DNA from: a virus
Virus record (IMG/VR): IMGVR_UViG_3300045988_069456
Strand: one strand, 5' to 3'
Length of the DNA stretch: 61,867 nucleotides
Part shown: positions 1 to 61,867 of the stretch, piece after piece
Position numbering within the stretch: the first letter of the stretch is position 1
How the letters are laid out: every line of letters begins with the position of its first letter
The notes under the pieces: model-generated
Databases searched by the model: none
What the model was told of the DNA's origin: nothing
The model's input: only the letters and a program-made list of their open reading frames with translations
Made by a program: the position numbers and the translations under genes

Positions 1-769
1 GCATGGGTGCCTGTATTGTTACGCAGCTAAGCAGGCGAACAGATTTTCTGGTAATGTGCTGATCAACAAAACGTCTGAGCAGCTAAGAAAAGAATGGGAC
101 GAAAGAGGAACCCGCTGGGTGTTGGAAAAGCCTTTTAAGAACGAAATCGGAAAAGTGACACCGTTCCCGGTAAAGTTTGAACCTATGTTCCGGGAGTATT
201 GTCTGCCTATGCCAGCGCAGAAAAAGAAACCGGCGATTATATTTGTGGTAAGCATGGGCGACCTGTTCGGGGAGTGGGTACCGGATGAATGGATCCGGAG
301 AGTTTTCGGGGCGGCGCAAGCCGCACCATGGCACACGTATTTGTTTCTGACAAAGAACCCACAGAGATACATACAGCTGGCAGAAGCAGGGAAGCTGCCG
401 CAGCAGAAAAATTTCTGGTATGGCACGACGGTAACAAGACCAGATCAGCAGTATGCCTGGTTCGAGCCTGGCACGTATAACTGGTTTTTAAGCATTGAAC
501 CGATACAGGAGGACTTTACTTTTGACGCATCGTGGGTTATACGGAGTGAAACAAAAGGAACCTATGCGCCACCCTGGATCATCGTCGGAGCTGAGACTGG
601 CCAGCAGAAAAATAAAACGATACCACAGGCAGAATGGGTGCAGCATATCCTTGAATTTTCCCAGGCACACGGTAGCAAGGTATTTTTGAAAAATAACCTG
701 GCCCCTTATTTTACCGGGGAACTGGTGCAGGATTTCCCATTTAGTTATCCCCCTAAGAATTTGGGATAG
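1..769 (+). CDS. DUF5131 / phage Gp37-Gp68 family protein, 3' part (5' part at 61707..61867; about 276 aa when joined)
   Basis: The frame is open from the window start (first full codon at base 2) and is in phase with the ORF starting at 61707. The N-terminal Cys motif [23 protein letters not shown] is typical of this family. Confidence 0.75.
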   Translation, partial: HGCLYCYAAKQANRFSGNVLINKTSEQLRKEWDERGTRWVLEKPFKNEIGKVTPFPVKFEPMFREYCLPMPAQKKKPAIIFVVSMGDLFGEWVPDEWIRRVFGAAQAAPWHTYLFLTKNPQRYIQLAEAGKLPQQKNFWYGTTVTRPDQQYAWFEPGTYNWFLSIEPIQEDFTFDASWVIRSETKGTYAPPWIIVGAETGQQKNKTIPQAEWVQHILEFSQAHGSKVFLKNNLAPYFTGELVQDFPFSYPPKNLG

Positions 770-834
770 TGTGGATAAGTCAATAAATATTATGGGCGAG
801 CGTGGAAACACGCCGCCCGGACAGGCAGGAGAGC

Positions 835-1104
835 ATGAGAATTATGGGAAAAATGGATTGCGCTATGGAAGCCATGTATATGACGGATTTCTTTGAGGCA
901 CTGGGATTTAAACGGGTGCGGGTTATGGTTGATAACAATCGCGGTACTGTTGAGGTTACGCTGCTAAAAGGCAGAATCTGGCCGCTGACATGGAGAGAAA
1001 AGGCGTATTTTAAGAAATTGAAATGCTGGGGCGTGTGCTATACCGTCCGGAGAATGGTACGCGGCATAAAAATATGGGACAACAGAAACTGGGACATAGA
1101 TTGA
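835..1104 (+). CDS. hypothetical protein
   Basis: ORF 802..1104. The start is uncertain (GTG 802, ATG 835 or ATG 844), with AGGAG at 827-831. Confidence 0.4.
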   Translation: MRIMGKMDCAMEAMYMTDFFEALGFKRVRVMVDNNRGTVEVTLLKGRIWPLTWREKAYFKKLKCWGVCYTVRRMVRGIKIWDNRNWDID

Positions 1105-1146
1105 TCCCGACATAAATGTCGGGAACATATCGGAGAGGAGGCCGAC

Positions 1147-1428
1147 ATGGAAATTATAGCAGCATTTGTGGCCGGCGCATTGCTGGGAGCCGGGAGCCTG
1201 ATCACATGGGCGTTGTGCGCAGCAAATACCATGTATGAGGAAAAACTGAAAAAGGTCAAGACAAATGAGGATATGTTGAAACTGGCGGACAGTGAGCAGC
1301 TGAGGAAAGCACTGAAACGGATGTGCTGGAAAACGACAATGTATTTAAGCCCTTTATTGAGGGAGGCGCAGGAAAAACGTATTGACGAATGGTTAGGAGA
1401 GGAGGCTGATCCAGAATGGAGAGAGTAA
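1147..1428 (+). CDS. hypothetical membrane protein
   Basis: GAGGAGG lies 5-6 nt upstream of the ATG. The N-terminus is hydrophobic (IIAAFVAGALLGAGSLITWALCAA). Confidence 0.5.
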   Translation: MEIIAAFVAGALLGAGSLITWALCAANTMYEEKLKKVKTNEDMLKLADSEQLRKALKRMCWKTTMYLSPLLREAQEKRIDEWLGEEADPEWRE

Positions 1429-2060
1429 TGGAGCAGAGCGTGGAAGAGAACGAAGAGGTAAAAGGAACCAGCAGAGAGCCCGGCACACTGGCAGGAGTGT
1501 ATGAGGTGCTGAGCCAGCGGGCTATTGATGAAGCTATCCGCATAGGTGTAGAAGCAGGCACGGCAGCGGCGGAGAGACGCCTGGAAGAGGGCAAAAAGGA
1601 GCAGACAAAGGGAAGATATAGCCGGAGACTGCACAACACACGCCTGTTGCTGGCAAATTACCGGAATCTGAAAGAGCATGTGAGCGGTGCAGTATTTAAT
1701 GGCCGCAAGGCAAAAGAGAGCGCCCTGGACATTCTGGACGGCCTGGACAGCTTCGAGTACGAGGACAATTATTATATTGGCAGCATTAAACAGAGCCAGC
1801 AGCGCACATTGATCATACTGACACACATTGACGAAATGCTGAATCTGTACCGGATATCATGCGAGCAGAGCGGCAAGGCAGAGGAAATGCGCCGGTACCG
1901 GATTTTGCACGCTGCATATATCGCGCCGGAAAAGAAGAGTGCAGAAGAAATTGCACGCGAAAATTGTGTAGAAAAGCGCACCTATTACAGTGACCTGGGA
2001 AAGGCTGTAAAGCCGCTGTCTGCACTAATTTTCGGCATTGATGGCATAAGACTTGCATAG
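1416..2060 (+). CDS. ArpU/RinA-like (sigma-like) late transcriptional regulator
   Basis: It sits just upstream of the packaging genes. The C-terminus is HTH-like (RRYRILHAAYIAPEKKSAEEIARENCVEKRTYYSDLGKAVKPLSALIFG), resembling sigma region 4 and the ArpU family. Confidence 0.5.
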   Translation: MERVMEQSVEENEEVKGTSREPGTLAGVYEVLSQRAIDEAIRIGVEAGTAAAERRLEEGKKEQTKGRYSRRLHNTRLLLANYRNLKEHVSGAVFNGRKAKESALDILDGLDSFEYEDNYYIGSIKQSQQRTLIILTHIDEMLNLYRISCEQSGKAEEMRRYRILHAAYIAPEKKSAEEIARENCVEKRTYYSDLGKAVKPLSALIFGIDGIRLA

Positions 2061-2138
2061 TGCCTGCACGGTGCAAAAAGTAGACATTTTCAATGCACTA
2101 CATAGATGTTAAAATGATAGAGTGGAGGAATTGGAGAA

Positions 2139-3785
2139 ATGGCAAGAAAGAAGAAAAAAGACGAGGCTGAGAACTATTTCAACAACGTGGCCAACTACCA
2201 GACCGAAGCGGAAGCAAGGGCCGTTACGCCGGAGGGTGTAAAGGTCTTTTGTGCTTTTGACGAGCTGGTACCTATTGGCAAAGTGGTTCCGAACCCTGGA
2301 AACCCAAACACCCATCCACCTAAGCAGGTCGCACTGCTGGCTGCCATTATCAAGGGGCAGGGATGGAGGAAACCTATTACAGTGAGCAAACGCAGCGGCT
2401 TTGTTGTGACCGGTCACGGACGCCTGGAAGCCGCACAGTCCATGCAGGCCAGTGTTGTGCCTGTCGAATACCAGGAATACGCCTCGGAGGCAGAGGAGTA
2501 CGCTGATCTGATGGCAGACAATCGCCTGGCGGAGCTGAGTGAAATGAACACCTCGGCACTGGCAGACATGCTGCAGCAGATGGACACCGGAGAGATACCG
2601 CTGGAAATGAGCGGCTACACAGAGGAGGACCTGGAAGATCTACTCAACGCCCTGGGAGGTGTGGACGATACGGAGAACAACGGAGAGGACACCGTACCGC
2701 CACCGAAAAACATTCCCATGACCCATGCCGGAGATATTTGGCACCTGGGGCAGCACCGCCTGATTTGTGGGGACAGCACCAAGCCAGAAACCCTGCAGAA
2801 GCTGCTGGGGGATGAACTGGCGCAGTGCGTGAACACTGATCCACCGTATGGCATAAGCCTGGATGGTGGCGGAGGAAACGGGAAGAGACAGAAACAGCAG
2901 ATCGAAAACAACGGCATGATCGCCAACGACGAGCTGACCGACGACGACCTCCTCGGCAAACTACTGATTCCGGCATTTAAGAACGCCGTGAAGTACAGCA
3001 AGCCAGATGCTGCATTTTACATTTACCATGCGACCGATACCCGCAGGGACTTTGAGGACGCTATGACAGCCGCAGGCCTGCTGGAAAAGCAATACTTGAT
3101 ATGGTTGAAGAACAACCACAACCTGAGCGGTACCGATTACCTGAGAGACTTCGAGCCTATGTTTTATGCAGAGAAAGCAGGACATACGGCCAAGTGGTGC
3201 GGAGATCGTAGCAACAACACCTGCTGGAAGATAACCCTCCGGGATGATGCAGGCATGGCAACCACCCTGAGCGGTGGCATTGTTGTGACTGACGGAGCAG
3301 GAGGCAAGGCTTTTATTTCTGACAAGGTACCAAAAGGAAAGAAAATCCGGTACCTGAGACTGCAGGAAGATAAAAGCGTTTTCTTATACCCGGAAGATAA
3401 GCAGGGAGCCGTTTGGGAAGTGGCAAGAGATACGGCGACGTTCCACCCGACACAGAAGCCCGTGGAACTGGCCACAAGGGCGATACTGAACAGCTCGGAT
3501 CCGGGAGACATTATCCTGGACCTGTTTGGCGGTTCTGGCTTCACGCTGATCGGCGCGGAAATGACCGAGAGACAGGCCAGGCTGGTAGAGTTAAGCCCAA
3601 CCTATTGTGATGGAATTATTCGGCGGTATGTAAGCTATACCGGCAATGCTGGTGTGACATGCACCAGGGACGGCAAAGAATACGCATACGTGCAGCTGAA
3701 TGAGGAAAATATAAAGGCAAATATGCCGGATCCGGAAGAAACGCCGGAAGCTGCTGAGGACATCAATGTCCCTGGCAAAGAGTAA
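2139..3785 (+). CDS. ParB-like nuclease domain fused to a beta-class DNA methyltransferase
   Basis: The N-terminus has ParB-type motifs (PNPGNPNTHPPKQV, VVTGHGRLEAA). DPPYG (motif IV) precedes FHPTQKP and LDLFGGSGFT (motif I). Confidence 0.85.
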   Translation: MARKKKKDEAENYFNNVANYQTEAEARAVTPEGVKVFCAFDELVPIGKVVPNPGNPNTHPPKQVALLAAIIKGQGWRKPITVSKRSGFVVTGHGRLEAAQSMQASVVPVEYQEYASEAEEYADLMADNRLAELSEMNTSALADMLQQMDTGEIPLEMSGYTEEDLEDLLNALGGVDDTENNGEDTVPPPKNIPMTHAGDIWHLGQHRLICGDSTKPETLQKLLGDELAQCVNTDPPYGISLDGGGGNGKRQKQQIENNGMIANDELTDDDLLGKLLIPAFKNAVKYSKPDAAFYIYHATDTRRDFEDAMTAAGLLEKQYLIWLKNNHNLSGTDYLRDFEPMFYAEKAGHTAKWCGDRSNNTCWKITLRDDAGMATTLSGGIVVTDGAGGKAFISDKVPKGKKIRYLRLQEDKSVFLYPEDKQGAVWEVARDTATFHPTQKPVELATRAILNSSDPGDIILDLFGGSGFTLIGAEMTERQARLVELSPTYCDGIIRRYVSYTGNAGVTCTRDGKEYAYVQLNEENIKANMPDPEETPEAAEDINVPGKE

Positions 3786-3848
3786 CACCTGAGAGGGCGG
3801 CCGCTATGGCCGTTCTTTTTATGTTTCGGAGAAAGGAGGGAGCAGCAC

Positions 3849-4427
3849 ATGGCAGCAAAGAGAGATGCGCCTGAACTATGGGAGCAGCAGGAGGGCGAGA
3901 AATCGCAGCATTACCAAAAGTTTTGCCAGTACAGAGACATGCCATACGGAACCCAGGGACGGGAACCGGAGAAAAGAAGCATCCGACGCCTGGCAGATGC
4001 TATGGGAATGAAAAGCAAAAGCAGCATTGAAAAGCTGAGTACGCAGTGGAACTGGGTAGAACGCGCAGCGGCCTATGATGTTTACATGACCGAGCTGGAA
4101 CGCTTCAGGCATGAGCAGGAAATCAAGAAAATGCACGATTTACACGCAAAACTGGGCGTGCAGCTTTTGAATAAAGCCACCCGTGGCCTGATAGCCCTCC
4201 CGGATAATGAATTGTCTGCACAGGACATTGCCCGACTGGCAGACGTCGGCGTGAAGATAGAAAGAATGAGCCGCGGCGACAGTGCGGAGAGCATAGCCGT
4301 GAGCGCAAAGGCAACCGTTGAGCATAGCGGCGGCCTGGAACTGAGCGGCAGCATTCCGGACATGTCCGACCTATCAGACGAGGAGCTGGAAAACCTTGAG
4401 CAAATACTGGGAAAGCTACATAAATAG
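3849..4427 (+). CDS. terminase small subunit (putative)
   Basis: It lies immediately upstream of, and overlaps, the large terminase. It has an HTH-like segment SIRRLADAMGMKSKSSIEKLSTQWNWVERAAAYD. Confidence 0.55.
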   Translation: MAAKRDAPELWEQQEGEKSQHYQKFCQYRDMPYGTQGREPEKRSIRRLADAMGMKSKSSIEKLSTQWNWVERAAAYDVYMTELERFRHEQEIKKMHDLHAKLGVQLLNKATRGLIALPDNELSAQDIARLADVGVKIERMSRGDSAESIAVSAKATVEHSGGLELSGSIPDMSDLSDEELENLEQILGKLHK

Positions 4428-5895
4428 CAGCCAGTTTGACCCAGGAACCCTGTTAAAAGGGATTCGCAGGGAACGGGCAGAGCGGTCCCTATCGGAGTTT
4501 ATACAGCAGTCCTGGCCTATTATTGAACCGGGTACCACGTATATACCGAACTGGCACATTGATCTGATATGTGAATACCTACATGCAGTTAAGGACGGGG
4601 AAATAAAGCGGCTTGTGATAAACATCCCGCCCCGACACATGAAAAGCATAAATGTAACGGTGTGCTTCCCGTGCTGGACCTGGACCCAGGCACCTGAGAA
4701 AAGATTTATTAAGGTTTCGTACAGCGATTCCCTGAGCCGTAAGCATAACGTACTAAGCCGTGATATTATACAGTCCCCCTGGTACACTGAGAACTGGGGC
4801 GACATTGTAAAGCTGAAAGACGACGTAAACCGGCAGAACGAATTTAAGAACACCCATCAAGGTATGATGTTTTCGACTTCCGTCGGCGGTGCACTGACTG
4901 GTGAGGGTGGCGACATAATCATAGTTGACGACCCACAGAACCCGCTCATGGCCAACAGTGAGACGGAGCGGCAAAACACCATAGATTTTTTCAAGAACAC
5001 ACTGCAGACACGACTGAACGACCCCAAGAACGGCGCGATCATTATCGTTATGCAGCGATTGCATGAAATGGACCTGACCGGTTATGTGCTGGCAGAAAAC
5101 CTGGGCTATGAACATTTATGTTTACCAGCTGAGGCGGAGAAAAAAACAATAATAACATTTCCTAAAAGCGGCAAAGAACTTGTTAGGGAAGAGGGGGACA
5201 TCCTGAACCCTCAACGATACGACAAGGAATCCCTGGCCGGACTGAAAAAGAGCATGGGCTCTTTACAGTATTCCGGACAGATGCAGCAGCGGCCAGCACC
5301 GGCAGACGGTAATATTTTCAAAAAGGCAGGGCTACAGCATTATTACAATCAAGCCCCGCACTGCAATATGATCATACAGAGCTGGGACATGGCATTTAAA
5401 GACAGCGACGGCAGCGCTAAGGTTGCTGGTTACGTGATGGGTCGGAGCGGACCCAACGTTTATGTATTTGACCTGGTAAACGAGAAAATGAGTTTTACCC
5501 AGTCTGTGAAAGCGGTTCGGGATATGACAGCCAAGTGGCCAAAAGCCAGGGCAAAGGTTGTTGAGGACAAGGCAAACGGCCCGGCGGTTATGGATGTGCT
5601 GGGAAAAGAAGTCTCTGGCCTGGTACCGTTCAACCCACGCGGCAGTAAGGAAGAGAGAGCTATTTCAGTGACACCATATTTTGAGGCTGGGAACGTATTT
5701 TTTCCGGATCCAAACACGGCGTCATGGGTTGCTGATTTACAGAAAGATTTACTGATGTTCCCAAAGGGCGTGTATAAAGATACCGTTGACGCCCTGGTGC
5801 AGGGAATTTTGTATTTGATGGATAAGCCATCACAGACAGGACCGCCGGCTGAGACAGTAGCGGGCGGCATGAGCAGTTATTGGAGAGGAAAGTGA
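4396..5895 (+). CDS. terL: terminase large subunit
   Basis: 499 aa with a TTG start after GAGGAG. It has an ATPase-like core (LVINIPPRHMKS, IIIVDDPQNP) and a C-terminal nuclease-like region. It sits in the canonical position before the portal. Confidence 0.85.
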   Translation: MSKYWESYINSSQFDPGTLLKGIRRERAERSLSEFIQQSWPIIEPGTTYIPNWHIDLICEYLHAVKDGEIKRLVINIPPRHMKSINVTVCFPCWTWTQAPEKRFIKVSYSDSLSRKHNVLSRDIIQSPWYTENWGDIVKLKDDVNRQNEFKNTHQGMMFSTSVGGALTGEGGDIIIVDDPQNPLMANSETERQNTIDFFKNTLQTRLNDPKNGAIIIVMQRLHEMDLTGYVLAENLGYEHLCLPAEAEKKTIITFPKSGKELVREEGDILNPQRYDKESLAGLKKSMGSLQYSGQMQQRPAPADGNIFKKAGLQHYYNQAPHCNMIIQSWDMAFKDSDGSAKVAGYVMGRSGPNVYVFDLVNEKMSFTQSVKAVRDMTAKWPKARAKVVEDKANGPAVMDVLGKEVSGLVPFNPRGSKEERAISVTPYFEAGNVFFPDPNTASWVADLQKDLLMFPKGVYKDTVDALVQGILYLMDKPSQTGPPAETVAGGMSSYWRGK

Positions 5896-5906
5896 GGTGC
5901 AAGGCT

Positions 5907-6230
5907 ATGGGAATGGGAAACAGAAACGCTGCAAACGGAAGCATGATCGCTGGCATGGGCTGTTTTGGTTGTATGCTTTATAATGCAACCGGAGCGGCCA
6001 CTAAGTACGAACCGGAGGCAGAGAACCGCCACATTGTTGCGGTGCAGGCGCTGACAGATACAACAATCAGAACAGTGGGAGCTGCCTGGGACGCACCAGC
6101 AGCAGTTGACGGACTGGTTCTGACAGCAGGCAACTGTTTGTACCTGAAAGCGGCCAGCGTGACGATTTTGAGCGGTACAGGCATTATGTACTATGGATAT
6201 GGCCAGGTAGCAGAGGCAGGTGGGGAATAA
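5907..6230 (+). CDS. hypothetical protein
   Basis: ORF 5880..6230. ATG 5907 is preceded by GAGGTG at a 7-nt spacing. Confidence 0.35.
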   Translation: MGMGNRNAANGSMIAGMGCFGCMLYNATGAATKYEPEAENRHIVAVQALTDTTIRTVGAAWDAPAAVDGLVLTAGNCLYLKAASVTILSGTGIMYYGYGQVAEAGGE

Positions 6231-6388
6231 TGAGCCTGTCGCTGATGAACCGGATCAACCGGAACAATAAGACCGGCAAGGGAGACGGCAAGAACATGGA
6301 CAGAAACGCCTCCGTGCAGGTTAAGGTACAACAGACAGCACAGAAGCTGCTGTATAAGATTTGTGGACGGAAAGGAGGGCTGTCATAG
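6230..6388 (+). CDS. hypothetical small protein (52 aa)
   Basis: The start overlaps the upstream stop (TAATG). The ORF ends at the portal GTG. It is below the ORF-track size cutoff. Confidence 0.3.
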   Translation: MSLSLMNRINRNNKTGKGDGKNMDRNASVQVKVQQTAQKLLYKICGRKGGLS

Positions 6389-7827
6389 TGGCAACCACAG
6401 CAGGAGAAATCGGCCGCATAGGGCAAAAGCGCTATGGCGGCTTTTTTTACGAGGAATTTTTGAAAGAGCTCCAGGGCCGTAAAGGCGTGGAGACATACAG
6501 AGAAATGGCAGACAATGACGACGTGATCGGCGCCATACTGTTTGCCATTGAAATGCTGATCCGGCAGACAAGCTGGACCATACAGCCAGGAGGACCAGAG
6601 AGCGCAGACGAAGAGGCAGCAGAGTTTATTGAGAGCTGCATGGACGACATGCAGGACACCTGGACAGATACCATTTCGGAAATCTTGTCCTTTTTAACAT
6701 ACGGGTGGAGCTACCACGAAATCGTGTACAAGCGGCGTTGCGGTAAAAACCGGGACAGCCGCCTAAACAGCAAGTATGACGACGGGCTGATCGGATGGGC
6801 TAAGTTGCCTATTAGAGCACAAGAAACCCTTTATCAGTGGGAGTATGACGACAACGACAACCTGACCGGCATGACACAGATGCCGCCGCCAAACTTCGGC
6901 CTGTACACGATACCGATAGAAAAAGCCCTGTTGTTCCGGACAAAGAGCCGGAAGAACAACCCGGAGGGGCGCAGCGTACTGAGGAACGCATACCGGTCCT
7001 GGTACTTCAAGCGCCGCATACAGGAGATTGAGGGAATCGGTATAGAGAGAGATCTGGCAGGCTTCCCGGTGTTGACGGCACCAGAGGGCATGAACATATG
7101 GGACACGGATGATCCTGACATGGTAGCCATCCGTGCAGGTATGGAGGCCATTGTTAAAAATGTGCGTCGAGACAGTACCGAGGGGCTGGCGCTTCCGAAC
7201 GGCTGGCAGTTCCAGCTGTTGAGCACAGGAGGCCGCCGCCAGTTTGATACCAACGCGATCATTGAGAGATATGACACCCGCATGGCAATGACCGTGCTGG
7301 CTGATTTTATTTTCCTGGGACACCAGAGCGTCGGCAGCTTTGCACTGAGTAGCGACAAGACAGAGCTGTTTTCTATGGCAATAGGCGCGTACCTTGATAT
7401 TATTTGTGAGGTTTTTAATAACCAGGCAATCCCACGTCTGATCAACCTGAATGGCGACCACTTCAACAGTATTACAGATTACCCGCGAATGGAGCACGGA
7501 GACATTGAGGACGAGGACATTGAGAAGCTGGCCAACTACATAAAGGAAATGACCGGCGTCGGCATATTAACACCAGACAGCCAGTTAGAGGACTATGTAA
7601 GAGAAGCGGCACACCTGCCTGAGCGCCTGGAAGATGATACACCGGCGGTACCGACACCGGGAGGAGAAAAGCCAGTAAATACGCGGCAGAGGCAGCAGGC
7701 AAAGCCACAACAGCAGCGTAGCAGCACGGTTGCCCCCGGAGGAGGAGAGGAAGATCCTGACGGAGTGACCGAGGAAGATATGCAGGCCGTTGAGGAGGCA
7801 AGGAAGAGACTGGGGAGGGACCCATAA
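6388..7827 (+). CDS. portal protein (Mu gp29/DUF935-like)
   Basis: The GTG start is 8 nt after AAAGGAGGG. About 479 aa, located between terL and the MuF-domain protein. The C-terminal tail is acidic and Gln-rich. Confidence 0.75.
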   Translation: MATTAGEIGRIGQKRYGGFFYEEFLKELQGRKGVETYREMADNDDVIGAILFAIEMLIRQTSWTIQPGGPESADEEAAEFIESCMDDMQDTWTDTISEILSFLTYGWSYHEIVYKRRCGKNRDSRLNSKYDDGLIGWAKLPIRAQETLYQWEYDDNDNLTGMTQMPPPNFGLYTIPIEKALLFRTKSRKNNPEGRSVLRNAYRSWYFKRRIQEIEGIGIERDLAGFPVLTAPEGMNIWDTDDPDMVAIRAGMEAIVKNVRRDSTEGLALPNGWQFQLLSTGGRRQFDTNAIIERYDTRMAMTVLADFIFLGHQSVGSFALSSDKTELFSMAIGAYLDIICEVFNNQAIPRLINLNGDHFNSITDYPRMEHGDIEDEDIEKLANYIKEMTGVGILTPDSQLEDYVREAAHLPERLEDDTPAVPTPGGEKPVNTRQRQQAKPQQQRSSTVAPGGGEEDPDGVTEEDMQAVEEARKRLGRDP

Positions 7828-10800
7828 TGCAATTTAAGAAGATACGGATCCGCAAAGCGACTGGCAAGAAGAAAAGTCAGGGCGGACAAAATGCGCTGAA
7901 CAAGCTGAACAGCTTCCTGAACGCGGCGTCCGCTGAACCGGCATATATTTTGCATAGCACATGGACCAACCAGCAAAATGCGATTACCTACAAGGAAATC
8001 CGCGAGGCTATAATGAACGGCCACATGAGCGAAAGCACTTTCCGACAGTGGCAGCAGGATTATAGCAAGATGGTAAGCGACAAGCTGTCCCCTGTATGGG
8101 TTAAAGCTATGGAAACGGCAAGCCTGGGCGTACAGGAACAGCATGACAGTTTTTTCTTTGATCACACATGGCCAGGGGTAACGAAGTGGGTTCAAGAGCA
8201 CGGCGCGGAGTTTGTGACGAACATAAGCGCTGAGCAAAAGAACGCAGTGAGCGCCCTGATCGCCAGAGCATACAGCAAGGGAGAGAGTGCGGAGGAGTTA
8301 TCCAGGGCAATACGCCCGTGCATAGGCCTGACACAGCGCCAGGCTATTGCAAACGCGAACTATTACGATCATGTGAAAGATTCCTTGCTAAAGAATAATC
8401 CAGGCATGAAAGAGGCCACAGCGGCCAAGAAAGCCCAGGAAGCAGCGGCCAAGTATGCAGCGCAACAGCACCGGTACCGTGCTAACATGATAGCGGAGAC
8501 AGAAATGGCGTTTGCATATCAGCACGGCGAGTATGAAGCAGTAAAGATGGCCCAGGCACAGGGCCTTATGGGCGTTGTGGAAAAGGTATGGTCAACAGCT
8601 TATGACGACGGCGTTTGCGATATCTGCAACGGGCTAGAGGGGCAGACGATAGGCATAGACGACAATTTTAATTTTAAGCTGAATAAATTACTTTTTGGAG
8701 GGCAAAGGCTGACACCACCGGCACATCCGCAGTGCAGGTGTGCGGTTGAGTATAGGGAGATTTCCCCGCCGGTAATACAGCCGGCACAGAGCCAGACACC
8801 GGGGCCAAGTATACCGGATCCGGCAACACCGTCCGTCCCTGGCAGCTTGCAAATGCCGCAGGGAATGAAAGACAAAGGTCTGGCGCACCTGGGAGGTACC
8901 GGAGAAATGCACTTGTGCGAGGACGGCAGCGGCACGGAATGGCTTTTCAAACCGGCGCAGTCCAAAAGCGGCACACCGGAAGAGTTCCGGGCCTATGTGC
9001 AGGAAGCTGGTTACAAGGTGCAGGGTATTGTGGATCCGGACACGGCCGTCAAGGTCGGCACCGGAAACATAGGCGGCCAGTTTGGCGCATACCAGCAGAA
9101 AATTGACGTGGACCCGAACGGGTTCGACTTCAAAGCCTGGCAGCAGTACGGCACCAAAGGCCTGACGGCTGACCAGGTGCAACAGATACAGCGGGAACAT
9201 GTTACAGACTGGCTGCTGGGGAACTATGACAGCCACGGCGGCAATTTTGTAACAGATACCAGCGGACGGCTGATCGGCGTAGACAAAGAACAGTCTTTCC
9301 GGTACATTACCGACAAGGCCAGCCAGAAAATGACATACGCATACCACCCCAACAGCAAGTATGGCGAAACAGAACCGCTGTACAACACTGTTTTTCGGAA
9401 GTATGCCAACAATGAGCTGGACCTAAACCCGCAGGACACCCTGGCATATATAAAACGGGTTGAGGCAATACCTGACAAGGAATACAGAGAGATATTCCGT
9501 GGCTATGCCGAAAGCCTGAAAGGCAAGGGAAAAGACGCGGAGCAGCTGCTGGACGCCATTGTGGAGCGCAAGCAGAACCTCCGGGAAACGTACCGGACAT
9601 TTTACACGGACCTGTTGACCCAGCGAACCGGTAAAAAACAGGCAGCTTTTGTGTGGGCGGACGAAGCACAGAACACGGCCAAGACCATCCAGGCGGCAAC
9701 GCATGACGTGGCAGCCCTGAAAAAGATGGGAAAAGCAGATCTGCTGCAGATGGCCAAGGCACAAAACATTGCCTATTGCAATAACATGAACAAACAGCAG
9801 CTCATTGATAGCTTGTCCGACCCGGTAAAGGCCAAACAGTGCAGCAAGGATGTACGGGACAGACTGGCGGCCAACCAGGCGGCCAGAAATGCCAAGACGA
9901 CACCGAAAGCACCGGCAGCAACCAATACAGGGCACTTGCCTCCAGGAACCAAAACGGCCGAGGATGTATTTACAGATTTTGACAAGATACACCCAGGGCC
10001 AAAGCAGGGGCAGGCAGTATGGAGCGACGCGGACAAGGTTGAGGGCATGAACCTGAGTGCCCGCCGTATGATCATAGACGGAGACGTGCACTATGAGATT
10101 ACTGGCAAGCTGAGGTCAAGCGCCTGGGATGATGTACTGCAGAGGATGGACGGAGCAAACCCAACCGTGCCGGCACAGCGTATCAATATGAGTTTTGAAA
10201 CCACAGCTCCGACAGCAAGGGCATGGACAAGCAACACATTAGTTGAAACCCAGGCAAACATACACGGGGTTGTTACCTACCTGGATTCTTATGACCAAAA
10301 GTATGCATCTTTTGAGCTGTACAGTGGGAAGCAACAAGGCCTGCATTCCTGGGACGGTTATTTTAGAATCCGTGTCCGGAGCAGCGGGGATGGCGTAGCA
10401 GATGCCAAGAAAGCTGCAGAGCTGCTGAAAAAGGTAGGACTGGACGAAGTGACCAGGACGCCGACAGCAGCCGCAGAGGAAACCCTGAAAAAGGCAAGGC
10501 TTGTGTGGTCACAAGCACCTAACCGCGTGGACGAACTAAGGAATCTGGCAGGCAGCAGCCTGGTAAAGAAACTGGATGAAATAATCATCCAGGAAAATAT
10601 AAACGTTGTGCAGCTAGCTAGCATGAAGCTGCAGAGCGAATACAACGGCTATATAACCTATGTTGTGCCTGGGCTTGCAAAGGATCTGGAAAAGGCTGGC
10701 GCAAAATATGTATACCACAGTGTTTCCAGAGAGGGCGACGTTATAAAGATTTTGCAAAGCGGCGGAATTTCTTCGACCATGAGCAGAATCAAGCAGGGCA

Positions 10801-11252
10801 TACAGAACCCAGCCGGCGCCAGTATGTACTCCGACATGAGAACCGGAGGAGCTGACAGTGCATTTACCAGAGTGGCAACAGGACAGGCGCAGCGGATGAA
10901 AAAGAAATTTTCCGGTGCTAGTGTTTATGGAGATTACCAGATAAAAATGAGCACGGAAGTCCTGGAACGCACAGATTACTATGCTTTTGAATGGGATAGA
11001 TTTGGCGAGGTTGCGGACATAAGCCAATACGGAAAAAGTCCCATGCAATTTGTTAAGGACATGGAAAGCGGCTTCCAGGGAAGCAACGAAATCATGTTCC
11101 GAAACGGGATAGATAGCAGATATTTTACAGAAATTATGTGCAACAGCCGACAAGAGCGGCAGCACCTGTTGAGCGAACTTCACGCGCAGGGTATAATGGA
11201 CATAAACGGTATTGATATCGAAAAATTTATAACCGTAGGGAGTGGATTGTAA
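7827..11252 (+). CDS. polyvalent virion protein: MuF/SPP1 gp7 head-morphogenesis domain plus kinase-like, Rho_N/SAP-like and ART-like domains
   Basis: The MuF signature CDICNGLEGQ...PPAHPQCRCAV lies at aa 264-306. The kinase-like catalytic loop NYDSHGGNF and GVDKEQSF lie at aa 466-491. LKKMGKADLLQMAKAQNIAYCNNMNKQQLIDSL lies at aa 631-663. The C-terminus has candidate H-Y-E positions (VYHSVS, GASMYSD, SNEIMF). Confidence 0.8.
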   Translation: MQFKKIRIRKATGKKKSQGGQNALNKLNSFLNAASAEPAYILHSTWTNQQNAITYKEIREAIMNGHMSESTFRQWQQDYSKMVSDKLSPVWVKAMETASLGVQEQHDSFFFDHTWPGVTKWVQEHGAEFVTNISAEQKNAVSALIARAYSKGESAEELSRAIRPCIGLTQRQAIANANYYDHVKDSLLKNNPGMKEATAAKKAQEAAAKYAAQQHRYRANMIAETEMAFAYQHGEYEAVKMAQAQGLMGVVEKVWSTAYDDGVCDICNGLEGQTIGIDDNFNFKLNKLLFGGQRLTPPAHPQCRCAVEYREISPPVIQPAQSQTPGPSIPDPATPSVPGSLQMPQGMKDKGLAHLGGTGEMHLCEDGSGTEWLFKPAQSKSGTPEEFRAYVQEAGYKVQGIVDPDTAVKVGTGNIGGQFGAYQQKIDVDPNGFDFKAWQQYGTKGLTADQVQQIQREHVTDWLLGNYDSHGGNFVTDTSGRLIGVDKEQSFRYITDKASQKMTYAYHPNSKYGETEPLYNTVFRKYANNELDLNPQDTLAYIKRVEAIPDKEYREIFRGYAESLKGKGKDAEQLLDAIVERKQNLRETYRTFYTDLLTQRTGKKQAAFVWADEAQNTAKTIQAATHDVAALKKMGKADLLQMAKAQNIAYCNNMNKQQLIDSLSDPVKAKQCSKDVRDRLAANQAARNAKTTPKAPAATNTGHLPPGTKTAEDVFTDFDKIHPGPKQGQAVWSDADKVEGMNLSARRMIIDGDVHYEITGKLRSSAWDDVLQRMDGANPTVPAQRINMSFETTAPTARAWTSNTLVETQANIHGVVTYLDSYDQKYASFELYSGKQQGLHSWDGYFRIRVRSSGDGVADAKKAAELLKKVGLDEVTRTPTAAAEETLKKARLVWSQAPNRVDELRNLAGSSLVKKLDEIIIQENINVVQLASMKLQSEYNGYITYVVPGLAKDLEKAGAKYVYHSVSREGDVIKILQSGGISSTMSRIKQGIQNPAGASMYSDMRTGGADSAFTRVATGQAQRMKKKFSGASVYGDYQIKMSTEVLERTDYYAFEWDRFGEVADISQYGKSPMQFVKDMESGFQGSNEIMFRNGIDSRYFTEIMCNSRQERQHLLSELHAQGIMDINGIDIEKFITVGSGL

Positions 11253-11674
11253 TGGACGACAGAAAAGCATACTGGTTTGAACAGCCGCACATGCCTGGCA
11301 TGTTTAATGTGGCCGTGCAGCCTATTGCGGATCCGCGGGACGGGCGCCTGCATTTTGCGGTGCCTGCTTCCGGTATATGGGCCTTGACCGGAAAAGTGAT
11401 CAAGGACACCGGGGACTATTTTGAATTTGAGTGTAATGACAGCGTTATGGGTGCCAGAGGCGGCACCTATAAATTTTCTGCACTGGATATTAAGACATTC
11501 CGGAAAGAGACATGCAAATGGATAGCCCAGGGAAAAGAAATTGCTGAGTGCTGCCAGAACACAGCAGATCTGCATTTCTGGTACCGGAAGAACTGGCCGA
11601 ACCCACGTGTCTATGAAATAGGCGAGTGGGAAATGAAAGAGAACCAGCGGAAGAAACGCCGCACGGACATTTAA
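11252..11674 (+). CDS. hypothetical protein
   Basis: TAATG-coupled to the upstream gene. 140 aa with no recognisable motif. Confidence 0.5.
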   Translation: MDDRKAYWFEQPHMPGMFNVAVQPIADPRDGRLHFAVPASGIWALTGKVIKDTGDYFEFECNDSVMGARGGTYKFSALDIKTFRKETCKWIAQGKEIAECCQNTADLHFWYRKNWPNPRVYEIGEWEMKENQRKKRRTDI

Positions 11675-11751
11675 AATCAAAAACGTACATTTTTGAGTGT
11701 AAAACGTGCCAAAAATCAACAGTAATGTGCAGAAATGCCATTTAACACAGA

Positions 11752-11780
11752 GCGTCTGGAAGAACCCCAGGCGCTTTTTT
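11752..11780 (+). terminator. rho-independent terminator candidate
   Basis: The stem is gcgtctgg / ccaggcgc (one G-U pair), the loop is aagaacc, and T6 follows. Confidence 0.55.
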
Positions 11781-11801
11781 CATACCTAAAAGGAGGAGAA
11801 A

Positions 11802-12266
11802 ATGCAGACTTTCAGTGACATTATTAAGAGCCGGGCGCAGCCGATTGAGAAAAAGGGGCGCTTTAAGGTTCAAAAAGTAGACGAGGACAAGCGACTTGTA
11901 TTTGGGTGGGCCAATGTGTCCGTAGATGTGGGCGGCAATGAGGTTGTTGACCTGCAGGAGGACATGATTGACCCGGAAACCCTGGAAGCCGCGGCCTATA
12001 AATTTGCAGAGCTGTACCGAGACGGCGGGGAAATGCACGAAAGAACAGGAACCGCAGTCATGGTGGAAAGCGTTGTGCTGACTGAGGAAAAGCAGGCAGC
12101 AATGGGACTGGCCGCCGGTACCTTGCCGGTTGGTTGGTGGATCGGCTTCCGCGTCACTGATGATGACGTGTGGGAGAAAGTAAAAAGTGGAGAATACAGC
12201 ATGTTCTCCATTGGCGGCACCGCAATCCGGGAAGAAATTGAGGACGACGGAGCCGTAGCAGAGTGA
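11802..12266 (+). CDS. XkdF-like putative prohead serine protease
   Basis: AAAGGAGGAG SD. Motifs KRLVFGWANVS ... GWWIGFRVTDDDVWEKVKSGEYSMFSIGG are typical of the PBSX XkdF family. Confidence 0.7.
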   Translation: MQTFSDIIKSRAQPIEKKGRFKVQKVDEDKRLVFGWANVSVDVGGNEVVDLQEDMIDPETLEAAAYKFAELYRDGGEMHERTGTAVMVESVVLTEEKQAAMGLAAGTLPVGWWIGFRVTDDDVWEKVKSGEYSMFSIGGTAIREEIEDDGAVAE

Positions 12267-12274
12267 TAAGCAGG

Positions 12275-12298
12275 AACACCGGGAAACTGGTGTTTTTT
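12275..12298 (+). terminator. weak terminator or attenuator hairpin
   Basis: The stem is aacacc / ggtgtt and is followed by a T-run. The stem is short, so confidence is low. Confidence 0.3.
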
Positions 12299-12332
12299 GT
12301 TTATAAAATTTTAGAGAGGAGGACACGGTCAA

Positions 12333-13631
12333 GTGGCAAAGACAAAGCTGAAAGACCTGGAAGTAACAGAGGTTAGCCTGGTGGATGCTGGCGCAAACCA
12401 GCACGCGCACGTTGCCCTGTATAAGAGAAACGGCGGGAAACCGGAAGAACAGCCAACAGGCCAGAATCCGGAACAGACACCAGCAAAAAGCGGCCTGCAC
12501 AAGTTCTTTTCTGCCATTGGCAAGGCGTTGAAGCTGGACCAGGCGGACATTGACAGCGCAGTGGCCGACATTGAAAAAGCAGATACATTCAATGACAAGA
12601 TGGAAGAACGCAAACTCCGCCGCATTACTGATGAAATTTGGGACGTGTGTTTTGCACTGGAAAACAGCTTGTGCAGCATTATCCGGGACGAAGAAGTAAC
12701 GGACAAGGCCGCACTGATGAACCAGAGCATTGACGAGTTTGACGTGGCCATCAAGGGCCTGGTTACTTCCTGGGGCGCAGGTAAAACGGCACAGATTGTA
12801 AAAACAGCTGGCGCCGTGAGCGTGGAGCACATGCAGGAAACCGTTGACCGCCTGGGAGGGATGATTGAAAAGGCGACAGGCAAACAGCAGCCGCCGGAAA
12901 CAGAGGATCCTAAACAGGAGGGCGGGGAGACACCGCCGGAAGATAACGGAAAAACCAAAACAAAGAAATCTATAGGAGGAGAAACCGACATGAAATTCAA
13001 CGAGGCAAACATGACAGCAACAGACCGCATGGCGTTTGAAGAACTTAAAAAGCGCTATGGTGTTGAGGATGGAGCTGAGGGCGCAGGAGCAGGCGCAGGA
13101 GCAGCGCCGGAGGGCGTAGGCAAGGCAGCGGGCACCGGAGTAGCAGAAGCCCCAGGAGCGGCCGCTGAGGGAGCACAGGGAGCAACAGGACAGCAGGCAG
13201 CAGGCGAAGATATTTACAAGGGTCTGCACCCGTTAGTGGCAGCTGAACTGATCGCACTGAGAAAGCAGGCAGACGCAGCACAGGAGGAAAAACTTTACAA
13301 CGTTGCGAAGAAGTACGAGATCATCGGCAAGAAACCGGAAGAACTGGTCCCGACATTAAAGGCGCTGCAGGCAGCAGGCGGCACTGCATACGACGACATG
13401 ATCGGCGTGCTTGACGGAGCAGTGGCAGCGGTAGAAAAATCTGGACTTTTCGGAGAGGTTGGCAAAAGAGGCGTAGGAGCCACAGGAGGCACTGACGCAT
13501 GGAGCCAGATCGAAAAGAAAGCGGAAGAAATTCGCAAGAGCAACGCCGCCCTGAGCTATGCAGAATCCATTGACGCTGCATGTGTACAGAACCCTGACCT
13601 TGTACATGAGTATGAGGCAACAAGACGATAA
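12333..13631 (+). CDS. scaffolding protein (putative)
   Basis: GTG start after AGAGGAGG. 432 aa, rich in Ala, Glu, Gly and Lys with low-complexity segments. It lies between the protease and the capsid genes. Confidence 0.6.
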   Translation: MAKTKLKDLEVTEVSLVDAGANQHAHVALYKRNGGKPEEQPTGQNPEQTPAKSGLHKFFSAIGKALKLDQADIDSAVADIEKADTFNDKMEERKLRRITDEIWDVCFALENSLCSIIRDEEVTDKAALMNQSIDEFDVAIKGLVTSWGAGKTAQIVKTAGAVSVEHMQETVDRLGGMIEKATGKQQPPETEDPKQEGGETPPEDNGKTKTKKSIGGETDMKFNEANMTATDRMAFEELKKRYGVEDGAEGAGAGAGAAPEGVGKAAGTGVAEAPGAAAEGAQGATGQQAAGEDIYKGLHPLVAAELIALRKQADAAQEEKLYNVAKKYEIIGKKPEELVPTLKALQAAGGTAYDDMIGVLDGAVAAVEKSGLFGEVGKRGVGATGGTDAWSQIEKKAEEIRKSNAALSYAESIDAACVQNPDLVHEYEATRR

Positions 13632-13644
13632 GGAGGCAAAGAAC

Positions 13645-14031
13645 ATGAGCTATTACGGAACAACTATCAATGACAGCGCGGTAATTGTGGTAAAAGCAGG
13701 GGAAGAGATTCCGGCACCGGCTTTTTTAGCAGTTGGCGCTGATGGAAAAGTAGCAACTGCAGGCAAGAACGCAATCGGTATTGTGCTGCCTGGATGTGAC
13801 GATAAGGTAACAGTGGGCGACGACCTGGACGTGCAGATCAAGGACATTGGCGCATGGACAGCTGGCGCAGCCGTAGCATACGGCGACGAGCTGGCAGTCG
13901 GAGCAGGCGGCAAGGCAGTAAAGGCAACAGCAAAGTCCTTTATCGTTGGCATTGCACTGGAAGAAGCAACCAAAGCAGGCCAGCGCATTGCTGTACAGAT
14001 CGTAAAAGCAGGCTACAAGCCAGCAGAATAA
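13645..14031 (+). CDS. DUF2190-family capsid decoration/cement protein
   Basis: AAGGAGG SD. 128 aa, Gly/Ala/Val-rich (AVGADGKVATAGKNAIGIV ... GDELAVGAGGKAVKA). It lies directly upstream of the major capsid gene. Confidence 0.65.
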   Translation: MSYYGTTINDSAVIVVKAGEEIPAPAFLAVGADGKVATAGKNAIGIVLPGCDDKVTVGDDLDVQIKDIGAWTAGAAVAYGDELAVGAGGKAVKATAKSFIVGIALEEATKAGQRIAVQIVKAGYKPAE

Positions 14032-14053
14032 TAAACAGGAGGAATAAAAGACT

Positions 14054-15085
14054 ATGAGCAGAAATGTAATGAGCACCAACGCAGGGATCGCGGCAGAAAT
14101 TGCAAAAGGATGGAAGCCGAACCAGTACCTGACTAATATGTCCCAGGCGTATTTCGCACAGCCTGGCGACTGGGTGGCACCGTCCATTTTCCCAATTTGT
14201 CCGGTAGCTACTAGCTCCGGATTTTACTACACATTCGACAAGGGAGATCTTGCGAGGGACAACGTAGCCCGCAAACCGGCGTTCGGAAAAGTTAATCCGG
14301 CCATCATGGGAACAGGAGAAAACCAGTATGGCTGCAAGGTTGACCAGGTTATTGTCGGCATTGACCAGATCGCAGCATTGAACTACCAGCGCAGTCATGC
14401 GCCGGGCGTACAGGATCCACGCCGTGCCAAGGTTCGTTTTGCTAACGAGCAGATGAGCCTGCACCTTGATATCCTTTTCGCAAAAGGATTTTTCCACAGT
14501 GGAGTATGGGGAGACGAATGGCAGGGAACAGACAGCAACCCAAGCGGCAAGAAGTTCCTGAAATTTAATGATGCCAACTTTGATCCGGTACACTTCTTTG
14601 ACGAGCGCCGCCGCGATATTAAGCGCAGAGGTCGCCGCCAGCCTAACCGTTTAGCCCTGGGCTATGACGCATACCTGGGACTGAAAGAACATCCGGACAT
14701 TGTTGAGCGTGTGAAGTACACCGGATCAACCGCAAACCCGGCTATCGTAACACAGCAGGTTCTGGCCCAGGTACTGGGATTTGAACAGGTTAAGGTACTG
14801 GAATCTACATACAATGTTGCAAAACCAGGAGAAGAGGCTGACATGCAGTTTATTTGCGACAGCAACGCAGCCCTGATGTGCTATGCAACTAACACTCCGC
14901 AGGTAGACGAGCCGTCCGCCGGCTATATCTTTACATGGGATATGCTGGGAAATGGTTCCTATACTGCTATGGATCAGTACGAGGGAGAGAACGGAACACA
15001 CAGCGAGTTCATTGAGGGACTTATGAGCACCGACATGAGAAAGACGGCCGACGATCTGGCAACATACTTTACTGATTGTGTGTAA
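14054..15085 (+). CDS. major capsid protein (lambda gpE-like family)
   Basis: 343 aa with a strong SD. It sits in the canonical position after the decoration protein and has a conserved-looking segment GSTANPAIVTQQVLAQVLGFEQV. Confidence 0.85.
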   Translation: MSRNVMSTNAGIAAEIAKGWKPNQYLTNMSQAYFAQPGDWVAPSIFPICPVATSSGFYYTFDKGDLARDNVARKPAFGKVNPAIMGTGENQYGCKVDQVIVGIDQIAALNYQRSHAPGVQDPRRAKVRFANEQMSLHLDILFAKGFFHSGVWGDEWQGTDSNPSGKKFLKFNDANFDPVHFFDERRRDIKRRGRRQPNRLALGYDAYLGLKEHPDIVERVKYTGSTANPAIVTQQVLAQVLGFEQVKVLESTYNVAKPGEEADMQFICDSNAALMCYATNTPQVDEPSAGYIFTWDMLGNGSYTAMDQYEGENGTHSEFIEGLMSTDMRKTADDLATYFTDCV

Positions 15086-15104
15086 TGCCTGAAAGGAGGA
15101 TGTT

Positions 15105-15545
15105 ATGAGCTATGTATGCGTAAAGCCGATCACACTACTCGGCAACAATTACAAGCCGGGAGAGCTGATCCAGGATGGACACATCCTCCCGTCCAGAGAG
15201 CGTGCGCTGGTACGCACTGGCTGCATTGCTGAGGTAACAGGAGGCACTGAGCTTCCTGTTGCTGAGCTGGTGCAGGTAAAAACGGGGGAAGAGGTTACAT
15301 TTTCCGTCCCGGTAGTGCAGGAGTCTGACGGGGACACAGCCCAGGTTATGGGTGTGCCACTGACAGAGGGAGACGTGCAGCATATTTTTTCTATTATGCA
15401 GATGAACGCGGAAGAAGCGGCAAAAGCAGTTAAGGACGTGAAAAACGAAAACGTTTTGATTGTGTTACACGCTGCTGATTCCCGCAACACTGTAAAGAAA
15501 GCTGCCAAGAGCCAGGCAGAGGCCCTGGAGCCTGCAGAAAGGTAA
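15105..15545 (+). CDS. hypothetical head-associated protein
   Basis: GAAAGGAGG SD. 146 aa. Confidence 0.5.
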   Translation: MSYVCVKPITLLGNNYKPGELIQDGHILPSRERALVRTGCIAEVTGGTELPVAELVQVKTGEEVTFSVPVVQESDGDTAQVMGVPLTEGDVQHIFSIMQMNAEEAAKAVKDVKNENVLIVLHAADSRNTVKKAAKSQAEALEPAER

Positions 15546-15556
15546 GGTAAAGCCGC

Positions 15557-16006
15557 ATGAAGAAAAAGACGTATACCTATAATCCGGAGAAGATAGGAGA
15601 GCCTGGCGTTGACCGTATGCGCTTCGAGATAGGCGACACCATGGTCGAGGGCGAACAGGAAACCAGCGCTTTGTGCAACGAAGAATACGAGGCCATCATT
15701 GCGGCAAGAAAGACGTGGAAGCGTGCCAAGCTGGCCGTACTGGAAAGCATAATGCGCCGGTTCGGCATGGAAGTGAACACGACGGTCGGACCGTTGAAGC
15801 TGGAAATGCAGAGCCGCGCAGAATTTTGGCGGAAACAGTACGAACAGCTGAAAAAAGAGTGCGGAGCTGACACGGTACCAACGGCCGGAAAGGCTTCTCC
15901 GGAATCGGGAACAGACGGAGGCCATTATTTTTATGGTGGTATGCACGACAATGCGTATGCAAAAACAGGAGGGGGCGAGCGCGATCTTTTATTTAAGACC
16001 AGGTAA
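15557..16006 (+). CDS. hypothetical protein (head-tail connector candidate by position)
   Basis: 149 aa. Assigned by position only. Confidence 0.4.
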   Translation: MKKKTYTYNPEKIGEPGVDRMRFEIGDTMVEGEQETSALCNEEYEAIIAARKTWKRAKLAVLESIMRRFGMEVNTTVGPLKLEMQSRAEFWRKQYEQLKKECGADTVPTAGKASPESGTDGGHYFYGGMHDNAYAKTGGGERDLLFKTR

Positions 16007-16322
16007 TTTGTACAAGGACTTTCTTGTTGCAAAATGCACCAGCGGCATAGATGGGAAAGGCCGCCCTGTAAAAAAATACGAAAGCAACGACAGTGCCGTG
16101 ATACATGCCGTTCTGGCCCAGGCAACACCGCAGGAAAAAGCCAGATGGGAACAGATACAGCACCCGATCACACACACGATTGTGGACCGGGGACACCCGA
16201 AAGCGGTGGAAACGGACCAGCTGACATGCGGAAACCGCAAGTTTTATGTGCAGGGCGTTGACGAACCGGGGCAGCTGGGACTGTATACCATCTATTACGT
16301 GGAAGAGAGGGCAGACGTATGA
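15951..16322 (+). CDS. head-tail adaptor / head closure candidate
   Basis: ORF 15933..16322. The start is ambiguous (ATG 15951, ATG 15957 or TTG 16008). Assigned by position. Confidence 0.4.
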   Translation: MRMQKQEGASAIFYLRPGNLYKDFLVAKCTSGIDGKGRPVKKYESNDSAVIHAVLAQATPQEKARWEQIQHPITHTIVDRGHPKAVETDQLTCGNRKFYVQGVDEPGQLGLYTIYYVEERADV

Positions 16323-16738
16323 GCGTGCCTGATATAAGCGTTGAAGTAGCAAAGAAAGTGACCGCTATCGGCCAGGAAATGAAATCCAGAGCCACAAGAG
16401 GCAGCAGGGCGCTGAAAAATGCGGAGCTGCAAGTGCTGAGAGGGCAACGAGGCGGCAGGAGCTACAAGAAATCATTTAAAAAGAGCAGTTACACGGCGTC
16501 TGCACCGGGCGAACCGCCAGCAGTGCGCAGTGGAAAATTGCGGAGCAGCTTCAGACCGGTGGCAGGATCCTCCGGCGGGGCTTTATCCGTAAAAGCGGCC
16601 ATTGAGACAGACACTCATTATGCAGGGTGCCTGGAACATGGCACAATCAAAATGGCGGCAAGGCCATACGTGGAAAAGATTAAGCAGAAAGCGGAACCCG
16701 AAATCAAAAGCATTTTCGGAGCACCGTACAACGTGTAA
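16319..16738 (+). CDS. HK97 gp10-family tail-completion protein
   Basis: ATGA-coupled to the upstream gene. The C-terminal motif YAGCLEHGTIKMAARPYVEK is typical of gp10-like proteins. Confidence 0.6.
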   Translation: MSVPDISVEVAKKVTAIGQEMKSRATRGSRALKNAELQVLRGQRGGRSYKKSFKKSSYTASAPGEPPAVRSGKLRSSFRPVAGSSGGALSVKAAIETDTHYAGCLEHGTIKMAARPYVEKIKQKAEPEIKSIFGAPYNV

Positions 16739-16750
16739 GGAGGTGCCAGC

Positions 16751-17050
16751 ATGGCATTGATAAAAGACAGAGCGGCACCTGTTTTTGACAGTGAGCAGGT
16801 GCACAAAGGCGACCTGATAAGGGCAAAGCATAAAACATGGGACGAGTACAGAAACGGGCTTATTGTTGGGATAACCAGCAATGAGCTCGTTGTGCTTTAC
16901 CACACTGGCATAGGGAATGTTTCAAACCACTTTGTAATGCTGGCAAGTGAAGTGGCTGGCGGGGAATGGCAGGGAACCTGGACGGAGGACATGCAGGCCG
17001 TACAGGACATTGTACCCGCAGCAAATGAAAGCGACGGCGTGACAGCATGA
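16751..17050 (+). CDS. hypothetical protein
   Basis: TAAGGAGGTG SD. 99 aa. Confidence 0.5.
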   Translation: MALIKDRAAPVFDSEQVHKGDLIRAKHKTWDEYRNGLIVGITSNELVVLYHTGIGNVSNHFVMLASEVAGGEWQGTWTEDMQAVQDIVPAANESDGVTA

Positions 17051-17916
17051 CTCTGGAAGAACTGATCTATACCAGGCTTGTTCAGGAGAAAGAACTGGCA
17101 GAGAGCCTGGCAAAGTATGAGGGCGTTCCGGCGGTGTTTTTACAGAAAGCACCGGACGACAAAGCCCAGGGGTGGGGAGTGAGCCAGTACCCCCGCGCTG
17201 ATTACCTGGTAGACATGACAGCAGACCCGGAACGGCACAGCAGCGGCATGGTAAGCGTGAACGTATACAGCGACGACACAGGCAAGCCACCGGAGGAGTT
17301 GGCGCCGCTGGTGCGCATAGCGCTTTGCGACGTGGTAATGCAGGCGGATGATGGAGCCTATTGTATTACCTGGGCCAGAACGGAGCTGTTTGAAATGAAT
17401 GACAGCCAGAACCCTAACACCCTAGTAAACGGGTGTTCGCTTACATTTTTGCTGATTGCATTCCCGCAGCAGATCACACAGGCACCAGATCCGGCACTTT
17501 CAATGCAGGAATTTTTGAAACGCTGGGAAACAGACGCCCTTGTGATCAACAAAGACCATATTGAAAGTTTTTATGAGCCGAGTGACTTCCACCCGGCTAT
17601 TTATGTGCGCATTTCCGGGACGAAAAAGAAACACCAGACATGCGCACTCACATGGATGGAGTGCAGCATGGCCATACATGTGATCGCACCAACGCCGGAG
17701 GCAAGGAACAGCTGGACACGGTATCTATATGACACCCTGGCCAGACTGGGAGAAATTATCCTCCTGGACGGTGCACCGCTGCTTTTTGATGAATTGGCGG
17801 TTGATAATGCCGCCGACTACCTGACCAGGGGGCAGATAACCATCAAAGGGCAGTATGCAACTGAGAATTTCAGTGAGTATTCCCACCCACTGAAAGAAAC
17901 CTATTTCAACAAATAA
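17047..17916 (+). CDS. hypothetical protein (tail completion or sheath initiator candidate)
   Basis: ATGA-coupled. 289 aa. Assigned by position only. Confidence 0.45.
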   Translation: MTLEELIYTRLVQEKELAESLAKYEGVPAVFLQKAPDDKAQGWGVSQYPRADYLVDMTADPERHSSGMVSVNVYSDDTGKPPEELAPLVRIALCDVVMQADDGAYCITWARTELFEMNDSQNPNTLVNGCSLTFLLIAFPQQITQAPDPALSMQEFLKRWETDALVINKDHIESFYEPSDFHPAIYVRISGTKKKHQTCALTWMECSMAIHVIAPTPEARNSWTRYLYDTLARLGEIILLDGAPLLFDELAVDNAADYLTRGQITIKGQYATENFSEYSHPLKETYFNK

Positions 17917-17929
17917 GGAGGACGAAGAA

Positions 17930-18217
17930 ATGGCAACAACCAAGAAGCCCACAGAAGCCACAGAAACGGCTGAACAGGTGCAGGCGGACAATTCCAGGGC
18001 TGAGGCCGTAAAAGCCGAAAATGAGGCGGCTGAGAAGCTCACAGCACCGGTCTACACTGCCGAAGAATACGCCAGAGCAGCTGCAAAAGTGTTTGAGGGC
18101 AAATACAGCCCGGACATTGTGCGCGCTGCTTTTGCAGTAGCCGGAAAGAAAGAAGCGACCAAAGCGGAAGCTGAGGAGCTTGTAAAGAAATTTGCCAACA
18201 AGGAGGTTAAAAACTAA
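17930..18217 (+). CDS. hypothetical protein
   Basis: AAGGAGG SD. 95 aa, Ala/Glu/Lys-rich. Confidence 0.5.
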   Translation: MATTKKPTEATETAEQVQADNSRAEAVKAENEAAEKLTAPVYTAEEYARAAAKVFEGKYSPDIVRAAFAVAGKKEATKAEAEELVKKFANKEVKN

Positions 18218-19638
18218 TGAGCGGATTTTTTGTTGTAGGAGAAAAGAAAGAACGCCCTGGCGTATACAAGCGCTATGAGAACGCGGGCGGAGTAGAAGCA
18301 GCCGGAGCCAGATCCGGCGTCGGTTGCGCACTTGTAACAGGTAACTGGGGAGCATTAAACACACCGGTCACGATTGACCAGAGCACTGATGTTTCCAACG
18401 TTATCGGTGCGGGTTCCGGATATGATGCTATCACAGCATTTATGGCCGGAGGCATGGAGGAGTGCGTTGTGGTACGTGTTGGAACAGGCGGAACACCGGC
18501 AACAATTACCTTGAAAGATACCACAGCCAGCGCCGCTGCTGATGCTGTTGTGCTTACAGCGCTTTATCCGGGAAACAGAGCATTTACCATTACCGTAAAG
18601 GCTTCCCTGGATGATGAAACAGCAAAAGAGGCAACCATCTATGAGGGAACAAAAGCCCTTGAAAAAGTAACCTTTGCAGCCGGAAAAACAGAGGTTGACG
18701 GAATTGTGGCCGCATTTGCAAACAGCAAGTACGTGAAAGCTACAAAGAAAGCTCCAGGAAACGGCACTCTGGCAGATGTTACACAGAAAGCCTTTACTAC
18801 TGGTACAAACCCGACAGTAAACACCGCAGCATACGGAGAAGCTGCAAACGCAAGTGAGGCAGAAGTGAGAGACATGATCATCGTTGACACCAACGACGCA
18901 GCAGTCCACACACTGATTGCAACTCACGTTGCCAGAGTATTCCAGGAGGGAGCATATACCATGGCGACCGTGGCAGAGCCTAGCTCCGTGGAGATTGAAA
19001 CCCGTATGCAGCACGCAGCAGCATTCAATGACGAAAAAATCCACTATGTACTGAATCCGTACATTGGCACAGACGGCGTTGAGTATGAGGGTTATATGCT
19101 GGCGGCAAGAATCGGCGGTCTGATTTGCGCCGGTGCTGCAAATGCTTCCCTGACTCATACCGTGATCAGCGGAGCAGCAGGCCTGAAAGAAACCCTGAAC
19201 AGCGGAACCATTAAGAAAGCCCTGAAATCCGGTTGCCTTGTGCTGTCCACCAGCAAGAGCAAGCAGGTATGGATTGAAAAGGCGATCAACACTCTTGTAA
19301 CCCTGAGCAAAGACCAGGATGCAGGTTGGAAGAAAATCCGCCGCGTGAAAGAGCGTTTTGAGCTTATGGATCGTGTTGAGCAGACTACTGAGGTCCTGAT
19401 CGGCCAGGTGGACAACGATCCCGACGGCCGCGCAGCTGTTATTGCAGCCACACAGCGCGTTATTGACGCAATGGTGGGAGAAAAGAAGCTGTTATCCGGT
19501 ACCGTAATTGAGGACGAGGGAAATCCGGCGCAGGGAGACTCTGCATGGTTCATTATTGCTGTTGACGACCTTGACAGCATTGAAACTATTTACCTGACAT
19601 TCCGCTTCCGTTTTGCAGCTGAGGAAGATTCCGAGTAA
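18217..19638 (+). CDS. contractile tail sheath protein (XkdK-like)
   Basis: 473 aa, TAATG-coupled. It is followed by the tube, chaperone and tape-measure genes. Confidence 0.85.
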   Translation: MSGFFVVGEKKERPGVYKRYENAGGVEAAGARSGVGCALVTGNWGALNTPVTIDQSTDVSNVIGAGSGYDAITAFMAGGMEECVVVRVGTGGTPATITLKDTTASAAADAVVLTALYPGNRAFTITVKASLDDETAKEATIYEGTKALEKVTFAAGKTEVDGIVAAFANSKYVKATKKAPGNGTLADVTQKAFTTGTNPTVNTAAYGEAANASEAEVRDMIIVDTNDAAVHTLIATHVARVFQEGAYTMATVAEPSSVEIETRMQHAAAFNDEKIHYVLNPYIGTDGVEYEGYMLAARIGGLICAGAANASLTHTVISGAAGLKETLNSGTIKKALKSGCLVLSTSKSKQVWIEKAINTLVTLSKDQDAGWKKIRRVKERFELMDRVEQTTEVLIGQVDNDPDGRAAVIAATQRVIDAMVGEKKLLSGTVIEDEGNPAQGDSAWFIIAVDDLDSIETIYLTFRFRFAAEEDSE

Positions 19639-19657
19639 AGAAAGGAGATAAAGGACA

Positions 19658-20119
19658 ATGAGTATTATTAACACACAGGCGGTTGCTAACGCCAAGAAAG
19701 TGCTGACCGGAAAAAACGGCGCACTGTACAATGCCAAGGGCAAACTGCTGGCCACTATGGAAACATACCAGGCACAGGTAAATGTAACAAATACCAAGTT
19801 CCAGCCGCTGGGCGACCCACAGGAACATGAGATCTTTACCAGCTATGGCCAGACACTTACCTTTACCGAAATCGTGGTAGAGGATGGGGAGTTTATTACA
19901 GATCTGCTGGCAGGCATGAAGTCCGGAGAAATGCCGTCCTGGAACTTCCAGGGTGTTATTAAGGGCCGCAACGGTTCTGAGGAAAGACTGGTATACAACG
20001 ATTGTGTACCGTCAGGAAACATTGACCTGCAGAACGTAACAGTGGGCGACCTGATTAAGAGACAGTGGAGTCTGTTCGTAAACGGCGCAGTAAACCAGCA
20101 GGGCAAGCTGAGAGCCTAA
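19658..20119 (+). CDS. tail tube protein (XkdM-like)
   Basis: 153 aa, directly after the sheath gene. Confidence 0.8.
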   Translation: MSIINTQAVANAKKVLTGKNGALYNAKGKLLATMETYQAQVNVTNTKFQPLGDPQEHEIFTSYGQTLTFTEIVVEDGEFITDLLAGMKSGEMPSWNFQGVIKGRNGSEERLVYNDCVPSGNIDLQNVTVGDLIKRQWSLFVNGAVNQQGKLRA

Positions 20120-20205
20120 AGCAATATAACAACATAACTACACAGACAGAGCCGCGGGGAATAGCCTCGCGGCATTTTTAAAATAAACCAGGAGGATTTG
20201 AGAAC

Positions 20206-20721
20206 ATGGCAACTAAGAATGTGAATTTAGAAAATGAGGCAGCTGTTGAAATGACTGAGGACGAGAAGAAAGCAACAGTGAGAAAGTACGAAAATGACAT
20301 CCTGGGCGGACTTATGGCAGCCGCCGCATACAAGACAGACGCAGAGGAAGCAGTACCGATTGAAATTAAGAGAAACGGCGCTGTCGTGCTGTCTTTCCGT
20401 ATCCGCCCTATGGGTGAAGATGAATATTTGAAGTGCAAGAAAGATAACACAAACTACAAGCGCAACAAGCAGCTGGGTACAAGAGTGGCAGAGAGTGTTG
20501 ACGCTGCCAGATACCGCGCACAGCTGATCTATGAGGCAACTGTTGAGGAAGATCGTGACAAGATTTGGGACAACCGTGACGCATGGAAGAACCTGAACGT
20601 GCTGAACGGTATTGACCTGGTTGAGGTGGTCCTGAAATCCGGTGAGAAAGACGAGATCCTGTCCAAACTTGACGAGATTTCCGGATATCAGCCGACTATG
20701 GAGGACGTAGCAAAAAACTAA
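20206..20721 (+). CDS. tail assembly chaperone (XkdN-like), zero-frame product
   Basis: 171 aa, located between the tube and tape-measure genes. It ends at a slippery heptamer. Confidence 0.7.
   Translation: MATKNVNLENEAAVEMTEDEKKATVRKYENDILGGLMAAAAYKTDAEEAVPIEIKRNGAVVLSFRIRPMGEDEYLKCKKDNTNYKRNKQLGTRVAESVDAARYRAQLIYEATVEEDRDKIWDNRDAWKNLNVLNGIDLVEVVLKSGEKDEILSKLDEISGYQPTMEDVAKN
20712..20718 (+). promoter_or_regulatory. -1 programmed ribosomal frameshift slippery site A_AAA_AAC
   Basis: The heptamer is in the X_XXY_YYZ phase and lies immediately before the TAA at 20719-20721. The -1 frame stays open to 20897. Confidence 0.6.
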
Positions 20722-20897
20722 TCGAAGCCGGCGGCAAAACAACGCTTATGCACATTATTTTCCAACGGCATCATATCCCGTTTGACGAGTTTTTGAGCAA
20801 ACCAGACTGGGCGCAGGTGCTCATGCTGGAAAGTATGAAAATACAGCTGATAGCTGAGCAGAAAGCAAGAGACGGCACTGAGGAGGGCGGTGAGTAA
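20718..20897 (+). CDS. -1 frame extension of the tail assembly chaperone (about 59 extra aa; fusion product 20206..20897)
   Basis: Hand translation of the -1 frame gives LIEAGGKTTLMHIIFQRHHIPFDEFLSKPDWAQVLMLESMKIQLIAEQKARDGTEEGGE and then a stop. The internal ATG at 20748 has no SD. Confidence 0.55.
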   Translation, partial: LIEAGGKTTLMHIIFQRHHIPFDEFLSKPDWAQVLMLESMKIQLIAEQKARDGTEEGGE

Positions 20898-20899
20898 AA

Positions 20900-23800
20900 G
20901 TGGCCGAAACATTAACTATTGAAATCCCGATAGAAGCGGTTGACCGCACCGGTGCTGGTGTGCAGTCGGCCACCAAAAACCTGACGGCGTTTGAACGTGC
21001 GTGGGACCGCACACAGCGCCGCCTTGATCGGTTGGAAAGAGCACACAATATTGATATCGAGTTAGACGACAACGCAAGCCAGGGACTGAGCCGTGTATCT
21101 GACCAAGCGGAATCCCTGGACGGTGTAAGCCCAAGCGTTGACGTAGGCGTGAACAATGCAGCCACAGGAACCCTGAGCGACGTAGCAGACCAGGCAGCAA
21201 CCCTGGACGGCACTGCCTCGGACGTTGAAGTGGGAGCAGACAATAACGCAACCGGAATTATTGACGACGTGGGCGACTCACTGACCGCCCTGAATGGCAA
21301 TGAGGCGGTTGTGGGGTTAAGCGCGGATGATAGCGCCACCATGGAGATAAGGGACGCGGGCGACGCGCTGGCGTCCCTGGATGGGGATGTGGCAACCGTA
21401 GAGCTAACAGCAGACGACAACGCCACCCAGGCAATACGAGCAGCAGAGGACGCCACGGAAATGCTGGACGGCATGAGCGCCACAGCGGAGCTGGGGGCGG
21501 ATGATAACGCCACCCCGATCGTAAGAGCAGCGGAGGACGCTGTTGAGAATTTTTCTGGAAGTTCCGGATCCGCGCAGCTGGGAGCAGACGACAACGCAAG
21601 CCCGGTTATTGATAGCGTGCGGGATAAAGCGGCGGCCTGGGACGGTAGCGTCTGGACGGCAACAGTGAGCGTTGTGGATGCAGCCACAGCACCTCTGACG
21701 GCAATAATAAACGCTGCAAAGAACCCGCTGACACAGGCGGGCGCGGCACTGGGTATCAGTGTAGGCCTGGGAGACACGGTAAACACCTACAAGTCTTTTG
21801 AAAGCATGATGAGCCAGGTCCAGGCGATTTCCGGTGCAACCGGGCAGGCGTTTGAGAATCTGACAGCAAAGGCCCAGGAGATGGGTGCAACAACCAAGTT
21901 CACGGCCACGGAATCTGCCGAGGCTATGAACTACATGGCAATGGCTGGATGGCAGCCGCAGCAGATGATTGACGGTATATCCGGAATCATGAGTTTGGCA
22001 GCAGCTTCCGGGGAAGATTTGGCAAGCACTTCGGATATTGTAACGGATGCATTGACAGCTTTTGGGCTGAAAGCAAAAGACTCTGGACATTTTTCAGATG
22101 TATTAGCAAAAGCCAGTGCAAGTGCAAATACAAACGTTGGTATGCTGGGAGAATCTTTCAAATATGTGGCACCGGTAGCAGGCGCTATGAAATACAGCGT
22201 TGAGGACACTTCCCTGGCACTGGGACTTATGGCAAATAGTTCGATTAAGGGCAGTATGGCGGGTACCGCTTTAAAGACTTCCCTGGCGAACATGGCAGCA
22301 CCTACTGACAGCATGGCAACAGCTATGGAGAAGTACGGAATCAGCTTGACTGACAGCTCCGGAAACATGAAAACGCTGAAAGGCGTCATGGACAACTTGC
22401 GCGGCAGCCTGGGAGGACTTTCTGAGACTGAACAGACAGCGGCGGCTAGTACAATTTTCGGAAAAGAAGCTATGGCCGGCATGTTGGCGATCATCAACGC
22501 CAGTGAAGAGGATTACAACAAGCTGAGTGAAGCAATTTACAATGCCGACGGAGCAGCACAGGACATGGCAGACACTATGTTGGATAACCTAGAGGGTTCC
22601 ATGACCCTTATGCAGAGCGCCGTGGAGGGCGTACAGAACAGTTTCGGTCAGAGGCTGACACCGTACATCCGTGGCGTGGTTGACGCGATTACAGACGCAA
22701 CACCGGCAGCAACAGCGGCACTTACAAACTTGATGGACTTTGTTGACGGCAAGGCCGAGGGAATCAAGAGAACCGTGAGCGGCATGACCAACTCCCAGGA
22801 ATGGCAGAACGCAGACCTGTTTGGAAAGGTTGATATTGCATGGGACACACTGATCGCAGAGCCATTTACAAAATGGGCCGGCAGCAAGGGTAAACATCTG
22901 TTATCAAAGGGTCTGAGCAGCCTGTTTGGAGAAGCTGCAAAGATTATGCCGGGCGGCGAGCAGGCTGGTCTGACTTCATGGCTGAGCGCTGGATTGATTG
23001 CCAAGGGAGCAACATCCCTGATCGGCGGAGCAGGCAGTATAGTGAAAGCCTTGTCCCCTATTGGCGGAGCCATTAAAAACATAGGACTGGCAGCACAGAC
23101 AGCTCCGACGGTTGGCGCTTTTGTGAGCGATCTGGGATCCATGATTCCTATGGCCGGAAAGGTTGGCATTGCAGCAGCGGCAATTACAGCGGCCGTGGTT
23201 GCTATCGGCGTGGCTATAGATAACTACAATGAGAAACAGATCAGCAACAGCCTGGCGGACCATTTTGGCAGTATTGAGCTGAGCGCGAAGCAGGCAGAGG
23301 AAGCAGCTTCCGGAATCTTAAATGCAAAGTACCTGGTAAATGTTGAGATGGCGATCAATGAATTTAAGAACGCCGATCAGCTGAGGGCAAAGGCGGAGGA
23401 AGCGCTGCAAGCAAACCAGGCACTGACCTGGAAGAGCAGCGTCGGCATTGAGCTGACGGCTGATGAACAGCAGTCCTATAAGGACAATATAACAACTTTT
23501 GTAGAAAGCAAAATTTCTGAGCTTGAAAGCCGGACATTTGCGGCACACATAAGCGTGCAGACGTTCCTGGGAGGTACTGAGGAGGGCGAAAGCCTGGCAA
23601 GCAGTATTGAGGAATGGGCGCGAGCAGACCACCTGGAACTGACCAATCTATCCAATGACCTGAAAACAGCCGTGGAAGAGGCGCTGCAGGACGGCATCAT
23701 TGATGTTGACGAAGCGCAGGCAGTGGCAGCTTTACAGGATAAAATGAATAGTATAACCAGCAAATGGAAACAGGCAGAAGCACAGGCGCAGCTTGACTGG

Positions 23801-26155
23801 ATCAACCAGGAATACGGCAGCCTGAGCGGTAAAGACCTGACTGCAGACTCCTTTACTTCCGTAGTGGAGGCTCTGGCAGGACAGAGAGAAACCGCAGCCG
23901 AGGAAACACAGGCGTTGGCAACAGAGTTTTACTCCTACTTAAATGCCGCGGAGGCTTCCGGGCGAATTACAAAGCGGCAGAATGAACATTACAAAGACCT
24001 GGCCAGCCAGGCAATTAGAAACCAAAAGGCTAACGATCTCATGACCAGCCTGGACTTTGAAAACAATACCCTGGGAGGTACTTATGGAGATTTAATCTCC
24101 ACAAACCAGGGAAAGACACAGAAAAGCATGGGAAATGAGGTTGATTATTTAAAGAACTACCTGAAAAACAATGATATTCAGAGCCTTTACGATCATCTGA
24201 ACACGTTCGGCGTAGATTATGCGCAGCAGGGCGGCGGCTGGAAATGGCTGCAGAGCGGCGACCAGAACGCACTTGAAAAGGTGTGGGAAGCCATGAAACC
24301 AGATGCAGACTCCATGCGCGGCCTGGTGGACGAATATGTAAAGGTCGGCCAGGACGTGCCAAAGCAGATCATGGACAAGTTCAACGAGACTATGGCCATC
24401 GGTGCTGCTTCCGGCGATACAAGCGCAGCCTGGGACGTATACGCCAAGAGCATTGCAGATTCCGGGGACAAAGCCCTGATTGATGCAGTAAGCCAGATGG
24501 ATGCAAACGGACAGCTGGGTGAGGAATTTTCCGCAGCCTGGAAGCGTGCAACAGCTTCTGTTACAGACGAACCGGTGGAACTGGGAGATCTGAAAGCGGA
24601 AGTTGACGGCGTGGACATTGACAAAGACGCATGGGTTTCCAGTTTAAACGAAAAACTGGGCGACCTGGCCGAAACCGAGGACGTGACCGCAGAGGGCGCA
24701 ACCATTAAGGTAAAGGCCGGGGATTGTTTATGGGAGATCGGCAACGCCCTGGGAATAGACTGGCAGACAATAGCCGAAGAAAACGGCATTGAAAGACCGT
24801 ATATTATTCATGCAGGCGACGAGCTGAAAATTTCCATGGATAACCTGACAGCAGAGGTTGACGGAGACGCAGCAACAGCGGCCATTGACCAGGCCATGTC
24901 CGCACTGACCGCAGAGGGTGCAGAGTTTTCTGTTACTGCTGACGGCGTAAAGGTGGACCTGGCAAACGTTGAGGTTGATTCTGAGACAGCCATGGCACAG
25001 ATAGAGGCGGCCCTGGGAATGGAAACAGGAACCCTGAGCGGTGCCGGCATACAAGTACAGTCCGGGGCAACGGTAACTATACCGTCCGATCTGGTACAGG
25101 TAGACACAAGTGGTATTGAGGCAGCAGTGGAGCAGAGCACAGCAAGCGGAAGCGAGGACACGACTGTTGAGAAGCAGGTAAACGTGACCACGACAGCCGG
25201 ATCCACGGACACAACACCAGTGGAAGAGGCAGCGCAGGCAGCTCTGAGCAGTGAAACAAACACCACAGACACCACAATGACCACCAATTTAACCGTAGAA
25301 GCAGGCAGCACGGATGCAACACCGGCAGCCACATCTGCACAGGCGGAACTTGATAATACATTTTCCAACACTATGCAGACCAATGGCAGCACGGATGTGA
25401 CAATCGAAAAAGCCAGCGACAATATAGCAGCAGTTTACAACCAAGTAGGTAGTGAGCTGCAAGCAGCTTTTAACTCCCCTTATTTTGCAAAGGCTTCTGT
25501 AAATGTAACAGTTGATTACCACATCACGAACCCAAGCGCTTCGCTGAGCACGCACAGCAGCGGATCAACAGTTTCTGTATCCATTGCCGGACATGCAAAC
25601 GGTGGAGAGGTTGGCCTGCATGGCGCAGAATTATCCTGGTTAGGAGAAGAGGGCAAAGAGTATGTTATCCCGACAGTACCGGGCAGACGTGGCCGCGGCA
25701 TTGCGTTGTGGCAGCAGGCAGGCGAGGACCTGGGCGTGCTGGACAGCAATGGAGAAATTGCAGCCCACGCAAACGGCGGAATCGTAGGGCCTGGCGGCGA
25801 AGAACTGGCCAGCAATACCATTTTGCCATTGCAGGCACAGCCACAGGACGAAAGCAAGAGCGTGTGGAGTGTAACCGGCCAGGAAATGTCGGGGGATAGT
25901 AGCGAAGAGGAATCCGAGGGCAAGAAAGCCGTTTCTGTCAATGCAGCAGTGCAGGGACAGCAGGGCAACAACAACTTTGAGATTAACGTGGACATGAGTC
26001 CAGTTATTAAGATCGAGGGCGGAAACATGGACGAGGAAAAGGTCTTTGAAGTTATGAAAAACCGGATCCGCGAAATGGCAGACGACCTGGGAGACGAGAT
26101 CGCAGAGCGCATGAGCAAAATTTTTGCAAACATGCCGCTTATACAGGAGGCATAG
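20900..26155 (+). CDS. tape measure protein with an internal LysM domain
   Basis: 1751 aa with a GTG start. It has a TMP-type core ([19 protein letters not shown]). A LysM motif [42 protein letters not shown] lies near 24.7 kb. Confidence 0.9.
21056..21664 (+). repeat. seven tandem 29-aa (87-nt) coding repeats in the tape-measure N-terminus
   Basis: Residues 53-255 form units such as [29 protein letters not shown] and [29 protein letters not shown], counted by hand. Confidence 0.7.
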
Positions 26156-26159
26156 GGAC

Positions 26160-26807
26160 ATGGATATTTACCTGACACCATCCGGCGGCAGCAGAATACA
26201 GTTCCCTATGCTGCCGGAAGCTATAACAATGGGCGCTGACGCAAAATTTATGACGTACAGCATTATTTCACTGGGGGACGTAAAACTCCCCCGTGGACAA
26301 GGAACAAAAGAAATTTCATGGTCCGGGATGTTTCCGGGGTCAGTGCGGAAGAAAAACAGACTGGTAAGAAAGTATACCAAACCCGACACACTGATCAAAA
26401 GCCTGGAAAAGTATCGGGACAATGGCACAAAATGTACTTTGCTATGCACTGGCACCTGCATAAACTATTCTGTTTATGTTTCCAGTTTTAAAGGCAAGTA
26501 CAAAGGTGGATCCGGAGATTATTTCTATGACATAAAATTTATTATTGCCAGAGATATAAAGATTTACACCACCAATGAGCTGAAAATAAAAACGCCAACC
26601 AGACCGTCGCCTAAAAAGAAGCAGCCCAAAACAGGCAAAAAGACGACCACCTACACGGTAAAATCCGGGGATTGTTTATGGAGGATTGCACAGCGTCTGC
26701 TGGGTAAAGGCTCCAGATACACGGAAATTTACAACCTGAACAGGGACAAGATAAAGAATCCGAACCTGATATACCCAGGCCAAAAGCTGACCATACCGGC
26801 CAAGTAA
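26160..26807 (+). CDS. XkdP-like tail protein with a C-terminal LysM domain
   Basis: ATG 26160 lies 9 nt after CAGGAGG. LysM motif: [49 protein letters not shown]. Confidence 0.7.
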
Positions 26808-26822
26808 GGGAGGTGCAGCTGA

Positions 26823-28067
26823 GTGATTGAAGTAAGCAAAGTGCACTATGACGTGATTGCAATCACAGAAAAGAAAGTGCAGCTAAACATTACCCAGGCG
26901 GTCGAGGGCCTGGGATGGGAGGAAGAAGAGGACGAGCTGGCCATGAAAATAACCTTTGAGCTATACAATGCCAAGTATAACGGTTCCAGGCTGTCCTCTT
27001 TGATAAAGATCGGATGCGTGGTGGCAATAAAAGCGTACTGGGGCAGCGGCAAAGGCATTGTGGCCATGGGAAATGTAACAGAGTGTGAGCGCAGCACAAC
27101 GAAAGCCGACGAGGTTTTTAATGTGGTTGCTTATGACAACCTGTACAGTATGCAGCGTTCCCAGGACAATATTTATTTTGCTGCCGGAAAGGGCACCAAG
27201 AGCGCCCTGACGGAAGTTTTCAAAAACTGGGGCATTACCCTGAGCAGCTACAGCGGTCCGGATGTGAGTCACGCAAAGATTTTGTACAAAAACTCATACC
27301 TGGGCGACGTAGTGCGCGGAATCCTGGACGAAGCTAAGAAAAAAGGCGGAGGCAAGGCGATTGTACGGAGTACGCAGAACAAAGTTTCTATTGTGGCCGT
27401 AGGTGGCAACAAAGATATTTATCACTTTGAGGGTAACAACAGCGTGTCCAGTAAGCACAAAGTAAGCATTGCAAACCTTGTTACCCGCGTGAAGATTGTA
27501 TCTTCTGAAAAAACGGACGGATTGCCAAAGGTTGAGGCAGTCAAGAACGGAAAAACAGAATATGGAATTTTCCAAAGGATTGTGAACCACGCCAGCAGCG
27601 ACAACCTATCAGAGGCGCAGGAGACAGCACAGGAAATGCTGGACGAAAACGGAAAACCGAAAGAGACGGCAACCGTGCAGGCGCCTGATACCCCACCGGT
27701 GCGCAAGGGCGACATGGTACACCTGGCTGTCGGCGCGCTGAATGGCTTTTACATTGTCAAGAGCGTGCAGCATGACGCAGACAGTGGAAAAATGACTATG
27801 CAGGTAGAAAAAGCAGATACAACAGCCAAGAAGAAAACAACAAAGGCGAAGAAAAAGACCTATAAAGTGGGCGACGTTGTAAACTTCCACGGCGGCAAGC
27901 ATTATATTAGCTCTTATCCAGGCGCAAAAGGTTACAACGTATCAGCCGGCCGTGCGAAGATTACAATCGCAAACGGCAGCGGAAAAGCGCACCCGTGGCA
28001 CCTGGTTTATGAGAACTGGTCCGAAACGCATGTTTATGGCTGGGTGGATGATGGCAGCTTTGATTGA
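26823..28067 (+). CDS. XkdQ / late-control-D-like baseplate hub protein
   Basis: GTG start after GGGAGGTG. 414 aa. Assigned from its position in the PBSX-like order. Confidence 0.6.
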   Translation: MIEVSKVHYDVIAITEKKVQLNITQAVEGLGWEEEEDELAMKITFELYNAKYNGSRLSSLIKIGCVVAIKAYWGSGKGIVAMGNVTECERSTTKADEVFNVVAYDNLYSMQRSQDNIYFAAGKGTKSALTEVFKNWGITLSSYSGPDVSHAKILYKNSYLGDVVRGILDEAKKKGGGKAIVRSTQNKVSIVAVGGNKDIYHFEGNNSVSSKHKVSIANLVTRVKIVSSEKTDGLPKVEAVKNGKTEYGIFQRIVNHASSDNLSEAQETAQEMLDENGKPKETATVQAPDTPPVRKGDMVHLAVGALNGFYIVKSVQHDADSGKMTMQVEKADTTAKKKTTKAKKKTYKVGDVVNFHGGKHYISSYPGAKGYNVSAGRAKITIANGSGKAHPWHLVYENWSETHVYGWVDDGSFD

Positions 28068-28079
28068 TAGGAGGCAGAT

Positions 28080-28436
28080 ATGGCAGAAAACAAAGGCAGC
28101 CCAGGTCTGAGCAAACTGGCCCGCGTGATATCCCAGCGGGCAGAGAACGTGGCCGGAAAGGCAGAGCGTGATCTAGTGCTGGATTTCGGCAGCATTAAAG
28201 GAGACATGAGCCTTTTAACAAACACTTTCCCCATACCGATACCGCGCAGTGATTATCATGTGTGCAGGCTCGTGGGAGGCCTGGCGTACACGATTTCCGG
28301 AGGCACCCATGGAGGACATGAGGGAGGCAACGGAAGTCATACGCATACGGCCAAGCCACCACAGATCAAGCCAGGGGACCGCGTTCTGGTTGCCTGGGTG
28401 CAAAACGAGGCGGTTGTTATTGATGTGGTAAGTTAG
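28080..28436 (+). CDS. XkdR-like (DUF2577) baseplate spike-type protein
   Basis: 118 aa with a TAGGAGG SD. Assigned by position. Confidence 0.5.
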   Translation: MAENKGSPGLSKLARVISQRAENVAGKAERDLVLDFGSIKGDMSLLTNTFPIPIPRSDYHVCRLVGGLAYTISGGTHGGHEGGNGSHTHTAKPPQIKPGDRVLVAWVQNEAVVIDVVS

Positions 28437-28445
28437 GAGGCAAAT

Positions 28446-28889
28446 ATGGCAGAAAATCAGCTTTTTCCGGTGTTTGACTTGCCTGAGATACCAGACAACC
28501 CGGAATATGATGAAAGATATTACCCGTCCGTTTATTTTGATTTTGAAACGGGCGATTTTTTACGGGATGGAGCAGGCAGGATGATCACCAGCGCAGGCAG
28601 GGAGGCATATATGCAGTGGTGCCTGAAAGTTGCCAGCACGGAGCGGCTGAGCTGCCTGGCATATAGTGACGACATAGGCACGGAGTTTGATGAACTGGCC
28701 GAGATACCGGACAGGGAATCCCGTGAAAGCGAAATTGAAAGGACGATCACAGAGGCGCTGCTGGTGCATCCAGCAACCGAGTACGTCCGAGACTTTGAGT
28801 TTACCCATGAGGGAGACGAAACATACTGCAGTTTTACAGTAAAAGGGTACCCGTGGGAGGAAGATGAAACACTGAGCATACAGCTGTAA
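28446..28889 (+). CDS. XkdS-like (DUF2634, gpW-like) baseplate protein
   Basis: 147 aa with a TTAGGAGG SD. Assigned by position. Confidence 0.5.
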   Translation: MAENQLFPVFDLPEIPDNPEYDERYYPSVYFDFETGDFLRDGAGRMITSAGREAYMQWCLKVASTERLSCLAYSDDIGTEFDELAEIPDRESRESEIERTITEALLVHPATEYVRDFEFTHEGDETYCSFTVKGYPWEEDETLSIQL

Positions 28890-28902
28890 GGAGGTGAGAG
28901 AG

Positions 28903-30030
28903 TTGGCAAGTGATTTTATTGTACCTGAATTTTTGGAGGATTGTGACGCGGACACGATCCACGCAAGAATGATGGACGAGCTTCCGAATGACATTGACAA
29001 GACTGAGGGCGGCTTCCCGTGGGATTTTACAAGGCCCACAGCACTGATCGCAGCAGAGCTATTGCAGTTTTATATTCCGGAGGCAATAAAACTGATGTTC
29101 CCACAGTGGAGCAGTGGCAGCTTTTTGGACTACCTGGCAGCTGGGTCACAGACAAAGAGAAAAGCGTCCACTTATGCAGAAGCGGTGCTGACACTGACAG
29201 GCGAACCGGGCACCATAGTACCGGGCGGCACTGTTTTTGCGACAGAAGCCAAGAACGATCAGCCGTCCATTGAATTTGCGGCAGTTGAAAGCTGCATATT
29301 GAACGAAGAGGGAAAAGGTACCGTGCTGGTGCGTGCGTTGCTTGACGGAAAGCAGTCAAACGTAAATGCCGGCGCTATTGTTTTAATGTCGGAACCAGTT
29401 GAGGGAATCCAGACGGTTACGAACAAAGAAAAAGCCACCGGAGGAACCGAGGAAGAAAGTGACGACGATTTAAGAGAAAGAATCCTGGAAGCAGACGCCT
29501 CGGAGGAAACCAGTTATATAGGCAACAATGCCGATTATAAACGGTGGGCTAAGGCAGTAGACGGAATCGGGGACGCGATTGTTATCCCGGAATGGAACGG
29601 GCCGGAAACAGTAAAAATTGTATGCCTTGACCAGAACGGCGAGGGTGCGAACAAGACCCTGCTGGATGCAGTTTACAATTATATTATGGCTCCAGACAAC
29701 CCCGCAGACCGACTGGCGCCGCCAAACACAATCCTGACGGTAGCAGCGCCGGATCTGGTAAACATATCGTATTCCTTTACGGTTACGGTAGCAGATGGTT
29801 TTGAACTGAGCACCGTTATATCCGGATTTAAAAAGCAGCTGGAAAGCTATTATAAAACCGTGGCGGATGATGGAGCAGTGAAGTACATAAAAGTGCACGC
29901 GCTGCTGACTGGAACGCCAGGCGTCGAGGACTTTACAGACCTGCTGATCAATGGCAGCACGGACAATATTCGCATTGAAAATGACGAATATCCGTATACA
30001 GAAAATGTTGAAGCAAAGGGGGCTGAGTGA
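28903..30030 (+). CDS. baseplate J-like protein (XkdT-like)
   Basis: TTG 28903 lies 6 nt after AAGGAGGTG; GTG 28894 is an alternative start. About 375 aa, in the typical position for baseplate J. Confidence 0.75.
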   Translation: MASDFIVPEFLEDCDADTIHARMMDELPNDIDKTEGGFPWDFTRPTALIAAELLQFYIPEAIKLMFPQWSSGSFLDYLAAGSQTKRKASTYAEAVLTLTGEPGTIVPGGTVFATEAKNDQPSIEFAAVESCILNEEGKGTVLVRALLDGKQSNVNAGAIVLMSEPVEGIQTVTNKEKATGGTEEESDDDLRERILEADASEETSYIGNNADYKRWAKAVDGIGDAIVIPEWNGPETVKIVCLDQNGEGANKTLLDAVYNYIMAPDNPADRLAPPNTILTVAAPDLVNISYSFTVTVADGFELSTVISGFKKQLESYYKTVADDGAVKYIKVHALLTGTPGVEDFTDLLINGSTDNIRIENDEYPYTENVEAKGAE

Positions 30031-30806
30031 TGGATCTGGAAAACTTCCCTACAAGGGAAACTGCAAAAGACATGCTGAGCATGATAAGCCCGATCTATGA
30101 CCGCTCCTATGTTGGCAAATGGATTTTCCAGGTCATGGCGGCACCCATAGAACTTGCACGCGAGACAGTGGAAGATATGAAAAACCAGGCATTTCCAGAA
30201 ACAGCAACCTGGTCGCTCCCCTGGTGGGAAGAGCGTTACGGAATCACAGGAAACGAGGGCAAGAGCCTGGAAGAAAGGCGGCGTCCGATTGTGCAGAAGC
30301 GCAACACAAAACGCCCTATGAATCCGTACCGTATTGCAGCCCTGGTTGCAGAAATTTCCGGGCGGGAGGTTGAAATCTATGAAAACGTAGCACCGCACAC
30401 ATACGAAGTCATTATCCGGCCGGGCAGCAGCAACGTTGACCTGGCCGCTGTTGCAGAAGAAATTTATAAGGTTAAGCAGTCCCAGAAGCATGTGAGGATT
30501 GTCTTTGAAACACCTGTTCGCCTGCAAGTGAGGCCCGCGGGTATGAATTTTTCTTTCCGGCATATTATAGCCGGAACCCGGCCAGATGTGAACCGGCCAG
30601 GAGCACTACAGCCTTTAGAGGTTGACGTTGCACCACAAGCAACAGGCCAGGCGTTCACATACCCGACGCCAGGAGAAGAGAAACGGGCAGGAACCTATCC
30701 GGATGTAAGCACAATCGGAGAAATGACCGCCCCAGGAGTAAATGCTCGCATTACCGGAGAATCCGCCGGTATTGTGTATAAAATTTGCGGAGCTACACGG
30801 CTCTAA
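30027..30806 (+). CDS. XkdU-like (DUF2313) tail protein
   Basis: Overlaps the upstream stop. 259 aa. N-terminal motif YDRSYVGKWIFQVMA. Confidence 0.55.
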   Translation: MMDLENFPTRETAKDMLSMISPIYDRSYVGKWIFQVMAAPIELARETVEDMKNQAFPETATWSLPWWEERYGITGNEGKSLEERRRPIVQKRNTKRPMNPYRIAALVAEISGREVEIYENVAPHTYEVIIRPGSSNVDLAAVAEEIYKVKQSQKHVRIVFETPVRLQVRPAGMNFSFRHIIAGTRPDVNRPGALQPLEVDVAPQATGQAFTYPTPGEEKRAGTYPDVSTIGEMTAPGVNARITGESAGIVYKICGATRL

Positions 30807-30820
30807 GAAAGGAGGAGCAC

Positions 30821-31126
30821 ATGCTGACAGCAGACGCCATGAACGGCTTTAAGGACCATGTAAAAAAGACAGTTTCCCACGCCATGTATAAGATTAACAG
30901 CAGCTATTACAGGGCGGAAATTACAGACATTTACGTGGACAGCACGGGCAAGGTGGCTATTGATTTTACAATAGATCCCACCATGAGCGGCACCGTAAAA
31001 ATCGCAGAGGTGCAGCTGTACAACCGCAGCGGCAAGTTGTGGCTGACAAAAACGGAGAACATTACTCGAAAGAGCACGCAAGAGGGTGTGTTTTACCGTT
31101 TTACTATTGAAATTACAGAGGTATAA
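30821..31126 (+). CDS. hypothetical tail-associated protein
   Basis: ATG 30821 follows AAAGGAGGAG. 101 aa. Confidence 0.45.
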   Translation: MLTADAMNGFKDHVKKTVSHAMYKINSSYYRAEITDIYVDSTGKVAIDFTIDPTMSGTVKIAEVQLYNRSGKLWLTKTENITRKSTQEGVFYRFTIEITEV

Positions 31127-31144
31127 GAGAGGAGGCAAAGACCT

Positions 31145-31672
31145 ATGTATGGTATGACACCATGGAAAGACGAGGTTGTCCAGTACCCATACCGGTACAA
31201 AGAGACGCAGAACTCTGACGGCACAGTAGAACATGAGCCGTCCCCAGGTACCGTGATGCAGCAGGGAACCCCACAGAGTGCAACCAATTTCAACCACATG
31301 GAAAATGGAATCCATGACGCCCATGTGGCAGAGGCTATTTTCATGCAGGCAAAAATGCACCATCAGGAGGAAGTTGAGCGCCGCCTGGGAGAGCATGACG
31401 CAGAGTTTACGTCTGAAACCGGAACGGTTACGCTGACCAACAGCAACAAGGTATTTTTTGCTTTTAACAACAGCGGCACAACGGTTGCTTTGAAAACCGT
31501 CCGCAAAACTATGAACTATGACCTTGATATTGAGGTCGTGGAAGTAGCAGGCGGCCAGGTTGGGGATGTGATCGTATATGACAAGCAGCTGAACGGCTTC
31601 AAACTGAAATTCGAGGGAAGCGCTAAGACCGTAAAGGTTAAATACAAAGTTAGAGGAGGTATGTACGCATGA
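31145..31672 (+). CDS. tail fibre-like protein (XkdV-like N-terminus)
   Basis: The motif QQGTPQSATNFNHMENGIHDAH resembles the GTP-x-NA-x-NLN-x-ME-x-GI motif of Firmicutes prophage tail fibres. Confidence 0.5.
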   Translation: MYGMTPWKDEVVQYPYRYKETQNSDGTVEHEPSPGTVMQQGTPQSATNFNHMENGIHDAHVAEAIFMQAKMHHQEEVERRLGEHDAEFTSETGTVTLTNSNKVFFAFNNSGTTVALKTVRKTMNYDLDIEVVEVAGGQVGDVIVYDKQLNGFKLKFEGSAKTVKVKYKVRGGMYA

Positions 31673-32025
31673 GCGTAAAGGTTATTGAGAAAAACGCGGG
31701 AGAAAAAATCCCATTTACAGAAAGCGGTTACAAGCTGAATTTTGACGATATGCTGGCCATTAAGTGCGACAAGTACCAGAAAGACTGGCCAGTGCATAAA
31801 GATATCTGCATGGATGCAGATGGAGACTTGACCATGGGGACCGGCGACGGTCTTTTTTATGTTGCTGAGGTCGATATTCCGGCCAGAGAGTACGAGCAGC
31901 AGGAAGAGAGTGACCAGGAGGGCGAGGGAAAAGCTCCGGTTGCAAAGAAACTGGACATGAGCCAGGTTACAGTGACTTTGTGGGGACTGGAAAATCCGGT
32001 TGCCGCTGATGAAGAGGAGGAATAA
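31669..32025 (+). CDS. hypothetical protein (fibre assembly candidate)
   Basis: ATGA-coupled. 118 aa with an acidic C-terminus. Confidence 0.45.
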   Translation: MSVKVIEKNAGEKIPFTESGYKLNFDDMLAIKCDKYQKDWPVHKDICMDADGDLTMGTGDGLFYVAEVDIPAREYEQQEESDQEGEGKAPVAKKLDMSQVTVTLWGLENPVAADEEEE

Positions 32026-32028
32026 GGT

Positions 32029-33120
32029 ATGCAGTACGATTTAGCAGAATTTGCCCTGAAAATGGTAGCACCTAACAACAAGCTGATTTATGACGACAAG
32101 GGGATCCCGTCCGTTATGGTTTACGTGCCTAAGTTTAAAATGAGCGACGTGATCGACGGCGCCGGAGACAGCACGCACCCAGCCTTTATCGTGAATGGTA
32201 AAGAGGTACCGGGAATCTGGATCAGCAAATACCAGAACATTGTAAACAATGGCCGTGCGTACTCCCTGCCTGGCCAGGATCCAACTGTAAACATTACCTG
32301 GGACACTGCCAGAGGATATTGTGAATCCAAGGGAAAAGGCTGGCACATGATGACTAAGGCAGAGTGGGCCGCAATTATGCTCTGGTGCAAAAAGAACGGT
32401 TTCCAGCCATGGGGAAACAATAACTATGGCAAGGACAGCAGAGAGACGCTGCAGCAGGCTATTCCGGCGACCTATGGATCCGACGGAAAAATCAACCATG
32501 TGCTGACTGGTACCGGCCCGCTGACCTGGTCCCACAATAAACAGCTTGATGGAATTTGGGACCTGAACGGAAATGTTTCTGAGTGGACAGGCGCACTCCG
32601 TACTGTAAAAGGAGAGCTGCAGTTACTTGAAAACAACAACGGCGCCAACAGCGACAATCCGCAGACAGCAACAAGTACCGCATGGAAAGCCATTGACGCA
32701 ACCACCGGCGCATTTATTACGCCAGACGGAAACGGAACAACCGAGAACAGTATTAAAATTGATGCAGCAGGAACCGGCGGCGCCCAGTGGTGCAAAACTA
32801 TTACAAAGACATCTGAGAGCTTTAGCTGTCTGCTGGGTTCCATGACCTGTTCCGCAGACATTTCCGACGCTGCAAAGGCAGTGTTGAGAGCATACGGTTT
32901 GCTGCCAGTAGATGGAGCAAAACCAGCTGATTATGACGACGACAGATTGTACTTTAACAATGTGGCGGATGAGCGCTTGTTCAACTCCGGTGGCTACTAC
33001 ATCGGCGGCGGCGCGTACGCGGGTGTCGGTTACGGTAGCGGCTGGACGAACCGTGGCAACGTGTACGTGATCATCGGCTGGCGCTCCGCTTATGTGGATC
33101 TGGAATCTGTTGGCCTGTAA
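32029..33120 (+). CDS. DGR target protein, FGE-sulfatase / C-type-lectin-fold receptor-binding candidate
   Basis: 363 aa. Motifs GKGWHMMTKAEWAAIMLWC and GIWDLNGNVSEWTG. The C-terminal 40 codons form the VR. Confidence 0.85.
   Translation: MQYDLAEFALKMVAPNNKLIYDDKGIPSVMVYVPKFKMSDVIDGAGDSTHPAFIVNGKEVPGIWISKYQNIVNNGRAYSLPGQDPTVNITWDTARGYCESKGKGWHMMTKAEWAAIMLWCKKNGFQPWGNNNYGKDSRETLQQAIPATYGSDGKINHVLTGTGPLTWSHNKQLDGIWDLNGNVSEWTGALRTVKGELQLLENNNGANSDNPQTATSTAWKAIDATTGAFITPDGNGTTENSIKIDAAGTGGAQWCKTITKTSESFSCLLGSMTCSADISDAAKAVLRAYGLLPVDGAKPADYDDDRLYFNNVADERLFNSGGYYIGGGAYAGVGYGSGWTNRGNVYVIIGWRSAYVDLESVGL
32972..33090 (+). repeat. DGR variable repeat (VR), 119 nt
   Basis: It aligns to the TR at 33567-33688. 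All 10 substitutions lie at TR adenines, and one codon is missing. Confidence 0.9.
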
Positions 33121-33173
33121 TCTGATAGGGACGCGATAGCGGACCGATAAGGCCAACTAGATGCAGGAGGAAC

Positions 33174-33545
33174 ATGGAAGAGGTACAGATTGAAAATCGG
33201 GATGGGGACAGAGATCCCCTCCTGATTTTAGGAAAAATTGAAGATATGATGTTATACGCCTATCCGGTACTAAATGCGTACCCGAAGTATGAAAGATTTG
33301 TTTTAGCGGCAGACATAAAGCGGTGTATGGACCAGGCAATGGAAAGAACCATTGAAGCGAATAAAAAGTATTACAAGAAAACCACTTTGCAGGAGCTGGA
33401 CGTGGAAATTGACAAGCTGAGAAAATACGTTCGCCTTTCATACCGGCTGAAATATATTGATTTCAAGAAATATAAGCAGTGGAGCGAACAGGTAAACGAG
33501 ATAGGCAGAATGCTCGGCGGATGGATGGCGAGCGTTAAAAAATAA
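33174..33545 (+). CDS. avd: accessory variability determinant (Avd)
   Basis: 123 aa and helical. The C-terminal IGRMLGGWMASVKK is typical of Avd / 23S-IVS four-helix-bundle proteins. It lies between the VR and the TR. Confidence 0.8.
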   Translation: MEEVQIENRDGDRDPLLILGKIEDMMLYAYPVLNAYPKYERFVLAADIKRCMDQAMERTIEANKKYYKKTTLQELDVEIDKLRKYVRLSYRLKYIDFKKYKQWSEQVNEIGRMLGGWMASVKK

Positions 33546-33566
33546 ATAACGTAGGGAATGGGATAT

Positions 33567-33688
33567 AGCGCTTGTTCAACTCCGGTGGCAACTACAACGG
33601 CAACGGCACGAACGCGGGTGTCGGTTACAGTAACGGCAACTGGACGAACCGTGGCAACGTGAACGTGAACATCGGCTGGCGCTCCGCT
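33567..33688 (+). repeat. DGR template repeat (TR), 122 nt, non-coding
   Basis: It carries 29 adenines and 11 in-phase AAC triplets. It starts 21 nt after the avd stop. Confidence 0.9.
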
Positions 33689-33905
33689 CTACCCCCATAC
33701 GCCAGATACAGGAGCGCCCACGGACGCCCTGGCAGTGCAGGGGGATAAAGGATCTCGTTCCCACGCTTTACAATGAGCGAAAAAGGAAAACAGCAGTGAT
33801 GGCACCAAGGGGAGTCCCTTGTGCGTGGGTTATGTTTTGCAAAAGCAGAGCCGCTGGCCCATCCGGAAGTAGAATACAGCGAAACCTGCACCACTGTAAA
33901 AAAAT

Positions 33906-35063
33906 ATGACAATTAGAAACGTATATTATGAGATAACCTCATTTCACACACTAATGGTCGCAGATACCCATGTATCAAAAGGCAAAAGGGAGAACACAGA
34001 AAGGCTGAGATTTTACGACAATAGAGAGGGAAACCTGGAAGAAATAAGCACTCTGTTGAGGGCTGGAAAGGTACCAAAAGTCGAATATCACAGCTTTTAT
34101 GTATACGTGCCAAAGGTGCGGAAAGTTATATTTATTGACTACTGGTCCAAAGTGGTACAGCGGGCAATATATGACGTGCTGAATCCTAAAATATGCCGGA
34201 CGTTCATAGAACATACCTATGCGTGCGTAAAGGGACGCGGGCAGCTGGCAGCCATGGAACAGCTTTATACCTGGATGCGAGAAACCAGGACGTCCGGAAC
34301 CGAATGGTATTATTACAAGTTTGATGTTACAAAATTCTTTTACCGCATTGACCATGAAATACTTATGGATATTTGCAGGAAAAAGATAGATGATCCGCGA
34401 ACCGTTGACTTGTTGGGGTATTACATAAACAATGATGCGGTTCCGTTCGGTATGCCATTGGATGCAAACCAGCTGACAATTACCGAGGAGCAAATGCTGT
34501 ATGATTTAGGAATACCTATCGGCGGCGGCCTGTCCCATATGCTGGGTAATATGTATCTGGATCCACTTGACCAGTTTTGCAAGAGGGTACTGGGAATAAA
34601 ACGGTATATCCGGTACATGGACGACATTATAATCCTGGACAATGACAAGGAACGCCTGAAAGAATACGGCAGAAGAATGACACAGTTTTTAGAGGAGCGG
34701 CTGCACTTAAATTTCAACAACAAGACAGCGCTCCGGCCGGTGCGGGTTGGTTGTGAGTTTGTTGGTTTTGTTATTTATAACGACCATGTAATCCTGAGAA
34801 AAAGCACAACGCTTCGGATGAAGAGAACTCTCCGGAAAACGCGCCAGGACTACCACGACAACCTGATCACATTCAAGGAGGCAAACGCAACCATGCAGAG
34901 CTACCTGGCCATGCTGAGCCATGTGGATTGTAAGAAATTTAAGGAGAAATTGCTGGACGAATTTGTATTGACCCATGCGGATGATAATGGAGAGGAGCAG
35001 ATCATAAACGTGATTGAAACGGGAGGAATAGGAGCACTTGATTATGAAACAATGTATTGCTGA
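33906..35063 (+). CDS. DGR reverse transcriptase
   Basis: 385 aa. YMDD is at aa 237-240, and motif 4 reads IGGGLSH at aa 205-211. It is adjacent to the TR. Confidence 0.9.
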   Translation: MTIRNVYYEITSFHTLMVADTHVSKGKRENTERLRFYDNREGNLEEISTLLRAGKVPKVEYHSFYVYVPKVRKVIFIDYWSKVVQRAIYDVLNPKICRTFIEHTYACVKGRGQLAAMEQLYTWMRETRTSGTEWYYYKFDVTKFFYRIDHEILMDICRKKIDDPRTVDLLGYYINNDAVPFGMPLDANQLTITEEQMLYDLGIPIGGGLSHMLGNMYLDPLDQFCKRVLGIKRYIRYMDDIIILDNDKERLKEYGRRMTQFLEERLHLNFNNKTALRPVRVGCEFVGFVIYNDHVILRKSTTLRMKRTLRKTRQDYHDNLITFKEANATMQSYLAMLSHVDCKKFKEKLLDEFVLTHADDNGEEQIINVIETGGIGALDYETMYC

Positions 35064-35214
35064 GGTACTGGAAACCCAGTCGGAAATTATACAGCTGCAA
35101 AGGAATGTTATTGACCGCCTGGCGGCCGCATTATTGCAGCACAGTATGATTGAAGAGGAAGAACTGGCAATGATGCAGCAGGCGGCAGACCTGCAAAGAG
35201 GCATAGAAGAATGA
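35044..35214 (+). CDS. hypothetical 56-aa coiled-coil-like protein
   Basis: The ATG overlaps the last 20 nt of the RT gene. Sequence: MKQCIAEVLETQSEIIQLQRNVIDRLAAALLQHSMIEEEELAMMQQAADLQRGIEE. It is below the ORF-track cutoff. Confidence 0.3.
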   Translation: MKQCIAEVLETQSEIIQLQRNVIDRLAAALLQHSMIEEEELAMMQQAADLQRGIEE

Positions 35215-35238
35215 AACCCATAAAAAGAATTGACCGCA

Positions 35239-35267
35239 GAGCTGGCCCTGGCCAGTTCTTTTATTTT
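35239..35267 (+). terminator. rho-independent terminator closing the DGR cassette
   Basis: The stem is gagctgg / ccagttc (one G-U pair) and is followed by ttttatttt. Confidence 0.55.
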
Positions 35268-35299
35268 ACAAAAAACGAGGCGGAAAGGAATACAAAAAA

Positions 35300-35854
35300 A
35301 TGGAGTATTTAATTAAACTGCTGGGAGATTACAGTATAGGCTGGGCCATTACTTTAATTGCAGCGCTTGTATTCCTATGGTTGTGTTACAGAAAAGTAGA
35401 AAAATATTTTTCTGATAAGGCAATCCATGAAAAGGAAAAAAACGAGCAGTTCAAAGAAGTAATGAACCAGGTAAACATGTATCCAAAATGGCATGAGCAA
35501 AGCCTTGAAATCCAGCAGCAATTTAATACCAGTATTGCAGAGTTGAAAGAGGGCATGGAAAAGCAGCAGGAAAAGCTGGACAAAATCGAAAAAGAGAACA
35601 CCAGTCGAGAACGCAGCAAGCTCCGTGACAGACTATTACAATCGCACCGGTATTTTACGAACCCGGACAAGAACCCCATGCAGGCATGGAGCGAAATGGA
35701 GGCAGACGCATTTTGGTCCATGTTTAAAGAGTATGAGAACGCCAACGGCGACGGGCACATGCACACGACTGTACAACCTGAAATGAGGGCGCTGGAAGTA
35801 ATTCCAATGCACGAAGATGCGAAAATCGCAGAGCTGATGGGTAGCAGAAAGTGA
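35300..35854 (+). CDS. membrane-anchored coiled-coil protein (lysis-module associated)
   Basis: It has an N-terminal TM segment (YSIGWAITLIAALVFLWLCY) followed by a charged helical region. Confidence 0.5.
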   Translation: MEYLIKLLGDYSIGWAITLIAALVFLWLCYRKVEKYFSDKAIHEKEKNEQFKEVMNQVNMYPKWHEQSLEIQQQFNTSIAELKEGMEKQQEKLDKIEKENTSRERSKLRDRLLQSHRYFTNPDKNPMQAWSEMEADAFWSMFKEYENANGDGHMHTTVQPEMRALEVIPMHEDAKIAELMGSRK

Positions 35855-35864
35855 GGCGGTACCA

Positions 35865-36275
35865 ATGAACAAAATTAAATATGAGAAGCGCATGAAAGAG
35901 CTGGATCAGATAGCAGAGGAGCAGCAGCTGAGGCAGCAGGTACGCGACCGAGAGCGCGAGCTGGGACTGAGACGCACCAGGAAGAAACCGGCCTGGGGTA
36001 AAGCTATGATGGCGGTTGTATACGGTCTTTGCATTGAAATAGTAATCTATGCAGAGGTTGTTATGTGGATGCGCTTCGACTTGTCGGCACTGTACGCACT
36101 GATCGGCGTACCAGCGGCCATGTTTGGAGTATTTTGGGCGTATGCGCAGAAATCCGCAAAGGAAAACACCAAGGGCGGCATTGTGTACGACATGAACATA
36201 AGGCAGGCAGAAACTGACGATCTGGCCGGAATGGAGCCAGAAAACAACACAGATACCGGAGAGGGTATCGGATAA
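35865..36275 (+). CDS. membrane protein (two TM segments)
   Basis: TM segments: MMAVVYGLCIEIVIYAEVVMW and LYALIGVPAAMFGVFWAYA. Confidence 0.5.
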   Translation: MNKIKYEKRMKELDQIAEEQQLRQQVRDRERELGLRRTRKKPAWGKAMMAVVYGLCIEIVIYAEVVMWMRFDLSALYALIGVPAAMFGVFWAYAQKSAKENTKGGIVYDMNIRQAETDDLAGMEPENNTDTGEGIG

Positions 36276-36286
36276 GGAGCAAAAAC

Positions 36287-36613
36287 ATGACTTTAGAAAT
36301 TTTTTTACTGGGATTGATGATCGTATCTATTTTTACGGGGCTGTTTACTGAGGGCATTAAGAAGCTGCTGGACGAAATGACAGTGAAGTACCACTCTAAT
36401 TTTCTGGCCGGCGGTGTGGCCGTAGTGCTGTCCACCCTGGTAGGTGCCGGGTACCTGATTCTGACGGAGACGCAGATCAATGACAAGATGGCGGTATATT
36501 TAATTGCACTCGTGCTGCTGTCCTGGCTTGCTTCCATGGTCGGGTATGACAAAGTAATTCAGGCCATTGCACAGCTGAAAAGAACAGATAATAACGCACA
36601 GGGCGGCCGGTAA
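36287..36613 (+). CDS. holin (three TM segments)
   Basis: 108 aa with three hydrophobic helices and a charged C-terminus. It lies immediately upstream of the endolysin. Confidence 0.6.
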   Translation: MTLEIFLLGLMIVSIFTGLFTEGIKKLLDEMTVKYHSNFLAGGVAVVLSTLVGAGYLILTETQINDKMAVYLIALVLLSWLASMVGYDKVIQAIAQLKRTDNNAQGGR

Positions 36614-36642
36614 GGTCGCCTTTTCCTATGGGAGGGACGTAC

Positions 36643-38142
36643 ATGACAGAGCAGGAATTTATCAGCTTTATGGGGCCACTGGCGCAGGCAGACATGGCAA
36701 AAAGTGGCGTGCTGGCTTCAGTAACAACGGCGCAGGCAATCCTGGAATCCGGTTACGGTAGCACAGAGCTGGCCAGAAATGCAAACAACTTTTTTGGGAT
36801 GAAATGCAGCTTATCCGGGAATGCCTGGCCAGGAAGTACCTGGGACGGCGTAAGCAAGTACCGGAAGCAGACCGGAGAAGAGGACGCGAACGGGAACGCC
36901 TACACAATTACAGCAGATTTCCGGAAATATGTGAGCGCTGCCGACAGTGTGGCGGACCACAGCGCATATTTACTGGGCGCCATGAATGGCAACAAACAGC
37001 GTTATGCAGGCCTGAAAGGAGAAACGGATCCGGCGAAAGCTATCGGAATCATTAAGGCAGGCGGATATGCAACAGATACAAAGTATGTGAGTAAAGTCCT
37101 GAGTATTATCAACAAATATAATTTGACGAAATACGACCAGGCAACAAAGGGAGGAGTGAGCAACTTGAAAATTAACCAGAACCCGAACTTCGGAACACAC
37201 AACACAAGCCCACGCAGCGGAGGAATTGAGTACATTGTTATCCACTATGTAGGTGCAACAGGTACCGCAAAGAACAATATCGACTATTATAATCAGCGCA
37301 GCACGACACAGGCCAGTGCTGATTTTTACGTCGGTTTCGAGGGAGAAATCTGGCAGTATAACCCGAACCCGAAAGCCCGTTACTGTTGGGCTGTAGGCGG
37401 CGGCAGACAGTCCAGCCAGGGCGGCAGCTTGTACGGCGTGGCCAGAAATGCCAACAGCGTGTCCATTGAAATGTGCGTAAGAAACAAAGGAAACAAAAAC
37501 GCAAACAGCAAAGACTGGTATTTTGAGCAGGCAACGATCAACAGCACTATTGAGCTGACTAAGTACCTCATGAAACTGTACGGCGTGCCAGCTTCCAGAG
37601 TTATCCGCCATTTTGACGTAAACGGTAAATATTGCCCTGGTGTATACGGATGGAACTCTGCAAGCGGATCTGAGAGCGCATGGAACGATTTTAAGAAGAA
37701 AATCGGCAGCGGTGCAGTAGCCACGCCAGCAACACCGGCACAGCCAACTACTGCAAAGAAATATTACAGAGTCCGCAAGACCTGGGCGGATGCAGCAAGC
37801 CAGAAAGGTGCTTTTACCAGCCTGGCAAATGCCAAAGCGTGTGCTGATCAGAACAGCGGTTATAAAGTGTTTGACTGGAACGGCAGCCAGGTTTACCCGG
37901 CGGCAGCATTCCAGCCGTACCATGTGCGTGTTGAAATTGCCGATTTGAGAATCCGAAAGGGTGCGGGCACAAATTACGATTATTGGACAGAGAAAAACGG
38001 ACAGTCGAAGTATACCGGAAAAGGCACTTTTACAATCGTAAAGGAAAAGAACGGAGCAGGCGCGACAAAATGGGGTCTGCTGAAAGCATACGAGAAGAAC
38101 GCAGACGGCTGGATCAGTCTGGACTATGTAAAAAGGGTATAA
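36643..38142 (+). CDS. multidomain endolysin: glucosaminidase + N-acetylmuramoyl-L-alanine amidase + SH3b-like wall-binding domains
   Basis: Glucosaminidase motif: AQAILESGYGSTELARNANNFFGMK. Amidase_2 motifs: IVIHYVGATG, SVSIEMC, IRHFDVNGKYCPG. The C-terminus is SH3-like (GTFTIVKEKNGAGATKWGLL). Confidence 0.85.
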   Translation: MTEQEFISFMGPLAQADMAKSGVLASVTTAQAILESGYGSTELARNANNFFGMKCSLSGNAWPGSTWDGVSKYRKQTGEEDANGNAYTITADFRKYVSAADSVADHSAYLLGAMNGNKQRYAGLKGETDPAKAIGIIKAGGYATDTKYVSKVLSIINKYNLTKYDQATKGGVSNLKINQNPNFGTHNTSPRSGGIEYIVIHYVGATGTAKNNIDYYNQRSTTQASADFYVGFEGEIWQYNPNPKARYCWAVGGGRQSSQGGSLYGVARNANSVSIEMCVRNKGNKNANSKDWYFEQATINSTIELTKYLMKLYGVPASRVIRHFDVNGKYCPGVYGWNSASGSESAWNDFKKKIGSGAVATPATPAQPTTAKKYYRVRKTWADAASQKGAFTSLANAKACADQNSGYKVFDWNGSQVYPAAAFQPYHVRVEIADLRIRKGAGTNYDYWTEKNGQSKYTGKGTFTIVKEKNGAGATKWGLLKAYEKNADGWISLDYVKRV

Positions 38143-38236
38143 TAAGCCCGTTGTCTATTCTGTATCTTTTCGGCAAGACTTTTTGTCTGTTATTCCGGGA
38201 TTTACAGAAATGAAAATATAGTGTAAAATGCGCCGA

Positions 38237-38296
38237 AGAGGGGGTTCTCAAGGGGGTCAGGCAAGCGCCTGAAACCTGGGAGCCACCCTCTTTTTT
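38237..38296 (+). terminator. terminator after the lysis cassette
   Basis: The outer stem is agaggg/ccctct, the inner hairpin is caggc-aagc-gcctg, and T6 follows. Confidence 0.5.
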
Positions 38297-38435
38297 GTGC
38301 TTAAAAATAGTTGTCTATCTTGTATCCTTTTCATGCACTTCACTACACTAAAGTTTGTCTATTCGGTCTATGGAATATAAACCGCCATTGGTTTATAATA
38401 AAGACAGTTGAAAGAGAGATATGGAGGTAACCGAA

Positions 38436-38765
38436 ATGAGTGTAGCAGAAACAATTTTACAGCAGTTAGGCGGCCAGAGATTTACAGCAATGACAGGCTC
38501 AAAGAATTACCTGGCAGACGGCAATAGCCTGAGAATGACACTTGCAAAGAACCACAGCAAGGCAAACCGCCTGACAATTACCCTTGACGAGGCAACAGAC
38601 ACATACCGGATGCGCTTTTATAAGTACACAGCGGGACGCCTGAACAAGAAAACCTTTGAATGGGTACCAGACAAAGTTGTTGAGGTAGCAGAGTTTGACA
38701 ATGTATATTGTGACATGCTGCAGGAACTGTTTACACAGGTAACATGGATGTATACCAGATTATAA
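38436..38765 (+). CDS. hypothetical protein
   Basis: ATG 38436 lies 8 nt after GGAGG; ATG 38421 is an alternative start. About 109 aa. Confidence 0.5.
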   Translation: MSVAETILQQLGGQRFTAMTGSKNYLADGNSLRMTLAKNHSKANRLTITLDEATDTYRMRFYKYTAGRLNKKTFEWVPDKVVEVAEFDNVYCDMLQELFTQVTWMYTRL

Positions 38766-38785
38766 GAAAGCGGAGGGCATGACAT

Positions 38786-39028
38786 ATGCAGATTAAAAGA
38801 TTGAGAAATACACATTTTGGAACCAAGAAAATCAGCCGCGTGGTAACAGGCTGGGCGCTGTACGAGCCGGGAAAAGGTTGGGTTGCCTTTAGCGCAGACC
38901 GTGACGAGCTTGGTATTTTGGTACCATACATCCCGTGCGGTGGCAAGAGAGCACTGCAGAGCATTTTGGATGCTGGCGGCTTTTGTAGCTTTGAGGGTAT
39001 GGAGTACGTGCAGGAGCTGGCGGCGTAA
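38786..39028 (+). CDS. hypothetical protein
   Basis: GCGGAGGG SD. 80 aa. Confidence 0.5.
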   Translation: MQIKRLRNTHFGTKKISRVVTGWALYEPGKGWVAFSADRDELGILVPYIPCGGKRALQSILDAGGFCSFEGMEYVQELAA

Positions 39029-39055
39029 GCTGCCGGATCCGGAAAGGGGAACGCT

Positions 39056-39319
39056 ATGAGTAAAGCACAGAAATATGGAATGTATGTAGAGATTGCGAAA
39101 AGAGCTGAGGAAAGCGGATTGTATACAGGCGAAAGATTGAGCTTGTTAATGGATATCGAAAGCGCAGACGAAAAGTTTAATTTAAGATTAGAGGAGTGGC
39201 TGGCCGCGGATGATTTTAACTTTATCCATGATCTTTATGGAATTATGGATCACATTGTAAGAGATAAATTCCCGGCGGATGATTTTGGCTTTTTTGTACC
39301 GAGATTCGCAGGTAGATAG
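39056..39319 (+). CDS. hypothetical protein
   Basis: 87 aa and acidic. Confidence 0.5.
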   Translation: MSKAQKYGMYVEIAKRAEESGLYTGERLSLLMDIESADEKFNLRLEEWLAADDFNFIHDLYGIMDHIVRDKFPADDFGFFVPRFAGR

Positions 39320-39330
39320 GAGGCAGCGAC

Positions 39331-39555
39331 ATGTTAGAGAAGAAAATCCGCAGGTATAAGGCAATGGAGCTGCACCGGGAAATGGTGCGAAAGGGACAGC
39401 TGGGAGCTGCAAAGCTCCTGCTGAGACTGCTGAGAAACGGCAGGGTGCACCTGGGGCTTGACAATGACTCGTGGATCGTTGAAAAGGCTTGCGAGGAACT
39501 GGGCTGTTATATTTATTATGACCGACGCGGATATAGCGCAACGGCTCACTTATGA
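39331..39555 (+). CDS. hypothetical protein
   Basis: TAGGAGG SD. 74 aa and basic. Confidence 0.5.
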   Translation: MLEKKIRRYKAMELHREMVRKGQLGAAKLLLRLLRNGRVHLGLDNDSWIVEKACEELGCYIYYDRRGYSATAHL

Positions 39556-39565
39556 GGAGGGCGGC

Positions 39566-39748
39566 ATGGTAAAAAGAGAATGGTACCGGGACCGATACAA
39601 CAGCAAGAAAACATGGGAGGTCGTAAAGATGGTAGGCGGCTACTATTTACGCCAGTATGTTGACGGGCAGCAGGTAAATACCGGACTCCGGACAACAAAG
39701 GCTTTTATTGCAAGCATTGGCATATTTGAATTTGAAAGAATCGCATAG
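39566..39748 (+). CDS. hypothetical protein (60 aa)
   Basis: ATG 39566 follows GAGGAGGG. Confidence 0.45.
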   Translation: MVKREWYRDRYNSKKTWEVVKMVGGYYLRQYVDGQQVNTGLRTTKAFIASIGIFEFERIA

Positions 39749-39760
39749 GAGGACAAAGTT

Positions 39761-40717
39761 ATGACGAATTTAGCAAACAAAATCGGCGGCGCATTATTTG
39801 GTGTAGCAGTAGGGGACGCACTGGGCGCCCCGCTGGAATTTATGAACGCAAAGGAAATCCAGCACAAGCACGGAACCGTGAAAGAAATGATCGGTGGCGG
39901 ATGGCTGAACGTAAAGCCGGGAGAAGTTACCGACGACACGCAAATGACGATCGCAGCAGCCCTGGGCGTAGCAATGCACCCGGATAATCCGGAGCCGTGG
40001 GCGGGCAAGCACTTTGCAGAGTGGGCCATGGGTGGCCCGAAAGATATCGGCGGCACCTGCCGCAGTGCGATCACAAACGCCCTGCAGATGATGCTGAGAC
40101 GGCCAGATCTGAAAGACTGCAAGGGCCTGGCGCCATATGAGCTATGGGAACAGGCAGCACAGTTGACAGCCCAGCAGAACGGCAACAGAAGCGCAGGCAA
40201 TGGCGCCCTGATGCGTACCGTGTACCCTGGCCTGTACTATACAGACGAAAGCAGAGCCGTAGAGGTTGCGGACAGAATCGGACGCCTGACACACTGGGAC
40301 GACCTGAGTGCGGAGGCTTGCCAGCTTTATACAAAAATGATATACTATTTAATCATGCACCATGCAGACCCGGTGCAAAAACTATGCAACGGGCTGAATG
40401 ACATAACCAGGGGCACACGGTACAGCCGCAAAGCTGAACCTGCAAAGCTGAACCCCAGCGGTTTTGTGGTTGACTCACTGCATTGTGCGCTGCACTGCCT
40501 GAGAAGAACAAAGAACTTTGAGGCGGCCGTAGTGATGGCAGCAAACATGGGCGGAGACGCTGACACCATAGCAGCCATTACAGGAGGGCTGGCAGGAGCC
40601 TTGTATGGATATGAGAGAATCCCGCTCCGGTGGCGTATGCTACTGGATAGCGACACCAAGAGCACACTGATCAGCCTGACAGGAGACGCAGCAAGGAACC
40701 ATGGAGGCAATAAGTAA
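39761..40717 (+). CDS. ADP-ribosylglycohydrolase (DraG/ARH family)
   Basis: N-terminal motif GALFGVAVGDALGAPLEF and C-terminal motif ANMGGDADTIAAITGGLAGALYGYERIP, both hallmarks of the family. Confidence 0.85.
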   Translation: MTNLANKIGGALFGVAVGDALGAPLEFMNAKEIQHKHGTVKEMIGGGWLNVKPGEVTDDTQMTIAAALGVAMHPDNPEPWAGKHFAEWAMGGPKDIGGTCRSAITNALQMMLRRPDLKDCKGLAPYELWEQAAQLTAQQNGNRSAGNGALMRTVYPGLYYTDESRAVEVADRIGRLTHWDDLSAEACQLYTKMIYYLIMHHADPVQKLCNGLNDITRGTRYSRKAEPAKLNPSGFVVDSLHCALHCLRRTKNFEAAVVMAANMGGDADTIAAITGGLAGALYGYERIPLRWRMLLDSDTKSTLISLTGDAARNHGGNK

Positions 40718-40890
40718 TGGAAGCTGTTTTAAAACTGAGTTTTTCTGACGAAAAAGGAATAAACTGTTGCGCGTGCATGTTGAGCTTTTCCAAAGGAGAG
40801 CATTACCATTGTGCGGCAATCGGGCAAAGACCTATTTGCCCGGAAGAAGGTCGCAGAAGAGATTGCCCTTTGAAGGGAAGGAAAGAATAA
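40717..40890 (+). CDS. Cys-rich 57-aa protein
   Basis: TAATG-coupled at both ends. Sequence: MEAVLKLSFSDEKGINCCACMLSFSKGEHYHCAAIGQRPICPEEGRRRDCPLKGRKE. It is below the ORF-track cutoff. Confidence 0.4.
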   Translation: MEAVLKLSFSDEKGINCCACMLSFSKGEHYHCAAIGQRPICPEEGRRRDCPLKGRKE

Positions 40891-41090
40891 TGGGATATGG
40901 TAGAAAATTAAAAGGCACGTCGCGCCGTGTGCCTATAACAGTACACACACCGCTTGATCGGCTTGATGTGATTGACGAGTACGTGGAAGAAAGGCGCCAG
41001 CAAGAGGGAAAAGCATACAGCCGATCTGATTTTTACGAGGAGGCAGCCGCCTTGTATCTTGAAAAGCTGGGAAGAGGGCAATCGGAATGA
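40890..41090 (+). CDS. ribbon-helix-helix (CopG/Arc-like) DNA-binding protein
   Basis: 66 aa. RRVPITVHTPLDRLDVIDEYV followed by SRSDFYEEAAALYLEK fits a beta-strand, helix, helix pattern. Confidence 0.65.
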   Translation: MGYGRKLKGTSRRVPITVHTPLDRLDVIDEYVEERRQQEGKAYSRSDFYEEAAALYLEKLGRGQSE

Positions 41091-41091
41091 T

Positions 41092-41302
41092 GTGTACCAA
41101 AATTGTACCGGAAATTTTGAGAGCCAGAAAATCCTCAAATAATAAAAATAATAAAAACAATAAAAACGTGTATGAAACATACAAAAACAGTAGCCGCTAA
41201 AACGTTGTTATTGAGTTTGAATAATTGCAAAAAGCCTGGAAACCATTGAAAAATAAGAGTTTCCGGGCTTTTGCTTTGTCCAAGTGTACCAGAAGTGTAC
41301 CA
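41092..41302. other. candidate attP region
   Basis: There are two pairs of direct (G/T)TGTACC(A/G) 8-mers with 11-bp phasing (41092/41103 and 41284/41295). They flank an AT-rich segment with AATAAAAA-type tandem units, just downstream of int. Confidence 0.3.
41232..41270 (-). terminator. terminator of the integrase operon (possibly bidirectional)
   Basis: A 12-bp stem aagcctggaaac / gtttccgggctt (one G-U pair). On the minus strand it is followed by TTTTTG. Confidence 0.5.
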
Positions 41303-41312
41303 CATTCCAAAA

Positions 41313-42428
41313 TTATAGGCTTTTTTGTGCATTTTGCCATGCTGCCGGAGACAGATCGGCGGCGGCACTGTCCTGAAGCTGCTGGGCCACATTACCATGC
41401 ACATCCGGGTACAGATGGCCATATAGCTCCAGGGTGGTTTGTACCTTTTCGTGCCCCAGGCGCTCCGACACGGCCAGGATAGGAAAGCCCATGTGAATGA
41501 GCAGGCTGGCGTGAGAGTGGCGGAAATCATGCACACGAATTTTCTTGACGCCGGATTTTTTACAGCCGGCACGGAGCTGGGAGTTTACCCAGCTTTTTGT
41601 AAATGGAAATAGCCGGTCGTCCGGATCGTATTCCAGAAGCCGGCCAGCATAGTCCTGAACAATAGCGCAAAGGAAATCCGGCAGGGTAATATCGCGCTTG
41701 CTTTTTGGCGTTTTTGGCTCGTATATGACTTCCTGGCCATTGGCCACTGCAAAGTTTTTTGTGATATGCAGCACCTGATTAGTGAAGTCGAAGTCAGACA
41801 AGCTGAGCGCCAGCAATTCCCCCTCGCGGATGCCAGTATAAAACAGGATGTTAAAAGCACAGTATGGCGTTGGCTTATCTATGGCCTGAATGAAAGTTTT
41901 GAACTCGTCCTCGGTCCAGAATAGCATAGTATCCGCTTTTGATTTTCCCATGCTGCCAGCAACAGCCGCCGGACTGCCTGGGAGGCCGTAGTATTTGACG
42001 GCATAGTTAAGAATAGCGGCAACCTGGTTGTTGATAGTTTTCAGATATGTTTTTGAGTACGGTTTACCATTTGGCTGCCGCAGCTCCATGAGCGTGTTTT
42101 GCCAGTTGCGGATCATGAGCGGTGTGATCTGGTTTATTGGCGTGTTGCCGAAATAGGGCAGCAGTTTTTTTGTAATAAGGTGCTGCTTATTTTCCCAGGT
42201 GGTGGCGCGCAGCCTGGTTTTACAATCTGCCATATACAACTCTACCAGGGAAGCGAACGACATGTCACAAGATGCAGCCGCTTTTGTAAGAAATTCGCGT
42301 TCCCACTCCTGGGCTTCCCGTTTGGTTATGAAGCCCGTTTTTTTCTTTTGCACCCTTTTACCGGTCCAGTCGGTGTACCTGAATTTGCTGTACCACTTGC
42401 CGGTTTTGGGATCTTTAGCCACTGACAT
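41313..42428 (-). CDS. int: tyrosine recombinase / phage integrase
   Basis: 371 aa with an N-terminal SAM-like domain. Catalytic motifs: TGIREGELLAL, VHDFRHSHASLL, LGHEKVQTTLELYGHLYP. Confidence 0.9.
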   Translation of the reverse strand: MSVAKDPKTGKWYSKFRYTDWTGKRVQKKKTGFITKREAQEWEREFLTKAAASCDMSFASLVELYMADCKTRLRATTWENKQHLITKKLLPYFGNTPINQITPLMIRNWQNTLMELRQPNGKPYSKTYLKTINNQVAAILNYAVKYYGLPGSPAAVAGSMGKSKADTMLFWTEDEFKTFIQAIDKPTPYCAFNILFYTGIREGELLALSLSDFDFTNQVLHITKNFAVANGQEVIYEPKTPKSKRDITLPDFLCAIVQDYAGRLLEYDPDDRLFPFTKSWVNSQLRAGCKKSGVKKIRVHDFRHSHASLLIHMGFPILAVSERLGHEKVQTTLELYGHLYPDVHGNVAQQLQDSAAADLSPAAWQNAQKSL

Positions 42429-42627
42429 TTTCAGACTCCTCTGGGATGCGGTTGGCTATGACCGTTTCAAATTCCCGTAAATATTTAATATAGGCACCAT
42501 AATAAGTATAGCCGGAAGCTGAGGCCGGTACCGCGCCGCTTTTAATGAGCTTTGCGACGGCCAGATCATGCGCCAGCTGATCCGGAGCAACCGGAAAGGT
42601 GCCCGTAAGCATTTCTAAATTTTCCAT
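42415..42627 (-). CDS. hypothetical 70-aa protein upstream of int
   Basis: ATG 42627 lies 5 nt after GGAGG. It overlaps the int start by 14 nt. The longer track ORF runs into the intergenic repeat. Confidence 0.5.
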   Translation of the reverse strand: MENLEMLTGTFPVAPDQLAHDLAVAKLIKSGAVPASASGYTYYGAYIKYLREFETVIANRIPEESENVSG

Positions 42628-42652
42628 ACGAACCTCCATGTTAAAAATTAAA

Positions 42653-42761
42653 GCACGGTGCAAGTACAGTGCAGGCACAAGAAAAGCCCGGCTGAATCCT
42701 GAATCCTGATTCCTTATTCCTGATTCTAAAAACCATATGGTCGTTGCTGAGCAGCCGACCG
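42653..42761 (+). repeat. copy A of a 110-120 bp direct repeat (partner at 51580..51701); iteron block at 42692..42727
   Basis: Hand alignment gives flanks of 33/35 and 32/34 identical. The central block has five tandem heptamers: CTGAATC CTGAATC CTGATTC CTTATTC CTGATTC. Confidence 0.8.
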
Positions 42762-42790
42762 GTGCCCGCAAATGCACTTTACACCATTTA

Positions 42791-43759
42791 CTATTTTGCT
42801 GTCGAATGTATACCATCCGCAAAGGTTACACTGTTGCTGCTGTTTTGTGTGACAGACCAAGCATCCCCACTTTTTTCTGAACACCAATCCCATAATTTGG
42901 AATTATTAGAATCCAGGTACTGTACAGAAATTTTTGTATATGGCATAGATAGCGGATCGTTGTTGCAAAGCTGGTTGAAAACGTCAACGGCAGCAGTAAG
43001 TTCTTGCGCAGATTGAGCACCACATTGTTTGGTGTTTTCAGCAGATACTTGTACCGAAATAGCAGTGTCGCTTACTGAATAGCCAGCATTGTACGGAAAG
43101 CTGGACATAACCCAAAAGTAACCAGAGCGGTAATCTTCCGGAAGTGAATAGCCACTTGTACCATACTTTTCAGCCATTTCATACAGACTTTTATCCTGAG
43201 CGACAGAAAGATCGCGAGCGCCCAGCACAGCCATATAAAACTGATCGAAAATGCTAATTTTATCCTGGTCCTGCATAATGTTTATATGCGTTGCATTGAA
43301 TGAATAAACATTGTCATAACCAGAAATTCCAACATTGGCCATATCGTCGCCGGACATGAATGTGAAAGACATACTTGTATAAGAATTCCATATATCCGGT
43401 ATTTGTATAACACGCACTAAATCCCAAAAGAAACGGCGGGTATTTGCATTGAATTCCCCGGATGGTATATCCATTGTGACATATAGGCAGCTATCAGATT
43501 CCTGCAAGGTAAGGTTCTGATCCAGTGATGTGACAGAGCTATAAACAGAACCAGAGGAAACAGATGTTAGATTTTGCTCTGTTGCAGATAGATCCTCTTG
43601 TGAACCAACAGAGGAATGAGAAACTTCTGTTTGCTGTTGTGTTTCTGATGCTGAACTAGATTGCGCACCAGAACAGCTGGAACAGGAGAGAACAAGGACA
43701 CCCGACAGAAAAAGTGCTGTTATTTTATGGGGGGGGGTAAACAAATGTTTGCTTTTCAT
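42791..43759 (-). CDS. prophage-encoded lipoprotein (moron; superinfection-exclusion candidate)
   Basis: ATG 43759 lies 6 nt after GGAGG. It has a signal peptide and a lipobox (ALFLSGVLVLSC), followed by a Ser/Gln-rich linker. Its G+C is visibly lower than that of its neighbours. Confidence 0.7.
   Translation of the reverse strand: MKSKHLFTPPHKITALFLSGVLVLSCSSCSGAQSSSASETQQQTEVSHSSVGSQEDLSATEQNLTSVSSGSVYSSVTSLDQNLTLQESDSCLYVTMDIPSGEFNANTRRFFWDLVRVIQIPDIWNSYTSMSFTFMSGDDMANVGISGYDNVYSFNATHINIMQDQDKISIFDQFYMAVLGARDLSVAQDKSLYEMAEKYGTSGYSLPEDYRSGYFWVMSSFPYNAGYSVSDTAISVQVSAENTKQCGAQSAQELTAAVDVFNQLCNNDPLSMPYTKISVQYLDSNNSKLWDWCSEKSGDAWSVTQNSSNSVTFADGIHSTAK
43729..43737 (-). repeat. G9 (coding-strand C9) homopolymer in codons 8-11 of the lipoprotein gene
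   Basis: Counted directly in tattttatgg gggggggtaa. It encodes T-P-P-H. Confidence 0.9.
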
Positions 43760-43769
43760 AAAAAACCTC

Positions 43770-44135
43770 CTATTTTTTGTTTTTATCTGCCGCTTCTGCT
43801 TTTTGCAGAATTTTGGCATAGTCCGCAATACGAGCCTGATTTTCCGGAGAGAGTTCCGCCCAGTTGGATATCATTTCCATATCCCCGCGACTGAGCAGAT
43901 CGATTATTTTTGGAACCTCAAAGGAAGTGCCCTCGTAAGTGCGGTATTTTGTGCGGCCTAAGATGTAGTCAGTAGAAACCCCAAAGATATCCGCCAGCTG
44001 AACAAGTAGATCGCCGGATAGCTGCAAGGAGCCGTTTTCATATTTGGAAATTGCTGAATCTTTTACTTTAAGGCGCTGACCTAATTCAGCCTGAGTCCAA
44101 CCGCGCTCTTGTCGTAGAACTTTGATGTTGTTGAT
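43770..44135 (-). CDS. CI-like XRE-family repressor (apparent non-canonical ATC start)
   Basis: The HTH WTQAELGQRLKVKDSAISKYENG lies upstream of the first TTG at 44027. The frame opens after a TGA at 44166-44168. AGGAGG at 44144-44149 lies 8 nt before ATC 44135. Confidence 0.65.
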   Translation of the reverse strand: MNNIKVLRQERGWTQAELGQRLKVKDSAISKYENGSLQLSGDLLVQLADIFGVSTDYILGRTKYRTYEGTSFEVPKIIDLLSRGDMEMISNWAELSPENQARIADYAKILQKAEAADKNKK

Positions 44136-44159
44136 AGTAGACCCCTCCTTTCTGGTTGG

Positions 44160-44168
44160 ATTATATCA
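44160..44168 (-). promoter_or_regulatory. extended -10 promoter (TGATATAAT) for the repressor operon
   Basis: The minus strand reads TG-A-TATAAT. The SD follows about 10 nt downstream, which implies a very short leader. Confidence 0.45.
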
Positions 44169-44185
44169 CTTTCCACCGTGGAAAG
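44169..44185. promoter_or_regulatory. operator O1: perfect 17-bp palindrome CTTTCCACCGTGGAAAG
   Basis: All 8 arm pairs were verified. It abuts the repressor -10 element. Confidence 0.55.
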
Positions 44186-44226
44186 TAACCACATTAACAT
44201 TTTTTTCTAAAATAGAAAATTGTCTA

Positions 44227-44255
44227 TTGACATTTTCCAAAACAGAAGATATATT
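44227..44255 (+). promoter_or_regulatory. early rightward promoter: TTGACA, 17 bp spacer, TATATT
   Basis: The -35 is at 44227-44232 and the -10 at 44250-44255. The spacer holds a partial operator, TTCCAaaaCAGAA. Confidence 0.55.
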
Positions 44256-44268
44256 ATAACCATAAAGT

Positions 44269-44281
44269 TTCCAAAATGGAA
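44269..44281. promoter_or_regulatory. operator O2: TTCCA-AAA-TGGAA
   Basis: It has the same TTCCA-N3-TGGAA core as O1. It lies between the -10 of the rightward promoter and the cro-like SD. Confidence 0.45.
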
Positions 44282-44297
44282 GAAAGGAGTGAAGCAG

Positions 44298-44510
44298 ATG
44301 TACGAAGATTTACGCAAGATACGAACCGAACGCGGTATCCGTTTAAAGGAATGTGCCGACGTTATAGGTGTTCAGGAGGCTTGCTACTGTAAAAAGGAAC
44401 TCGGCGACCTTAAATTTTCCTTAGAGGAAGCAAAGGCGCTGGCAGATTTTTTTAAACTGCCGGTCGAAGTGCTTTTTTTAAAAGAAAAATCTTCCAAAAT
44501 GGAAAGATAG
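44298..44510 (+). CDS. Cro-like XRE-family HTH regulator
   Basis: ATG 44298 follows AAAGGAG. 70 aa with HTH IRLKECADVIGVQEACYCKKELG. It is divergent from the repressor. Confidence 0.7.
   Translation: MYEDLRKIRTERGIRLKECADVIGVQEACYCKKELGDLKFSLEEAKALADFFKLPVEVLFLKEKSSKMER
44492..44504. promoter_or_regulatory. third TTCCA-AAA-TGGAA site (O3) at the 3' end of the cro-like gene
   Basis: It matches the exact 13-bp core of O2. Confidence 0.35.
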
Positions 44511-44553
44511 GTTATTTTACAATTATATTTTGCCACATGGAGGAAAAAAATAA

Positions 44554-45054
44554 ATGCAAAGCCGAGTAACAAAAGCGGCGGGCAACAGGTACTGCCAGGC
44601 ACGACTGAAAGCGGCAAAGTACAACGAAAAGCTCTTGACGAGAGCCGGAGCTGTTGACTACTTGCCAGGGGTTACAGAGGACAGCCTGAAAAAGTACGAG
44701 CTGGACATAACGAAAACCCCAAACACGGTTGTGGCACTTATGGCTGACGCATACGCAGAGCCGGAATTGAGAGCCTGGTATTGTGCTAATGAGTGTCCGT
44801 TAGGAAAAGACAGAATCGCAGAGATCAGCGACATGCCGCCAGAAAGATGCGTGCTCCGAATGAGGAGACACATGGACGACATGCAAGACGCCCTCACAGA
44901 ATTTGCAGAGATTGTTGAGGACGGGGTAATAACACCGGAGGAGCTTGAAATGGTACCGGAAATAAAAAGACGGTTTACAGAAGCCCGGCAAAAGGTTGAT
45001 GAAATGCTGGCCGCCATAGAAAAGATTGAAGCCCGCAAAGGGTATCCGGATTGA
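44554..45054 (+). CDS. hypothetical early regulatory protein
   Basis: 166 aa with a GGAGG SD. It contains a Cys pair (YCANECPLG). Confidence 0.4.
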   Translation: MQSRVTKAAGNRYCQARLKAAKYNEKLLTRAGAVDYLPGVTEDSLKKYELDITKTPNTVVALMADAYAEPELRAWYCANECPLGKDRIAEISDMPPERCVLRMRRHMDDMQDALTEFAEIVEDGVITPEELEMVPEIKRRFTEARQKVDEMLAAIEKIEARKGYPD

Positions 45055-45072
45055 GAAAAGAGGTGCAGGAGC

Positions 45073-45267
45073 ATGGGAAGAACGGCAGCAGCTACAAAAG
45101 AACCACCTAAGTTTTTGAGAGTGGCAGACGTGGCAGCCATGCTGGATATATCAGAAAGCCACGCATACAAGATTATGCGACAGCTAAATAAAGAGCTGGA
45201 AGCAAAAGGCAAGATTGTAACAGCCGGCCGAGTATCCAGGAGGTACCTGGAAGAAAGGATGTATTGA
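45073..45267 (+). CDS. excisionase-family / HTH_17-like DNA-binding protein
   Basis: 64 aa: LRVADVAAMLDISESHAYKIMRQLNKELEAKGKIVTAGRVSRRYLEERM. Confidence 0.55.
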   Translation: MGRTAAATKEPPKFLRVADVAAMLDISESHAYKIMRQLNKELEAKGKIVTAGRVSRRYLEERMY

Positions 45268-45527
45268 TGGCAGATAACACATGGAAGTTTTTAGAGCACC
45301 AGGAAAGCAACCCGGAAGCATTGAAGCAGGCAGTTGATACCCTGATCGGGTACACAAAGAAAAAGGGATTTGCAGGAGCTGAAAACGCACAGCTGGACAG
45401 CCTGGAACTTGTAAAACATGTCATTATATGCGAGGCCGCGGCGCTGGTATTAAGCGACGACTGGCAGGCATTTATGAAATACAGAAAAGCAGGAGGCAAG
45501 GAAGATGGAGAAAACAAACGTAATTAA
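45264..45527 (+). CDS. hypothetical protein
   Basis: Coupled ORF, 87 aa. Confidence 0.45.
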   Translation: MMADNTWKFLEHQESNPEALKQAVDTLIGYTKKKGFAGAENAQLDSLELVKHVIICEAAALVLSDDWQAFMKYRKAGGKEDGENKRN

Positions 45528-45783
45528 GCTCAAATATTTAAGAGCCGGACAGCCATCCGGAAGAGAGTACACATTTTACACACCGGCACCGGTTGAGGTT
45601 GGCGACATTGTGGACATTGCAGTGGTAAGCCCGGACAACACAAGCCAGGGAATGGTCACAGCGGTAAACGTACCACTGGAAGAGATTGAGGCATTTAAGG
45701 ACAGAGCCAAGACGATCATCGGAAAGGCAGCACAGAGAACAGAAGCCGAGGAACCGGAGCAGAAAACGCTGCTGGATGTATAA
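45505..45783 (+). CDS. hypothetical protein
   Basis: GGAGG SD. 92 aa. Confidence 0.45.
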   Translation: MEKTNVIKLKYLRAGQPSGREYTFYTPAPVEVGDIVDIAVVSPDNTSQGMVTAVNVPLEEIEAFKDRAKTIIGKAAQRTEAEEPEQKTLLDV

Positions 45784-45794
45784 GGAGGAACAAC

Positions 45795-46127
45795 ATGACA
45801 AGAAAGACAGTAATGCACAGAGAAACAGAGGTCTTTGTAGTTGAGGAAAAGCTGGCACCGAGAAAGGAAGCTATCAAGCGCCGCGTAAAGTTGGAAAGAT
45901 GTATTGCGGCAGGCATTAACCTGGGAGCAATGATCCTGACCGGGGGCGCGCTGGTAAAGATCGGGCTTATGGTGTTTGCAGTGATGGACAGCAGAACCGG
46001 AGGCCTGGGCGGCGAGGCTTTAGTATTTCCGGCACTGGCAATGATGTTTTTATGGGGCCGTGAAATTGGCCTAAGAGAAGCAAGACAGGAGGCAGAAGCT
46101 ATTGAGGACAATGGAGGAGAGTATTGA
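45795..46127 (+). CDS. hypothetical membrane protein
   Basis: AAGGAGG SD. It has two hydrophobic segments. Confidence 0.45.
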   Translation: MTRKTVMHRETEVFVVEEKLAPRKEAIKRRVKLERCIAAGINLGAMILTGGALVKIGLMVFAVMDSRTGGLGGEALVFPALAMMFLWGREIGLREARQEAEAIEDNGGEY

Positions 46128-46338
46128 GCAGAAAGCGCAGGAACGCGCAGACAGAAAGCTGCAGTACATAATAGGCAGATACGGGGATGCGAACGGAGAA
46201 CGCCGCAAACCATATTACAGAGAGCAGCTGATCCAGGAAGCAAAGGCAGCGTTGAGCTGGGAAGTTTTTAGCCTTGCTTTTATGGAATTGTGCAAAGAAA
46301 ATGCCCCGGTGACACCGACCAAAGCGTCCGAGGCATGA
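46102..46338 (+). CDS. hypothetical protein
   Basis: TTG 46102 lies 9 nt after CAGGAGG; ATG 46111 is an alternative start. Confidence 0.4.
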   Translation: MRTMEESIEQKAQERADRKLQYIIGRYGDANGERRKPYYREQLIQEAKAALSWEVFSLAFMELCKENAPVTPTKASEA

Positions 46339-46398
46339 AACCCGCAGTTATCAAATAACCGCTTGTGCTTATTATAGCATGAGAGAAAGGAATCGTAA

Positions 46399-46848
46399 AT
46401 GAGCAAAATTATTAAGGTTAGCATGGATTTGGAGGTCACAGTGCACGATTTTCCGGAGGGCAGACTGGAAACACAGAACAAACAGTTGTGCGAGCTGATC
46501 GGTGACGGGTGTGACATGATCGAAAACGTTATGCCGAAGAGACTTTACAGAGAGCTGGGACATACAACCACGGTACTGAGAGAAAACAGCAAGTGCGTGA
46601 GCATGTTGGTGGATGAAGAATTTTTATTTAGAAACGGTTTGCAGCCGAACCTGATCGGTTGTTACCTGTACGAAACCGACAAGCACCGCTCCCCGATTAT
46701 GGGAAACATCCTTTTTGTAGGCAATGCCTATGTTGGAGACGGTGTTGAGTTTACAGGCATTGAGCCGGAGACTTTTGAAACGCTGCACAAGCAGCTGAAA
46801 AATATGGCAATGGCCATGAAAGCACACAAGGAGGCGTTAGGAGTATGA
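46399..46848 (+). CDS. hypothetical protein
   Basis: 149 aa, preceding the ATPase gene with an ATGA overlap. Confidence 0.5.
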   Translation: MSKIIKVSMDLEVTVHDFPEGRLETQNKQLCELIGDGCDMIENVMPKRLYRELGHTTTVLRENSKCVSMLVDEEFLFRNGLQPNLIGCYLYETDKHRSPIMGNILFVGNAYVGDGVEFTGIEPETFETLHKQLKNMAMAMKAHKEALGV

Positions 46849-48800
46849 AAATCTTAAAAATGAAGCTGGAAAACTTCCAGGGCGTGAAAGAACTGGAAAT
46901 TGACCCGCAGGGCGAAAGCAGCGCGATCTATGGCGATAACGGAACCGGCAAGAGCACCGTATACAATGCCTTTACCTGGTTGATGTACGGCAAGCCGAGC
47001 ACCACAGAAAAGAACTACACACCAAAAACCACCGGCAGCCATAACCTGCACCATAGCGTGGAAATGACCGTGGAACTGGCAGACGGTTCGGAAATGGTAC
47101 TGAAAAAAGATTACCACGAAGTTTACAAGACTATTAAAGGAAACCCGCAGCCAGTGTTATCCGGACACACAACAGATTACAGCATGGACGGGGTACCGGT
47201 AAGCGAAACCCAGTTTAAAAAGAATCTGCTGGAAAATTACCATGATGAAGAACTGGCAAAGATGCTGACCTCTTACAACTACTTTTTGGAAAACATGAAA
47301 GTAGCAGACCGCCGCAAAATCCTGTTACAGGTGTGCGGGGATGCGGATTTTAATGAGGTTATTGAGAGCCAGGGCGACCTGCTGAGAGAACTTCCGGAAA
47401 TGCTCCGCAAGCCTGGAAAGGCAGAAAATTATTATACCGTGGACGAATACAGAGCCATTGCTGCAAAGGAGAAGAACCTGACAGACAAAGAACTGGACGA
47501 CATCCCGCAGCGTATTGACGAGGCAGAGAAAGCAAAGCCGGACGTTACGGGACTGGATGCACAGACCATTGACAACACCATGGCAGAGATTAAAGAGAAG
47601 CGCCGGGAACTGGAAAGCCAGAGAGCCGCCAGAGAATCCGGAGCAACAACGACGATCCGCCAGCAGATTGCAGAACTGGAAAGCCAGAGAGCTTCCGGAG
47701 AGGCAAAACATGTGAGAGCGGAATCTGAGGCAAACAAAGGAACCTATGAGCGGATCAGCAATCTCCGCTATATGGCAAGCACTATTGACACAGACATCAT
47801 GCACGCCGAGCAGGACAAGCGCGAGCACGAAAACGAAATCCAGCGCCTGAACCGCAGAAGAGAGCAGCTCCTGGCGGAGTGGAATGAGGAAAATGAAAAG
47901 GAATGGACCGGATCGGAGATTTGCCCGACATGCGGCCAGCAGCTTCCGGCAGAGCAAATTGAGGAAGCAAAGGAAAACTTCAATACAGCCAAGGCACAGA
48001 ACCTGGAAACAATCAACAAGCGCGGCATGACAGAGTGCAGCAGCGGCATGATTAAGAAAGAGCAGGACGAAATTGAAGCCCTGGACGCTCGCCTGGTGGA
48101 ACTGAAAGAGAAGAAAGCAGAAACAGCGCAGAACCTGGCAACAGCTGAAAAAGCGGTACTTGCAACAACGGACTATAAGGACACAGCCGAGTACAGACAG
48201 TTTACAGAGCAGATTGAGAGCCTGCAGGAAAAACTGAAAGATGCCAGAGCGGCAGCTGCTGAGGCAGACAATGTGCTGAGCGGACAGCTGAAAGAACTGG
48301 ACGAGAGCCTGGAAGCTGAACAGAGCAAAAAGGCACAGCTGGCAATGGTCAAGAAACAGGACGAGAGAATCACCCAGCTGGAAAAGAAAGAGGAGGAACT
48401 GGCAGCGAAATATGAGCAGCTTCAGAAAGGCATTTACCTTTGCGAGCAGTTTGTAAAAGCGAAAACAAAGCTCCTGGACGAGAAAATCAACAGCCGCTTT
48501 AAAACCTTGCGTTTCCGGTTGTTTATCGAACAGCAGAACGGCGGCATTGCAGACGATTGTGAGGCCCTGGTACCTTGTAAAACTGGTCTGGTGCCATTTA
48601 AGAGCGCGAACAACGCAGCACGTATCAATGCAGGCCTGGAACTGATTGACACGTTGGCCGAGTATTACGGCGTAGAGCTTCCGGTCTTTGTGGACAATGC
48701 GGAGTCTGTTACAAAGCTGACACTGACACAGACACAGGTTATCCGCCTGGTGGTATCCGAACCAGACAAGACCCTGAGATTTGAGAGAGGAGACAAGTGA
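46845..48800 (+). CDS. SMC/SbcC-like AAA ATPase (recombination module)
   Basis: Walker A YGDNGTGKST, a long coiled-coil middle region, and a C-terminal VFVDNAES (Walker B / D-loop like). Confidence 0.75.
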   Translation: MKILKMKLENFQGVKELEIDPQGESSAIYGDNGTGKSTVYNAFTWLMYGKPSTTEKNYTPKTTGSHNLHHSVEMTVELADGSEMVLKKDYHEVYKTIKGNPQPVLSGHTTDYSMDGVPVSETQFKKNLLENYHDEELAKMLTSYNYFLENMKVADRRKILLQVCGDADFNEVIESQGDLLRELPEMLRKPGKAENYYTVDEYRAIAAKEKNLTDKELDDIPQRIDEAEKAKPDVTGLDAQTIDNTMAEIKEKRRELESQRAARESGATTTIRQQIAELESQRASGEAKHVRAESEANKGTYERISNLRYMASTIDTDIMHAEQDKREHENEIQRLNRRREQLLAEWNEENEKEWTGSEICPTCGQQLPAEQIEEAKENFNTAKAQNLETINKRGMTECSSGMIKKEQDEIEALDARLVELKEKKAETAQNLATAEKAVLATTDYKDTAEYRQFTEQIESLQEKLKDARAAAAEADNVLSGQLKELDESLEAEQSKKAQLAMVKKQDERITQLEKKEEELAAKYEQLQKGIYLCEQFVKAKTKLLDEKINSRFKTLRFRLFIEQQNGGIADDCEALVPCKTGLVPFKSANNAARINAGLELIDTLAEYYGVELPVFVDNAESVTKLTLTQTQVIRLVVSEPDKTLRFERGDK

Positions 48801-48802
48801 GC

Positions 48803-49096
48803 ATGACAAGAGTACACCCGCAGTTTTTAATGAATGGTTTTAAGAAAGCCGTAGAAAAGCAGGATTTTGGAGAGTTTAACAAGGAATTAACTAACGGCAT
48901 GAATTACTGGACAAACCTGTTTAATACAGAGGTTGGAGCACTGGATCCGGACGAGGCGCCGCTGATCATTGCCGCACTGGAAGAACTGGCGAGCACCTAC
49001 AAGAAAACGGTACCTGGCGCAGGAAATATTGCAGATACTTTCCGCAAGAACACGAAAAGCATTGTGTTTATGACGAAAGTACCGAAAGGCAACTAA
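48803..49096 (+). CDS. hypothetical protein
   Basis: The start is ATG 48803 or GTG 48797, after GAGAGGAG. Confidence 0.45.
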   Translation: MTRVHPQFLMNGFKKAVEKQDFGEFNKELTNGMNYWTNLFNTEVGALDPDEAPLIIAALEELASTYKKTVPGAGNIADTFRKNTKSIVFMTKVPKGN

Positions 49097-49287
49097 TGGA
49101 CGGCGAAATTTTTACAATCCGTGCCCGCAGGTGTAAGCGGTGCGGCAGACTCCTGACCAGCGCGGAAGCAGTAGAAAAAGGGTATGGTTGCCAGTGCGCT
49201 GCAAAGGCACAAGCTGAGGAAGATGAAAAGAAACCAATACCCGGACAAATGACCTTTGACGATTTATTTAAGAATATGGAGGAGTAG
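49096..49287 (+). CDS. small Cys-motif protein (DUF6011-like)
   Basis: CKRCGRLLTSAEAVEKGYGCQCAAK. Confidence 0.45.
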   Translation: MDGEIFTIRARRCKRCGRLLTSAEAVEKGYGCQCAAKAQAEEDEKKPIPGQMTFDDLFKNMEE

Positions 49288-49290
49288 AAC

Positions 49291-50400
49291 ATGGCAAACG
49301 AAATGACAGTACAGAAAACGGAGAGCCTGAGCAACAGCGAGGCATTTACAAACAAGGTTTTAAAGGAGTTCGGCAGCAACGTGGCCGGAAGCATCCAGGT
49401 AACTGATTACCAGAGACAGCTGATCCAGGGATATTTTATCGCGACTGACAGAGCATTAAAGATGGCCGAGGAGAAGCGCGTAAGCAAGAACGAAAACAAC
49501 AAGGATCATAAGTGGGACAATTCGGATCCGATCAACTGGAACACGGTAGACCTGAACGCCCTGGCACTGGATGTTGTGCACTATGCTCGTATGGGCCTGG
49601 ACATGATGCAGGACAATCACCTGAGCGCTATCCCGTTTAAAGATAACAACCGCTTATCCAGAACCGGCACAAAGATGTACGTGGTCAACCTGATGCCTGG
49701 ATATAACGGAATCCAGTATATTGCTGAAAAGTACGCGCTGGAAAAGCCGGTATCCGTTACCGTAGAGCTGGTTTACAGCACAGACACCTTTAAGCCACTG
49801 AAAAAGAACCGTGAAAACCGCATTGAAAGCTATGATTTTGAAATTAACAACGCATTTGACCGCGGGCAGATTGTTGGAGGATTTGGCTATATTGAGTATG
49901 AGGAACCGACTAAGAACAAGCTGATCATTATGACCCTGAAAGATATTTTAAAACGTAAGCCGGAAAAGGCTTCCGGAGAGTTTTGGGGAGGTAAGAAAAC
50001 AGCCTGGGAGAAAGGCCAGAAAGTGGAAGTTGAAACAGAGGGCTGGTTTGAAGAAATGTGTCTCAAGACCGTAAAGCGTGAGGTTTACAGTGCCAAGAAC
50101 ATGCCAAGGGACCCGAAAAAGATTGACGACGCCTATGAGTACATGCGTATGCAGGAGATCAGACTGGCACAGATGGAAACCCAGGAAGTGATCGACGCGG
50201 AAGCCAACCAGGTTGTTATTGATACGGAAGCCCAGGAGACACCGCAGAAGCCCGCACAGCCGGCCTTTTTGACCGACGACGGAGGACAGCAGGCTCTTGA
50301 CCTGGGAAGCCCAGCAAAGCCGCAGGCGCAGCCACAGCCTGCACGTAACACCACGGCAGCGCGTAGCACAGCAACCCGCGCAGCAGGACCGACGTTTTAA
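49291..50400 (+). CDS. recT: RecT-family single-strand annealing protein
   Basis: 369 aa, lying between the ATPase and the MBL hydrolase. The core is RecT-like (LMPGYNGIQYIAEKY, GGFGYIEY) and the C-terminal tail is low-complexity. Confidence 0.6.
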   Translation: MANEMTVQKTESLSNSEAFTNKVLKEFGSNVAGSIQVTDYQRQLIQGYFIATDRALKMAEEKRVSKNENNKDHKWDNSDPINWNTVDLNALALDVVHYARMGLDMMQDNHLSAIPFKDNNRLSRTGTKMYVVNLMPGYNGIQYIAEKYALEKPVSVTVELVYSTDTFKPLKKNRENRIESYDFEINNAFDRGQIVGGFGYIEYEEPTKNKLIIMTLKDILKRKPEKASGEFWGGKKTAWEKGQKVEVETEGWFEEMCLKTVKREVYSAKNMPRDPKKIDDAYEYMRMQEIRLAQMETQEVIDAEANQVVIDTEAQETPQKPAQPAFLTDDGGQQALDLGSPAKPQAQPQPARNTTAARSTATRAAGPTF

Positions 50401-51101
50401 TGCTGATTAACCCTATTGCATCCGGCAGCAGCGGCAACGCCTATTACATAAGCGACGGGCAAAGCAGTTTGTTGTTGGATGCGGGGATCCCGCTGGCACA
50501 GATACAAGCCGGATGTGGTTATAAGGTGTCACAGTTGAGTGGCTGTCTTGTGACACATGGCCACGGGGATCATGTGAAAGCTGCAAAGGCCCTGGCTCGC
50601 ATGGGCGTGAATATTTACACCAGCCAGGGAACAGCAGACACGGCAAACCTAACCGGGCACCGAATTTGCACGGTGCGAGCGCTGGAAAGCTTCCATGCAG
50701 GCACATTTGAGGTACTTCCCTTTGATGTTGAGCACGACGTACCGGAGCCGCTGGGCTTCCTGATCCGGAGCACAGTGACCGGGGAAAAGGTGCTGTATTT
50801 TACTGACACGGTTTACATCAAATATACCTTTATAGGCTTGACTCACATAATGATGGAAGCCAATTACGACCCTGAGACAATGGAGCAGAACGTAAAAGAG
50901 GGCCGCATACATGCTGCCAGAGCCAAAAGAACCATAGGCTCGCACATGAGCATTGAAACAGTTATAAAAACGCTGGAATCGTTTGATTTAAGCAGGCTGC
51001 AGCAGGTTTACCTGTTACACCTGAGCAATGACAACAGCCAGGCCGCAGACTTCAAGCGGCGCGTGCAGGCCCTGACAGGCAAAGAAGTGTACTTGTGCTA
51101 A
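50400..51101 (+). CDS. metallo-beta-lactamase-fold hydrolase/nuclease
   Basis: Motif VTHGHGDHV. TAATG-coupled to recT. Confidence 0.75.
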   Translation: MLINPIASGSSGNAYYISDGQSSLLLDAGIPLAQIQAGCGYKVSQLSGCLVTHGHGDHVKAAKALARMGVNIYTSQGTADTANLTGHRICTVRALESFHAGTFEVLPFDVEHDVPEPLGFLIRSTVTGEKVLYFTDTVYIKYTFIGLTHIMMEANYDPETMEQNVKEGRIHAARAKRTIGSHMSIETVIKTLESFDLSRLQQVYLLHLSNDNSQAADFKRRVQALTGKEVYLC

Positions 51102-51115
51102 AGGAGGTCTGAACA

Positions 51116-52102
51116 ATGGCAAGAGCAAGGAACATTAAGCCTGGATTTTTTGACAATGAAATCCTGGGAGAACTGCCAGCATTGACCCGCCTATTATTTA
51201 TAGGCTTGTGGTGCCTGTCAGACCGTGAGGGGCGTTTACAGGACCGCCCCAAACGAATAAAAAAGGAGCTGCTGGGCTATGATGATGTGACTGCAGATGA
51301 TGTTGACACCATGCTGCAGCAGCTGAATGACAACGGATTTATACAGCGATACGAGATCGCAGGAGAGCAATACATACAGGTAACAAACTTCTTGAAACAC
51401 CAGAATCCACACTGCAAAGAGCAGGCAAGTGTAATACCTGCACCAGATGGCGAGGATATGGGCCTAGGCGTTGTGGCGAAAATCCACGTAAAAGGGCGCA
51501 CGGGAACAGCTGGAAACAGCCAAGACCTCCGGACTTATCAGACCGAAAAAGAGCAGGAAAACACAAAAACACCAGATATGCACAGTGCAAGTACAGTGCA
51601 AGCACAAGAAAAGCATAGAAGTTGCCTGGCTGATTCTCTGATTCCTGATTCTCTGATTCCTGATTCTAAAGACCATACGGTCGTTGCTGAGCAGCCGACC
51701 GCCCCGGAACCAGAGGACATTGACGGCGAGGAAGAGGCAAAGCCAGGTAAAAGACAGCAGAGTCCTGACTGGAAAACAGCCAAGACACCGCTGGAAAAGA
51801 GCTTTTGCAGATTTTGGGACGCCTTTCCGGCAGTGCGGAAGAGAGCAAAACCGGCGTGCTGGAAGAAGTGGAAGCTGATCAAGCCAGACGAGGAAATGAC
51901 TGAGCATATACTCCACGCCATTGAGGTAAGCAAGCAGAGCAGCGACTGGAAACGCGGGTATGTGCCTATGCCGCTGACCTGGTTGAATCAAGGACGCTGG
52001 GAGGATATAAGCGAGGAGGTAAGCGTAAATGAGCACAGCAACAATGGCAGCAATGCCGCAGGAAGCCATACAGCAGGGTTCCACACAGCCGGAGACTACT
52101 AA
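51116..52102 (+). CDS. replication initiator / replisome organiser with internal iterons
   Basis: The N-terminus reads FFDNEILGELPALTRLLFIGLWCLSDREGRL. The linker encodes DSLIPDSLIPDS over tandem CTGATTC repeats. A DnaC-like loader gene follows. Confidence 0.55.
   Translation: MARARNIKPGFFDNEILGELPALTRLLFIGLWCLSDREGRLQDRPKRIKKELLGYDDVTADDVDTMLQQLNDNGFIQRYEIAGEQYIQVTNFLKHQNPHCKEQASVIPAPDGEDMGLGVVAKIHVKGRTGTAGNSQDLRTYQTEKEQENTKTPDMHSASTVQAQEKHRSCLADSLIPDSLIPDSKDHTVVAEQPTAPEPEDIDGEEEAKPGKRQQSPDWKTAKTPLEKSFCRFWDAFPAVRKRAKPACWKKWKLIKPDEEMTEHILHAIEVSKQSSDWKRGYVPMPLTWLNQGRWEDISEEVSVNEHSNNGSNAAGSHTAGFHTAGDY
51580..51701 (+). repeat. copy B of the direct repeat (partner at 42653..42761); iteron block at 51630..51667
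   Basis: Iteron block: CTGATTC TCTGATTC CTGATTC TCTGATTC CTGATTC. The flanks are about 94% identical to copy A. Confidence 0.8.
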
Positions 52103-53027
52103 GCCGGACAAGTACAGCATAAGCACCTCGGAAGCCCTGAGAGAGGGGTACAGCGTGCCGGAGCCGGTACCGGAAACAGTAAGCTGCAAGTATTGTGACA
52201 GAAAGCTGGAATATTATGGCCTGGTTAGCCCGGTATCGCCGCGACATGTGATCGTGTGGAAGAGCCGCCCGGAGCGCTGCACATGCAGCAAGGCACAGGA
52301 CTTCTGGAAAGATTGGGACGCAAAGGAAGAGGCCCGCAAGGCAGCTGAGGCAGAACAGAAAGCCAGGGAGGAAGAAATGCAGCGGTTCCGCAGCATGATG
52401 GAGCGCAGCGGCATGAAAGCAAGATTCCAGAACAGACGTTTTGAGAATTTTGTCCAGGACACCCAGGGACGCCGCCAGGCATACACCCAGGCAAAGAAGT
52501 ATGCCGACAACTTCCAGCGTATGCGCCCGGTTAAGAATGATCGCAACCACATAACACCGCCGGAGATTGAGCGCAACGGCCTGTTTATGGCAGGCGGGTA
52601 TGGTACCGGAAAGACCCACCTGGCAGCGGCCATTGCAAACCAGCTGATCAGTGAGGGAACGGCCTGCATCTGCATGACCATGATTGACCTGTTAGACAGG
52701 ATCCGGGAAACATACAAGGCAGCTGGCAGTGACGTAGACGAAGCATACATCCTGAGCCAGTACGAGGATGTGCCGCTCTTGATCATTGACGACATAGGAA
52801 GCGAGCAGCCGACGGAGTGGGGCGTGAGCAAGATATTTGCCATTATAAACGCCAGGTATGAGGGATATATGCCGACGATCATCACAACAAATTACAGCGG
52901 CCCGGAGCTGGTGCAGCGCATGACACCGGAGAGCGGAGACAGCAGGAACGCAGAGAAAACCCTGGACCGCCTGAAAGAGACATGCGTCGGGATTGATATG
53001 ACGTGGGAGAGTTGGAGGGCACGCTGA
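52029..53027 (+). CDS. DnaC/IstB-like AAA+ helicase loader
   Basis: Walker A GGYGTGKTHLAAAI and Walker B LLIIDDIG. The GAGGAGG SD lies inside the upstream gene, with a 74-nt overlap. Confidence 0.8.
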   Translation: MSTATMAAMPQEAIQQGSTQPETTKPDKYSISTSEALREGYSVPEPVPETVSCKYCDRKLEYYGLVSPVSPRHVIVWKSRPERCTCSKAQDFWKDWDAKEEARKAAEAEQKAREEEMQRFRSMMERSGMKARFQNRRFENFVQDTQGRRQAYTQAKKYADNFQRMRPVKNDRNHITPPEIERNGLFMAGGYGTGKTHLAAAIANQLISEGTACICMTMIDLLDRIRETYKAAGSDVDEAYILSQYEDVPLLIIDDIGSEQPTEWGVSKIFAIINARYEGYMPTIITTNYSGPELVQRMTPESGDSRNAEKTLDRLKETCVGIDMTWESWRAR

Positions 53028-53773
53028 TGAACGGACCAACACTATTGTGTGGCGACTGCCTGGAGCTTATGAGCCGGATTCCGGACGGCAGTATTGACAT
53101 GGCGCTGAGTGATTTACCGTATGGCACAACACGCTGCCGGTGGGACACTCCGATCAACCTGCAGGAGTTATGGAAGCAGTACCGGCGAGTGGTAAAGAAA
53201 AACGGCGCCATTGTACTTTTTAGCGCGCAACCTTTTACCACGGAGCTGATCAGCAGCAACAAAGCCATGTACCGCTATGAATGGATATGGAAAAAGACAC
53301 AGCCCAGTGGATTTATGAACGCCAAGAAAATGCCACTGAGGATCCACGAAAACATAGAAATATTTTACCGGAAGCCGCCGACCTATAACCCGCAAATGAC
53401 CCACGGGCACCAGAGAAAGACAGCGACGGCATACGGAACCAGGGAATCGGACGGCAGCAGCTGTTATGGCCGAGAGGAAAGAAACTATACATACGACTCC
53501 ACGGACCGGTATCCGGTGGATGTGCTGCAATACAGCACCGGGGACAAGACCAAGCGCCTACACCCGACGCAGAAGCCCGTAGACCTGCTGGAATATCTGG
53601 TCAAGACCTACACGAACCCAGGAGAGACAGTCCTGGACAACTGCATGGGAGCTGGGAGCACCGGCGTTGCCTGCCTGAATACCGGGCGGGAATTTGTAGG
53701 GATAGAGCTGGATCCGGAATATTACCAGATTGCAAAAGAAAGGATTGAGCAGCATGTGGAAAATATTTTTTGA
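53027..53773 (+). CDS. beta-class DNA methyltransferase (N6-A or N4-C)
   Basis: ATGA-coupled. SDLPYG (motif IV) precedes HPTQKP and VLDNCMGAGSTG (motif I). Confidence 0.85.
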   Translation: MNGPTLLCGDCLELMSRIPDGSIDMALSDLPYGTTRCRWDTPINLQELWKQYRRVVKKNGAIVLFSAQPFTTELISSNKAMYRYEWIWKKTQPSGFMNAKKMPLRIHENIEIFYRKPPTYNPQMTHGHQRKTATAYGTRESDGSSCYGREERNYTYDSTDRYPVDVLQYSTGDKTKRLHPTQKPVDLLEYLVKTYTNPGETVLDNCMGAGSTGVACLNTGREFVGIELDPEYYQIAKERIEQHVENIF

Positions 53774-53963
53774 ATATATGGACAAGTCCAAAATTACATT
53801 AACGGGAAAAGGTTCTGACATTTCGCTTCGATTAGCAATGAAATACAACAACCTTTACAATCGCGAAGCGGTTAGAGCTGAGTATCAGAGATACCCCAAA
53901 AATAAATATGCTGCAATACCGCTGGAAGCGAAAATTAAACAGTTAAAAGAAACGGAGGAATGA
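53754..53963 (+). CDS. hypothetical protein
   Basis: The start is uncertain (ATG 53754 or 53778). Confidence 0.35.
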   Translation: MWKIFFEYMDKSKITLTGKGSDISLRLAMKYNNLYNREAVRAEYQRYPKNKYAAIPLEAKIKQLKETEE

Positions 53964-53968
53964 GAGTT

Positions 53969-54232
53969 ATGGGAGAAGAAAAGAGCCGTGATATTGCCGG
54001 CATTACAGTGAGATACAGTGACGGCAGCACAAAGGAAATTCAAAGCGGGTGTTGCGTGGACCTGGAAAAGGGCAGCGACGATTTATCGGTTGAAATGCTG
54101 AACGTGAAACCGTTCGACCTGGTACGCCTGGCATATGGTCTGGTGGCCGTGGTGCAGCGACTGGGAATGAGGGAAGAACTTACACAGTATGCAAATGGAG
54201 TTACGGAGATGGAAAGCAATGAAGAAAGTTGA
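53969..54232 (+). CDS. hypothetical protein
   Basis: ATG 53969 lies 9-10 nt after ACGGAGGA. Confidence 0.45.
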   Translation: MGEEKSRDIAGITVRYSDGSTKEIQSGCCVDLEKGSDDLSVEMLNVKPFDLVRLAYGLVAVVQRLGMREELTQYANGVTEMESNEES

Positions 54233-54656
54233 AGATATGAAAGAGATCAATTTCATGGTGGAGCGCCTGACCGAGGACGCGGGGAAAGCATTTTCCCCAG
54301 CACGGTACAACCTGAAAAGCAGGAATGATGCCATTATAAGCCCATATAAAACATACGAGCTGTTTTTTGAAATTACTTTTATGGTAATTCAGAAGCTAGG
54401 AGCGTATGAAGAGATCGGGACACCAGAGGAGTGTCTGGAAGCAATGCAGACGGCCAGAGCGTGCCAGGCACAGTGCCTGGATAATATGAGCGACCCGCTG
54501 GAACCATTGAAGATCAGCAGCGCATTGAAAAGTGAACTGTTAAAGCTGCAATTTAGAAAGGCAGAGAAGCCGGAAAGCATTAGTCCGCTGGACTATACAG
54601 TTATTGCAGCATTGAAAGAGGTTCTTGAAAAGAGGACACAGAAAAATGACAGATAA
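54219..54656 (+). CDS. hypothetical protein
   Basis: ORF 54189..54656 has several in-frame ATGs, so the start is uncertain. Confidence 0.4.
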   Translation: MKKVEDMKEINFMVERLTEDAGKAFSPARYNLKSRNDAIISPYKTYELFFEITFMVIQKLGAYEEIGTPEECLEAMQTARACQAQCLDNMSDPLEPLKISSALKSELLKLQFRKAEKPESISPLDYTVIAALKEVLEKRTQKNDR

Positions 54657-54882
54657 CGAAATGAAGGAAGTAGGGGAAATTATAAAAATTGCAATGCAGG
54701 GCAATGAAAAATGCAACGCATGTGAGTTTGAAACACAATGTTTCTTTGCCTATGCATGCCTGAGCAGTGATTATAAATTCTGGATAGACAAAGAGAAATT
54801 TAAAAGAGGAAGAATGCTCGATAGACTGAGTAAAAATCCGGAAGAGCAGGAGAGAAAGGGGCAGGACAATGAAGCAGTGTAA
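54646..54882 (+). CDS. hypothetical Cys-containing protein
   Basis: ATG 54646 lies 9 nt after AAGAGGA. Confidence 0.45.
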   Translation: MTDNEMKEVGEIIKIAMQGNEKCNACEFETQCFFAYACLSSDYKFWIDKEKFKRGRMLDRLSKNPEEQERKGQDNEAV

Positions 54883-55330
54883 GCGTGAAATGAGAGTAAA
54901 TTATTACGAAACGAAAAACATGGGAAACGGCGAAGATATCATCAAAGCGAAAGAAAATTTTGCCAAACATGAAGTTTTCAGAGAATTTATTGATTCTATG
55001 GAATATGAAAAACCGTATTATTTGCTGCTTACTAGAAGCGTTTTTACTGATGGATATTCAAAGCACCTGAAAGTTGACCTGAAACACCGAGAAGCTACCC
55101 AGCAGGATAAAGATCTGGAACGGGCTGTCAGATTTTACGAAGCATTTCAAGGCTATGTTTACCGAAGCAGAAACAAGTATTGCCAAGAGAAGCAGGGCAG
55201 AGGAATGGATGGATATATATTTGACATGAGAGTAACAGTTCCACTGGGAATGGATTTAAACGAAGTTATGGAAAAACTGAGTGAAGAGTGGGAACAAACA
55301 TTCAGAGAAGAGGAGAAGAATGAGCGATAA
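54869..55330 (+). CDS. hypothetical protein
   Basis: 153 aa. Confidence 0.45.
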   Translation: MKQCKREMRVNYYETKNMGNGEDIIKAKENFAKHEVFREFIDSMEYEKPYYLLLTRSVFTDGYSKHLKVDLKHREATQQDKDLERAVRFYEAFQGYVYRSRNKYCQEKQGRGMDGYIFDMRVTVPLGMDLNEVMEKLSEEWEQTFREEEKNER

Positions 55331-55757
55331 AATAACCGTTTATACCGACGGCTCCGCCCTGAGCAACGGTCGCCCTGGTTCCGGATGCGGTTGGGCCTGC
55401 AAGCTGATGTATAAAGGCCAGGCTCGCATGAAGTCCGGAGGAGCGATAGGAGAAACTAACAACCGTATGGAAATGCAGGCGGTTTTGGAAGCCATGAAAA
55501 GCATAACTGATAAAACGATACCGGTTGAAGTGTATTCAGACAGCAACTATGTGGTGGAAACCATGAACGGCCATTTTGCTATGAAAAAGAACCGGGACCT
55601 CTGGCGGAAACTTATGAGGGAACGGCAGAGATTTACCAGTATCCGGTTTATATGGGTAAAGGGACATGACAAGAACCAGCACAACAATGATGTGGATCGC
55701 CAGGCGGTGGCAGAATCCCGGAAGATATTGGAGGCGCAGGAAAATGGACAAGTATGA
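55320..55757 (+). CDS. RNase HI
   Basis: The DEDD residues lie in VYTDGS, TNNRMEMQAV, VYSDSNYV and NNDVDRQA. Confidence 0.8.
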   Translation: MSDKITVYTDGSALSNGRPGSGCGWACKLMYKGQARMKSGGAIGETNNRMEMQAVLEAMKSITDKTIPVEVYSDSNYVVETMNGHFAMKKNRDLWRKLMRERQRFTSIRFIWVKGHDKNQHNNDVDRQAVAESRKILEAQENGQV

Positions 55758-55944
55758 GGCAGTGAAACACCTGATCGAACAGGGAAAAGACGCGACGCTG
55801 GAAGATGGCGTCGTAATGTTGAGAAGCAGAGCAACCGGCGCGGCACTGGATAGAGAATACAAGGCCATGAAAAAAGACCTGAAAGCAGCAGGGTACAACG
55901 GAAGCCTGGGAATCCGAGGCGTGAAACGGGAGGTAGAAGCGTGA
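55744..55944 (+). CDS. hypothetical protein
   Basis: ATG 55744 lies 9 nt after GGAGG. It overlaps the end of the RNase H gene. Confidence 0.4.
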   Translation: MDKYEAVKHLIEQGKDATLEDGVVMLRSRATGAALDREYKAMKKDLKAAGYNGSLGIRGVKREVEA

Positions 55945-56243
55945 GAAAAGCGAGCATGAACTTTAAAAGCGGAGCCTTATATACCAAGGATTGTCGTAAA
56001 CTTGCCGACATTGACAGCGGTGTTGTTGAGTGGGGCGTACAGGTAACAGCGGAAGTCCCAACAAAATCGGTGGCAACGGTCACCAGGAACGCAACCAGAA
56101 CTATTGAGGGTAAGCTGCAGATCGGCCACCTGGATGTGTTAAGCATTATGTACGGCATGAGAATTACAAACAACTGGCTGAAAATGCACGGCGGGATCAT
56201 GGCCAGGAACGGCGGCAAGAAAAAGAAAAGGAGATTATTTTGA
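55941..56243 (+). CDS. hypothetical protein
   Basis: GTG start after GGGAGG. Confidence 0.4.
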   Translation: MRKASMNFKSGALYTKDCRKLADIDSGVVEWGVQVTAEVPTKSVATVTRNATRTIEGKLQIGHLDVLSIMYGMRITNNWLKMHGGIMARNGGKKKKRRLF

Positions 56244-56527
56244 ACAAGATACAACAGATTTTTGGTCTGGATCCGGAATATAACAAAAAGATGGAAGAAG
56301 AGGCCAGACAGCTGCATGAGAAAGCACTGGCAGGGAAATGGTGTTGCACATGTGAATATTGCATACCGGTAGACCCGAACCTCCCAGGCTTTGTGACAGC
56401 ATTTCCAGAATGTGAATACGGCGGCATGGCCGTTGAAACCTGCAGCAGGTACCGCGTGGCAGGAACCACAATCCGCAACAGTGCCTGGGCTGACCGGATC
56501 CGCGAGAGATTTACGAGGGTGGTGTGA
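56240..56527 (+). CDS. hypothetical Cys-rich protein
   Basis: TTG start after AAAAGGAG. Contains WCCTCEYC. Confidence 0.4.
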   Translation: MNKIQQIFGLDPEYNKKMEEEARQLHEKALAGKWCCTCEYCIPVDPNLPGFVTAFPECEYGGMAVETCSRYRVAGTTIRNSAWADRIRERFTRVV

Positions 56528-56529
56528 GC

Positions 56530-57078
56530 ATGGACAGAAAAGAAACAACAAAGTTCCTCGGACAGTTACTTATAAATACACGTTTTGGAGGAGCTGGGAA
56601 GCACTGGGCCAGTGAGGTAAGCATTGACCCATGGGGACGAGAAGCAAAAAGAGTTGATTACATGCAATTTTCCCCAGCTGATCAGTGCTCCATATCCGGG
56701 ATAGAAAAGGGCATATTTACCTGTTACGAGATAAAGAGCTGCAAAGAAGATGTTTACAGTGGGAACGGCCTGAACTTCCTGGGAGAGAAAAACTATATTG
56801 TAACCACAATGGAGTGCTACAAGGATATTTTACCGGATTTACGCAGCGGGAAATTTTCCAAACACATGCGTGAACAGTTTCCAGAATCCTCCAACTACTT
56901 CGGCGTAATGGTTGCAATACCGGACTGGGCGGAGGCGACAGACGAATTTGAGAAACCCACACCGTTAGACGCAGAGGTAAGACAGTGGAAACTGGCGGTC
57001 ATATTACCGTGCCGCTATGGACCGAGAAAACGCTCCATGACAGAATTGTTATTTTGCATGTTACGGAGCGGACATTGA
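56530..57078 (+). CDS. PD-(D/E)xK nuclease-like protein (MmcB-like)
   Basis: VDYMQF ... CYEIKSCKED resembles a D...E-x-K nuclease core. Confidence 0.45.
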   Translation: MDRKETTKFLGQLLINTRFGGAGKHWASEVSIDPWGREAKRVDYMQFSPADQCSISGIEKGIFTCYEIKSCKEDVYSGNGLNFLGEKNYIVTTMECYKDILPDLRSGKFSKHMREQFPESSNYFGVMVAIPDWAEATDEFEKPTPLDAEVRQWKLAVILPCRYGPRKRSMTELLFCMLRSGH

Positions 57079-57092
57079 GGAGGTGCAGAAGA

Positions 57093-57452
57093 GTGACAAG
57101 AGAACAGCAAGCGGAAAATATACACCAGGCCTGCAGAGAGGCTGGTCTGGACGAGCATGTTAAGTGGATCGAAAGAAAGACACAAGCAGGAACCTGGGCG
57201 GAAAAGATAGCAGTGCAGTTTAAAGAACGGGATCCGCTTCCGGTTAAAAACAGCTATATGTATTGTAATACGTTAGATATGTGCTTCTTTTATGGACCGG
57301 GAGACACACCAAGCATGGCATACGCCGGACAAGTGTCGGTAGACAACACAGACATAAAGGAGGGGAAACTGCTGGAAGCATTCAGAAAGGCAAGACAGGT
57401 GCTCGGAACCATGAAAGAACTGGCAGCTAAGCAGGAGGAGAGCAATCATTGA
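57093..57452 (+). CDS. hypothetical protein
   Basis: GTG 57093 lies 9 nt after GAGGAGG. Confidence 0.45.
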   Translation: MTREQQAENIHQACREAGLDEHVKWIERKTQAGTWAEKIAVQFKERDPLPVKNSYMYCNTLDMCFFYGPGDTPSMAYAGQVSVDNTDIKEGKLLEAFRKARQVLGTMKELAAKQEESNH

Positions 57453-57709
57453 CAACAATAATTTTTATTTTAGAGCTGGCCGCCCTGGCTGCATTGACCA
57501 TATGCGGGGCGTTGCTGCTTCTGGATGTGGGAGACAAGAAAAAACGGCCAGAGGATGAACCGGACCAGACGGAGGAATGGTTAAAACCACCGGAGCACAT
57601 AAATTGCAGGTGCACCATATATTACCCGCTGGATAAAAAAAGAAAATGCAAGAGGCGACCAAAAGGGCAGACTGGCCGGAAACACCCAAAAGGAAAAAGG
57701 GAGGTCTGA
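57449..57709 (+). CDS. hypothetical membrane protein
   Basis: TTG start after GCAGGAGGAG. It has an N-terminal TM helix and a basic tail. Confidence 0.45.
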   Translation: MTTIIFILELAALAALTICGALLLLDVGDKKKRPEDEPDQTEEWLKPPEHINCRCTIYYPLDKKRKCKRRPKGQTGRKHPKGKREV

Positions 57710-57712
57710 GTT

Positions 57713-57988
57713 ATGGAGTACACAAAGACAGTAACAGTAAAACGTACATACAACGTGGAATTTTTCCCGGACGCGTTTGACTGTACCGTGGGCGAATTTA
57801 TACAGCAGCGCGAACGCCTGGGGATTCCCACACAGGGGTTTAAAACCTGTTTCATTTGTGGCCGGCATTTGGCCATGAACAGAATACCGATTGTGATCAG
57901 CGTATCCGGAAAAGGAAACCGGTTCGCGTGTGATAAATGTTATGAAAAAAGCCAGAGGGAGAAAGAACATGAAAAAACAGAGTTGTAG
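57713..57988 (+). CDS. zinc-ribbon-like protein
   Basis: CFICGRH ... CDKC. Confidence 0.45.
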   Translation: MEYTKTVTVKRTYNVEFFPDAFDCTVGEFIQQRERLGIPTQGFKTCFICGRHLAMNRIPIVISVSGKGNRFACDKCYEKSQREKEHEKTEL

Positions 57989-58388
57989 AATGACACAGCA
58001 GGAGCGAGAAACGCACAGGGAAGCCACTAAGCTCCGTAAAATGACAGACCAGCAGCTGGTTGATTATGTGAATAGCCAGAAAGAACAGGCGGGGCCAGCT
58101 AAAGACCAGGAGGCCGTACATAAGGCAGAAATCGAAGAGTTGGAGGCGGAGGTCGCTAAGTACAAAGCAAAAGCCAACAAAGCGGAAGCAGAGGCCAGAA
58201 AAAATGCAGAAAATGCAGTAAAGGCCATTAAGGGCAAAAGCACCGGAGGAAAAGCAGCGGTTGAGCGATTCCTCCAGGAGCTGAAAAAAAAGACCGGATC
58301 CGGCAATGGAATCGGCAACGGTACAATTTTTAAATTAAAGAGAATCCTGGACACAATGCCGGACGATTTCGCAGAAAAGGAGGCGTGA
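57969..58388 (+). CDS. hypothetical coiled-coil protein
   Basis: Starts at ATG 57969. Lys/Glu/Ala-rich. Confidence 0.4.
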   Translation: MKKQSCRMTQQERETHREATKLRKMTDQQLVDYVNSQKEQAGPAKDQEAVHKAEIEELEAEVAKYKAKANKAEAEARKNAENAVKAIKGKSTGGKAAVERFLQELKKKTGSGNGIGNGTIFKLKRILDTMPDDFAEKEA

Positions 58389-58391
58389 TCC

Positions 58392-59042
58392 ATGGCATGG
58401 GATTCTGGTACATACAGGAGGGACGCCAGCAAGGCGAACCGCGGCAAACCATTTGAGGATTTTATCAATTTTGCAAACGAGAAATACCAGGCCAAAGGCA
58501 TAGCAGTCATGCACAAAGTCCCCACGGAGTTTATACCGCTCCGCGGGGCACATGGCCAAGTTGCAAACTGCAAGGTAGATCGCAAAAGTTGTGTGGATTA
58601 TTTGGGCCGTTTCCGGGACATTCCAGTGGCGGTCGAGGCAAAACACACCCAGGGAGCTAGAATTGATTTCTCAGCCGTTCAGGACCACCAGGCGGAGTAT
58701 TTAGACGCATGGATGGAGGGAGAGGGCAGGCAACTTGCTTTTGTGGCCGTAAGTTTTGGCATGAATCGGTTTTTTATGGTGCCGTGGAGCTTCTGGAAAG
58801 CAGCTCGCGATTGTTGGGAGAGACACAAGAAAACAAAGCAAAAAGAAATTGCCATTGTGCAGCAGTATGGGTGGACCTGGGAGACACCGGGAACAGCCAG
58901 CGCAAAGGCAGAAGATTTGCTTCCAGACTGGGAAGTTGATACAGGCGGTTTTTATGGCCTCCAGTACCTGCAAATAATTGACAAAATAGCAGGAGGAGAA
59001 ACGAAAAATGAGAACAGAGGACCAGGTAATAACACAATTTAA
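58392..59042 (+). CDS. recU: RecU-type Holliday junction resolvase
   Basis: KGIAVMHKVPTEFIPLRG ... VDYLGRFRDIPVAVEAKHT. Confidence 0.75.
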   Translation: MAWDSGTYRRDASKANRGKPFEDFINFANEKYQAKGIAVMHKVPTEFIPLRGAHGQVANCKVDRKSCVDYLGRFRDIPVAVEAKHTQGARIDFSAVQDHQAEYLDAWMEGEGRQLAFVAVSFGMNRFFMVPWSFWKAARDCWERHKKTKQKEIAIVQQYGWTWETPGTASAKAEDLLPDWEVDTGGFYGLQYLQIIDKIAGGETKNENRGPGNNTI

Positions 59043-59277
59043 CATGAGATTAATCCGGGCAGTGATGCCACAGGGGGCGCCTATGATAGTCGTGTACGAG
59101 GATCCGAAAGACTATCCGGGTCTTTTTGTGGCACGCCTGTTTGATGGCCGGAAAAGTACGCACCTGATAGCCCTGGCGGACACATTAGAGGACATAAGAG
59201 AGGCAAAGCCGGAGCGGATGCGGATCGTAAATCGGATAGAACAGGACAGCCTGCAAATTGTGGAAGCCTGGCTCTAA
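59008..59277 (+). CDS. hypothetical protein
   Basis: ATG lies 9 nt after GGAGGAG. Confidence 0.45.
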   Translation: MRTEDQVITQFNMRLIRAVMPQGAPMIVVYEDPKDYPGLFVARLFDGRKSTHLIALADTLEDIREAKPERMRIVNRIEQDSLQIVEAWL

Positions 59278-59295
59278 CAGAAAGGAGCAGCGAGC

Positions 59296-59559
59296 ATGAG
59301 AAAAAAGGCAGCGGGAATATTAAAAGCAGTCTGGACGATTGTGATCAGCGTTGCACTGATCAGCGCAGGCCTGATGTGCCTGAGCCTGCAAAAGCAGGTA
59401 GAGGAGCTGAGCAGATTACCAAAAAACGTGCTGGTCTACGACCGGAGCCACAAAGAAATTGTTGAGTATTACGGCACTCCGGAGAGAATTGGCAACAGCC
59501 TGGTATTGCACGACGCAAACATCCTGAATATTGAGGATGTAAGCCACCTGGTAGAGTAG
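59296..59559 (+). CDS. hypothetical membrane protein
   Basis: It has an N-terminal TM helix. Confidence 0.45.
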   Translation: MRKKAAGILKAVWTIVISVALISAGLMCLSLQKQVEELSRLPKNVLVYDRSHKEIVEYYGTPERIGNSLVLHDANILNIEDVSHLVE

Positions 59560-59568
59560 GAGACGGCT

Positions 59569-59928
59569 ATGGGAAGAAAAGAACGCAGAGCCAAGGAACG
59601 GCAAGAGAGAAAAGAAAGTATCCGAATGACGCCGGATCGTATTTATGAATTGAAACAGAAAACGGCCAACGAAGCCGTCCGGAGAGTGCAGGAGATTGAG
59701 AAAGGTAAGGAAAAGCAGCGAGCGGAGACTGCTCTGGACATGCTTCTCCTGTTCGGTATGACATACCTGCATGAGCAGAAAGGCTGGGGAAAGCAGCGAC
59801 TGGAAAATTATTATGATGGCTGCATGAAGCTGTTGAAAGAATTTGAGGCAGGCGAACACACGATCAAGAGTCTCCGGGACAAGCTGGTGGAAGAAACAAA
59901 GATAAACCTGGTGGAGGTACAGAACTGA
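59569..59928 (+). CDS. hypothetical protein
   Basis: 119 aa with a basic N-terminus. Confidence 0.45.
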   Translation: MGRKERRAKERQERKESIRMTPDRIYELKQKTANEAVRRVQEIEKGKEKQRAETALDMLLLFGMTYLHEQKGWGKQRLENYYDGCMKLLKEFEAGEHTIKSLRDKLVEETKINLVEVQN

Positions 59929-60230
59929 TGGAAGAAATATGCACTATAATACCATTACATGTGCTCATGGATATGCCAAAAGAAGTGATTTTTGAGCTGT
60001 TTGGGAAGGAGAAAGTAAGACCGACAATATCGGTAGGACAGAGATTTTTTGTGGTGGAAGATGCTTCTTGCGAATATACAGGCACACAGGAGCCGCGCGG
60101 ATTGAAAGCCCCTTTTTGGGAAATAAAATGCGACACAACAATAATCCATATGAAGTTAAGGGAAATGTTTTCGCGGAATGAGACGGCATATCAAAACAGT
60201 GAAATGACATTAGTATTACGCAGACCGTAG
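59928..60230 (+). CDS. hypothetical protein
   Basis: Coupled via ATGA/TGATG. 100 aa. Confidence 0.45.
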   Translation: MEEICTIIPLHVLMDMPKEVIFELFGKEKVRPTISVGQRFFVVEDASCEYTGTQEPRGLKAPFWEIKCDTTIIHMKLREMFSRNETAYQNSEMTLVLRRP

Positions 60231-60243
60231 AGAGGGTATAAAA

Positions 60244-60465
60244 ATGAGTGAAAAAGTGAGCAGAAACGCAGAGGGTTATCCGGATCCAACATTCGGAGGA
60301 GCCTGGGGGAACATGCGCAGGGAAGAAAAACAGCGAGAAGCTGAACGCATGGCAAAAATAAACGATCTCATACCGGTAATGAAGCAGACAGCTGAGCTTG
60401 CTGGTTTTGAGGTTGTAGGCCGGATCACACTGAGAGACAAAGGAACCGGCAAAGAATACAGATAG
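60244..60465 (+). CDS. hypothetical protein
   Basis: 73 aa. Confidence 0.45.
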   Translation: MSEKVSRNAEGYPDPTFGGAWGNMRREEKQREAERMAKINDLIPVMKQTAELAGFEVVGRITLRDKGTGKEYR

Positions 60466-60506
60466 GGTGCTATTCTAAAATCCAAAATATATCACACAAT
60501 AAGACA

Positions 60507-60526
60507 CAGGCAGCGCAAGCTGCCTG
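60507..60526 (+). other. perfect 8-bp hairpin with a GCAA (GNRA) tetraloop
   Basis: caggcagc-gcaa-gctgcctg. No T-run follows. It lies 14 nt upstream of ATG 60540. Confidence 0.6.
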
Positions 60527-60539
60527 GGAAAGGAGCTGG

Positions 60540-60734
60540 ATGAAAGAGCCGTTTTATTATACTGAGGGCGCAGAAATTGAAATGTTTATAGATGGGAAAT
60601 GGACCCGCGGCAAGGTTGTAAACGGGTACCGCTTCCGTGATGGGCTTATAACCATGGAAACAGCAGAGGGGCGCCGTGTGTGGTGCGGAGAAGCTTCAGG
60701 AGCATGGAGAGAGCCGGAAAGGAGCAGCAGTTGA
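60540..60734 (+). CDS. hypothetical protein
   Basis: AAAGGAG SD. 64 aa. Confidence 0.45.
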   Translation: MKEPFYYTEGAEIEMFIDGKWTRGKVVNGYRFRDGLITMETAEGRRVWCGEASGAWREPERSSS

Positions 60735-60736
60735 GC

Positions 60737-61057
60737 ATGGGAGAAATTATTGATCGCATGGCACAGGACACAGAAAGCCATGAACCAAAGGACACAAGAC
60801 AGAGGTATAAAGGAATTTGCCCGGTGTGTGGGAAAGAAAACTGGATCTGCAAAAGCCTGGCAATGGAGATGGGAATCAATACCGGCGTAGGCAGGTGCCT
60901 GGGGTGCGATACATTTTTGCACATTACATACAATCCGGAACGGCAGGAAATGGACCTGGAAAGGTTCGAGGACTACCAGAACAGCAAGAAAGCCCGCGAC
61001 GATGTGGACAAGATAGCAGGAAATGTGGGATATGGAGGGCAAGACGATGCAGAATAA
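60737..61057 (+). CDS. zinc-finger-like protein
   Basis: CPVCGKENWIC ... GRCLGCDTF. The start is ATG 60737 or TTG 60731. Confidence 0.45.
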   Translation: MGEIIDRMAQDTESHEPKDTRQRYKGICPVCGKENWICKSLAMEMGINTGVGRCLGCDTFLHITYNPERQEMDLERFEDYQNSKKARDDVDKIAGNVGYGGQDDAE

Positions 61058-61562
61058 ATATTTTTTCACAAAAATGCAGCAGTTTATATCAGAACTCTTT
61101 TGGGCTTTTGCGGGTAAACCGTTTGAGATATATACCACAAACGTAATGGAAGATAAAATCAGATGTGAAGTAGAAAAACTATACCCGGATTTTTATCTAA
61201 ATGCACGAATTGTGGGAAGAGAAATTCGCATAAGCAGAGAGTTTTACAAAGAATATGCAATAGCAATGATGTTTTTACCCTGTATGTTCCAAGTGAAAGA
61301 ATATTATTTCTATGATCTTTATATCGACAATGTGCCGGTTGGAAGAATTAGCTTTAAAAGGAATCTTGATCCGTGCGCCTACGGATATATAGTAACGGTA
61401 GACCCGTTTAAGTGGTGTGAGCATGTGAGAAATGCGTTTAATCCGGTTGAGGAAATAGTTACAGATTCGACAGAGAACCTGGAAAATGAACGAACAAAGA
61501 TCGCCATGAATTACGAGGAGGTAAAAGAACGTGTGGAAAAAGATCGAAGAAAAGATCAGTGA
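61047..61562 (+). CDS. hypothetical protein
   Basis: ATG 61047 lies 7 nt after GGAGGG. Confidence 0.45.
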   Translation: MQNKYFFTKMQQFISELFWAFAGKPFEIYTTNVMEDKIRCEVEKLYPDFYLNARIVGREIRISREFYKEYAIAMMFLPCMFQVKEYYFYDLYIDNVPVGRISFKRNLDPCAYGYIVTVDPFKWCEHVRNAFNPVEEIVTDSTENLENERTKIAMNYEEVKERVEKDRRKDQ

Positions 61563-61692
61563 TTGGAGAATTTGGCGGTGTCAAAGAAAAATATTAAAAA
61601 AGCACGCTTATGTTTATGACGTAAAGCCGCGACTGTTTGAAAGCAATGAATCACTGAGGCAGAGGATCCTGGAAAAAATAAAGCACATATGA
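61531..61692 (+). CDS. hypothetical 53-aa protein
   Basis: GTG follows GAGGAGG. It is below the ORF-track cutoff. Confidence 0.3.
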
Positions 61693-61706
61693 GGAGGAAA
61701 ACGCGC

Positions 61707-61867
61707 ATGATGAACAAAAGCCTGATTGAATGGTGTGATTTCACATGGAATCCGGTCACTGGTTGCCGGCATGGGTGCCTGTATTGTTACGCAGCTAAGC
61801 AGGCGAACAGATTTTCTGGTAATGTGCTGATCAACAAAACGTCTGAGCAGCTAAGAAAAGAATGGGA
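61707..61867 (+). CDS. DUF5131 / Gp37-Gp68 family protein, 5' part (continues at window base 100 on the circle)
   Basis: ATG lies 9 nt after GAGGAGG. Sequence begins [36 protein letters not shown]. Confidence 0.75.
61769..61867. repeat. 99-bp terminal duplication of window bases 1-99 (circularisation overlap)
   Basis: Direct comparison of the first and last 99 bases. The duplication lies inside a continuous ORF. Confidence 0.9.

Follow-up and report, generated by a model that had tools for sequence, protein, structure and literature searches.

Organization of the Head Module

The analyzed window, that is, the whole 61,867-nucleotide stretch of viral DNA (IMG/VR record IMGVR_UViG_3300045988_069456), shared 96–97% identity with a Ruminococcus sp. 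AF41-9 contig, and its source is a temperate Clostridia phage of the gut. The following features were located in it:

4396–5895, terminase large subunit gene TerL (phrog_38), upstream of the portal and fusion genes
6361..7827, plus strand, portal gene (phrog_113, E = 1e-101), providing the packaging context
7827..11252, plus strand, whole fusion gene of 1141 aa (MuF–linker–KIN–Rho_N–linker–MID–ART-like; ORF list)
7827..8759, plus strand, MuF/SPP1 gp7-type head-morphogenesis domain, aa 1–311 (Pfam and PHROG profiles)
8760..8861, plus strand, poorly conserved Pro-rich linker, aa 312–345 (conservation profile and reading of the sequence)
8862..9659, plus strand, protein-kinase-like domain KIN, HipA/CtkA-like, aa 346–611 (AF2, Foldseek, motifs)
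9717..9812, plus strand, Rho_N/HEH (SAP-like) helix pair, aa 631–662 (Pfam PF07498)
9972..10541, plus strand, domain MID, a beta-sheet with helices preceding the ART-like domain, aa 716–905 (AF2 model)
10542..11249, plus strand, ART-like domain, aa 906–1141, with core strands from about aa 934 (Foldseek, conservation)
11252..11674, plus strand, small partner gene of 140 aa, translationally coupled to the fusion gene
11802..12266, plus strand, XkdF-type prohead serine protease (Pfam Peptidase_S78_2, E = 8e-27)
39761..40717, plus strand, DraG/Tri1-like ADP-ribosylglycohydrolase (ARH) of 318 aa, between the endolysin and integrase genes
41313–42428, integrase, which marks the phage as temperate

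The ORF of 1141 aa reported at 7827–11252 in the first-pass annotation proved to be real, with an ATG start codon on the plus strand, and all of the motif strings quoted from it were found at the residues given, namely, CDICNGL (264–270) and HPQCRCAV (300–307) in the MuF domain, WLFKPAQ (372–378), NYDSHGGNF (466–474), and IGVDKEQSF (483–491) in the kinase-like segment, and VYHSVS (962–967), GASMYSD (997–1003), and SNEIMF (1086–1091) in the C-terminal region. The full architecture was kept among 260 homologues (E ≤ 1e-3) with an identity as low as 42% and was conserved among 112 full-length homologues, and a profile search with the non-MuF part retrieved 3029 cluster representatives at E ≤ 1e-3 (772 at E ≤ 1e-30). 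The fusion ORF is therefore not a product of chance.

The order of genes in the head module was TerL, portal, fusion gene, protease, scaffold, and major head protein, and it was identical in relatives (loci L001 and L003). The fusion gene thus lies directly 3′ of the portal gene inside the head module, which is the placement of MuF/SPP1 gp7 genes. The junction with the portal gene is a TAATG stop/start overlap with one shared base, and a second TAATG overlap couples the fusion gene to the 140-aa ORF that follows it. The XkdF-type protease may possibly process the MuF fusion.

MuF and Rho_N Modules

The presence of a MuF domain in the first 310 or so residues, proposed earlier from the sequence, was borne out by Phage_Mu_F (PF04233), which scored 50.7 bits against a cut-off of 29.6 over aa 142–307, and by the PHROG head-morphogenesis families phrog_28652 and phrog_2468 over aa 14–310 (E = 2.4e-64, the best value, and 8e-43, respectively), while the TIGR01641 score for this region was 27.9 against a cut-off of 39.65. 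A four-Cys motif (C264, C267, C303, and C305) can be read in this domain.

The Rho_N/SAP-like helix pair named in the same annotation scored at the borderline in the fusion protein itself (PF07498, 21.6–23.5 bits against a cut-off of 24.9) and was clear in its homologues: it was matched in five of the six family members scanned (best E = 1.2e-6) and is on record in the precomputed Pfam annotation of most homologues. Compared with the PDB, the family profile weakly matched Rho at its N-terminus (3l0o, residues 7–46, E = 0.048). The helix pair was missing in one sub-branch (P0118–P0120) and, among the proteins of CPR bacteria, was detected in one (L020). It probably contacts nucleic acid.

Kinase-like Domain

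The AF2 model of KIN (pLDDT 96.5, pTM 0.93) matched 492 PDB chains in Foldseek at E ≤ 1e-3, all of which had kinase folds; the best structural match was H. pylori CtkA (3akl, TM 0.54–0.55), and HipA (4pu4) was matched with E = 6e-5. The key elements of the domain are a G-loop (G356/T358/G359), Lys375 on strand 3, a catalytic loop D468-x-H470-x-x-N473, and the DFG-equivalent D486-K487-E488. Residues K375, D468, and D486 were conserved in 96–98% of cases and N473 in about 90%, and the complete K-D-N-D signature was present in 148 of 171 KIN domains. The modelled domain (272 residues) runs past the catalytic core into a series of helices that are possibly equivalent to a C-lobe.

In the Foldseek comparison suggested for this segment in the first-pass annotation, the kinase fold and catalytic motifs were upheld, whereas the PI3K/PI4K kinship assigned to them was not. 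The PI3_PI4_kinase profile (PF00454) remained below threshold (12.9–15.3 bits against 27.1) and was limited to the catalytic-loop stretch, aa 452–496; no PI3K/PI4K was found among the best 50 of the 492 Foldseek matches, and the nearest structures were CtkA and HipA. HipA_C (PF07804) was also below threshold (12.9 bits against 30.5), with 18.2 bits in the mycobacteriophage protein Onyinye gp16. Judging by the model and the motifs, KIN is a predicted protein kinase of the HipA/CtkA-like branch, the catalytic core of which is intact.

MID and ART-like Domains

The AF2 model of aa 704–1141 (pLDDT 92.9, pTM 0.90) included both MID and the ART-like domain. MID, of about 190 aa, had no significant fold match in the PDB (Foldseek with the AF2 model); it travels together with the ART-like domain as a unit in most of the tabulated architectures, and some ART-like domains occur without a detectable MID.

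The best eight PDB matches of the ART-like domain in Foldseek were DarT structures (E = 1.3e-3 to 1.7e-2, probability 0.97–1.0, TMt 0.46–0.57), followed by Tpt1 (TMt 0.60) and, more weakly, by cholera toxin A1 and Scabin. The matches in BFVD included iridovirus 422L and baculovirus ORF32, and some of the viral families matched there are DarT-related according to Iyer et al. 2022. Among 109 domains, the invariant positions were R987, G991, G997, S999, D1003, G1007, R1048, D1050, D1057, G1060, E1088, and N1127-G1128. Residues R987, S999, and E1088 showed a conservation of 93–100%, with E1088, which opens strand 1088–1092 of the model, reaching 100%. The spacing R987–S999 is 12 residues and S999–E1088 is 89, compared with 11 and 89 for R52-S63-E152 of E. 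coli DarT1. The three residues presumably correspond to those of DarT1, the equivalence being drawn from spacing and secondary structure and not from superposition; on this basis, the catalytic glutamate would be E1088, and the NAD-binding region would include R987 and S999.

The ADP-ribosyltransferase assignment made earlier for this region was therefore sustained in part: a search with the C-terminal segment recovered an ART fold, at a modest E of about 1e-3, and the glutamate is invariant, whereas the H-Y-E reading failed. Relatives have S, A, or H at the site of H964, which occupies the canonical strand-1 His/Arg position, and Y1001 falls in a helix of the model and lacks conservation; this variation speaks against an H-Y-E triad, as well as against H-Y-D, ARTD, and Tox-ART-HYD2 types. 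A canonical R-S-E transferase (ADPrib_exo_Tox, Alt/VIP2) was not supported either, since Pfam was silent and hhalign against two canonical domains gave a probability of 0.1. The position of R987, 12 residues before S999, is likewise unlike the canonical R-S-E spacing. No Pfam ART family matched the C-terminal region at E ≤ 10, DarT profiles (DUF4433/DarTG) of Pfam and PADLOC gave no match at E ≤ 10, no NCBIfam profile recognized the domain, and hmmsearch of the PDB with the ART-like profile did not retrieve DarT. Taken together, the model and the conservation support a DarT-like ADP-ribosyltransferase fold for the C-terminal 235 or so residues, belonging to a previously unannotated family.

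Partner Gene, ADP-Ribosylglycohydrolase, and Relatives of the Fusion Protein

In 33 of 42 loci, among them loci of Saccharibacteria and other CPR genomes, a jackhmmer search started from the 140-aa ORF found that the ART-like gene was followed directly by a homologue of this ORF (115–150 aa); eight of the nine loci without it were cut by contig ends. The partner protein had no match in Pfam, PHROG, NCBIfam, or the PDB. It is a candidate immunity or neutralizing protein for the ART-like domain, and it could instead be a chaperone or a cofactor.

The ARH of the phage matched phrog_6572 (E = 2e-52) and two NCBIfam models, DraG (E = 6e-57) and Tri1 (E = 2e-39), without reaching the equivalog cut-off of either. 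It lies 28 kb from the ART gene. The ARH and the MuF fusion were found together on 11 IMG/VR contigs, and ARH was present in 9 of 11 related phage contigs of at least 55 kb; this co-occurrence inside the phage lineage could be due to shared ancestry. In the CPR loci, ARH adjoined the ART-like gene in 6 of 23 cases, in at least four arrangements (Pfam matches of such neighbors, E = 1e-61 and 3e-71), and it was the only recurrent neighbor family besides the small partner. Neither a macrodomain (DarG) nor a NADAR antitoxin appeared as a recurrent third family in a non-exhaustive scan with Macro and NADAR profiles. By its co-occurrence, the phage ARH is a candidate eraser of the modification, and the ARH neighbors lend indirect support to the predicted transfer of ADP-ribose from NAD+ by the ART-like domain.

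In CPR bacteria, the ART-like gene and the small ORF were also paired in cellular contexts devoid of phage genes, and the CPR ART-like proteins contained a further kinase-like stretch. The same KIN domain was identified in mycobacteriophage McProf gp54 (E = 6e-40) and Onyinye gp16 (E = 4e-26), the C-termini of which carry a Pfam-significant ADPrib_exo_Tox domain; the small ORFs downstream of these genes are not homologous to the partner gene, in line with a partner that goes with its particular toxin domain. KIN therefore occurs, often in tandem copies, upstream of two unrelated ART families. Meanwhile, some relatives lack KIN (MuF–MID–ART; P0138, P0144, P0155, and L014), so the kinase and the ART are not obligatorily coupled, and both KIN-only and ART-only proteins occur. 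Delivery of two independent effectors is plausible, but these patterns suggest instead a recurrent pairing of kinase and ART with a cognate small protein and ARH.

Proposed Mechanism and Alternative Explanations

It was concluded that the fusion is a MuF polymorphic toxin or polyvalent effector composed of predicted enzymes, with a hitherto undescribed ART family and partner genes. The reading preferred here, to which a probability of about 0.55 is given, is that of a virion-packaged composite effector in which the kinase and the transferase form a habitual pair, the partner serves as an antidote, and ARH reverses the modification. By analogy with SPP1 gp7 and MuF toxins, the MuF domain would place a few copies of the protein at the portal or in the capsid interior, to exit with the DNA. 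In the host, the HipA/CtkA-like kinase would act on the strength of its fold and motifs, the Rho_N helix pair would contribute nucleic acid contact, and MID with the DarT-like module, whose fold and conservation point to such chemistry, would act as the transferase. The 140-aa protein, encoded by a gene with a conserved pairing to the ART-like gene, may silence the transferase in the producing cell or in lysogens, and ARH may strip the mark later or in lysogens, its presumed target being protein arginine. With the DraG/Tri1-like ARH of the phage, the modification would be reversible and presumably directed at protein arginine rather than at a DNA base. Thus, what the virion injects is probably a pair of enzymes that modify the host reversibly.

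The most serious competitor, tentative but clearly to be reckoned with, is that the protein serves chiefly in competition or in superinfection exclusion, as a polymorphic toxin and not as an instrument of host takeover; virions would poison non-lysogens, with lysogens spared by the immunity protein and/or ARH. The hallmarks of MuF toxins described by Jamet et al. 2017 are present (temperate phage, C-terminal extension, ORF of less than 150 aa), the ART and small ORF pair in CPR genomes without phage genes resembles a toxin–immunity island, and ARH lies at the lysogeny end, adjoining the integrase. However, the small ORF sits among the late structural genes of one operon, with its translation coupled to that of the toxin, which argues for late and not lysogenic expression, and only a few copies would be delivered per virion.

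It is rather unlikely that the C-terminal domain works like DarT proper, recruited by Rho_N and ADP-ribosylating nucleic acid of the host or of competitor phages (a base of ssDNA or phosphate ends of RNA or DNA). The closest structures are indeed DarT1 and DarT2, then Tpt1/KptA, the DarT-related families of Iyer et al. 2022 are among the BFVD matches, and a nucleic acid-binding module is carried on the same chain. Nevertheless, the DarT profiles of Pfam and PADLOC fail to match, Rho_N is absent from the above sub-branch and is found in a single CPR protein, and the associated eraser is a DraG/Tri1-type ARH and not the macrodomain or NADAR of DarTG; enzymes of the ARH type showed no activity on base-linked ADP-ribose in the assays of PMC11833690, but phosphate-end adducts are among their substrates.

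Still more doubtful is a role of KIN in cis, regulating the transferase or serving it as a co-enzyme, either as a switch after ejection or through a non-kinase reaction such as those that the kinase folds of SidJ and SelO perform. The repeated, often tandem fusion of KIN 5′ of two unrelated ART families and the additional kinase-like stretch of the CPR proteins are in keeping with it, although this support is associative, the canonical K/D/N/D set is kept, CtkA and HipA, both protein kinases, are nearest in structure, and KIN-only and ART-only proteins exist. A non-enzymatic head part (structural or DNA-handling) formed by the C-terminal 440 aa, with the small ORF as an assembly chaperone, would suit the head-assembly operon and the lack of a match to any sequence family of known enzymatic function, but it is highly improbable given the invariant polar residues in an ART-like arrangement, the occurrence of the module and small ORF in CPR away from phage genes and beside ARH, and the canonical ART borne at the same position by related MuF proteins.

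A broader and speculative extension of the composite-effector reading, for which the odds are judged poor, is that KIN, MID–ART, the partner, and ARH constitute one mobile and hitherto unrecognized writer-plus-antidote system, which phages of gut Clostridia would share with episymbionts of the CPR/Saccharibacteria. In it, the kinase and the new DarT-like transferase family would have a common target or modify each other. Phosphorylation gating the transferase or one host protein marked twice would be examples. If true, this would be an injected, enzymatically reversible switch acting ahead of phage gene expression, with a possible input to the lysis–lysogeny decision or superinfection immunity.

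Virion enzymes that are injected work ahead of any phage gene expression, and apart from T4 Alt few examples are known. The fusion family is very common in human-gut metagenomes, where single clusters at 90% identity contained 4823 and 6891 members. The ART-like module, MID, and the small partner escape Pfam, PHROGs, NCBIfam, and PADLOC; therefore, a widespread host-modifying chemistry, as predicted here, is annotated as "minor head protein". Its occurrence in CPR bacteria suggests that the same toxin–antidote unit has a use in episymbiont biology. The presence of the cassette in Ruminococcus sp. AF41-9, apparently an isolate, makes virion proteomics and genetics feasible.

Comparison with Known Systems

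A close architectural parallel is provided by the MuF toxins (Jamet et al. 2017, PMC5576092), such as the MuF-ART of Enterococcus EFV, in which MuF follows the portal and carries a C-terminal enzymatic extension, with a small ORF of less than 150 aa directly downstream in a temperate Firmicutes phage; here, the extension is about 830 aa, the ORF 140 aa, and an integrase is encoded. In contrast to these toxins, the C-terminal domain belongs to none of the families in that catalogue and is not recognized by Pfam, and a kinase and Rho_N are inserted between MuF and the toxin; the survey makes no mention of kinases (PMC5576092).

Several effector domains on one virion-associated chain are characteristic of polyvalent proteins (Iyer et al. 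2017, PMC5512222), which have at least two effector-type domains per chain and for which ARTs, kinases, and Rho-N/SAP are listed; MuF, KIN, Rho_N, and MID–ART share one chain here. Their ARTs belong to the H-Y-D Tox-ART-HYD2 clade and their kinases to a C-lobe-less group of Verrucomicrobia, Chlamydia, and Bacteroidetes elements (PMC5512222), whereas the present ART has no conserved H and Y, and the modelled kinase extends well past its catalytic core and may hold a C-lobe.

DarT of the DarTG systems (PDB 8baq, 7omv, 7yk3) is the best structural match, with a similar R...S...E spacing (DarT1) and a dedicated neutralizing partner encoded next door, for which the 140-aa protein is the candidate. 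The differences are the lack of profile similarity, the additional MID, the fusion to a virion protein, and a small protein with ARH in place of a macrodomain or NADAR. In Tre1–Tri1 (a T6SS ART toxin with ARH-family immunity) and DraT–DraG, an ART is likewise accompanied by a DraG-like ADP-ribosylarginine hydrolase, which undoes the modification; in the phage, however, the match is sub-equivalog, ARH is 28 kb away, and a separate small partner is present.

The mycobacteriophage "minor capsid and ADP-ribosyltransferase fusion proteins" (McProf gp54, Onyinye gp16) resemble the fusion in having KIN in head-module proteins with a C-terminal ART, but their transferase is of the canonical ADPrib_exo_Tox type, the records carry no annotation for the kinase part, and the downstream small ORFs are unrelated. 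The HipA-family kinases of "Gratiaviridae" (Benler et al. 2021, PMC8008677) are similar in that their genes lie between the portal and capsid genes, the comparison covering gene position. Finally, the head-packaged, injected ART Alt of T4 and the T7 gp0.7 kinase also modify the host at or immediately after DNA entry, with ADP-ribosylation and phosphorylation as takeover or anti-defense chemistry. Alt is a member of the R-S-E clade Alt/VIP2, and the T7 kinase is expressed from the genome and not packaged, whereas in the phage studied here both folds are carried on one MuF-anchored chain.

Gene Organization and MuF Domain

The ORF listing of the window contained an ORF of 1141 aa with an ATG start codon, and each of the peptide strings that the first-pass annotation had quoted from the encoded fusion protein was found at the residue assigned to it. 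The gene is located in the head-assembly operon; the features relevant to the analysis were as follows:

3849-4427, small terminase, head-assembly operon
4396-5895, large terminase, head-assembly operon
6361-7827, portal protein, directly before the fusion gene
7827-11252 (+), fusion gene
11252-11674, small partner ORF of 140 aa, directly after the fusion gene
11802-12266, XkdF-type prohead protease, 3' of the small partner ORF
after the protease, a scaffold-like protein, a cement protein and then the major head protein (14054-15085)
39761-40717, ADP-ribosylglycohydrolase (ARH; phrog_6572, E = 2e-52), between an endolysin (36628-38142) and the integrase
41313-42428 (-), integrase

The fusion gene is coupled to both of its neighbors, with TAATG overlaps at the junction of the portal stop with the fusion start and at that of the fusion stop with the start of the 140-aa ORF. 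The region 1969-19108 had an identity of 96-97% with contig QUDO01000007.1 of Ruminococcus sp. AF41-9; therefore, given the integrase, the window represents a temperate phage or a prophage whose host is a gut bacterium of the Clostridium class. An ORF encoding a fusion of a ParB-like domain with a DNA methyltransferase was located just 5' of the terminase genes (2139-3785; phrog_498, E = 9e-121; ParB families on aa 43-240), and an N6_N4_Mtase occupied the same position in two related loci, L001 and L003. Genes for an SbcC-like or recombinase-type ATPase (46845-48800; phrog_77, E = 1e-65) and, after it, a RecT-like protein (49291-50400) were located in the early region. A diversity-generating retroelement was also found (VR 32972-33042, TR 33567-33637, reverse transcriptase 33906-35063; phrog_1423, E = 4e-109), in which the 71-nt repeats had an identity of 89% and all eight mismatches were A in the copy adjoining the reverse transcriptase (TR) and another base in VR. 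The VR lies at the 3' end of ORF 32029-33120, which probably encodes a tail fiber or receptor-binding protein.

The MuF domain assigned in the first-pass annotation was confirmed by Pfam Phage_Mu_F on aa 142-307 (50.7 bits, cut-off 29.6) and by PHROG head-morphogenesis families over aa 14-310. Rho_N on aa 631-662 scored slightly below the Pfam cut-off of 24.9 (21.6-23.5 bits), was recorded for most homologues of the fusion and reached E = 1.2e-6 in family members; its family profile aligned with residues 7-46 of Rho in the PDB. Since a Pro/Lys-rich linker replaces it in one sub-branch of homologous proteins (P0118-P0120), Rho_N is regarded as an accessory part.

The Kinase-like Domain

The AlphaFold2 model of aa 340-611, built from 63 sequences, had a pLDDT of 96.5 and a pTM of 0.93, and a Foldseek search of the PDB with this model returned 492 chains at E<=1e-3, all of which were protein-kinase-like folds. 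The best superpositions were with H. pylori CtkA (TM 0.54-0.55); HipA, the kinase domains of lanthipeptide synthetases, RIO and Eph kinases were among the other matches. In the model of the kinase-like domain (KIN, aa 346-611), K375 (WLFKPAQ) was on strand 3, D468-x-H470-x-x-N473 between helix E and the following strand, and D486 (DKEQ) just past the next strand after the catalytic loop. In the 171 KIN domains, which came from 147 cluster representatives, conservation was 96-98% at K375, D468 and D486 and about 90% at N473; the K-D-N-D signature was intact in 148 domains, and duplicated domains retained it in both copies. At residue 470, 107 domains had H and 45 had K. The only sequence-profile signals were sub-threshold, namely, PI3_PI4_kinase (12.9-15.3 bits, catalytic-loop part) and HipA_C (12.9 bits). 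Thus, the fold and motifs support the earlier reading of an atypical kinase, whereas its description as PI3K/PI4K-like gives way to HipA/CtkA-like. Membership in the PI3K/PI4K group was rejected: the profile match covered 45 residues below threshold, and PI3K was absent from the top folds.

The C-Terminal MID-ART Module

The AlphaFold model of aa 704-1141 (pLDDT 92.9, pTM 0.90) indicates two domains in a defined packing, MID (aa 716-905) and an ADP-ribosyltransferase (ART)-like domain (aa 906-1141). The top eight Foldseek matches in the PDB were DarT structures (7yk3, 8baq, 7omu, 7omv, 7omw, 7omy, 7omx), with E = 1.3e-3 to 1.7e-2, a probability of 0.97-1.0, a TM by target of 0.46-0.57 and about 215 aligned columns; these were followed by yeast Tpt1 (TM 0.60) and, more weakly, by cholera toxin A1 and Scabin. 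In BFVD, the module matched nine viral proteins at E<=1e-3 (ten at about 1e-3 or better), including iridovirus 422L, a betabaculovirus ORF and a siphovirus "minor capsid protein"; the families of the first two have been related to DarT (Iyer et al. 2022). The predicted ART fold of aa 906-1141 is supported by these matches, with modest E-values. The assignment rests on structure, since the C-terminal 440 aa gave nothing useful in Pfam at E<=10, PADLOC (including its DarT models), NCBIfam, phmmer or hmmsearch against the PDB. For MID, no significant fold match was found by Foldseek in the PDB, where the hits were low-probability START, LprG or lipocalin-like ones.

An H-Y-E triad had been proposed for this domain, and its glutamate stood: E1088 (SNEIMF), with which a core strand begins, is invariant. 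The other two positions are variable, and the triad was therefore ruled out: H964 (VYHSVS), located where the first core strand ends and where a His is found in ARTD enzymes, is S, A or H in relatives (consensus YVWxGV), and Y1001 is in a helical position. Conserved in 109 ART-like domains were R987, G991, G997, S999, D1003, G1007, R1048, D1050, D1057, G1060, E1088 and N1127-G1128. The distances R987-S999 and S999-E1088 are 12 and 89 residues, which is near the 11 and 89 residues separating R52, S63 and E152 of E. coli DarT1, in which R52 and E152 are essential and S63 is at the "Y" position (PMC11543638). We infer from this spacing and from secondary structure, rather than from superposed coordinates, that R987/S999/E1088 are the equivalents of the DarT1 residues. 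Membership in the R-S-E exotoxin family was rejected, as hhalign of the MID-ART profile with two canonical ADPrib_exo_Tox domains gave a probability of 0.1.

Family Distribution and Architectures

With the profile of the non-MuF part, the matching representatives of 50%-identity clusters numbered 3029 at E<=1e-3, of which 772 reached E<=1e-30, and architectures were mapped with purpose-built module HMMs on the best 147 of the 3029. Among these 147, MID and ART formed one C-terminal unit in most architectures (in a minority, ART was present with MID undetected), and KIN, often duplicated, was located upstream of MID-ART in proteins that range from 1000 to 4180 aa and differ in their N-termini; MuF-MID-ART proteins without KIN, as well as KIN-only and MID-ART-only proteins, also occurred. 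Three giant relatives (2300-4180 aa) contained zero Pfam families and were rejected as polyvalent proteins of the classical kind, whose domains are known.

A scan seeded with ART, covering one genome per species, yielded 38 loci. Prophage-type MuF fusions were found in Oscillospiraceae, Lachnospiraceae, Flavonifractor, Dysosmobacter, Tissierellales, Halanaerobiales, Thermoanaerobacterium and one Atopobiaceae MAG, and 23 of the loci belonged to Saccharibacteria and other CPR phyla, with proteins lacking MuF. Close-relative scans of IMG/VR with two homologues, P0146 and P0152, found nothing. In the cultured-phage collection, relatives of the KIN part only were detected: McProf gp54 consists of a VG15 minor-capsid domain, KIN (E = 6e-40) and ADPrib_exo_Tox (E = 5e-16), in that order, and Onyinye gp16 of KIN and then ADPrib_exo_Tox. 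KIN therefore has partners from two ART families that are unrelated to each other, at an equivalent position in head-module proteins, which independently supports both the reading of the C-terminus as an ART and a functional connection of kinase and transferase.

Several loci had further peculiarities. A phage whose fusion is 44% identical (L001, 10030-11773) encoded two additional proteins with canonical ART domains (ADPrib_exo_Tox and ART); their genes are placed between those of the small partner and the prohead protease, and several ARTs are thus stacked in this head module. Four CPR loci (L021, L026, L034, L036) had another kinase-looking stretch upstream of MID-ART, in the N-terminal halves (NEGGWY..YYVKFY..LANWDVVG..DN..IDNGG), with marginal scores against the KIN HMM (E = 0.05-0.3) and no Pfam match in L021, the one such protein scanned; this stretch may represent another kinase family that pairs with MID-ART. 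Two Shapirobacteria ORFs of at least 5513 aa (L024, 3-16543) and at least 3605 aa (L030, 3-10819), open at both locus ends, contained the ART-like domain in the middle. On a 1.68-Mb contig of an Oscillospiraceae MAG (L017, 6175-9278), the gene was decayed, with MuF, KIN, MID and ART spread over seven short ORFs and the small partner ORF intact. The 75.9-kb IMGVR_UViG_3300034524_000011 had two fusion copies (L068 and L091) about 56 kb apart, which could reflect a concatemer assembly or two related prophages.

The Small Partner Gene and the ADP-Ribosylglycohydrolase

A jackhmmer search seeded with the 140-aa ORF showed that in 33 of the 42 loci L001-L042, CPR loci included, the ART-like gene is directly followed by a homologue. 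The gap from the annotated ART-like stop was -16 to +59 nt in nearly all cases, with a few ORF calls starting earlier; in L040, where the ART gene is fragmented, a homologue was about 1 kb away. Eight of the nine loci without a homologue stop at or just past the ART gene, and in one of these (L035) the start of a cut-off homologue is visible, leaving L025 as the only locus with room for the gene and no homologue. The 140-aa ORF has no homology to the small ORFs that follow the mycobacteriophage fusions; therefore, the small gene tracks the ART-like domain and not MuF or KIN. Searches of Pfam, PHROGs, NCBIfam and the PDB, including family-profile searches of the PDB and Pfam, gave no match for this family, from which invariant polar residues are absent. 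The arrangement is the pattern of a putative toxin-immunity pair, although the small protein could instead be a chaperone or cofactor.

Clustering of neighbors in the 23 CPR loci revealed just three recurrent families: the ART-like protein in all 23, the small protein in 15 by BLAST clustering and in more by HMM, and an ADP-ribosylglycohydrolase in six, in at least four arrangements (Pfam E = 1e-61 and 3e-71). The best NCBIfam models for the ARH of the window were DraG (E = 6e-57) and arginine-specific Tri1 (E = 2e-39), neither reaching the equivalog cut-off. In IMG/VR, 11 contigs were common to the best 80 relatives of the fusion and the best relatives of the ARH, and the ARH was present on 9 of 11 fusion-bearing contigs of at least 55 kb. 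Where both genes were placed, they were roughly 22-36 kb apart, with about 28 kb, the distance in the window, as the most frequent value, and the co-occurrence persisted down to fusions of about 40% identity. Among phages, it could be due to shared ancestry; the adjacency in CPR genomes is independent evidence. A tblastn search with canonical phage ARTs, which was not exhaustive, found no canonical ART elsewhere in the window.

Proposed Mechanism and Comparison with Known Systems

MuF polymorphic toxins, polyvalent proteins, packaged ARTs and HipA-family kinases in the head modules of gut phages are known (PMC5576092, PMC5512222, PMC9503650, PMC8008677). This DarT-like ART family with MID, its conserved small partner, its association with ARH, its habitual occurrence in fusion with a HipA/CtkA-like kinase and its presence in CPR genomes were not found in Pfam, PHROGs, NCBIfam, PADLOC or the open-access papers searched; an earlier description may exist outside open-access text.

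By analogy with SPP1 gp7, MuF toxins and T4 Alt, the MuF part would place a few copies of the fusion in the capsid, from which they would exit with the DNA. KIN would then phosphorylate host proteins, and the ART-like domain would ADP-ribosylate a target using NAD+; the small protein would neutralize the latter domain in the producer or lysogen, and the ARH would erase the ADP-ribose mark. As regards the target, a nucleic acid is the main alternative to a protein, kept in play by the DarT/Tpt1-like fold and the Rho_N module. However, protein arginine is favored because of the DraG/Tri1 affinity of the ARH, and ARH-type enzymes were inactive on base-linked ADP-ribose in one study (PMC11833690).

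Two biological roles may be considered. The fusion could serve competition and superinfection immunity, as in Jamet's model, or it could serve host takeover or anti-defense in the manner of Alt and the T7 kinase, the latter of which reportedly disarms defenses according to a 2026 paper.

Follow-up and report, generated by a model that had tools for sequence, protein, structure and literature searches.

The locus at the end of the tail module of this phage raises the question of whether it holds a complete diversity-generating retroelement (DGR) that is still at work, and which phage function such an element would diversify. The phage is temperate and contractile-tailed, with a genome of 61.8 kb, and its host is a gut Clostridia bacterium; a prophage near-identical to it, with a reverse transcriptase (RT) 99% identical, was found in the isolate Ruminococcus sp. 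AF41-9. Within the window, that is, the whole stretch of 61,867 nt that was analysed, the cassette follows directly on Xkd/Mu-type tail and baseplate genes and is followed by lysis genes. Rfam gave zero matches over the whole window at gathering thresholds, no tRNA genes were found, and a megablast search of the cassette against GenBank phages returned no match. The DGR is of a well-documented type, and we consider it very probable that it is a complete, currently active representative of the BPP-1/Lagaffe type. The original prediction had described a complete target-VR-Avd-TR-RT cassette arranged like mtd-avd-TR-brt in Bordetella phage BPP-1. The open reading frames and the repeat alignment placed every feature at its predicted coordinates, and the order target-avd-TR-RT matches both BPP-1 and the Faecalibacterium phage FP_Lagaffe. 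The main parts are as follows.

32029..33120 (+), DGR target (variable protein), 363 aa, contains GIWDLNGNVSEWTG; C-type-lectin (CLec)/FGE-type fold along its full length
32972..33090 (+), VR, 119 nt; encodes the last ~40 residues ahead of the C-terminal tail of the target
33174..33545 (+), Avd accessory protein, 123 aa, ...EIGRMLGGWMASVKK
33567..33688 (+), TR, 122 nt; 29 adenines, mostly within AAC codons
33906..35063 (+), DGR RT, 385 aa; YMDD at residues 237-240; Pfam RVT_1

The RT and Avd indicate the class of system. The best PDB match of the RT was bRT of BPP-1 (8ub7_A, E 4e-33), the next best being retron-type and group II RTs at 1e-14, and the DGR SQ motif was present in 121 of the 133 nearest representative RTs. 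Judged by sequence, the RT belongs to the DGR RT clade, nearest to bRT and not with the retron or group II intron RTs. The Avd gene was correctly located, and its product scored 120.8 bits against the NCBIfam equivalog DivGenRetAVD (cut-off 80), with further matches to Pfam bAvd (1e-30) and to 4dwl and 8ub7_B in the PDB; the ending IGRMLGGWM ascribed to it was premature, as five further residues follow. The repeats could also be an ordinary duplication diverging by point mutation and selection, next to an unrelated retron, group II or defence RT, and the RT does have weak, sub-threshold NCBIfam matches to group II, Drt3a and retron models. These matches are far below the cut-offs, all of which the RT failed to reach (TIGR04416, 93 bits vs 300; Drt3a, 61 vs 200; retron St85, 44 vs 235), while bRT is the best solved relative by 19 orders of magnitude in E-value. 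The presence of Avd, the bRT match, the adenine pattern of the repeats and the contrast between VR and background diversity rule this explanation out, and we assign it practically no probability.

Motif 4 of the RT reads IGGGLSH rather than the canonical (I/V/L)GxxxSQ, with IG kept and Q replaced by H. IGGG(L/M)SH is invariant across the RT subclade of this phage, down to about 45% RT identity, and ~45 SH-type loci in IMG/VR keep the order target-avd-TR-RT and have A-biased mismatches. The glutamine of the SQ motif touches the incoming dNTP in bRT (bioRxiv 10.1101/2023.10.23.563531). According to a previous survey, the last two motif residues deviate in 15 of 155 DGR RTs, SH being among the deviant forms, and DGRs with a deviant SQ motif still show adenine exchanges (Schillinger et al., 2012, PMC3521204). 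Since SH is thus a documented rare variant in functional-looking DGRs, it was not treated as disqualifying. An altered mutation spectrum in the SH lineage was unsupported: the proportions of A-to-G, A-to-T and A-to-C changes were 55, 29 and 16% in SH loci vs 45, 36 and 19% in SQ loci.

In the repeat alignment, all 10 substitutions between VR and TR fall at TR adenines, the chance of which is ~0.24^10, roughly 6e-7 (29 A in 122 nt). Read in the frame of the target, the TR adenines are the first and second bases of AAC-type codons. When each TR adenine was masked as N, a search of the window found these two copies of the repeat and no others, vs 0 expected. VR is shorter than TR (119 vs 122 nt) because of one in-frame 3-nt gap opposite a TR AAC codon. 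Loss of a VR codon relative to TR is a known pattern (PMC5758913 Fig. 4C), and the deletion may be an assembly artefact from a mixed VR population. The original prediction had called the TR non-coding; its coordinates hold, with the correction that a mechanical 58-aa ORF at 33572-33748 overlaps it and merely reflects the reading frame of VR. VR stops 30 nt short of the target stop codon, and its 3' end carries the following element.

33076..33090 (+), IMH-type segment, the GC-rich VR 3' end GGCTGGCGCTCCGCT, the same in VR and TR; called IMH by analogy (PMC5758913)

VR and TR diverge directly after this shared GC-rich 15-mer in the alignment, an arrangement that is typical for IMH (PMC5758913). 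By analogy, the segment may direct homing.

The variation among natural relatives bears on whether the element is active. An RT protein identical to that of this phage was present in 119 index blocks, of which ten loci from different samples were examined. TR was identical in 8 of these ten loci and every VR was different; when the Ruminococcus isolate prophage was counted with the ten metagenome contigs, VRs differed in 11 of 11 related loci. In the metagenome set (11 loci), 145 of 148 VR-TR differences were at TR adenines and 28 of the 29 TR adenines varied, and in the AF41-9 prophage the proportion was 17/17. Pairwise diversity per site in VR was 0.57 opposite TR-A, 0 opposite C and G, and 0.04 opposite T; for the target gene outside VR it was 0.0097, and for the RT gene 0.003. 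Such a concentration of changes at adenines of an invariant TR also argues against the ordinary duplication considered above. The adenine-linked VR heterogeneity that the original prediction called for is therefore present, as a comparison between samples of loci with the same RT that stands in for within-sample read mapping. To judge from these relatives, the DGR is probably active in this particular genome as well.

The TR variants of three loci (L009, L011, and L007) recur in their own VRs, indicating TR-to-VR copying. In L009 and L011 there are AAC-codon indels in TR that are present in VR too, and in L007 mutagenised sequence seems to have replaced TR on one occasion. An exact 96-nt TR pattern gave no match in IMG/VR, and a protein-guided search found close relatives differing in TR or VR. 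A locus from an Oscillospiraceae MAG (RT 67% identical) was left out as evidence of activity because it contains an indel and 5 of its 14 VR-TR mismatches are off adenines, which gives it the look of a copy in decay or drift.

Downstream of VR, the target gene runs into an inverted repeat.

33110..33158 (+), inverted repeat 3' of VR, with outer arms GTTGGCCT (33110-33117) and AGGCCAAC (33151-33158)

A GC-rich inverted repeat after VR occurs in only about a third of DGRs. The DNA fold of 33110..33158 has z = -2.4, and inside the outer arms, at 33132-33141, a degenerate form of the family hairpin, CGC-GATA-GCG, has 3 contiguous bp left. In relatives the hairpin has a GC-rich stem of 8-11 bp and a GATA-type tetraloop, lies about 43-45 nt past VR, and shows compensatory changes in 8 of 9 pairs. 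Another locus, L017, carries the same weak hairpin as this phage, and the loci of the phage's own lineage show zero differences between VR and TR flanks, so that the weak hairpin is common to them. The short stem, 3 bp here vs 8-11 bp in relatives, and the unequal lengths of VR and TR would fit a DGR that was recently frozen in this genome, its parts intact and its homing stopped, with the between-sample VR diversity recording past activity of the lineage. However, all ORFs are intact, and L017 and the loci of the window's lineage have the same weak hairpin, yet all their VRs differ. VR turnover must also be very recent relative to background divergence, because all VRs differ while the surrounding DNA differs by ≤1%, and a homing event would simply overwrite the VR deletion. 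A recent arrest of homing is thus very unlikely, and a currently active DGR is the reading we retain.

The region around TR contains a series of predicted RNA elements, for which about 20 related phage loci formed the covariation base.

33554..33564 (+), stop duplex, upstream strand, GGGAATGGGAT; 2 nt before TR
33692..33744 (+), stem-loop directly 3' of TR; outer CCCCC/GGGGG, 33692-33696 with 33740-33744, and a covarying hairpin within 33701-33735
33746..33751 (+), near-invariant UAAAGG linking the stem-loop to the downstream stop strand; conserved columns in alignments A4 and A5
33752..33762 (+), stop duplex, downstream strand, AUCUCGUUCCC
33764..33791 (+), short hairpin (33764-33779) and A-rich run (33780-33791), by fold prediction
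33791..33896 (+), long interrupted stem-loop that ends shortly ahead of the RT start codon; conserved motifs inside it, CCG..AGUAG and CGAAAYC

The two strands of the stop duplex pair at 11 of 11 positions. Compensatory changes affect 9 of the 11 pairs (19 loci), and 92.8% of cells are paired vs 35-53% in slid controls. For the stop duplex and the stem-loop, the observed covariation was reached in none of 500 shuffles. The hairpin within 33701-33735 has compensatory changes in 8 of 9 pairs by RNAalifold and in 7 of 9 on alignment A5. Applied to the full spacer alignment, RNAalifold found this first hairpin alone, so the other helices were specified by hand; because MAFFT registers differ between loci, the outer CCCCC/GGGGG helix, whose register varies among loci, and the long stem-loop were scored by eye. 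On this basis the closing helix of 33791..33896 varies in sequence, and most loci preserve its pairing. Minimum-free-energy folding of the first 30 nt predicted, for 18 of 23 loci, a 4-6 bp hairpin that differs in stem sequence between loci and is followed by an A-run; for the remaining five the computation favoured a longer-range fold, although several of these can be read as forming the same local hairpin. We regard 33692..33744 as a candidate Avd-binding stem-loop with a template:primer-type enclosing helix and 33791..33896 as a candidate RT-binding element. From the layout of the BPP-1 RNP, UAAAGG would be the candidate region of the priming nucleotide. A scan for promoters showed no convincing promoter-like site for the TR RNA, and the transcription unit probably ends at the element below.

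35238..35269 (+), terminator-like hairpin and T-run, 3' of the RT and an overlapping 58-aa ORF

These elements suggest the following mechanism. One RNA would cover the avd 3' end, TR and the 217-nt spacer, and would fold into an Avd-binding stem-loop, a helix returning the spacer to the TR 3' end and an 11-bp TR-flank duplex, as well as a short hairpin plus A-run and a long stem-loop that binds RT. RT and Avd would then copy TR into cDNA with misincorporation opposite adenines only, and the cDNA would take the place of the 3'-terminal VR of the target gene, with the GC-rich IMH-type end and the inverted repeat after VR directing this step. Up to 16 codons could thereby be recoded on the putative ligand-binding face of a CLec-fold protein, with host recognition as the function most likely affected. 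We infer that priming occurs in cis, and likewise the exact priming nucleotide, the roles of the IMH and the post-VR hairpin, and the presence of the target in the virion.

The FGE-sulfatase/C-type-lectin signature first read from the target sequence was borne out by Pfam (FGE-sulfatase, 8e-10) and by a predicted structure of the DGR variable protein type. Its best PDB sequence match is TaqVP (5vf4, E 2e-45), and Foldseek with the AF2 model (pLDDT 92.2) ranked 5vf4 first (TM 0.88), followed by TvpA, FGE, and Mtd; the VR residues may lie on the ligand-binding face of this fold. The target also matches phrog_2889 (E 6e-111) and, weakly, phrog_5302, 'tail protein' (4e-11). The gene is preceded by Baseplate_J and gp48-like genes, as the original prediction held; that it also follows fibre genes applies to a single ORF, which is fibre-like by predicted fold, no annotated fibre gene being found upstream of the target. 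The three small ORFs that precede the target had no significant PDB sequence matches.

31145..31672 (+), short fibre-like protein, 175 aa, two genes upstream of the target; context, outside the DGR

The product of this ORF is phrog_9010, of unknown function in PHROG. In its AF2 model (pLDDT 84) a 43-residue helix lies between a beta region at the N-terminus and a beta-sandwich at the C-terminus; Foldseek matched it to a 'putative tail fiber protein' in BFVD (E 2.7e-6) and weakly to tailspike, H-type lectin, and pyocin-fibre knob domains in the PDB (E 0.01-0.4).

The position of the target gene after Baseplate_J/gp48-like genes, the weak phrog_5302 similarity and the synteny with Lagaffe suggest that the target acts as a receptor-binding or host-recognition protein. 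An active DGR might instead diversify a decoration or adhesion protein for mucus, glycans or non-host surfaces, or a protein acting in the lysogen. The target is almost entirely one CLec domain, with ~18 N-terminal residues left for attachment, the fibre-like protein encoded two genes before it has a lectin-like knob too, and DGRs of other gut phages diversify Hoc-like decoration proteins (PMC5883640). On the other hand, the gene occupies the slot between baseplate and lysis genes that holds the fibre genes of myoviruses, the genome has no further long fibre gene, the fold is shared with Mtd, and the Lagaffe layout is identical. A target without a role in host range is therefore unlikely, though not to the degree of a halted element, and host recognition is the preferred function.

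This lineage may also depart from the BPP-1 model in three respects taken together: the dNTP-contacting glutamine of SQ is fixed as histidine, the cruciform-forming post-VR hairpin has decayed to 3 bp despite very frequent homing, and TR is sometimes rewritten (L007) or passes AAC-indels to VR (L009, L011). We put this forward tentatively, as a proposal with the odds somewhat against it. If true, the rules drawn from BPP-1 would not hold for all DGRs: neither the SQ motif nor a long GC hairpin would be needed, and transfer between TR and VR would not run strictly in one direction; the covariation-defined RNA flanking TR would be a curatable RNA family absent from Rfam. The known picture of DGR function is unchanged by this DGR. 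It adds a clean, complete, and in all likelihood naturally active DGR to the few linked to a cultured host, and the near-identical prophage in Ruminococcus sp. AF41-9 makes host-range switching in an abundant gut Clostridia phage experimentally approachable. Engineering or annotation of the DGRs of this lineage can draw on constraints from the natural VR variants and from the RNA and DNA elements defined by covariation.

Compared with known systems, the cassette shares with BPP-1 the gene order, an Avd homologue, adenine-only mutagenesis, a GC-rich IMH-type end, a VR at the 3' end of a CLec-fold protein gene, and bRT as the nearest RT. The layout of the BPP-1 RNP (bioRxiv 10.1101/2023.10.23.563531) is also the same, with a post-TR stem-loop, an 11-bp flank-to-spacer duplex, a hairpin with an A-run, and a long stem-loop; the order of short hairpin and then A-run is that of the BPP-1 cPRT Stop. 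However, the RT is distant from bRT by sequence (two matched stretches, E 4e-33 overall), motif 4 is SH instead of SQ, and the spacer is 217 nt instead of about 140 nt. The target consists of one TaqVP-like CLec domain and lacks the N-terminal trimerisation domains of Mtd (Foldseek TM to Mtd ~0.3), and the system belongs to a myovirus of a Gram-positive host and has a degenerate post-VR hairpin. The best structural match of the target is TaqVP of Thermus aquaticus (PDB 5VF4), with TM 0.88/0.84 over the whole protein and 30% identity. Relative to the earlier survey of SH motifs (PMC3521204), SH is here invariant in a whole phage-borne subclade with population-level VR turnover, and the A-to-N spectrum resembles that of SQ neighbours. 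The closest cultured relative is FP_Lagaffe (MG711461), also a temperate gut Clostridia phage, in which VR variability has been seen in reads (Cornuault et al., 2018, PMC5883640). Both phages have the order baseplate J, I/gp48-like, three small ORFs, FGE-family target of ~365 aa, Avd, RT, and lysis genes. The Lagaffe target is 50% identical, whereas the RT is only 34% identical, and the two phages differ in genome size (48 kb in Lagaffe vs 61.8 kb) and host (Faecalibacterium vs Ruminococcus sp.).

A complete diversity-generating retroelement (DGR) is present in the window. The three genes in the ORF list agree exactly with the coordinates of the original prediction, and the proposed variable repeat (VR) and template repeat (TR) were confirmed as copies by a repeat finder and pairwise alignment. 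The elements are as follows:

32029-33120, target gene, 363 aa, containing GIWDLNGNVSEWTG
32972-33090, VR, 119 nt
33174-33545, accessory protein (Avd) gene, 123 aa, C-terminal end ...EIGRMLGGWMASVKK
33567-33688, TR, 122 nt
33906-35063, reverse transcriptase (RT) gene, 385 aa, YMDD at residues 237-240

A scripted comparison showed 10 substitutions between VR and TR, all 10 at TR adenines, which account for 29 of the 122 nt and occupy the first two positions of AAC-type codons in the reading frame of the target. The VR is shorter than the TR because it has a single in-frame 3-nt gap, facing an AAC codon. With all adenines replaced by N, the TR pattern was found in only two copies in the window, where none is expected by chance; therefore, the genome has a single VR and no remote target. 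Both the observation and its interpretation as a DGR stand. Additionally, the 3'-terminal part of the RT gene is overlapped by a 58-aa ORF at 35038-35214 (+), which was called as a gene in 10/10 related contigs and had no family match; a terminator-like hairpin lies downstream of it at 35238-35259.

The activity of the DGR was assessed between samples, using contigs that encode exactly the RT protein of the window. This protein occurred in 119 index blocks of a public assembly collection, and sequence was retrieved for ten loci, each from different samples. In 8/10 of them the TR was the same as that of the window, and the VRs were all distinct (11/11). Of the 148 differences between a VR and the TR of its locus, 145 were located at TR adenines, in agreement with the adenine-linked heterogeneity expected in the original prediction, and 28 of 29 such adenines varied in at least one locus. 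The pairwise diversity was concentrated at the VR positions facing TR adenines:

Pairwise diversity in eight co-linear loci (differences per site)
VR positions facing TR-A: 0.57
VR positions facing TR-C or TR-G: 0
VR positions facing TR-T: 0.04
Target gene outside VR: 0.0097
RT gene: 0.003
476 nt from VR to TR: 0

These results demonstrate that the VR has been rewritten in nature, recently and repeatedly. In a prophage of the isolate Ruminococcus sp. AF41-9 (locus L011), whose RT is 99% identical, 17/17 VR-TR differences were also at adenines.

In this prophage and in the related locus L009, the TR is a 119-nt variant that has lost a codon and has further changes away from adenines (TR ~3665-3783, VR ~3070-3188). 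Each variant is reproduced in the VR of the same locus, which shows directly that information passes from TR to VR. The codon loss in the VR of the window is private to it, the targets of the other loci being 364-367 aa long, and it may be an assembly artefact from a mixed VR population. Indels facing AAC were described earlier (PMC5758913, Fig. 4C), and the TR deletions of the two loci together with the VR deletion of the window indicate that AAC-codon indels are recurrent in this lineage. In locus L007, whose RT is identical, the TR (3662-3783) contains five A-to-N changes in its 5' part (positions 12, 13, 24, 30, and 36). The VR (3064-3185) mirrors all five, with further differences only at the remaining adenines. 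An assembly chimera is an unlikely source of this altered TR, which seems to have been overwritten once, via leaky directionality or VR-to-TR conversion. In an Oscillospiraceae MAG (L012:3058-3794, RT 67% identical), the cassette order was unchanged, 5 of 14 VR-TR mismatches were off adenines, and a 3-nt indel was present; this cassette may be drifting or inactive.

The Avd protein matched the NCBIfam equivalog DivGenRetAVD with 120.8 bits (cut-off 80) and Pfam bAvd at 1e-30. The best solved relative of the RT was the Bordetella phage BPP-1 RT (bRT) in the bRT-Avd-RNA complex (8ub7_A, E 4e-33), and the next PDB matches were retron-type and group II RTs at 1e-14 or worse. Of 133 full-length proteins representing its closest relatives in a library of 1.8 billion proteins, 121 carry the DGR-diagnostic SQ dipeptide in motif 4, and the clustering with retron or group II RTs that might have contradicted the original prediction was not observed. 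Assignment to group II, retron or Drt types was rejected, with scores far under the curated cut-offs of those models. Motif 4 itself reads IGGGLSH in the window, whereas it is IGSLTSQ in bRT, and the H is invariant across the RT subclade of the window, to about 45% identity. Its counterpart in the BPP-1 RNP, Q187, touches the incoming dNTP at its base (bioRxiv 10.1101/2023.10.23.563531), and SH was listed among rare motif variants by Schillinger et al. (PMC3521204). About 45 SH-type loci in IMG/VR all had the target-avd-TR-RT order and adenine-biased mismatches. Changes at adenines in SH loci went to G in 55%, to T in 29%, and to C in 16% of cases, close to the A-to-N spectrum of SQ neighbours (45/36/19%). 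SH is a lineage marker without visible consequence, and no new mechanism is indicated.

The GC-rich end GGCTGGCGCTCCGCT (33076-33090 in the VR) is common to VR and TR, which diverge right after it, as expected for their 3' ends, IMH and IMH*. Most relatives have a GC-rich hairpin of 8-11 bp with a GATA-type tetraloop about 43-45 nt past the VR end, with compensatory changes in 8/9 pairs; the hairpins were chosen as the best per locus, which inflates the percentage paired. In the window and its closest relatives, the hairpin is reduced to CGC-GATA-GCG (33132-33141), nested within an inverted repeat of another sequence with 8-bp arms (33110-33117 with 33151-33158), and this is the same lineage that shows VR turnover. 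The VR-flanking DNA element is conserved, and a role for the IMH and the post-VR hairpin is presumed. Tandem CTG(T/G)AATCTG motifs lie between VR and hairpin (33097-33126), and their conservation in relatives extends even beyond the stop codon. The first TAA of these motifs is replaced by GAA in the window, which extends the target ORF by six codons (ESVGL).

TR-to-RT spacers from about 20 related loci were aligned and then checked against the element layout of the BPP-1 RNP. A hairpin 3' of the TR, inside 33701-33735, shows compensatory changes in 8/9 pairs and is enclosed by pairing of CCCCC (33692-33696) with GGGGG (33740-33744), seen in each locus inspected by eye in a register that varies and hence was not formally counted. 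Its topology is that of the BPP-1 Avd-binding stem-loop inside the template:primer duplex. After the near-invariant UAAAGG (33746-33751), 33752-33762 (AUCUCGUUCCC) is fully complementary over 11 nt to 33554-33564 (GGGAATGGGAT), 2 nt 5' of the TR, and the pairing is the counterpart of the 'cPRT Stop' of BPP-1, an avd:Sp duplex of 11 bp. The best complement of the upstream motif was at the homologous position in 23/23 loci, with 9-11 of 11 pairs. In a 19-sequence alignment, 92.8% of cells were paired and 9/11 pairs had compensatory changes, compared with 35-53% paired in slid controls; 0/500 shuffles attained the observed values. Folds of the first 30 nt predicted a 4-6 bp hairpin (33764-33779) and, behind it, an A-rich run (33780-33791) in 18/23 loci, the stem sequence varying among loci; BPP-1 has a matching short stem-loop with A-minor adenosines. 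For the remaining five loci the computation favoured a longer-range fold, and the local hairpin is still readable in several. An interrupted long stem-loop (33791-33896) takes the position of the bRT-binding element; judged by eye, its closing helix covaries and internal CCG..AGUAG and CGAAAYC are conserved. Rfam had no family for any of these elements. The TR-flanking RNA elements are conserved, and we infer cis-priming and its priming site.

The target matched Pfam FGE-sulfatase and, at 2e-45, the Thermus aquaticus DGR variable protein TaqVP (PDB 5vf4). Its AlphaFold2 model (52 homologues; pLDDT 92.2, pTM 0.93) superposed on TaqVP in Foldseek with TM 0.88/0.84, followed by PvdO, Treponema TvpA, formylglycine-generating enzymes, and the BPP-1 target Mtd. 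The model establishes the predicted CLec fold, and its sole confidence dip falls within the VR (residues 321-330, mean pLDDT 64). Gene position, fold, and analogy with BPP-1 and Faecalibacterium phage Lagaffe suggest that the target would be located on the tail and set host range. In a comparison of 90%-identity protein clusters (P0005 and P0271), one target cluster held 5840 distinct member sequences, against 814 in the largest one for the 175-aa neighbour, a surplus that fits hypervariation of the target.

Positions 1-99 and 61769-61867 are identical, indicating a circular assembly and a complete phage genome of 61,768 bp, with 49.7% GC and no tRNAs in the window. A packaging and head module (terminase, portal, Mu-F-like protein, capsid protein) and an Xkd/Mu-type contractile tail (sheath, tube, XkdN-like protein, 1751-aa tape measure, LysM protein, baseplate wedge, Baseplate_J, gp48-like protein) are accompanied by three small ORFs between the tail module and the DGR, a lysis module downstream of the DGR (holin-like ORFs, endolysin), and an integrase on the opposite strand followed by replication genes. 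Of the baseplate and fibre genes originally placed upstream of the target, the baseplate genes are present and none is annotated as fibre. The model of the 175-aa ORF (31145-31672; pLDDT 84) begins with a beta region, continues in a helix of 43 residues, and ends in a beta-sandwich at the C-terminus. It resembles putative tail-fibre proteins in BFVD (E 2.7e-6) and, among PDB entries at E 0.01-0.4, H-type-lectin, tailspike, and pyocin-fibre knobs. Other features of the genome were:

2139-3785 (+), N6/N4 DNA methyltransferase fused with a ParB-like N-terminal domain
7827-11252 (+), 1141-aa protein with a Mu-F-like head-morphogenesis domain limited to the first ~310 residues and only a weak Rho_N match in the other ~800
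39761-40717 (+), ADP-ribosylglycohydrolase (Pfam 8e-64) between lysis module and integrase, a possible moron or counter-defence gene
53003-53773 (+), second N6/N4 DNA methyltransferase

GenBank phages gave no nucleotide-level match, and the nearest deposited phages were Lagaffe, Dulem virus 37, and Bacillus phage BalMu-1. The module order of Lagaffe is that of the window, including the three small ORFs, with 50% identity in the target and 34% in the RT, and its VR variability has been reported at read level (PMC5883640). DGRs with this architecture are already well documented in gut phages. The lineage-specific details, namely the SH motif, the decayed hairpin, the AAC-codon indels, and one apparently rewritten TR, are unsurprising and of specialist interest beside these known systems.

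Follow-up and report, generated by a model that had tools for sequence, protein, structure and literature searches.

The locus lies in a window of 61,867 nucleotides of viral DNA (IMG/VR record IMGVR_UViG_3300045988_069456), the term window being used for the whole stretch that was analysed. Between the endolysin and integrase genes it includes the following features.

38143..38420, + strand, conserved control region, non-coding, separating the endolysin gene from the cargo unit
38151, 38183, 38311 and 38355, four TTGTCT[AG]T boxes
38201-38229, promoter-like site from a promoter scan, a consensus match of a kind found at background frequency
38235-38296, strong hairpin with a U-run (-43.3 kcal/mol, z=-5.05)
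38421..39748, + strand, five small, tightly packed open reading frames (ORFs) that form part of the cargo unit with ARH
39761..40717, + strand, DraG-like ADP-ribosylhydrolase (ARH), 318 aa, cytoplasmic, Pfam PF03747
40717..40890, + strand, Cys-rich small protein (CxxC...C...C...CPL), 57 aa, in the slot between ARH and RHH
40890..41090, + strand, probable ribbon-helix-helix (RHH; CopG-like) DNA-binding protein, 66 aa
41092..41109, + strand, first (P-arm) pair of arm-type repeats for the integrase, GTGTACC-N4-TGTACC, whose left end is 2 nt past the RHH stop
41207..41224, + strand, attP core, GTTATTGAGTTTGAATAA, where homology to integrated relatives ends
41227..41274, no strand assigned, hairpin of a bidirectional terminator, separating the attP core from the integrase gene (-22.9 kcal/mol, z=-5.72)
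41284..41301, + strand, second pair of arm-type repeats, on the P' arm, at a distance of 192 nt from the P-arm pair that is kept in relatives
41313..42428, - strand, tyrosine integrase with an Arm-DNA-bind_4 domain

The three ORFs at 39761-41090 are translationally coupled through overlaps, and both junctions are TAATG, exactly as described in the sequence-only reading of this DNA; the motifs quoted there (GDALGAPLEF, GGDADTIAAITGGLAGALYG and CCAC..HC..C..C) were all found in the translations. Comparison with diverged homologues gave dN/dS values of 0.06-0.18 across all three ORFs (0.06-0.17 for ARH), indicative of purifying selection.

The product of the first gene had been taken for a DraG/ARH-family enzyme, and this is borne out by a full-length match to Pfam PF03747 (ADP_ribosyl_GH; E=8e-64, 216.5 bits against a cut-off of 26.2), which aligns ARH residues 10-289 with positions 1-286 of the 287-position profile; all catalytic and metal-binding residues are present. 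ARH also matches phrog_6572 (E=2e-52), and its relatives in the PDB, with the catalytic residues aligned, include DraG (2woc, E=4e-40) and Tri1 (6dre, E=9e-29). The E-D-D and di-metal site is intact and consists of E26, T57-D58-D59-T60, D95 and G264-G265-D266-x-D268-T269. DraG residues E28, D60 and D97 align with E26, D58 and D95 of ARH, and D243, D245 and T246 with D266, D268 and T269; the roles of the catalytic and metal-binding residues in DraG have been described (PMC8120803), and PDB entry 2woe carries a mutation at D97. Loss of the metal-binding residues on alignment, raised earlier as grounds for doubting the enzyme, was not seen, D266, D268, T269 and TDDT being kept. The catalytic residues and GGDADT are invariant among 11 members of the clade.

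ARH thus shares its fold, the E-D-D residues and the TDDT and GGDADT motifs with DraG, the ADP-ribosyl-[dinitrogen reductase] hydrolase (PDB 2woc, 3g9d). DraG is its best sequence match, yet ARH scores 193 bits with the NCBIfam DraG equivalog TIGR02662, below the cut-off of 337, and it is phage-borne and paired with RHH, with neither draT nor a nitrogenase context in the window. Tri1, which gives immunity to the T6SS ADP-ribosyltransferase (ART) toxin Tre1, is a DraG-like Arg-ADP-ribosylhydrolase that reverses the modification made by the toxin and is not metabolic; it provides the functional model for a toxin-independent eraser. ARH covers positions 67-344 of the 361 in the Tri1 profile and so is without the N-terminal extension of Tri1 that occludes the toxin. 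Its score with the Tri1 equivalog NF041672 (135 bits) is below the cut-off of 490, and its locus is without adjacent ART or T6SS genes. Judged by its sequence, ARH very probably removes ADP-ribose from proteins, the most likely target being the N-glycosidic bond of arginine-linked mono-ADP-ribose.

ARH-fold enzymes such as ARH3 accept several O-linked ADPR derivatives. ARH might accordingly be considered a hydrolase of immune second messengers derived from ADPR (cyclic ADPR isomers of the Thoeris type or related molecules), and nucleotide signals are common targets of phages. However, the alignment of ARH3 to ARH is local only and DraG and Tri1 score far better, which places ARH far closer to the N-glycosidic Arg hydrolases. 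The literature found gives no ARH-fold precedent for anti-Thoeris activity, and the late/cargo position of the gene also speaks against this role, which is the least probable of those considered here.

The 57-aa Cys-rich peptide belongs to a real family, which comprises 31 clusters at 50% identity and has invariant C17, C20, C32 and C50-P-L. Its gene occurs without ARH or RHH in a number of loci (L029-L031 and L035-L043), and the protein is 91-96% identical to its homologues in phages without ARH/RHH, as compared with 81-83% in the closest ARH relatives of the window. Nucleotide homology to L029-L031 is limited to positions 40699-40896, and the GC content of the Cys-rich gene is 43.7% versus 55.2% for ARH. 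This gene is an accessory cassette that moves independently, is unrelated to the pair and occupies a variable slot. The three genes had been presented as one functional unit, which is not supported, since the cassette is missing or replaced in many ARH-RHH loci. The conserved core is a two-gene pair, ARH plus the probable RHH, rather than a three-gene operon.

The second member of the pair was confirmed as an ORF for 66 aa, while its identity as an RHH protein is graded as probable. No match was found in Pfam, PHROG or NCBIfam, and in the PDB the closest sequence match, to the RHH antitoxin MazE6 (E=0.011), is confined to the helix-2 stretch SRSDF..EAA..YL. In the AlphaFold2 (AF2) model of the monomer (mean pLDDT 73), an extended N-terminus is followed by helices at residues 24-39 and 45-59. 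The strand of the RHH fold would form only within the dimer. A Foldseek search with this model returned no significant match. The 66-aa protein is similar in size to CopG/Arc/MazE-type proteins and, like them, has a predicted strand (RRVPITVH), a basic arm at the N-terminus and, as modelled, two helices with the SRSDF..EAA..YL pattern in the second; it differs from them in the lack of a Pfam RHH match or support from the structure search.

A hidden Markov model of RHH located the gene adjoining ARH in 60 distinct loci/ARH sequences of Clostridia prophages. RHH is adjacent in 36 of 38 distinct ARH sequences at ≥50% identity and in 24 of 40 at 45-50%, and in none of 55 below 45%. The gene order is reversed in four loci. 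Conversely, five of five independently looked-up RHH homologues adjoin an ARH, and no RHH without ARH was found among the homologues looked up. The genes to the left of ARH and the slot between ARH and RHH vary across loci. RHH is therefore the constant partner of ARH, and this widely conserved pairing is absent from the sequence-only reading. Every example of RHH following ARH comes from a guaA-integrating phage, so that shared descent of the attP-proximal block could explain part of the conservation of the pair.

With its compact architecture of two overlapping or coupled ORFs, an order swapped in some lineages and a member whose best PDB match is an antitoxin, MazE6, the pair resembles a toxin-antitoxin or abortive-infection system, in which RHH would neutralise or repress a potentially harmful ARH. 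However, RHH, at 66 aa, lacks a C-terminal extension for binding a toxin, and PADLOC-DB defence models gave no match for ARH, the Cys-rich protein, RHH, MuF (see below) or neighbouring proteins. We know of no ARH-fold enzyme that has been demonstrated to be a toxin. An addiction pair of this kind is considered highly improbable. The most likely role of RHH, as far as its sequence and constant position can suggest, is that of a dedicated DNA-binding regulator of ARH, and autoregulation is plausible.

Candidate operators for RHH were sought in three places. In the region directly upstream of ARH no operator was found; in almost all loci the sequence just 5' of ARH is densely packed coding DNA with no promoter, and a dedicated promoter or operator 5' of ARH was rejected when the apparent gaps in some loci proved to be coding. 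The TTGTCT boxes of the control region were set aside because, in the loci examined, they are restricted to the clade with ≥69% ARH identity and could not be tied to RHH. The GTACC repeats beside RHH were likewise rejected as an operator, since each intact attP has a further pair next to int, at a distance of 191-192 nt; for the same reason they are read as integrase arm sites.

The attP core is identical to the 3' end of host guaA, from its last codons through the stop (VIEFE*), and all 13 PDB hits for the host flank of an integrated relative (L208) are to GMP synthase C-termini. Among the loci selected by integrase, most contigs stop at int, the P arm of one (L207) holds an IS and another (L210) adjoins a further element. 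In all members of the ≥50% clade the GTACC repeats of the P arm are overlapped by the RHH stop or begin within a few nucleotides of it, and an A-rich stretch with ~10-nt periodic repeats runs on to the core. This arrangement would suit an RHH that belongs with the integration genes and acts on the P arm, either in excision/directionality or architecturally, with ARH a mere neighbour. Against this, in a locus of reversed order (L146) it is ARH, not RHH, that lies beside the flanking host genes. In two other loci (L141 and L191) the pair is followed by phage genes on the opposite strand, with no integrase within ~4 kb. A directionality factor encoded at the end of a late/cargo unit would come too late to serve excision or, with constitutive synthesis, would destabilise lysogeny, and RHH without ARH was not found. 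This alternative is very unlikely.

The unit that contains ARH and RHH is placed between the endolysin gene and attP, with terminator hairpins at both ends. It is the last cargo before the attP of a temperate Lachnospiraceae/Ruminococcus phage that integrates at the 3' end of guaA, a position that the sequence-only reading did not note. No near-identical cultured phage was found, and a 95%-identical prophage copy is present in the cultured Ruminococcus sp. AF41-9 (QUDO01000007). The five ORFs at 38421..39748 encode proteins of 114 aa (phrog_9437), 80 aa, 87 aa (DUF6874), 74 aa and 96/70 aa, and the set differs among relatives. The control region at 38143..38420 that precedes them is nearly invariant in four relatives (L008, L011, L016 and L017) despite their differing lysins; it has no match in Rfam, and a search of 38000-41400 revealed no Rfam family. 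The interval between lysis genes and attP is the classical slot for lysogenic-conversion genes (morons). Of the features of a moron, the location and both terminator hairpins were found, and the promoter is a consensus match at background frequency.

Position also bears on the possibility that the phage uses ARH during infection as an orphan antitoxin, reversing the action of a host defence ART, for example a DarT-type enzyme modifying DNA, one acting on RNA or a protein-modifying toxin of a toxin-antitoxin system. Orphan erasers of ADP-ribose are known in phages, namely AdfN/NADAR in T-even phages and a DarG2-like macrodomain in chimalliviruses. An ARH-fold antitoxin, DarG3, is present in DarHTG systems, ARH genes are common across phages, including lytic jumbo phages, and in some relatives the pair adjoins Mrr_cat, helicase, HIT or NUDIX genes. 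Like these mobile-element erasers, ARH has no neighbouring cognate transferase. However, AdfN and the DarG2-like protein have other folds (NADAR and macrodomain, respectively), and DarG3, which has the same fold as ARH, lies inside the DarHTG operon. All three act on DNA, whereas the nearest relatives of ARH, DraG and Tri1, are hydrolases of protein arginine, and the phages with AdfN or the DarG2-like protein are lytic, whereas the phage in the window is temperate and has ARH in a cargo slot with RHH. Counter-defence genes are usually early. ARH is located at the distal end of the late/lysis side, downstream of a strong terminator, and a co-inherited RHH regulator is unusual among anti-defence genes. 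With no further cargo between the unit and attP, expression from the prophage, in lysogenic conversion or immunity, is favoured over early counter-defence, which is rather unlikely though it keeps some weight.

The sequence-only reading had also proposed ARH as the partner of a 1141-aa head protein with an ART-like C-terminus encoded 29 kb away. The distance was confirmed, the gene lying 28.5 kb upstream of ARH, and the protein has a genuine MuF N-domain (PF04233, E=3e-13, residues 142-307; phrog_28652, E=2e-64). The ART-like nature of the C-terminus was not confirmed: residues 708-1141 gave nothing relevant in Pfam (E≤10), NCBIfam, PHROGs, PADLOC, PDB sequence and profile searches or phage tblastn, and no ART or other family was detected there. 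The AF2 model of this part, built from an alignment of seven sequences, has a pLDDT of 44, too low to be of use, and only 16 homologues are present in the protein database. The single weak signal in the extension, PI3_PI4_kinase/HipA-like (E=0.015-0.11), is at residues ~440-500, outside the C-terminus. The muf gene is followed by another feature.

11252-11674, 140-aa ORF overlapping the muf stop

Were the C-terminal domain of MuF a packaged and injected ART, ARH could reverse its action in lysogens or in producer cells, in the manner of Tri1 against Tre1. C-terminal toxins are frequent on the MuF proteins of temperate phages, and 14% of these toxins are ARTs (Jamet et al. 2017). The C-terminal 260 aa of the protein in the window diverge faster than the remainder (87% versus 98-99% identity among close relatives), and the conserved YVYHSVSRE, GGISST and SNEIMFRNG loosely recall ART motifs when read by eye. 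Both long related contigs have the MuF and ARH genes, although descent alone predicts such co-occurrence in close relatives. The 140-aa ORF also diverges fast, as expected of a cognate immunity gene (91% versus 97-99% for its neighbours, and 79% in the distant L026), and it is syntenic in all relatives; no family was assigned to it with Pfam, PHROGs or NCBIfam. Because it co-diverges with the MuF C-terminus, this gene directly downstream appears a likelier partner of that C-terminus than ARH. Long, fast-evolving C-termini and small downstream genes are likewise found in the polymorphic MuF toxin-immunity modules (Jamet et al. 2017), from which the window differs in that its MuF has no recognisable toxin domain and ARH is 28.5 kb off, not adjacent. 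The ARH-RHH pair is also present in at least 10 further large phage contigs that were not recovered by the MuF C-terminus scan, a scan that recovers close relatives only. The partnership of ARH with MuF thus found no supporting evidence, and self-protection from its own head protein is an unlikely function for ARH.

An ART gene was found neither adjacent to the ARH-RHH pair nor among the window proteins scanned. Beside the ARH homologues that lack RHH, a 1435-aa neighbour in one locus (L125) was considered as an ART toxin and rejected, as by eye it resembles a secreted repeat protein.

The reading preferred here, to which we give about an even chance, is that ARH is an eraser of lysogenic conversion that reverses ADP-ribosylation, most likely of arginine, as an orphan immunity or antitoxin-like protein with an RHH regulator. 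ARH would be produced in the lysogen and late in infection, as its position and the terminators suggest, and RHH would set its expression as a DNA-binding regulator. As a toxin-independent eraser, ARH would undo modification by ADP-ribosyltransferases, candidates for which are injected toxins of phages or competitors and ARTs of host toxin-antitoxin and abortive-infection systems.

Bacterial conflicts make wide use of ADP-ribosylation, in toxins, toxin-antitoxin systems and phage defences. The phage-borne erasers proven so far have a NADAR or macrodomain fold and DNA as the target. A DraG-fold, probably protein-directed eraser whose pairing with a DNA-binding partner is conserved across many prophages of the gut would extend this theme, pointing toward lysogenic conversion and protein targets, and would help explain how lysogens tolerate ART toxins on MuF-type head proteins. 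The ARH-RHH pair is a compact module, and the attP/guaA site and the conserved control region provide handles for genetics.

A broader proposal, put forward tentatively and with low confidence, is that ARH-RHH may be an undescribed, widespread module of guaA-integrating prophages of gut Clostridia that makes lysogens broadly immune to Arg-ADP-ribosylating effectors. If so, the module would cover ART toxins injected from the heads of other temperate phages, whatever the toxin sequence, and would represent a "universal antidote" of the prophage or a new form of superinfection immunity that works on protein modification.

The window includes three ORFs at the attP side of the integrase gene:

39761–40717, DraG-like ADP-ribosylhydrolase (ARH), 318 aa
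40717–40890, Cys-rich peptide, 57 aa
40890–41090, small basic protein, probable ribbon-helix-helix (RHH) protein, 66 aa

The ORF calls agree exactly with the positions in the sequence-only reading, the TAATG overlaps that it claimed are read at both the ARH/Cys-rich and Cys-rich/66-aa junctions, and the motifs that it quoted are found in the ORFs. Comparison with diverged homologues gave dN/dS values of 0.06–0.17 for the ARH, 0.06–0.11 for the Cys-rich peptide, and 0.09–0.18 for the 66-aa protein, with dS saturated in several of the homologue pairs. All three ORFs are genuine genes.

The ARH has a full-length match to Pfam ADP_ribosyl_GH (E=8e-64) and also one to phrog_6572. Among solved structures it is closest to DraG from Rhodospirillum (E=4e-40) and from Azospirillum (3e-38); the Tri1 immunity enzyme comes next (9e-29), and the match to ARH3, a serine/O-linked hydrolase, is restricted to the C-terminal metal-binding helix (~1e-9 to 1e-13). 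In the alignment, the window ARH has E26, D58 and D95 opposite DraG E28, D60 and D97, the last of which is changed in PDB entry 2woe; the roles of the DraG catalytic and metal-ligand residues are taken from PMC8120803. The metal ligands TDDT and GGDADT are intact, and all of these residues are invariant in an 11-member alignment extending down to 53% identity. Loss of metal-binding residues, which would have spoken against the earlier proposal, was not seen, all ligands being aligned and intact. The enzyme looks active. It falls under the NCBIfam equivalog cut-offs for DraG and for Tri1 and hence is neither in the strict sense. Given that it aligns only to positions 67–344 of the Tri1 model, it lacks the N-terminal toxin-occluding extension of Tri1. 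A search of the PADLOC defence models with the ARH gave no match, and membership of the ARH family is in itself ordinary.

The 66-aa protein is probably an RHH protein, as first suggested. Its alignment includes a basic N-terminal arm (YGRKLKG.SRR), then a hydrophobic strand-like stretch (RVPITVH), and a second helix (YSRSDFYEEAA..YL), which are typical of CopG-type proteins. The sole match in a PDB profile search was the RHH antitoxin MazE6 (E=0.011), and AlphaFold predicted an extended N-terminus and two helices (pLDDT 73). Alignment, MazE6 match and predicted topology thus support the assignment, whereas no model in Pfam, PHROG or NCBIfam was matched and Foldseek gave no significant match.

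The three genes had been read as one functional unit, but the pair proves to be the ARH and the 66-aa gene, and the slot between them varies. In a broad set of loci, viral as well as bacterial, an HMM of the 66-aa protein matched the gene immediately next to the ARH.

Table. Adjacency of RHH and ARH genes. Counts are distinct ARH sequences, binned by identity to the window ARH.
ARH identity at least 50%: RHH adjacent 36, absent 2
ARH identity 45–50%: RHH adjacent 24, absent 16
ARH identity below 45%: RHH adjacent 0, absent 55

The RHH was truly missing from the exceptions checked (loci L125, L131 and L013), and four lineages have the reversed order, RHH then ARH, with overlapping ORFs. Independent sampling from the 66-aa protein gave 56 clusters, all at ≥59% identity; the ARH adjoins the 66-aa homologue in all five that were looked up. 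Left of the ARH, the genes vary by lineage, endolysin type included.

Reversed pairs adjoin an amidoligase-like gene (~316 aa) in loci L141 (254–3115) and L191 (2272–5945), and the L141 pair also a gamma-glutamylcyclotransferase-like gene (~160 aa), both named by sequence appearance only; the same two also lie near the end of another phage (L210, 5519–6948). In some relatives the pair is followed by genes for a HIT-family hydrolase, a ~680-aa Mrr_cat-like protein, AAA_11/12 helicase fragments or NUDIX (L203, 2211–4169; L015, 5342–8164; L206, 14212–17490), which may be defence or nucleotide-metabolism cargo.

The slot carries the Cys-rich gene in close relatives L002–L004, L008, L016 and L017, contains an unrelated 100-aa ORF in L005, and is empty in L001, L011 and L015. 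The Cys-rich gene belongs to a real family, which forms 31 clusters at the 50% identity level; C17, C20, C32 and C50-P-L are invariant in it, and C41 is present in at least 90%. Twelve of the 15 loci found in a scan of viral contigs lack both ARH and RHH in the vicinity, and the ARH-less loci inspected have early-type neighbours (DNA methylases, HTH proteins, genes near the small terminase). The window copy is 91–96% identical to three ARH-less copies, as compared with only 81–83% to those in its closest ARH relatives. Nucleotide homology with the ARH-less loci is confined to 40699–40896, and the GC content is 43.7%, versus 55.2% for the ARH. These features indicate that the Cys-rich gene is an independently exchanged cassette. 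Small phage proteins of this type (CxxC...C...C...CPL) are widespread, mostly among early, methylase or HTH genes (loci L029–L031 and L035–L043).

The surroundings of the cargo unit are as follows:

36628–38142, two-domain endolysin, upstream of the unit
38143–38420, non-coding region of 278 nt between endolysin and unit
41092–41109, GTACC-N-GTACC repeat pair, 2 nt past the RHH stop
41207–41224, 18-nt core GTTATTGAGTTTGAATAA
41284–41301, second GTACC repeat pair

An A-rich stretch lies between the first repeat pair and the core, a bidirectional hairpin (z=-5.7) lies 3' of the core, and the 3' end of a tyrosine integrase gene with an arm-binding domain follows the second pair. The repeat pairs are 191–192 nt apart, with the same spacing in at least nine other loci. 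Homology with integrated relatives ends exactly at the 18-mer, a copy of the final codons of the host GMP synthase gene, guaA; the host flank of one relative gives a 21-residue translation for which 13 of 13 PDB hits were extreme C-termini of GMP synthases. The repeat layout, homology break and host flank identify 41092–41301 as attP and the guaA 3' end as the site of integration.

The mapping covers the window and relatives L208, L016 and L008, and many relatives also integrate at this site. The attP hairpin constitutes a bidirectional terminator. In L207, an insertion sequence (4891–6078; 395-aa transposase-like ORF) splits the attP P arm, the integrase being 99% identical. At this guaA junction, the prophage has a tandem neighbour in L008 (7668–12954), L011 (7456–10930) and L004 (~8495–9547), namely an integrative-mobilisable-element-like gene set (HTH repressor, small ORF, tyrosine integrase, NikA-like, AAA_25, Mob_Pre). 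Each set brings a separate repeat pair with 11-nt spacing, TGATAAC or GGCTCTA.

In the prophage form, the cargo at the attR end finishes with the ARH-RHH unit, which is transcribed outward; this is the classical lysogenic-conversion slot, and the unit has terminators on both sides. Ruminococcus sp. AF41-9 carries a 95%-identical copy, and others are in Lachnospiraceae genomes. The region 38143–38420 includes a promoter-like site and a very stable hairpin with a U-run (-43 kcal/mol, z=-5), matches no Rfam family, and may control the unit as an attenuator, small RNA or operator. It also has four TTGTCT[AG]T boxes and is almost unchanged in relatives whose flanking lysins differ. The RHH gene abuts the attP P arm, as an excision factor might, but the reversed pairs and the timing make this role very improbable; a TA-like reading of the pair is slightly less probable still.

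At 42415–43828 (- strand), two genes upstream of the integrase and co-oriented with it encode proteins of 135 aa and 345 aa, the latter a probable lipoprotein or secreted protein with a Ser-rich linker. Neither matched a family; both are conserved in L005 and may act as surface or exclusion factors expressed during lysogeny. A diversity-generating retroelement is also present (32029–35063), and its reverse transcriptase occurs in relatives L008, L011, L016 and L146:

32029–33120, FGE-sulfatase/C-type-lectin-fold target protein
33174–33545, bAvd
33906–35063, reverse transcriptase

The ARH had further been proposed as partner of an 'ART-like' head protein:

7827–11674, 1141-aa MuF protein and overlapping 140-aa downstream gene

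This protein has a genuine MuF N-domain and a long extension, in which the only family signals are a Rho_N/SAP-like motif at 631–662 and a weak PI3/PI4-kinase/HipA-like match at ~440–500 (E=0.015–0.11). Pfam, NCBIfam, PHROGs and cultured phages gave no match to residues 708–1141, nor did sequence and profile searches of the PDB; only 16 homologues were found in the protein database, and AlphaFold on the resulting shallow alignment gave no usable fold (pLDDT 44). Thus, the 'ART-like' label is still an impression from motifs. Identity between close relatives is 87% in the last 260 residues, as against 93–99% elsewhere in the protein, and 91% for the 140-aa gene that overlaps the muf stop, as against 97–99% for its neighbours. 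This joint divergence is the pattern expected of a candidate effector and its adjacent cognate partner. ART domains occur in 14% of 191 MuF toxins and are well documented for temperate Firmicutes phages (PMC5576092), so that an ARH-MuF partnership is reasonable in kind. However, positive evidence for it was not obtained, and at least 10 other large phage contigs with the ARH-RHH pair were missed by a scan with the MuF C-terminus. As that scan recovers close relatives only, the link is weakened rather than refuted, and we consider it doubtful.

We favour, with moderate confidence, a role of the ARH as an eraser or immunity enzyme that would be expressed from the prophage, since it is a predicted protein-Arg-type hydrolase with an intact site, lies in attP-side cargo with terminator boundaries, and has a co-inherited putative regulator. 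Precedents are Tri1 (enzymatic immunity), AdfN and DarG2-like proteins (orphan ADP-ribose erasers of phages), and DarG3 (an antitoxin with the ARH fold). The main rival, counter-defence during infection, is unlikely given the late/cargo position of the gene and its protein-type relatives, and signal hydrolysis is the least probable of the roles. No description of the ARH-RHH pair, and no function for a DraG-fold enzyme in a temperate phage, was found in the literature. What is new is that, in Clostridia prophages integrating at guaA, the attP-proximal cargo is an ARH in steady pairing with an RHH-like protein, a testable variation on the 'orphan ADP-ribose eraser' theme.
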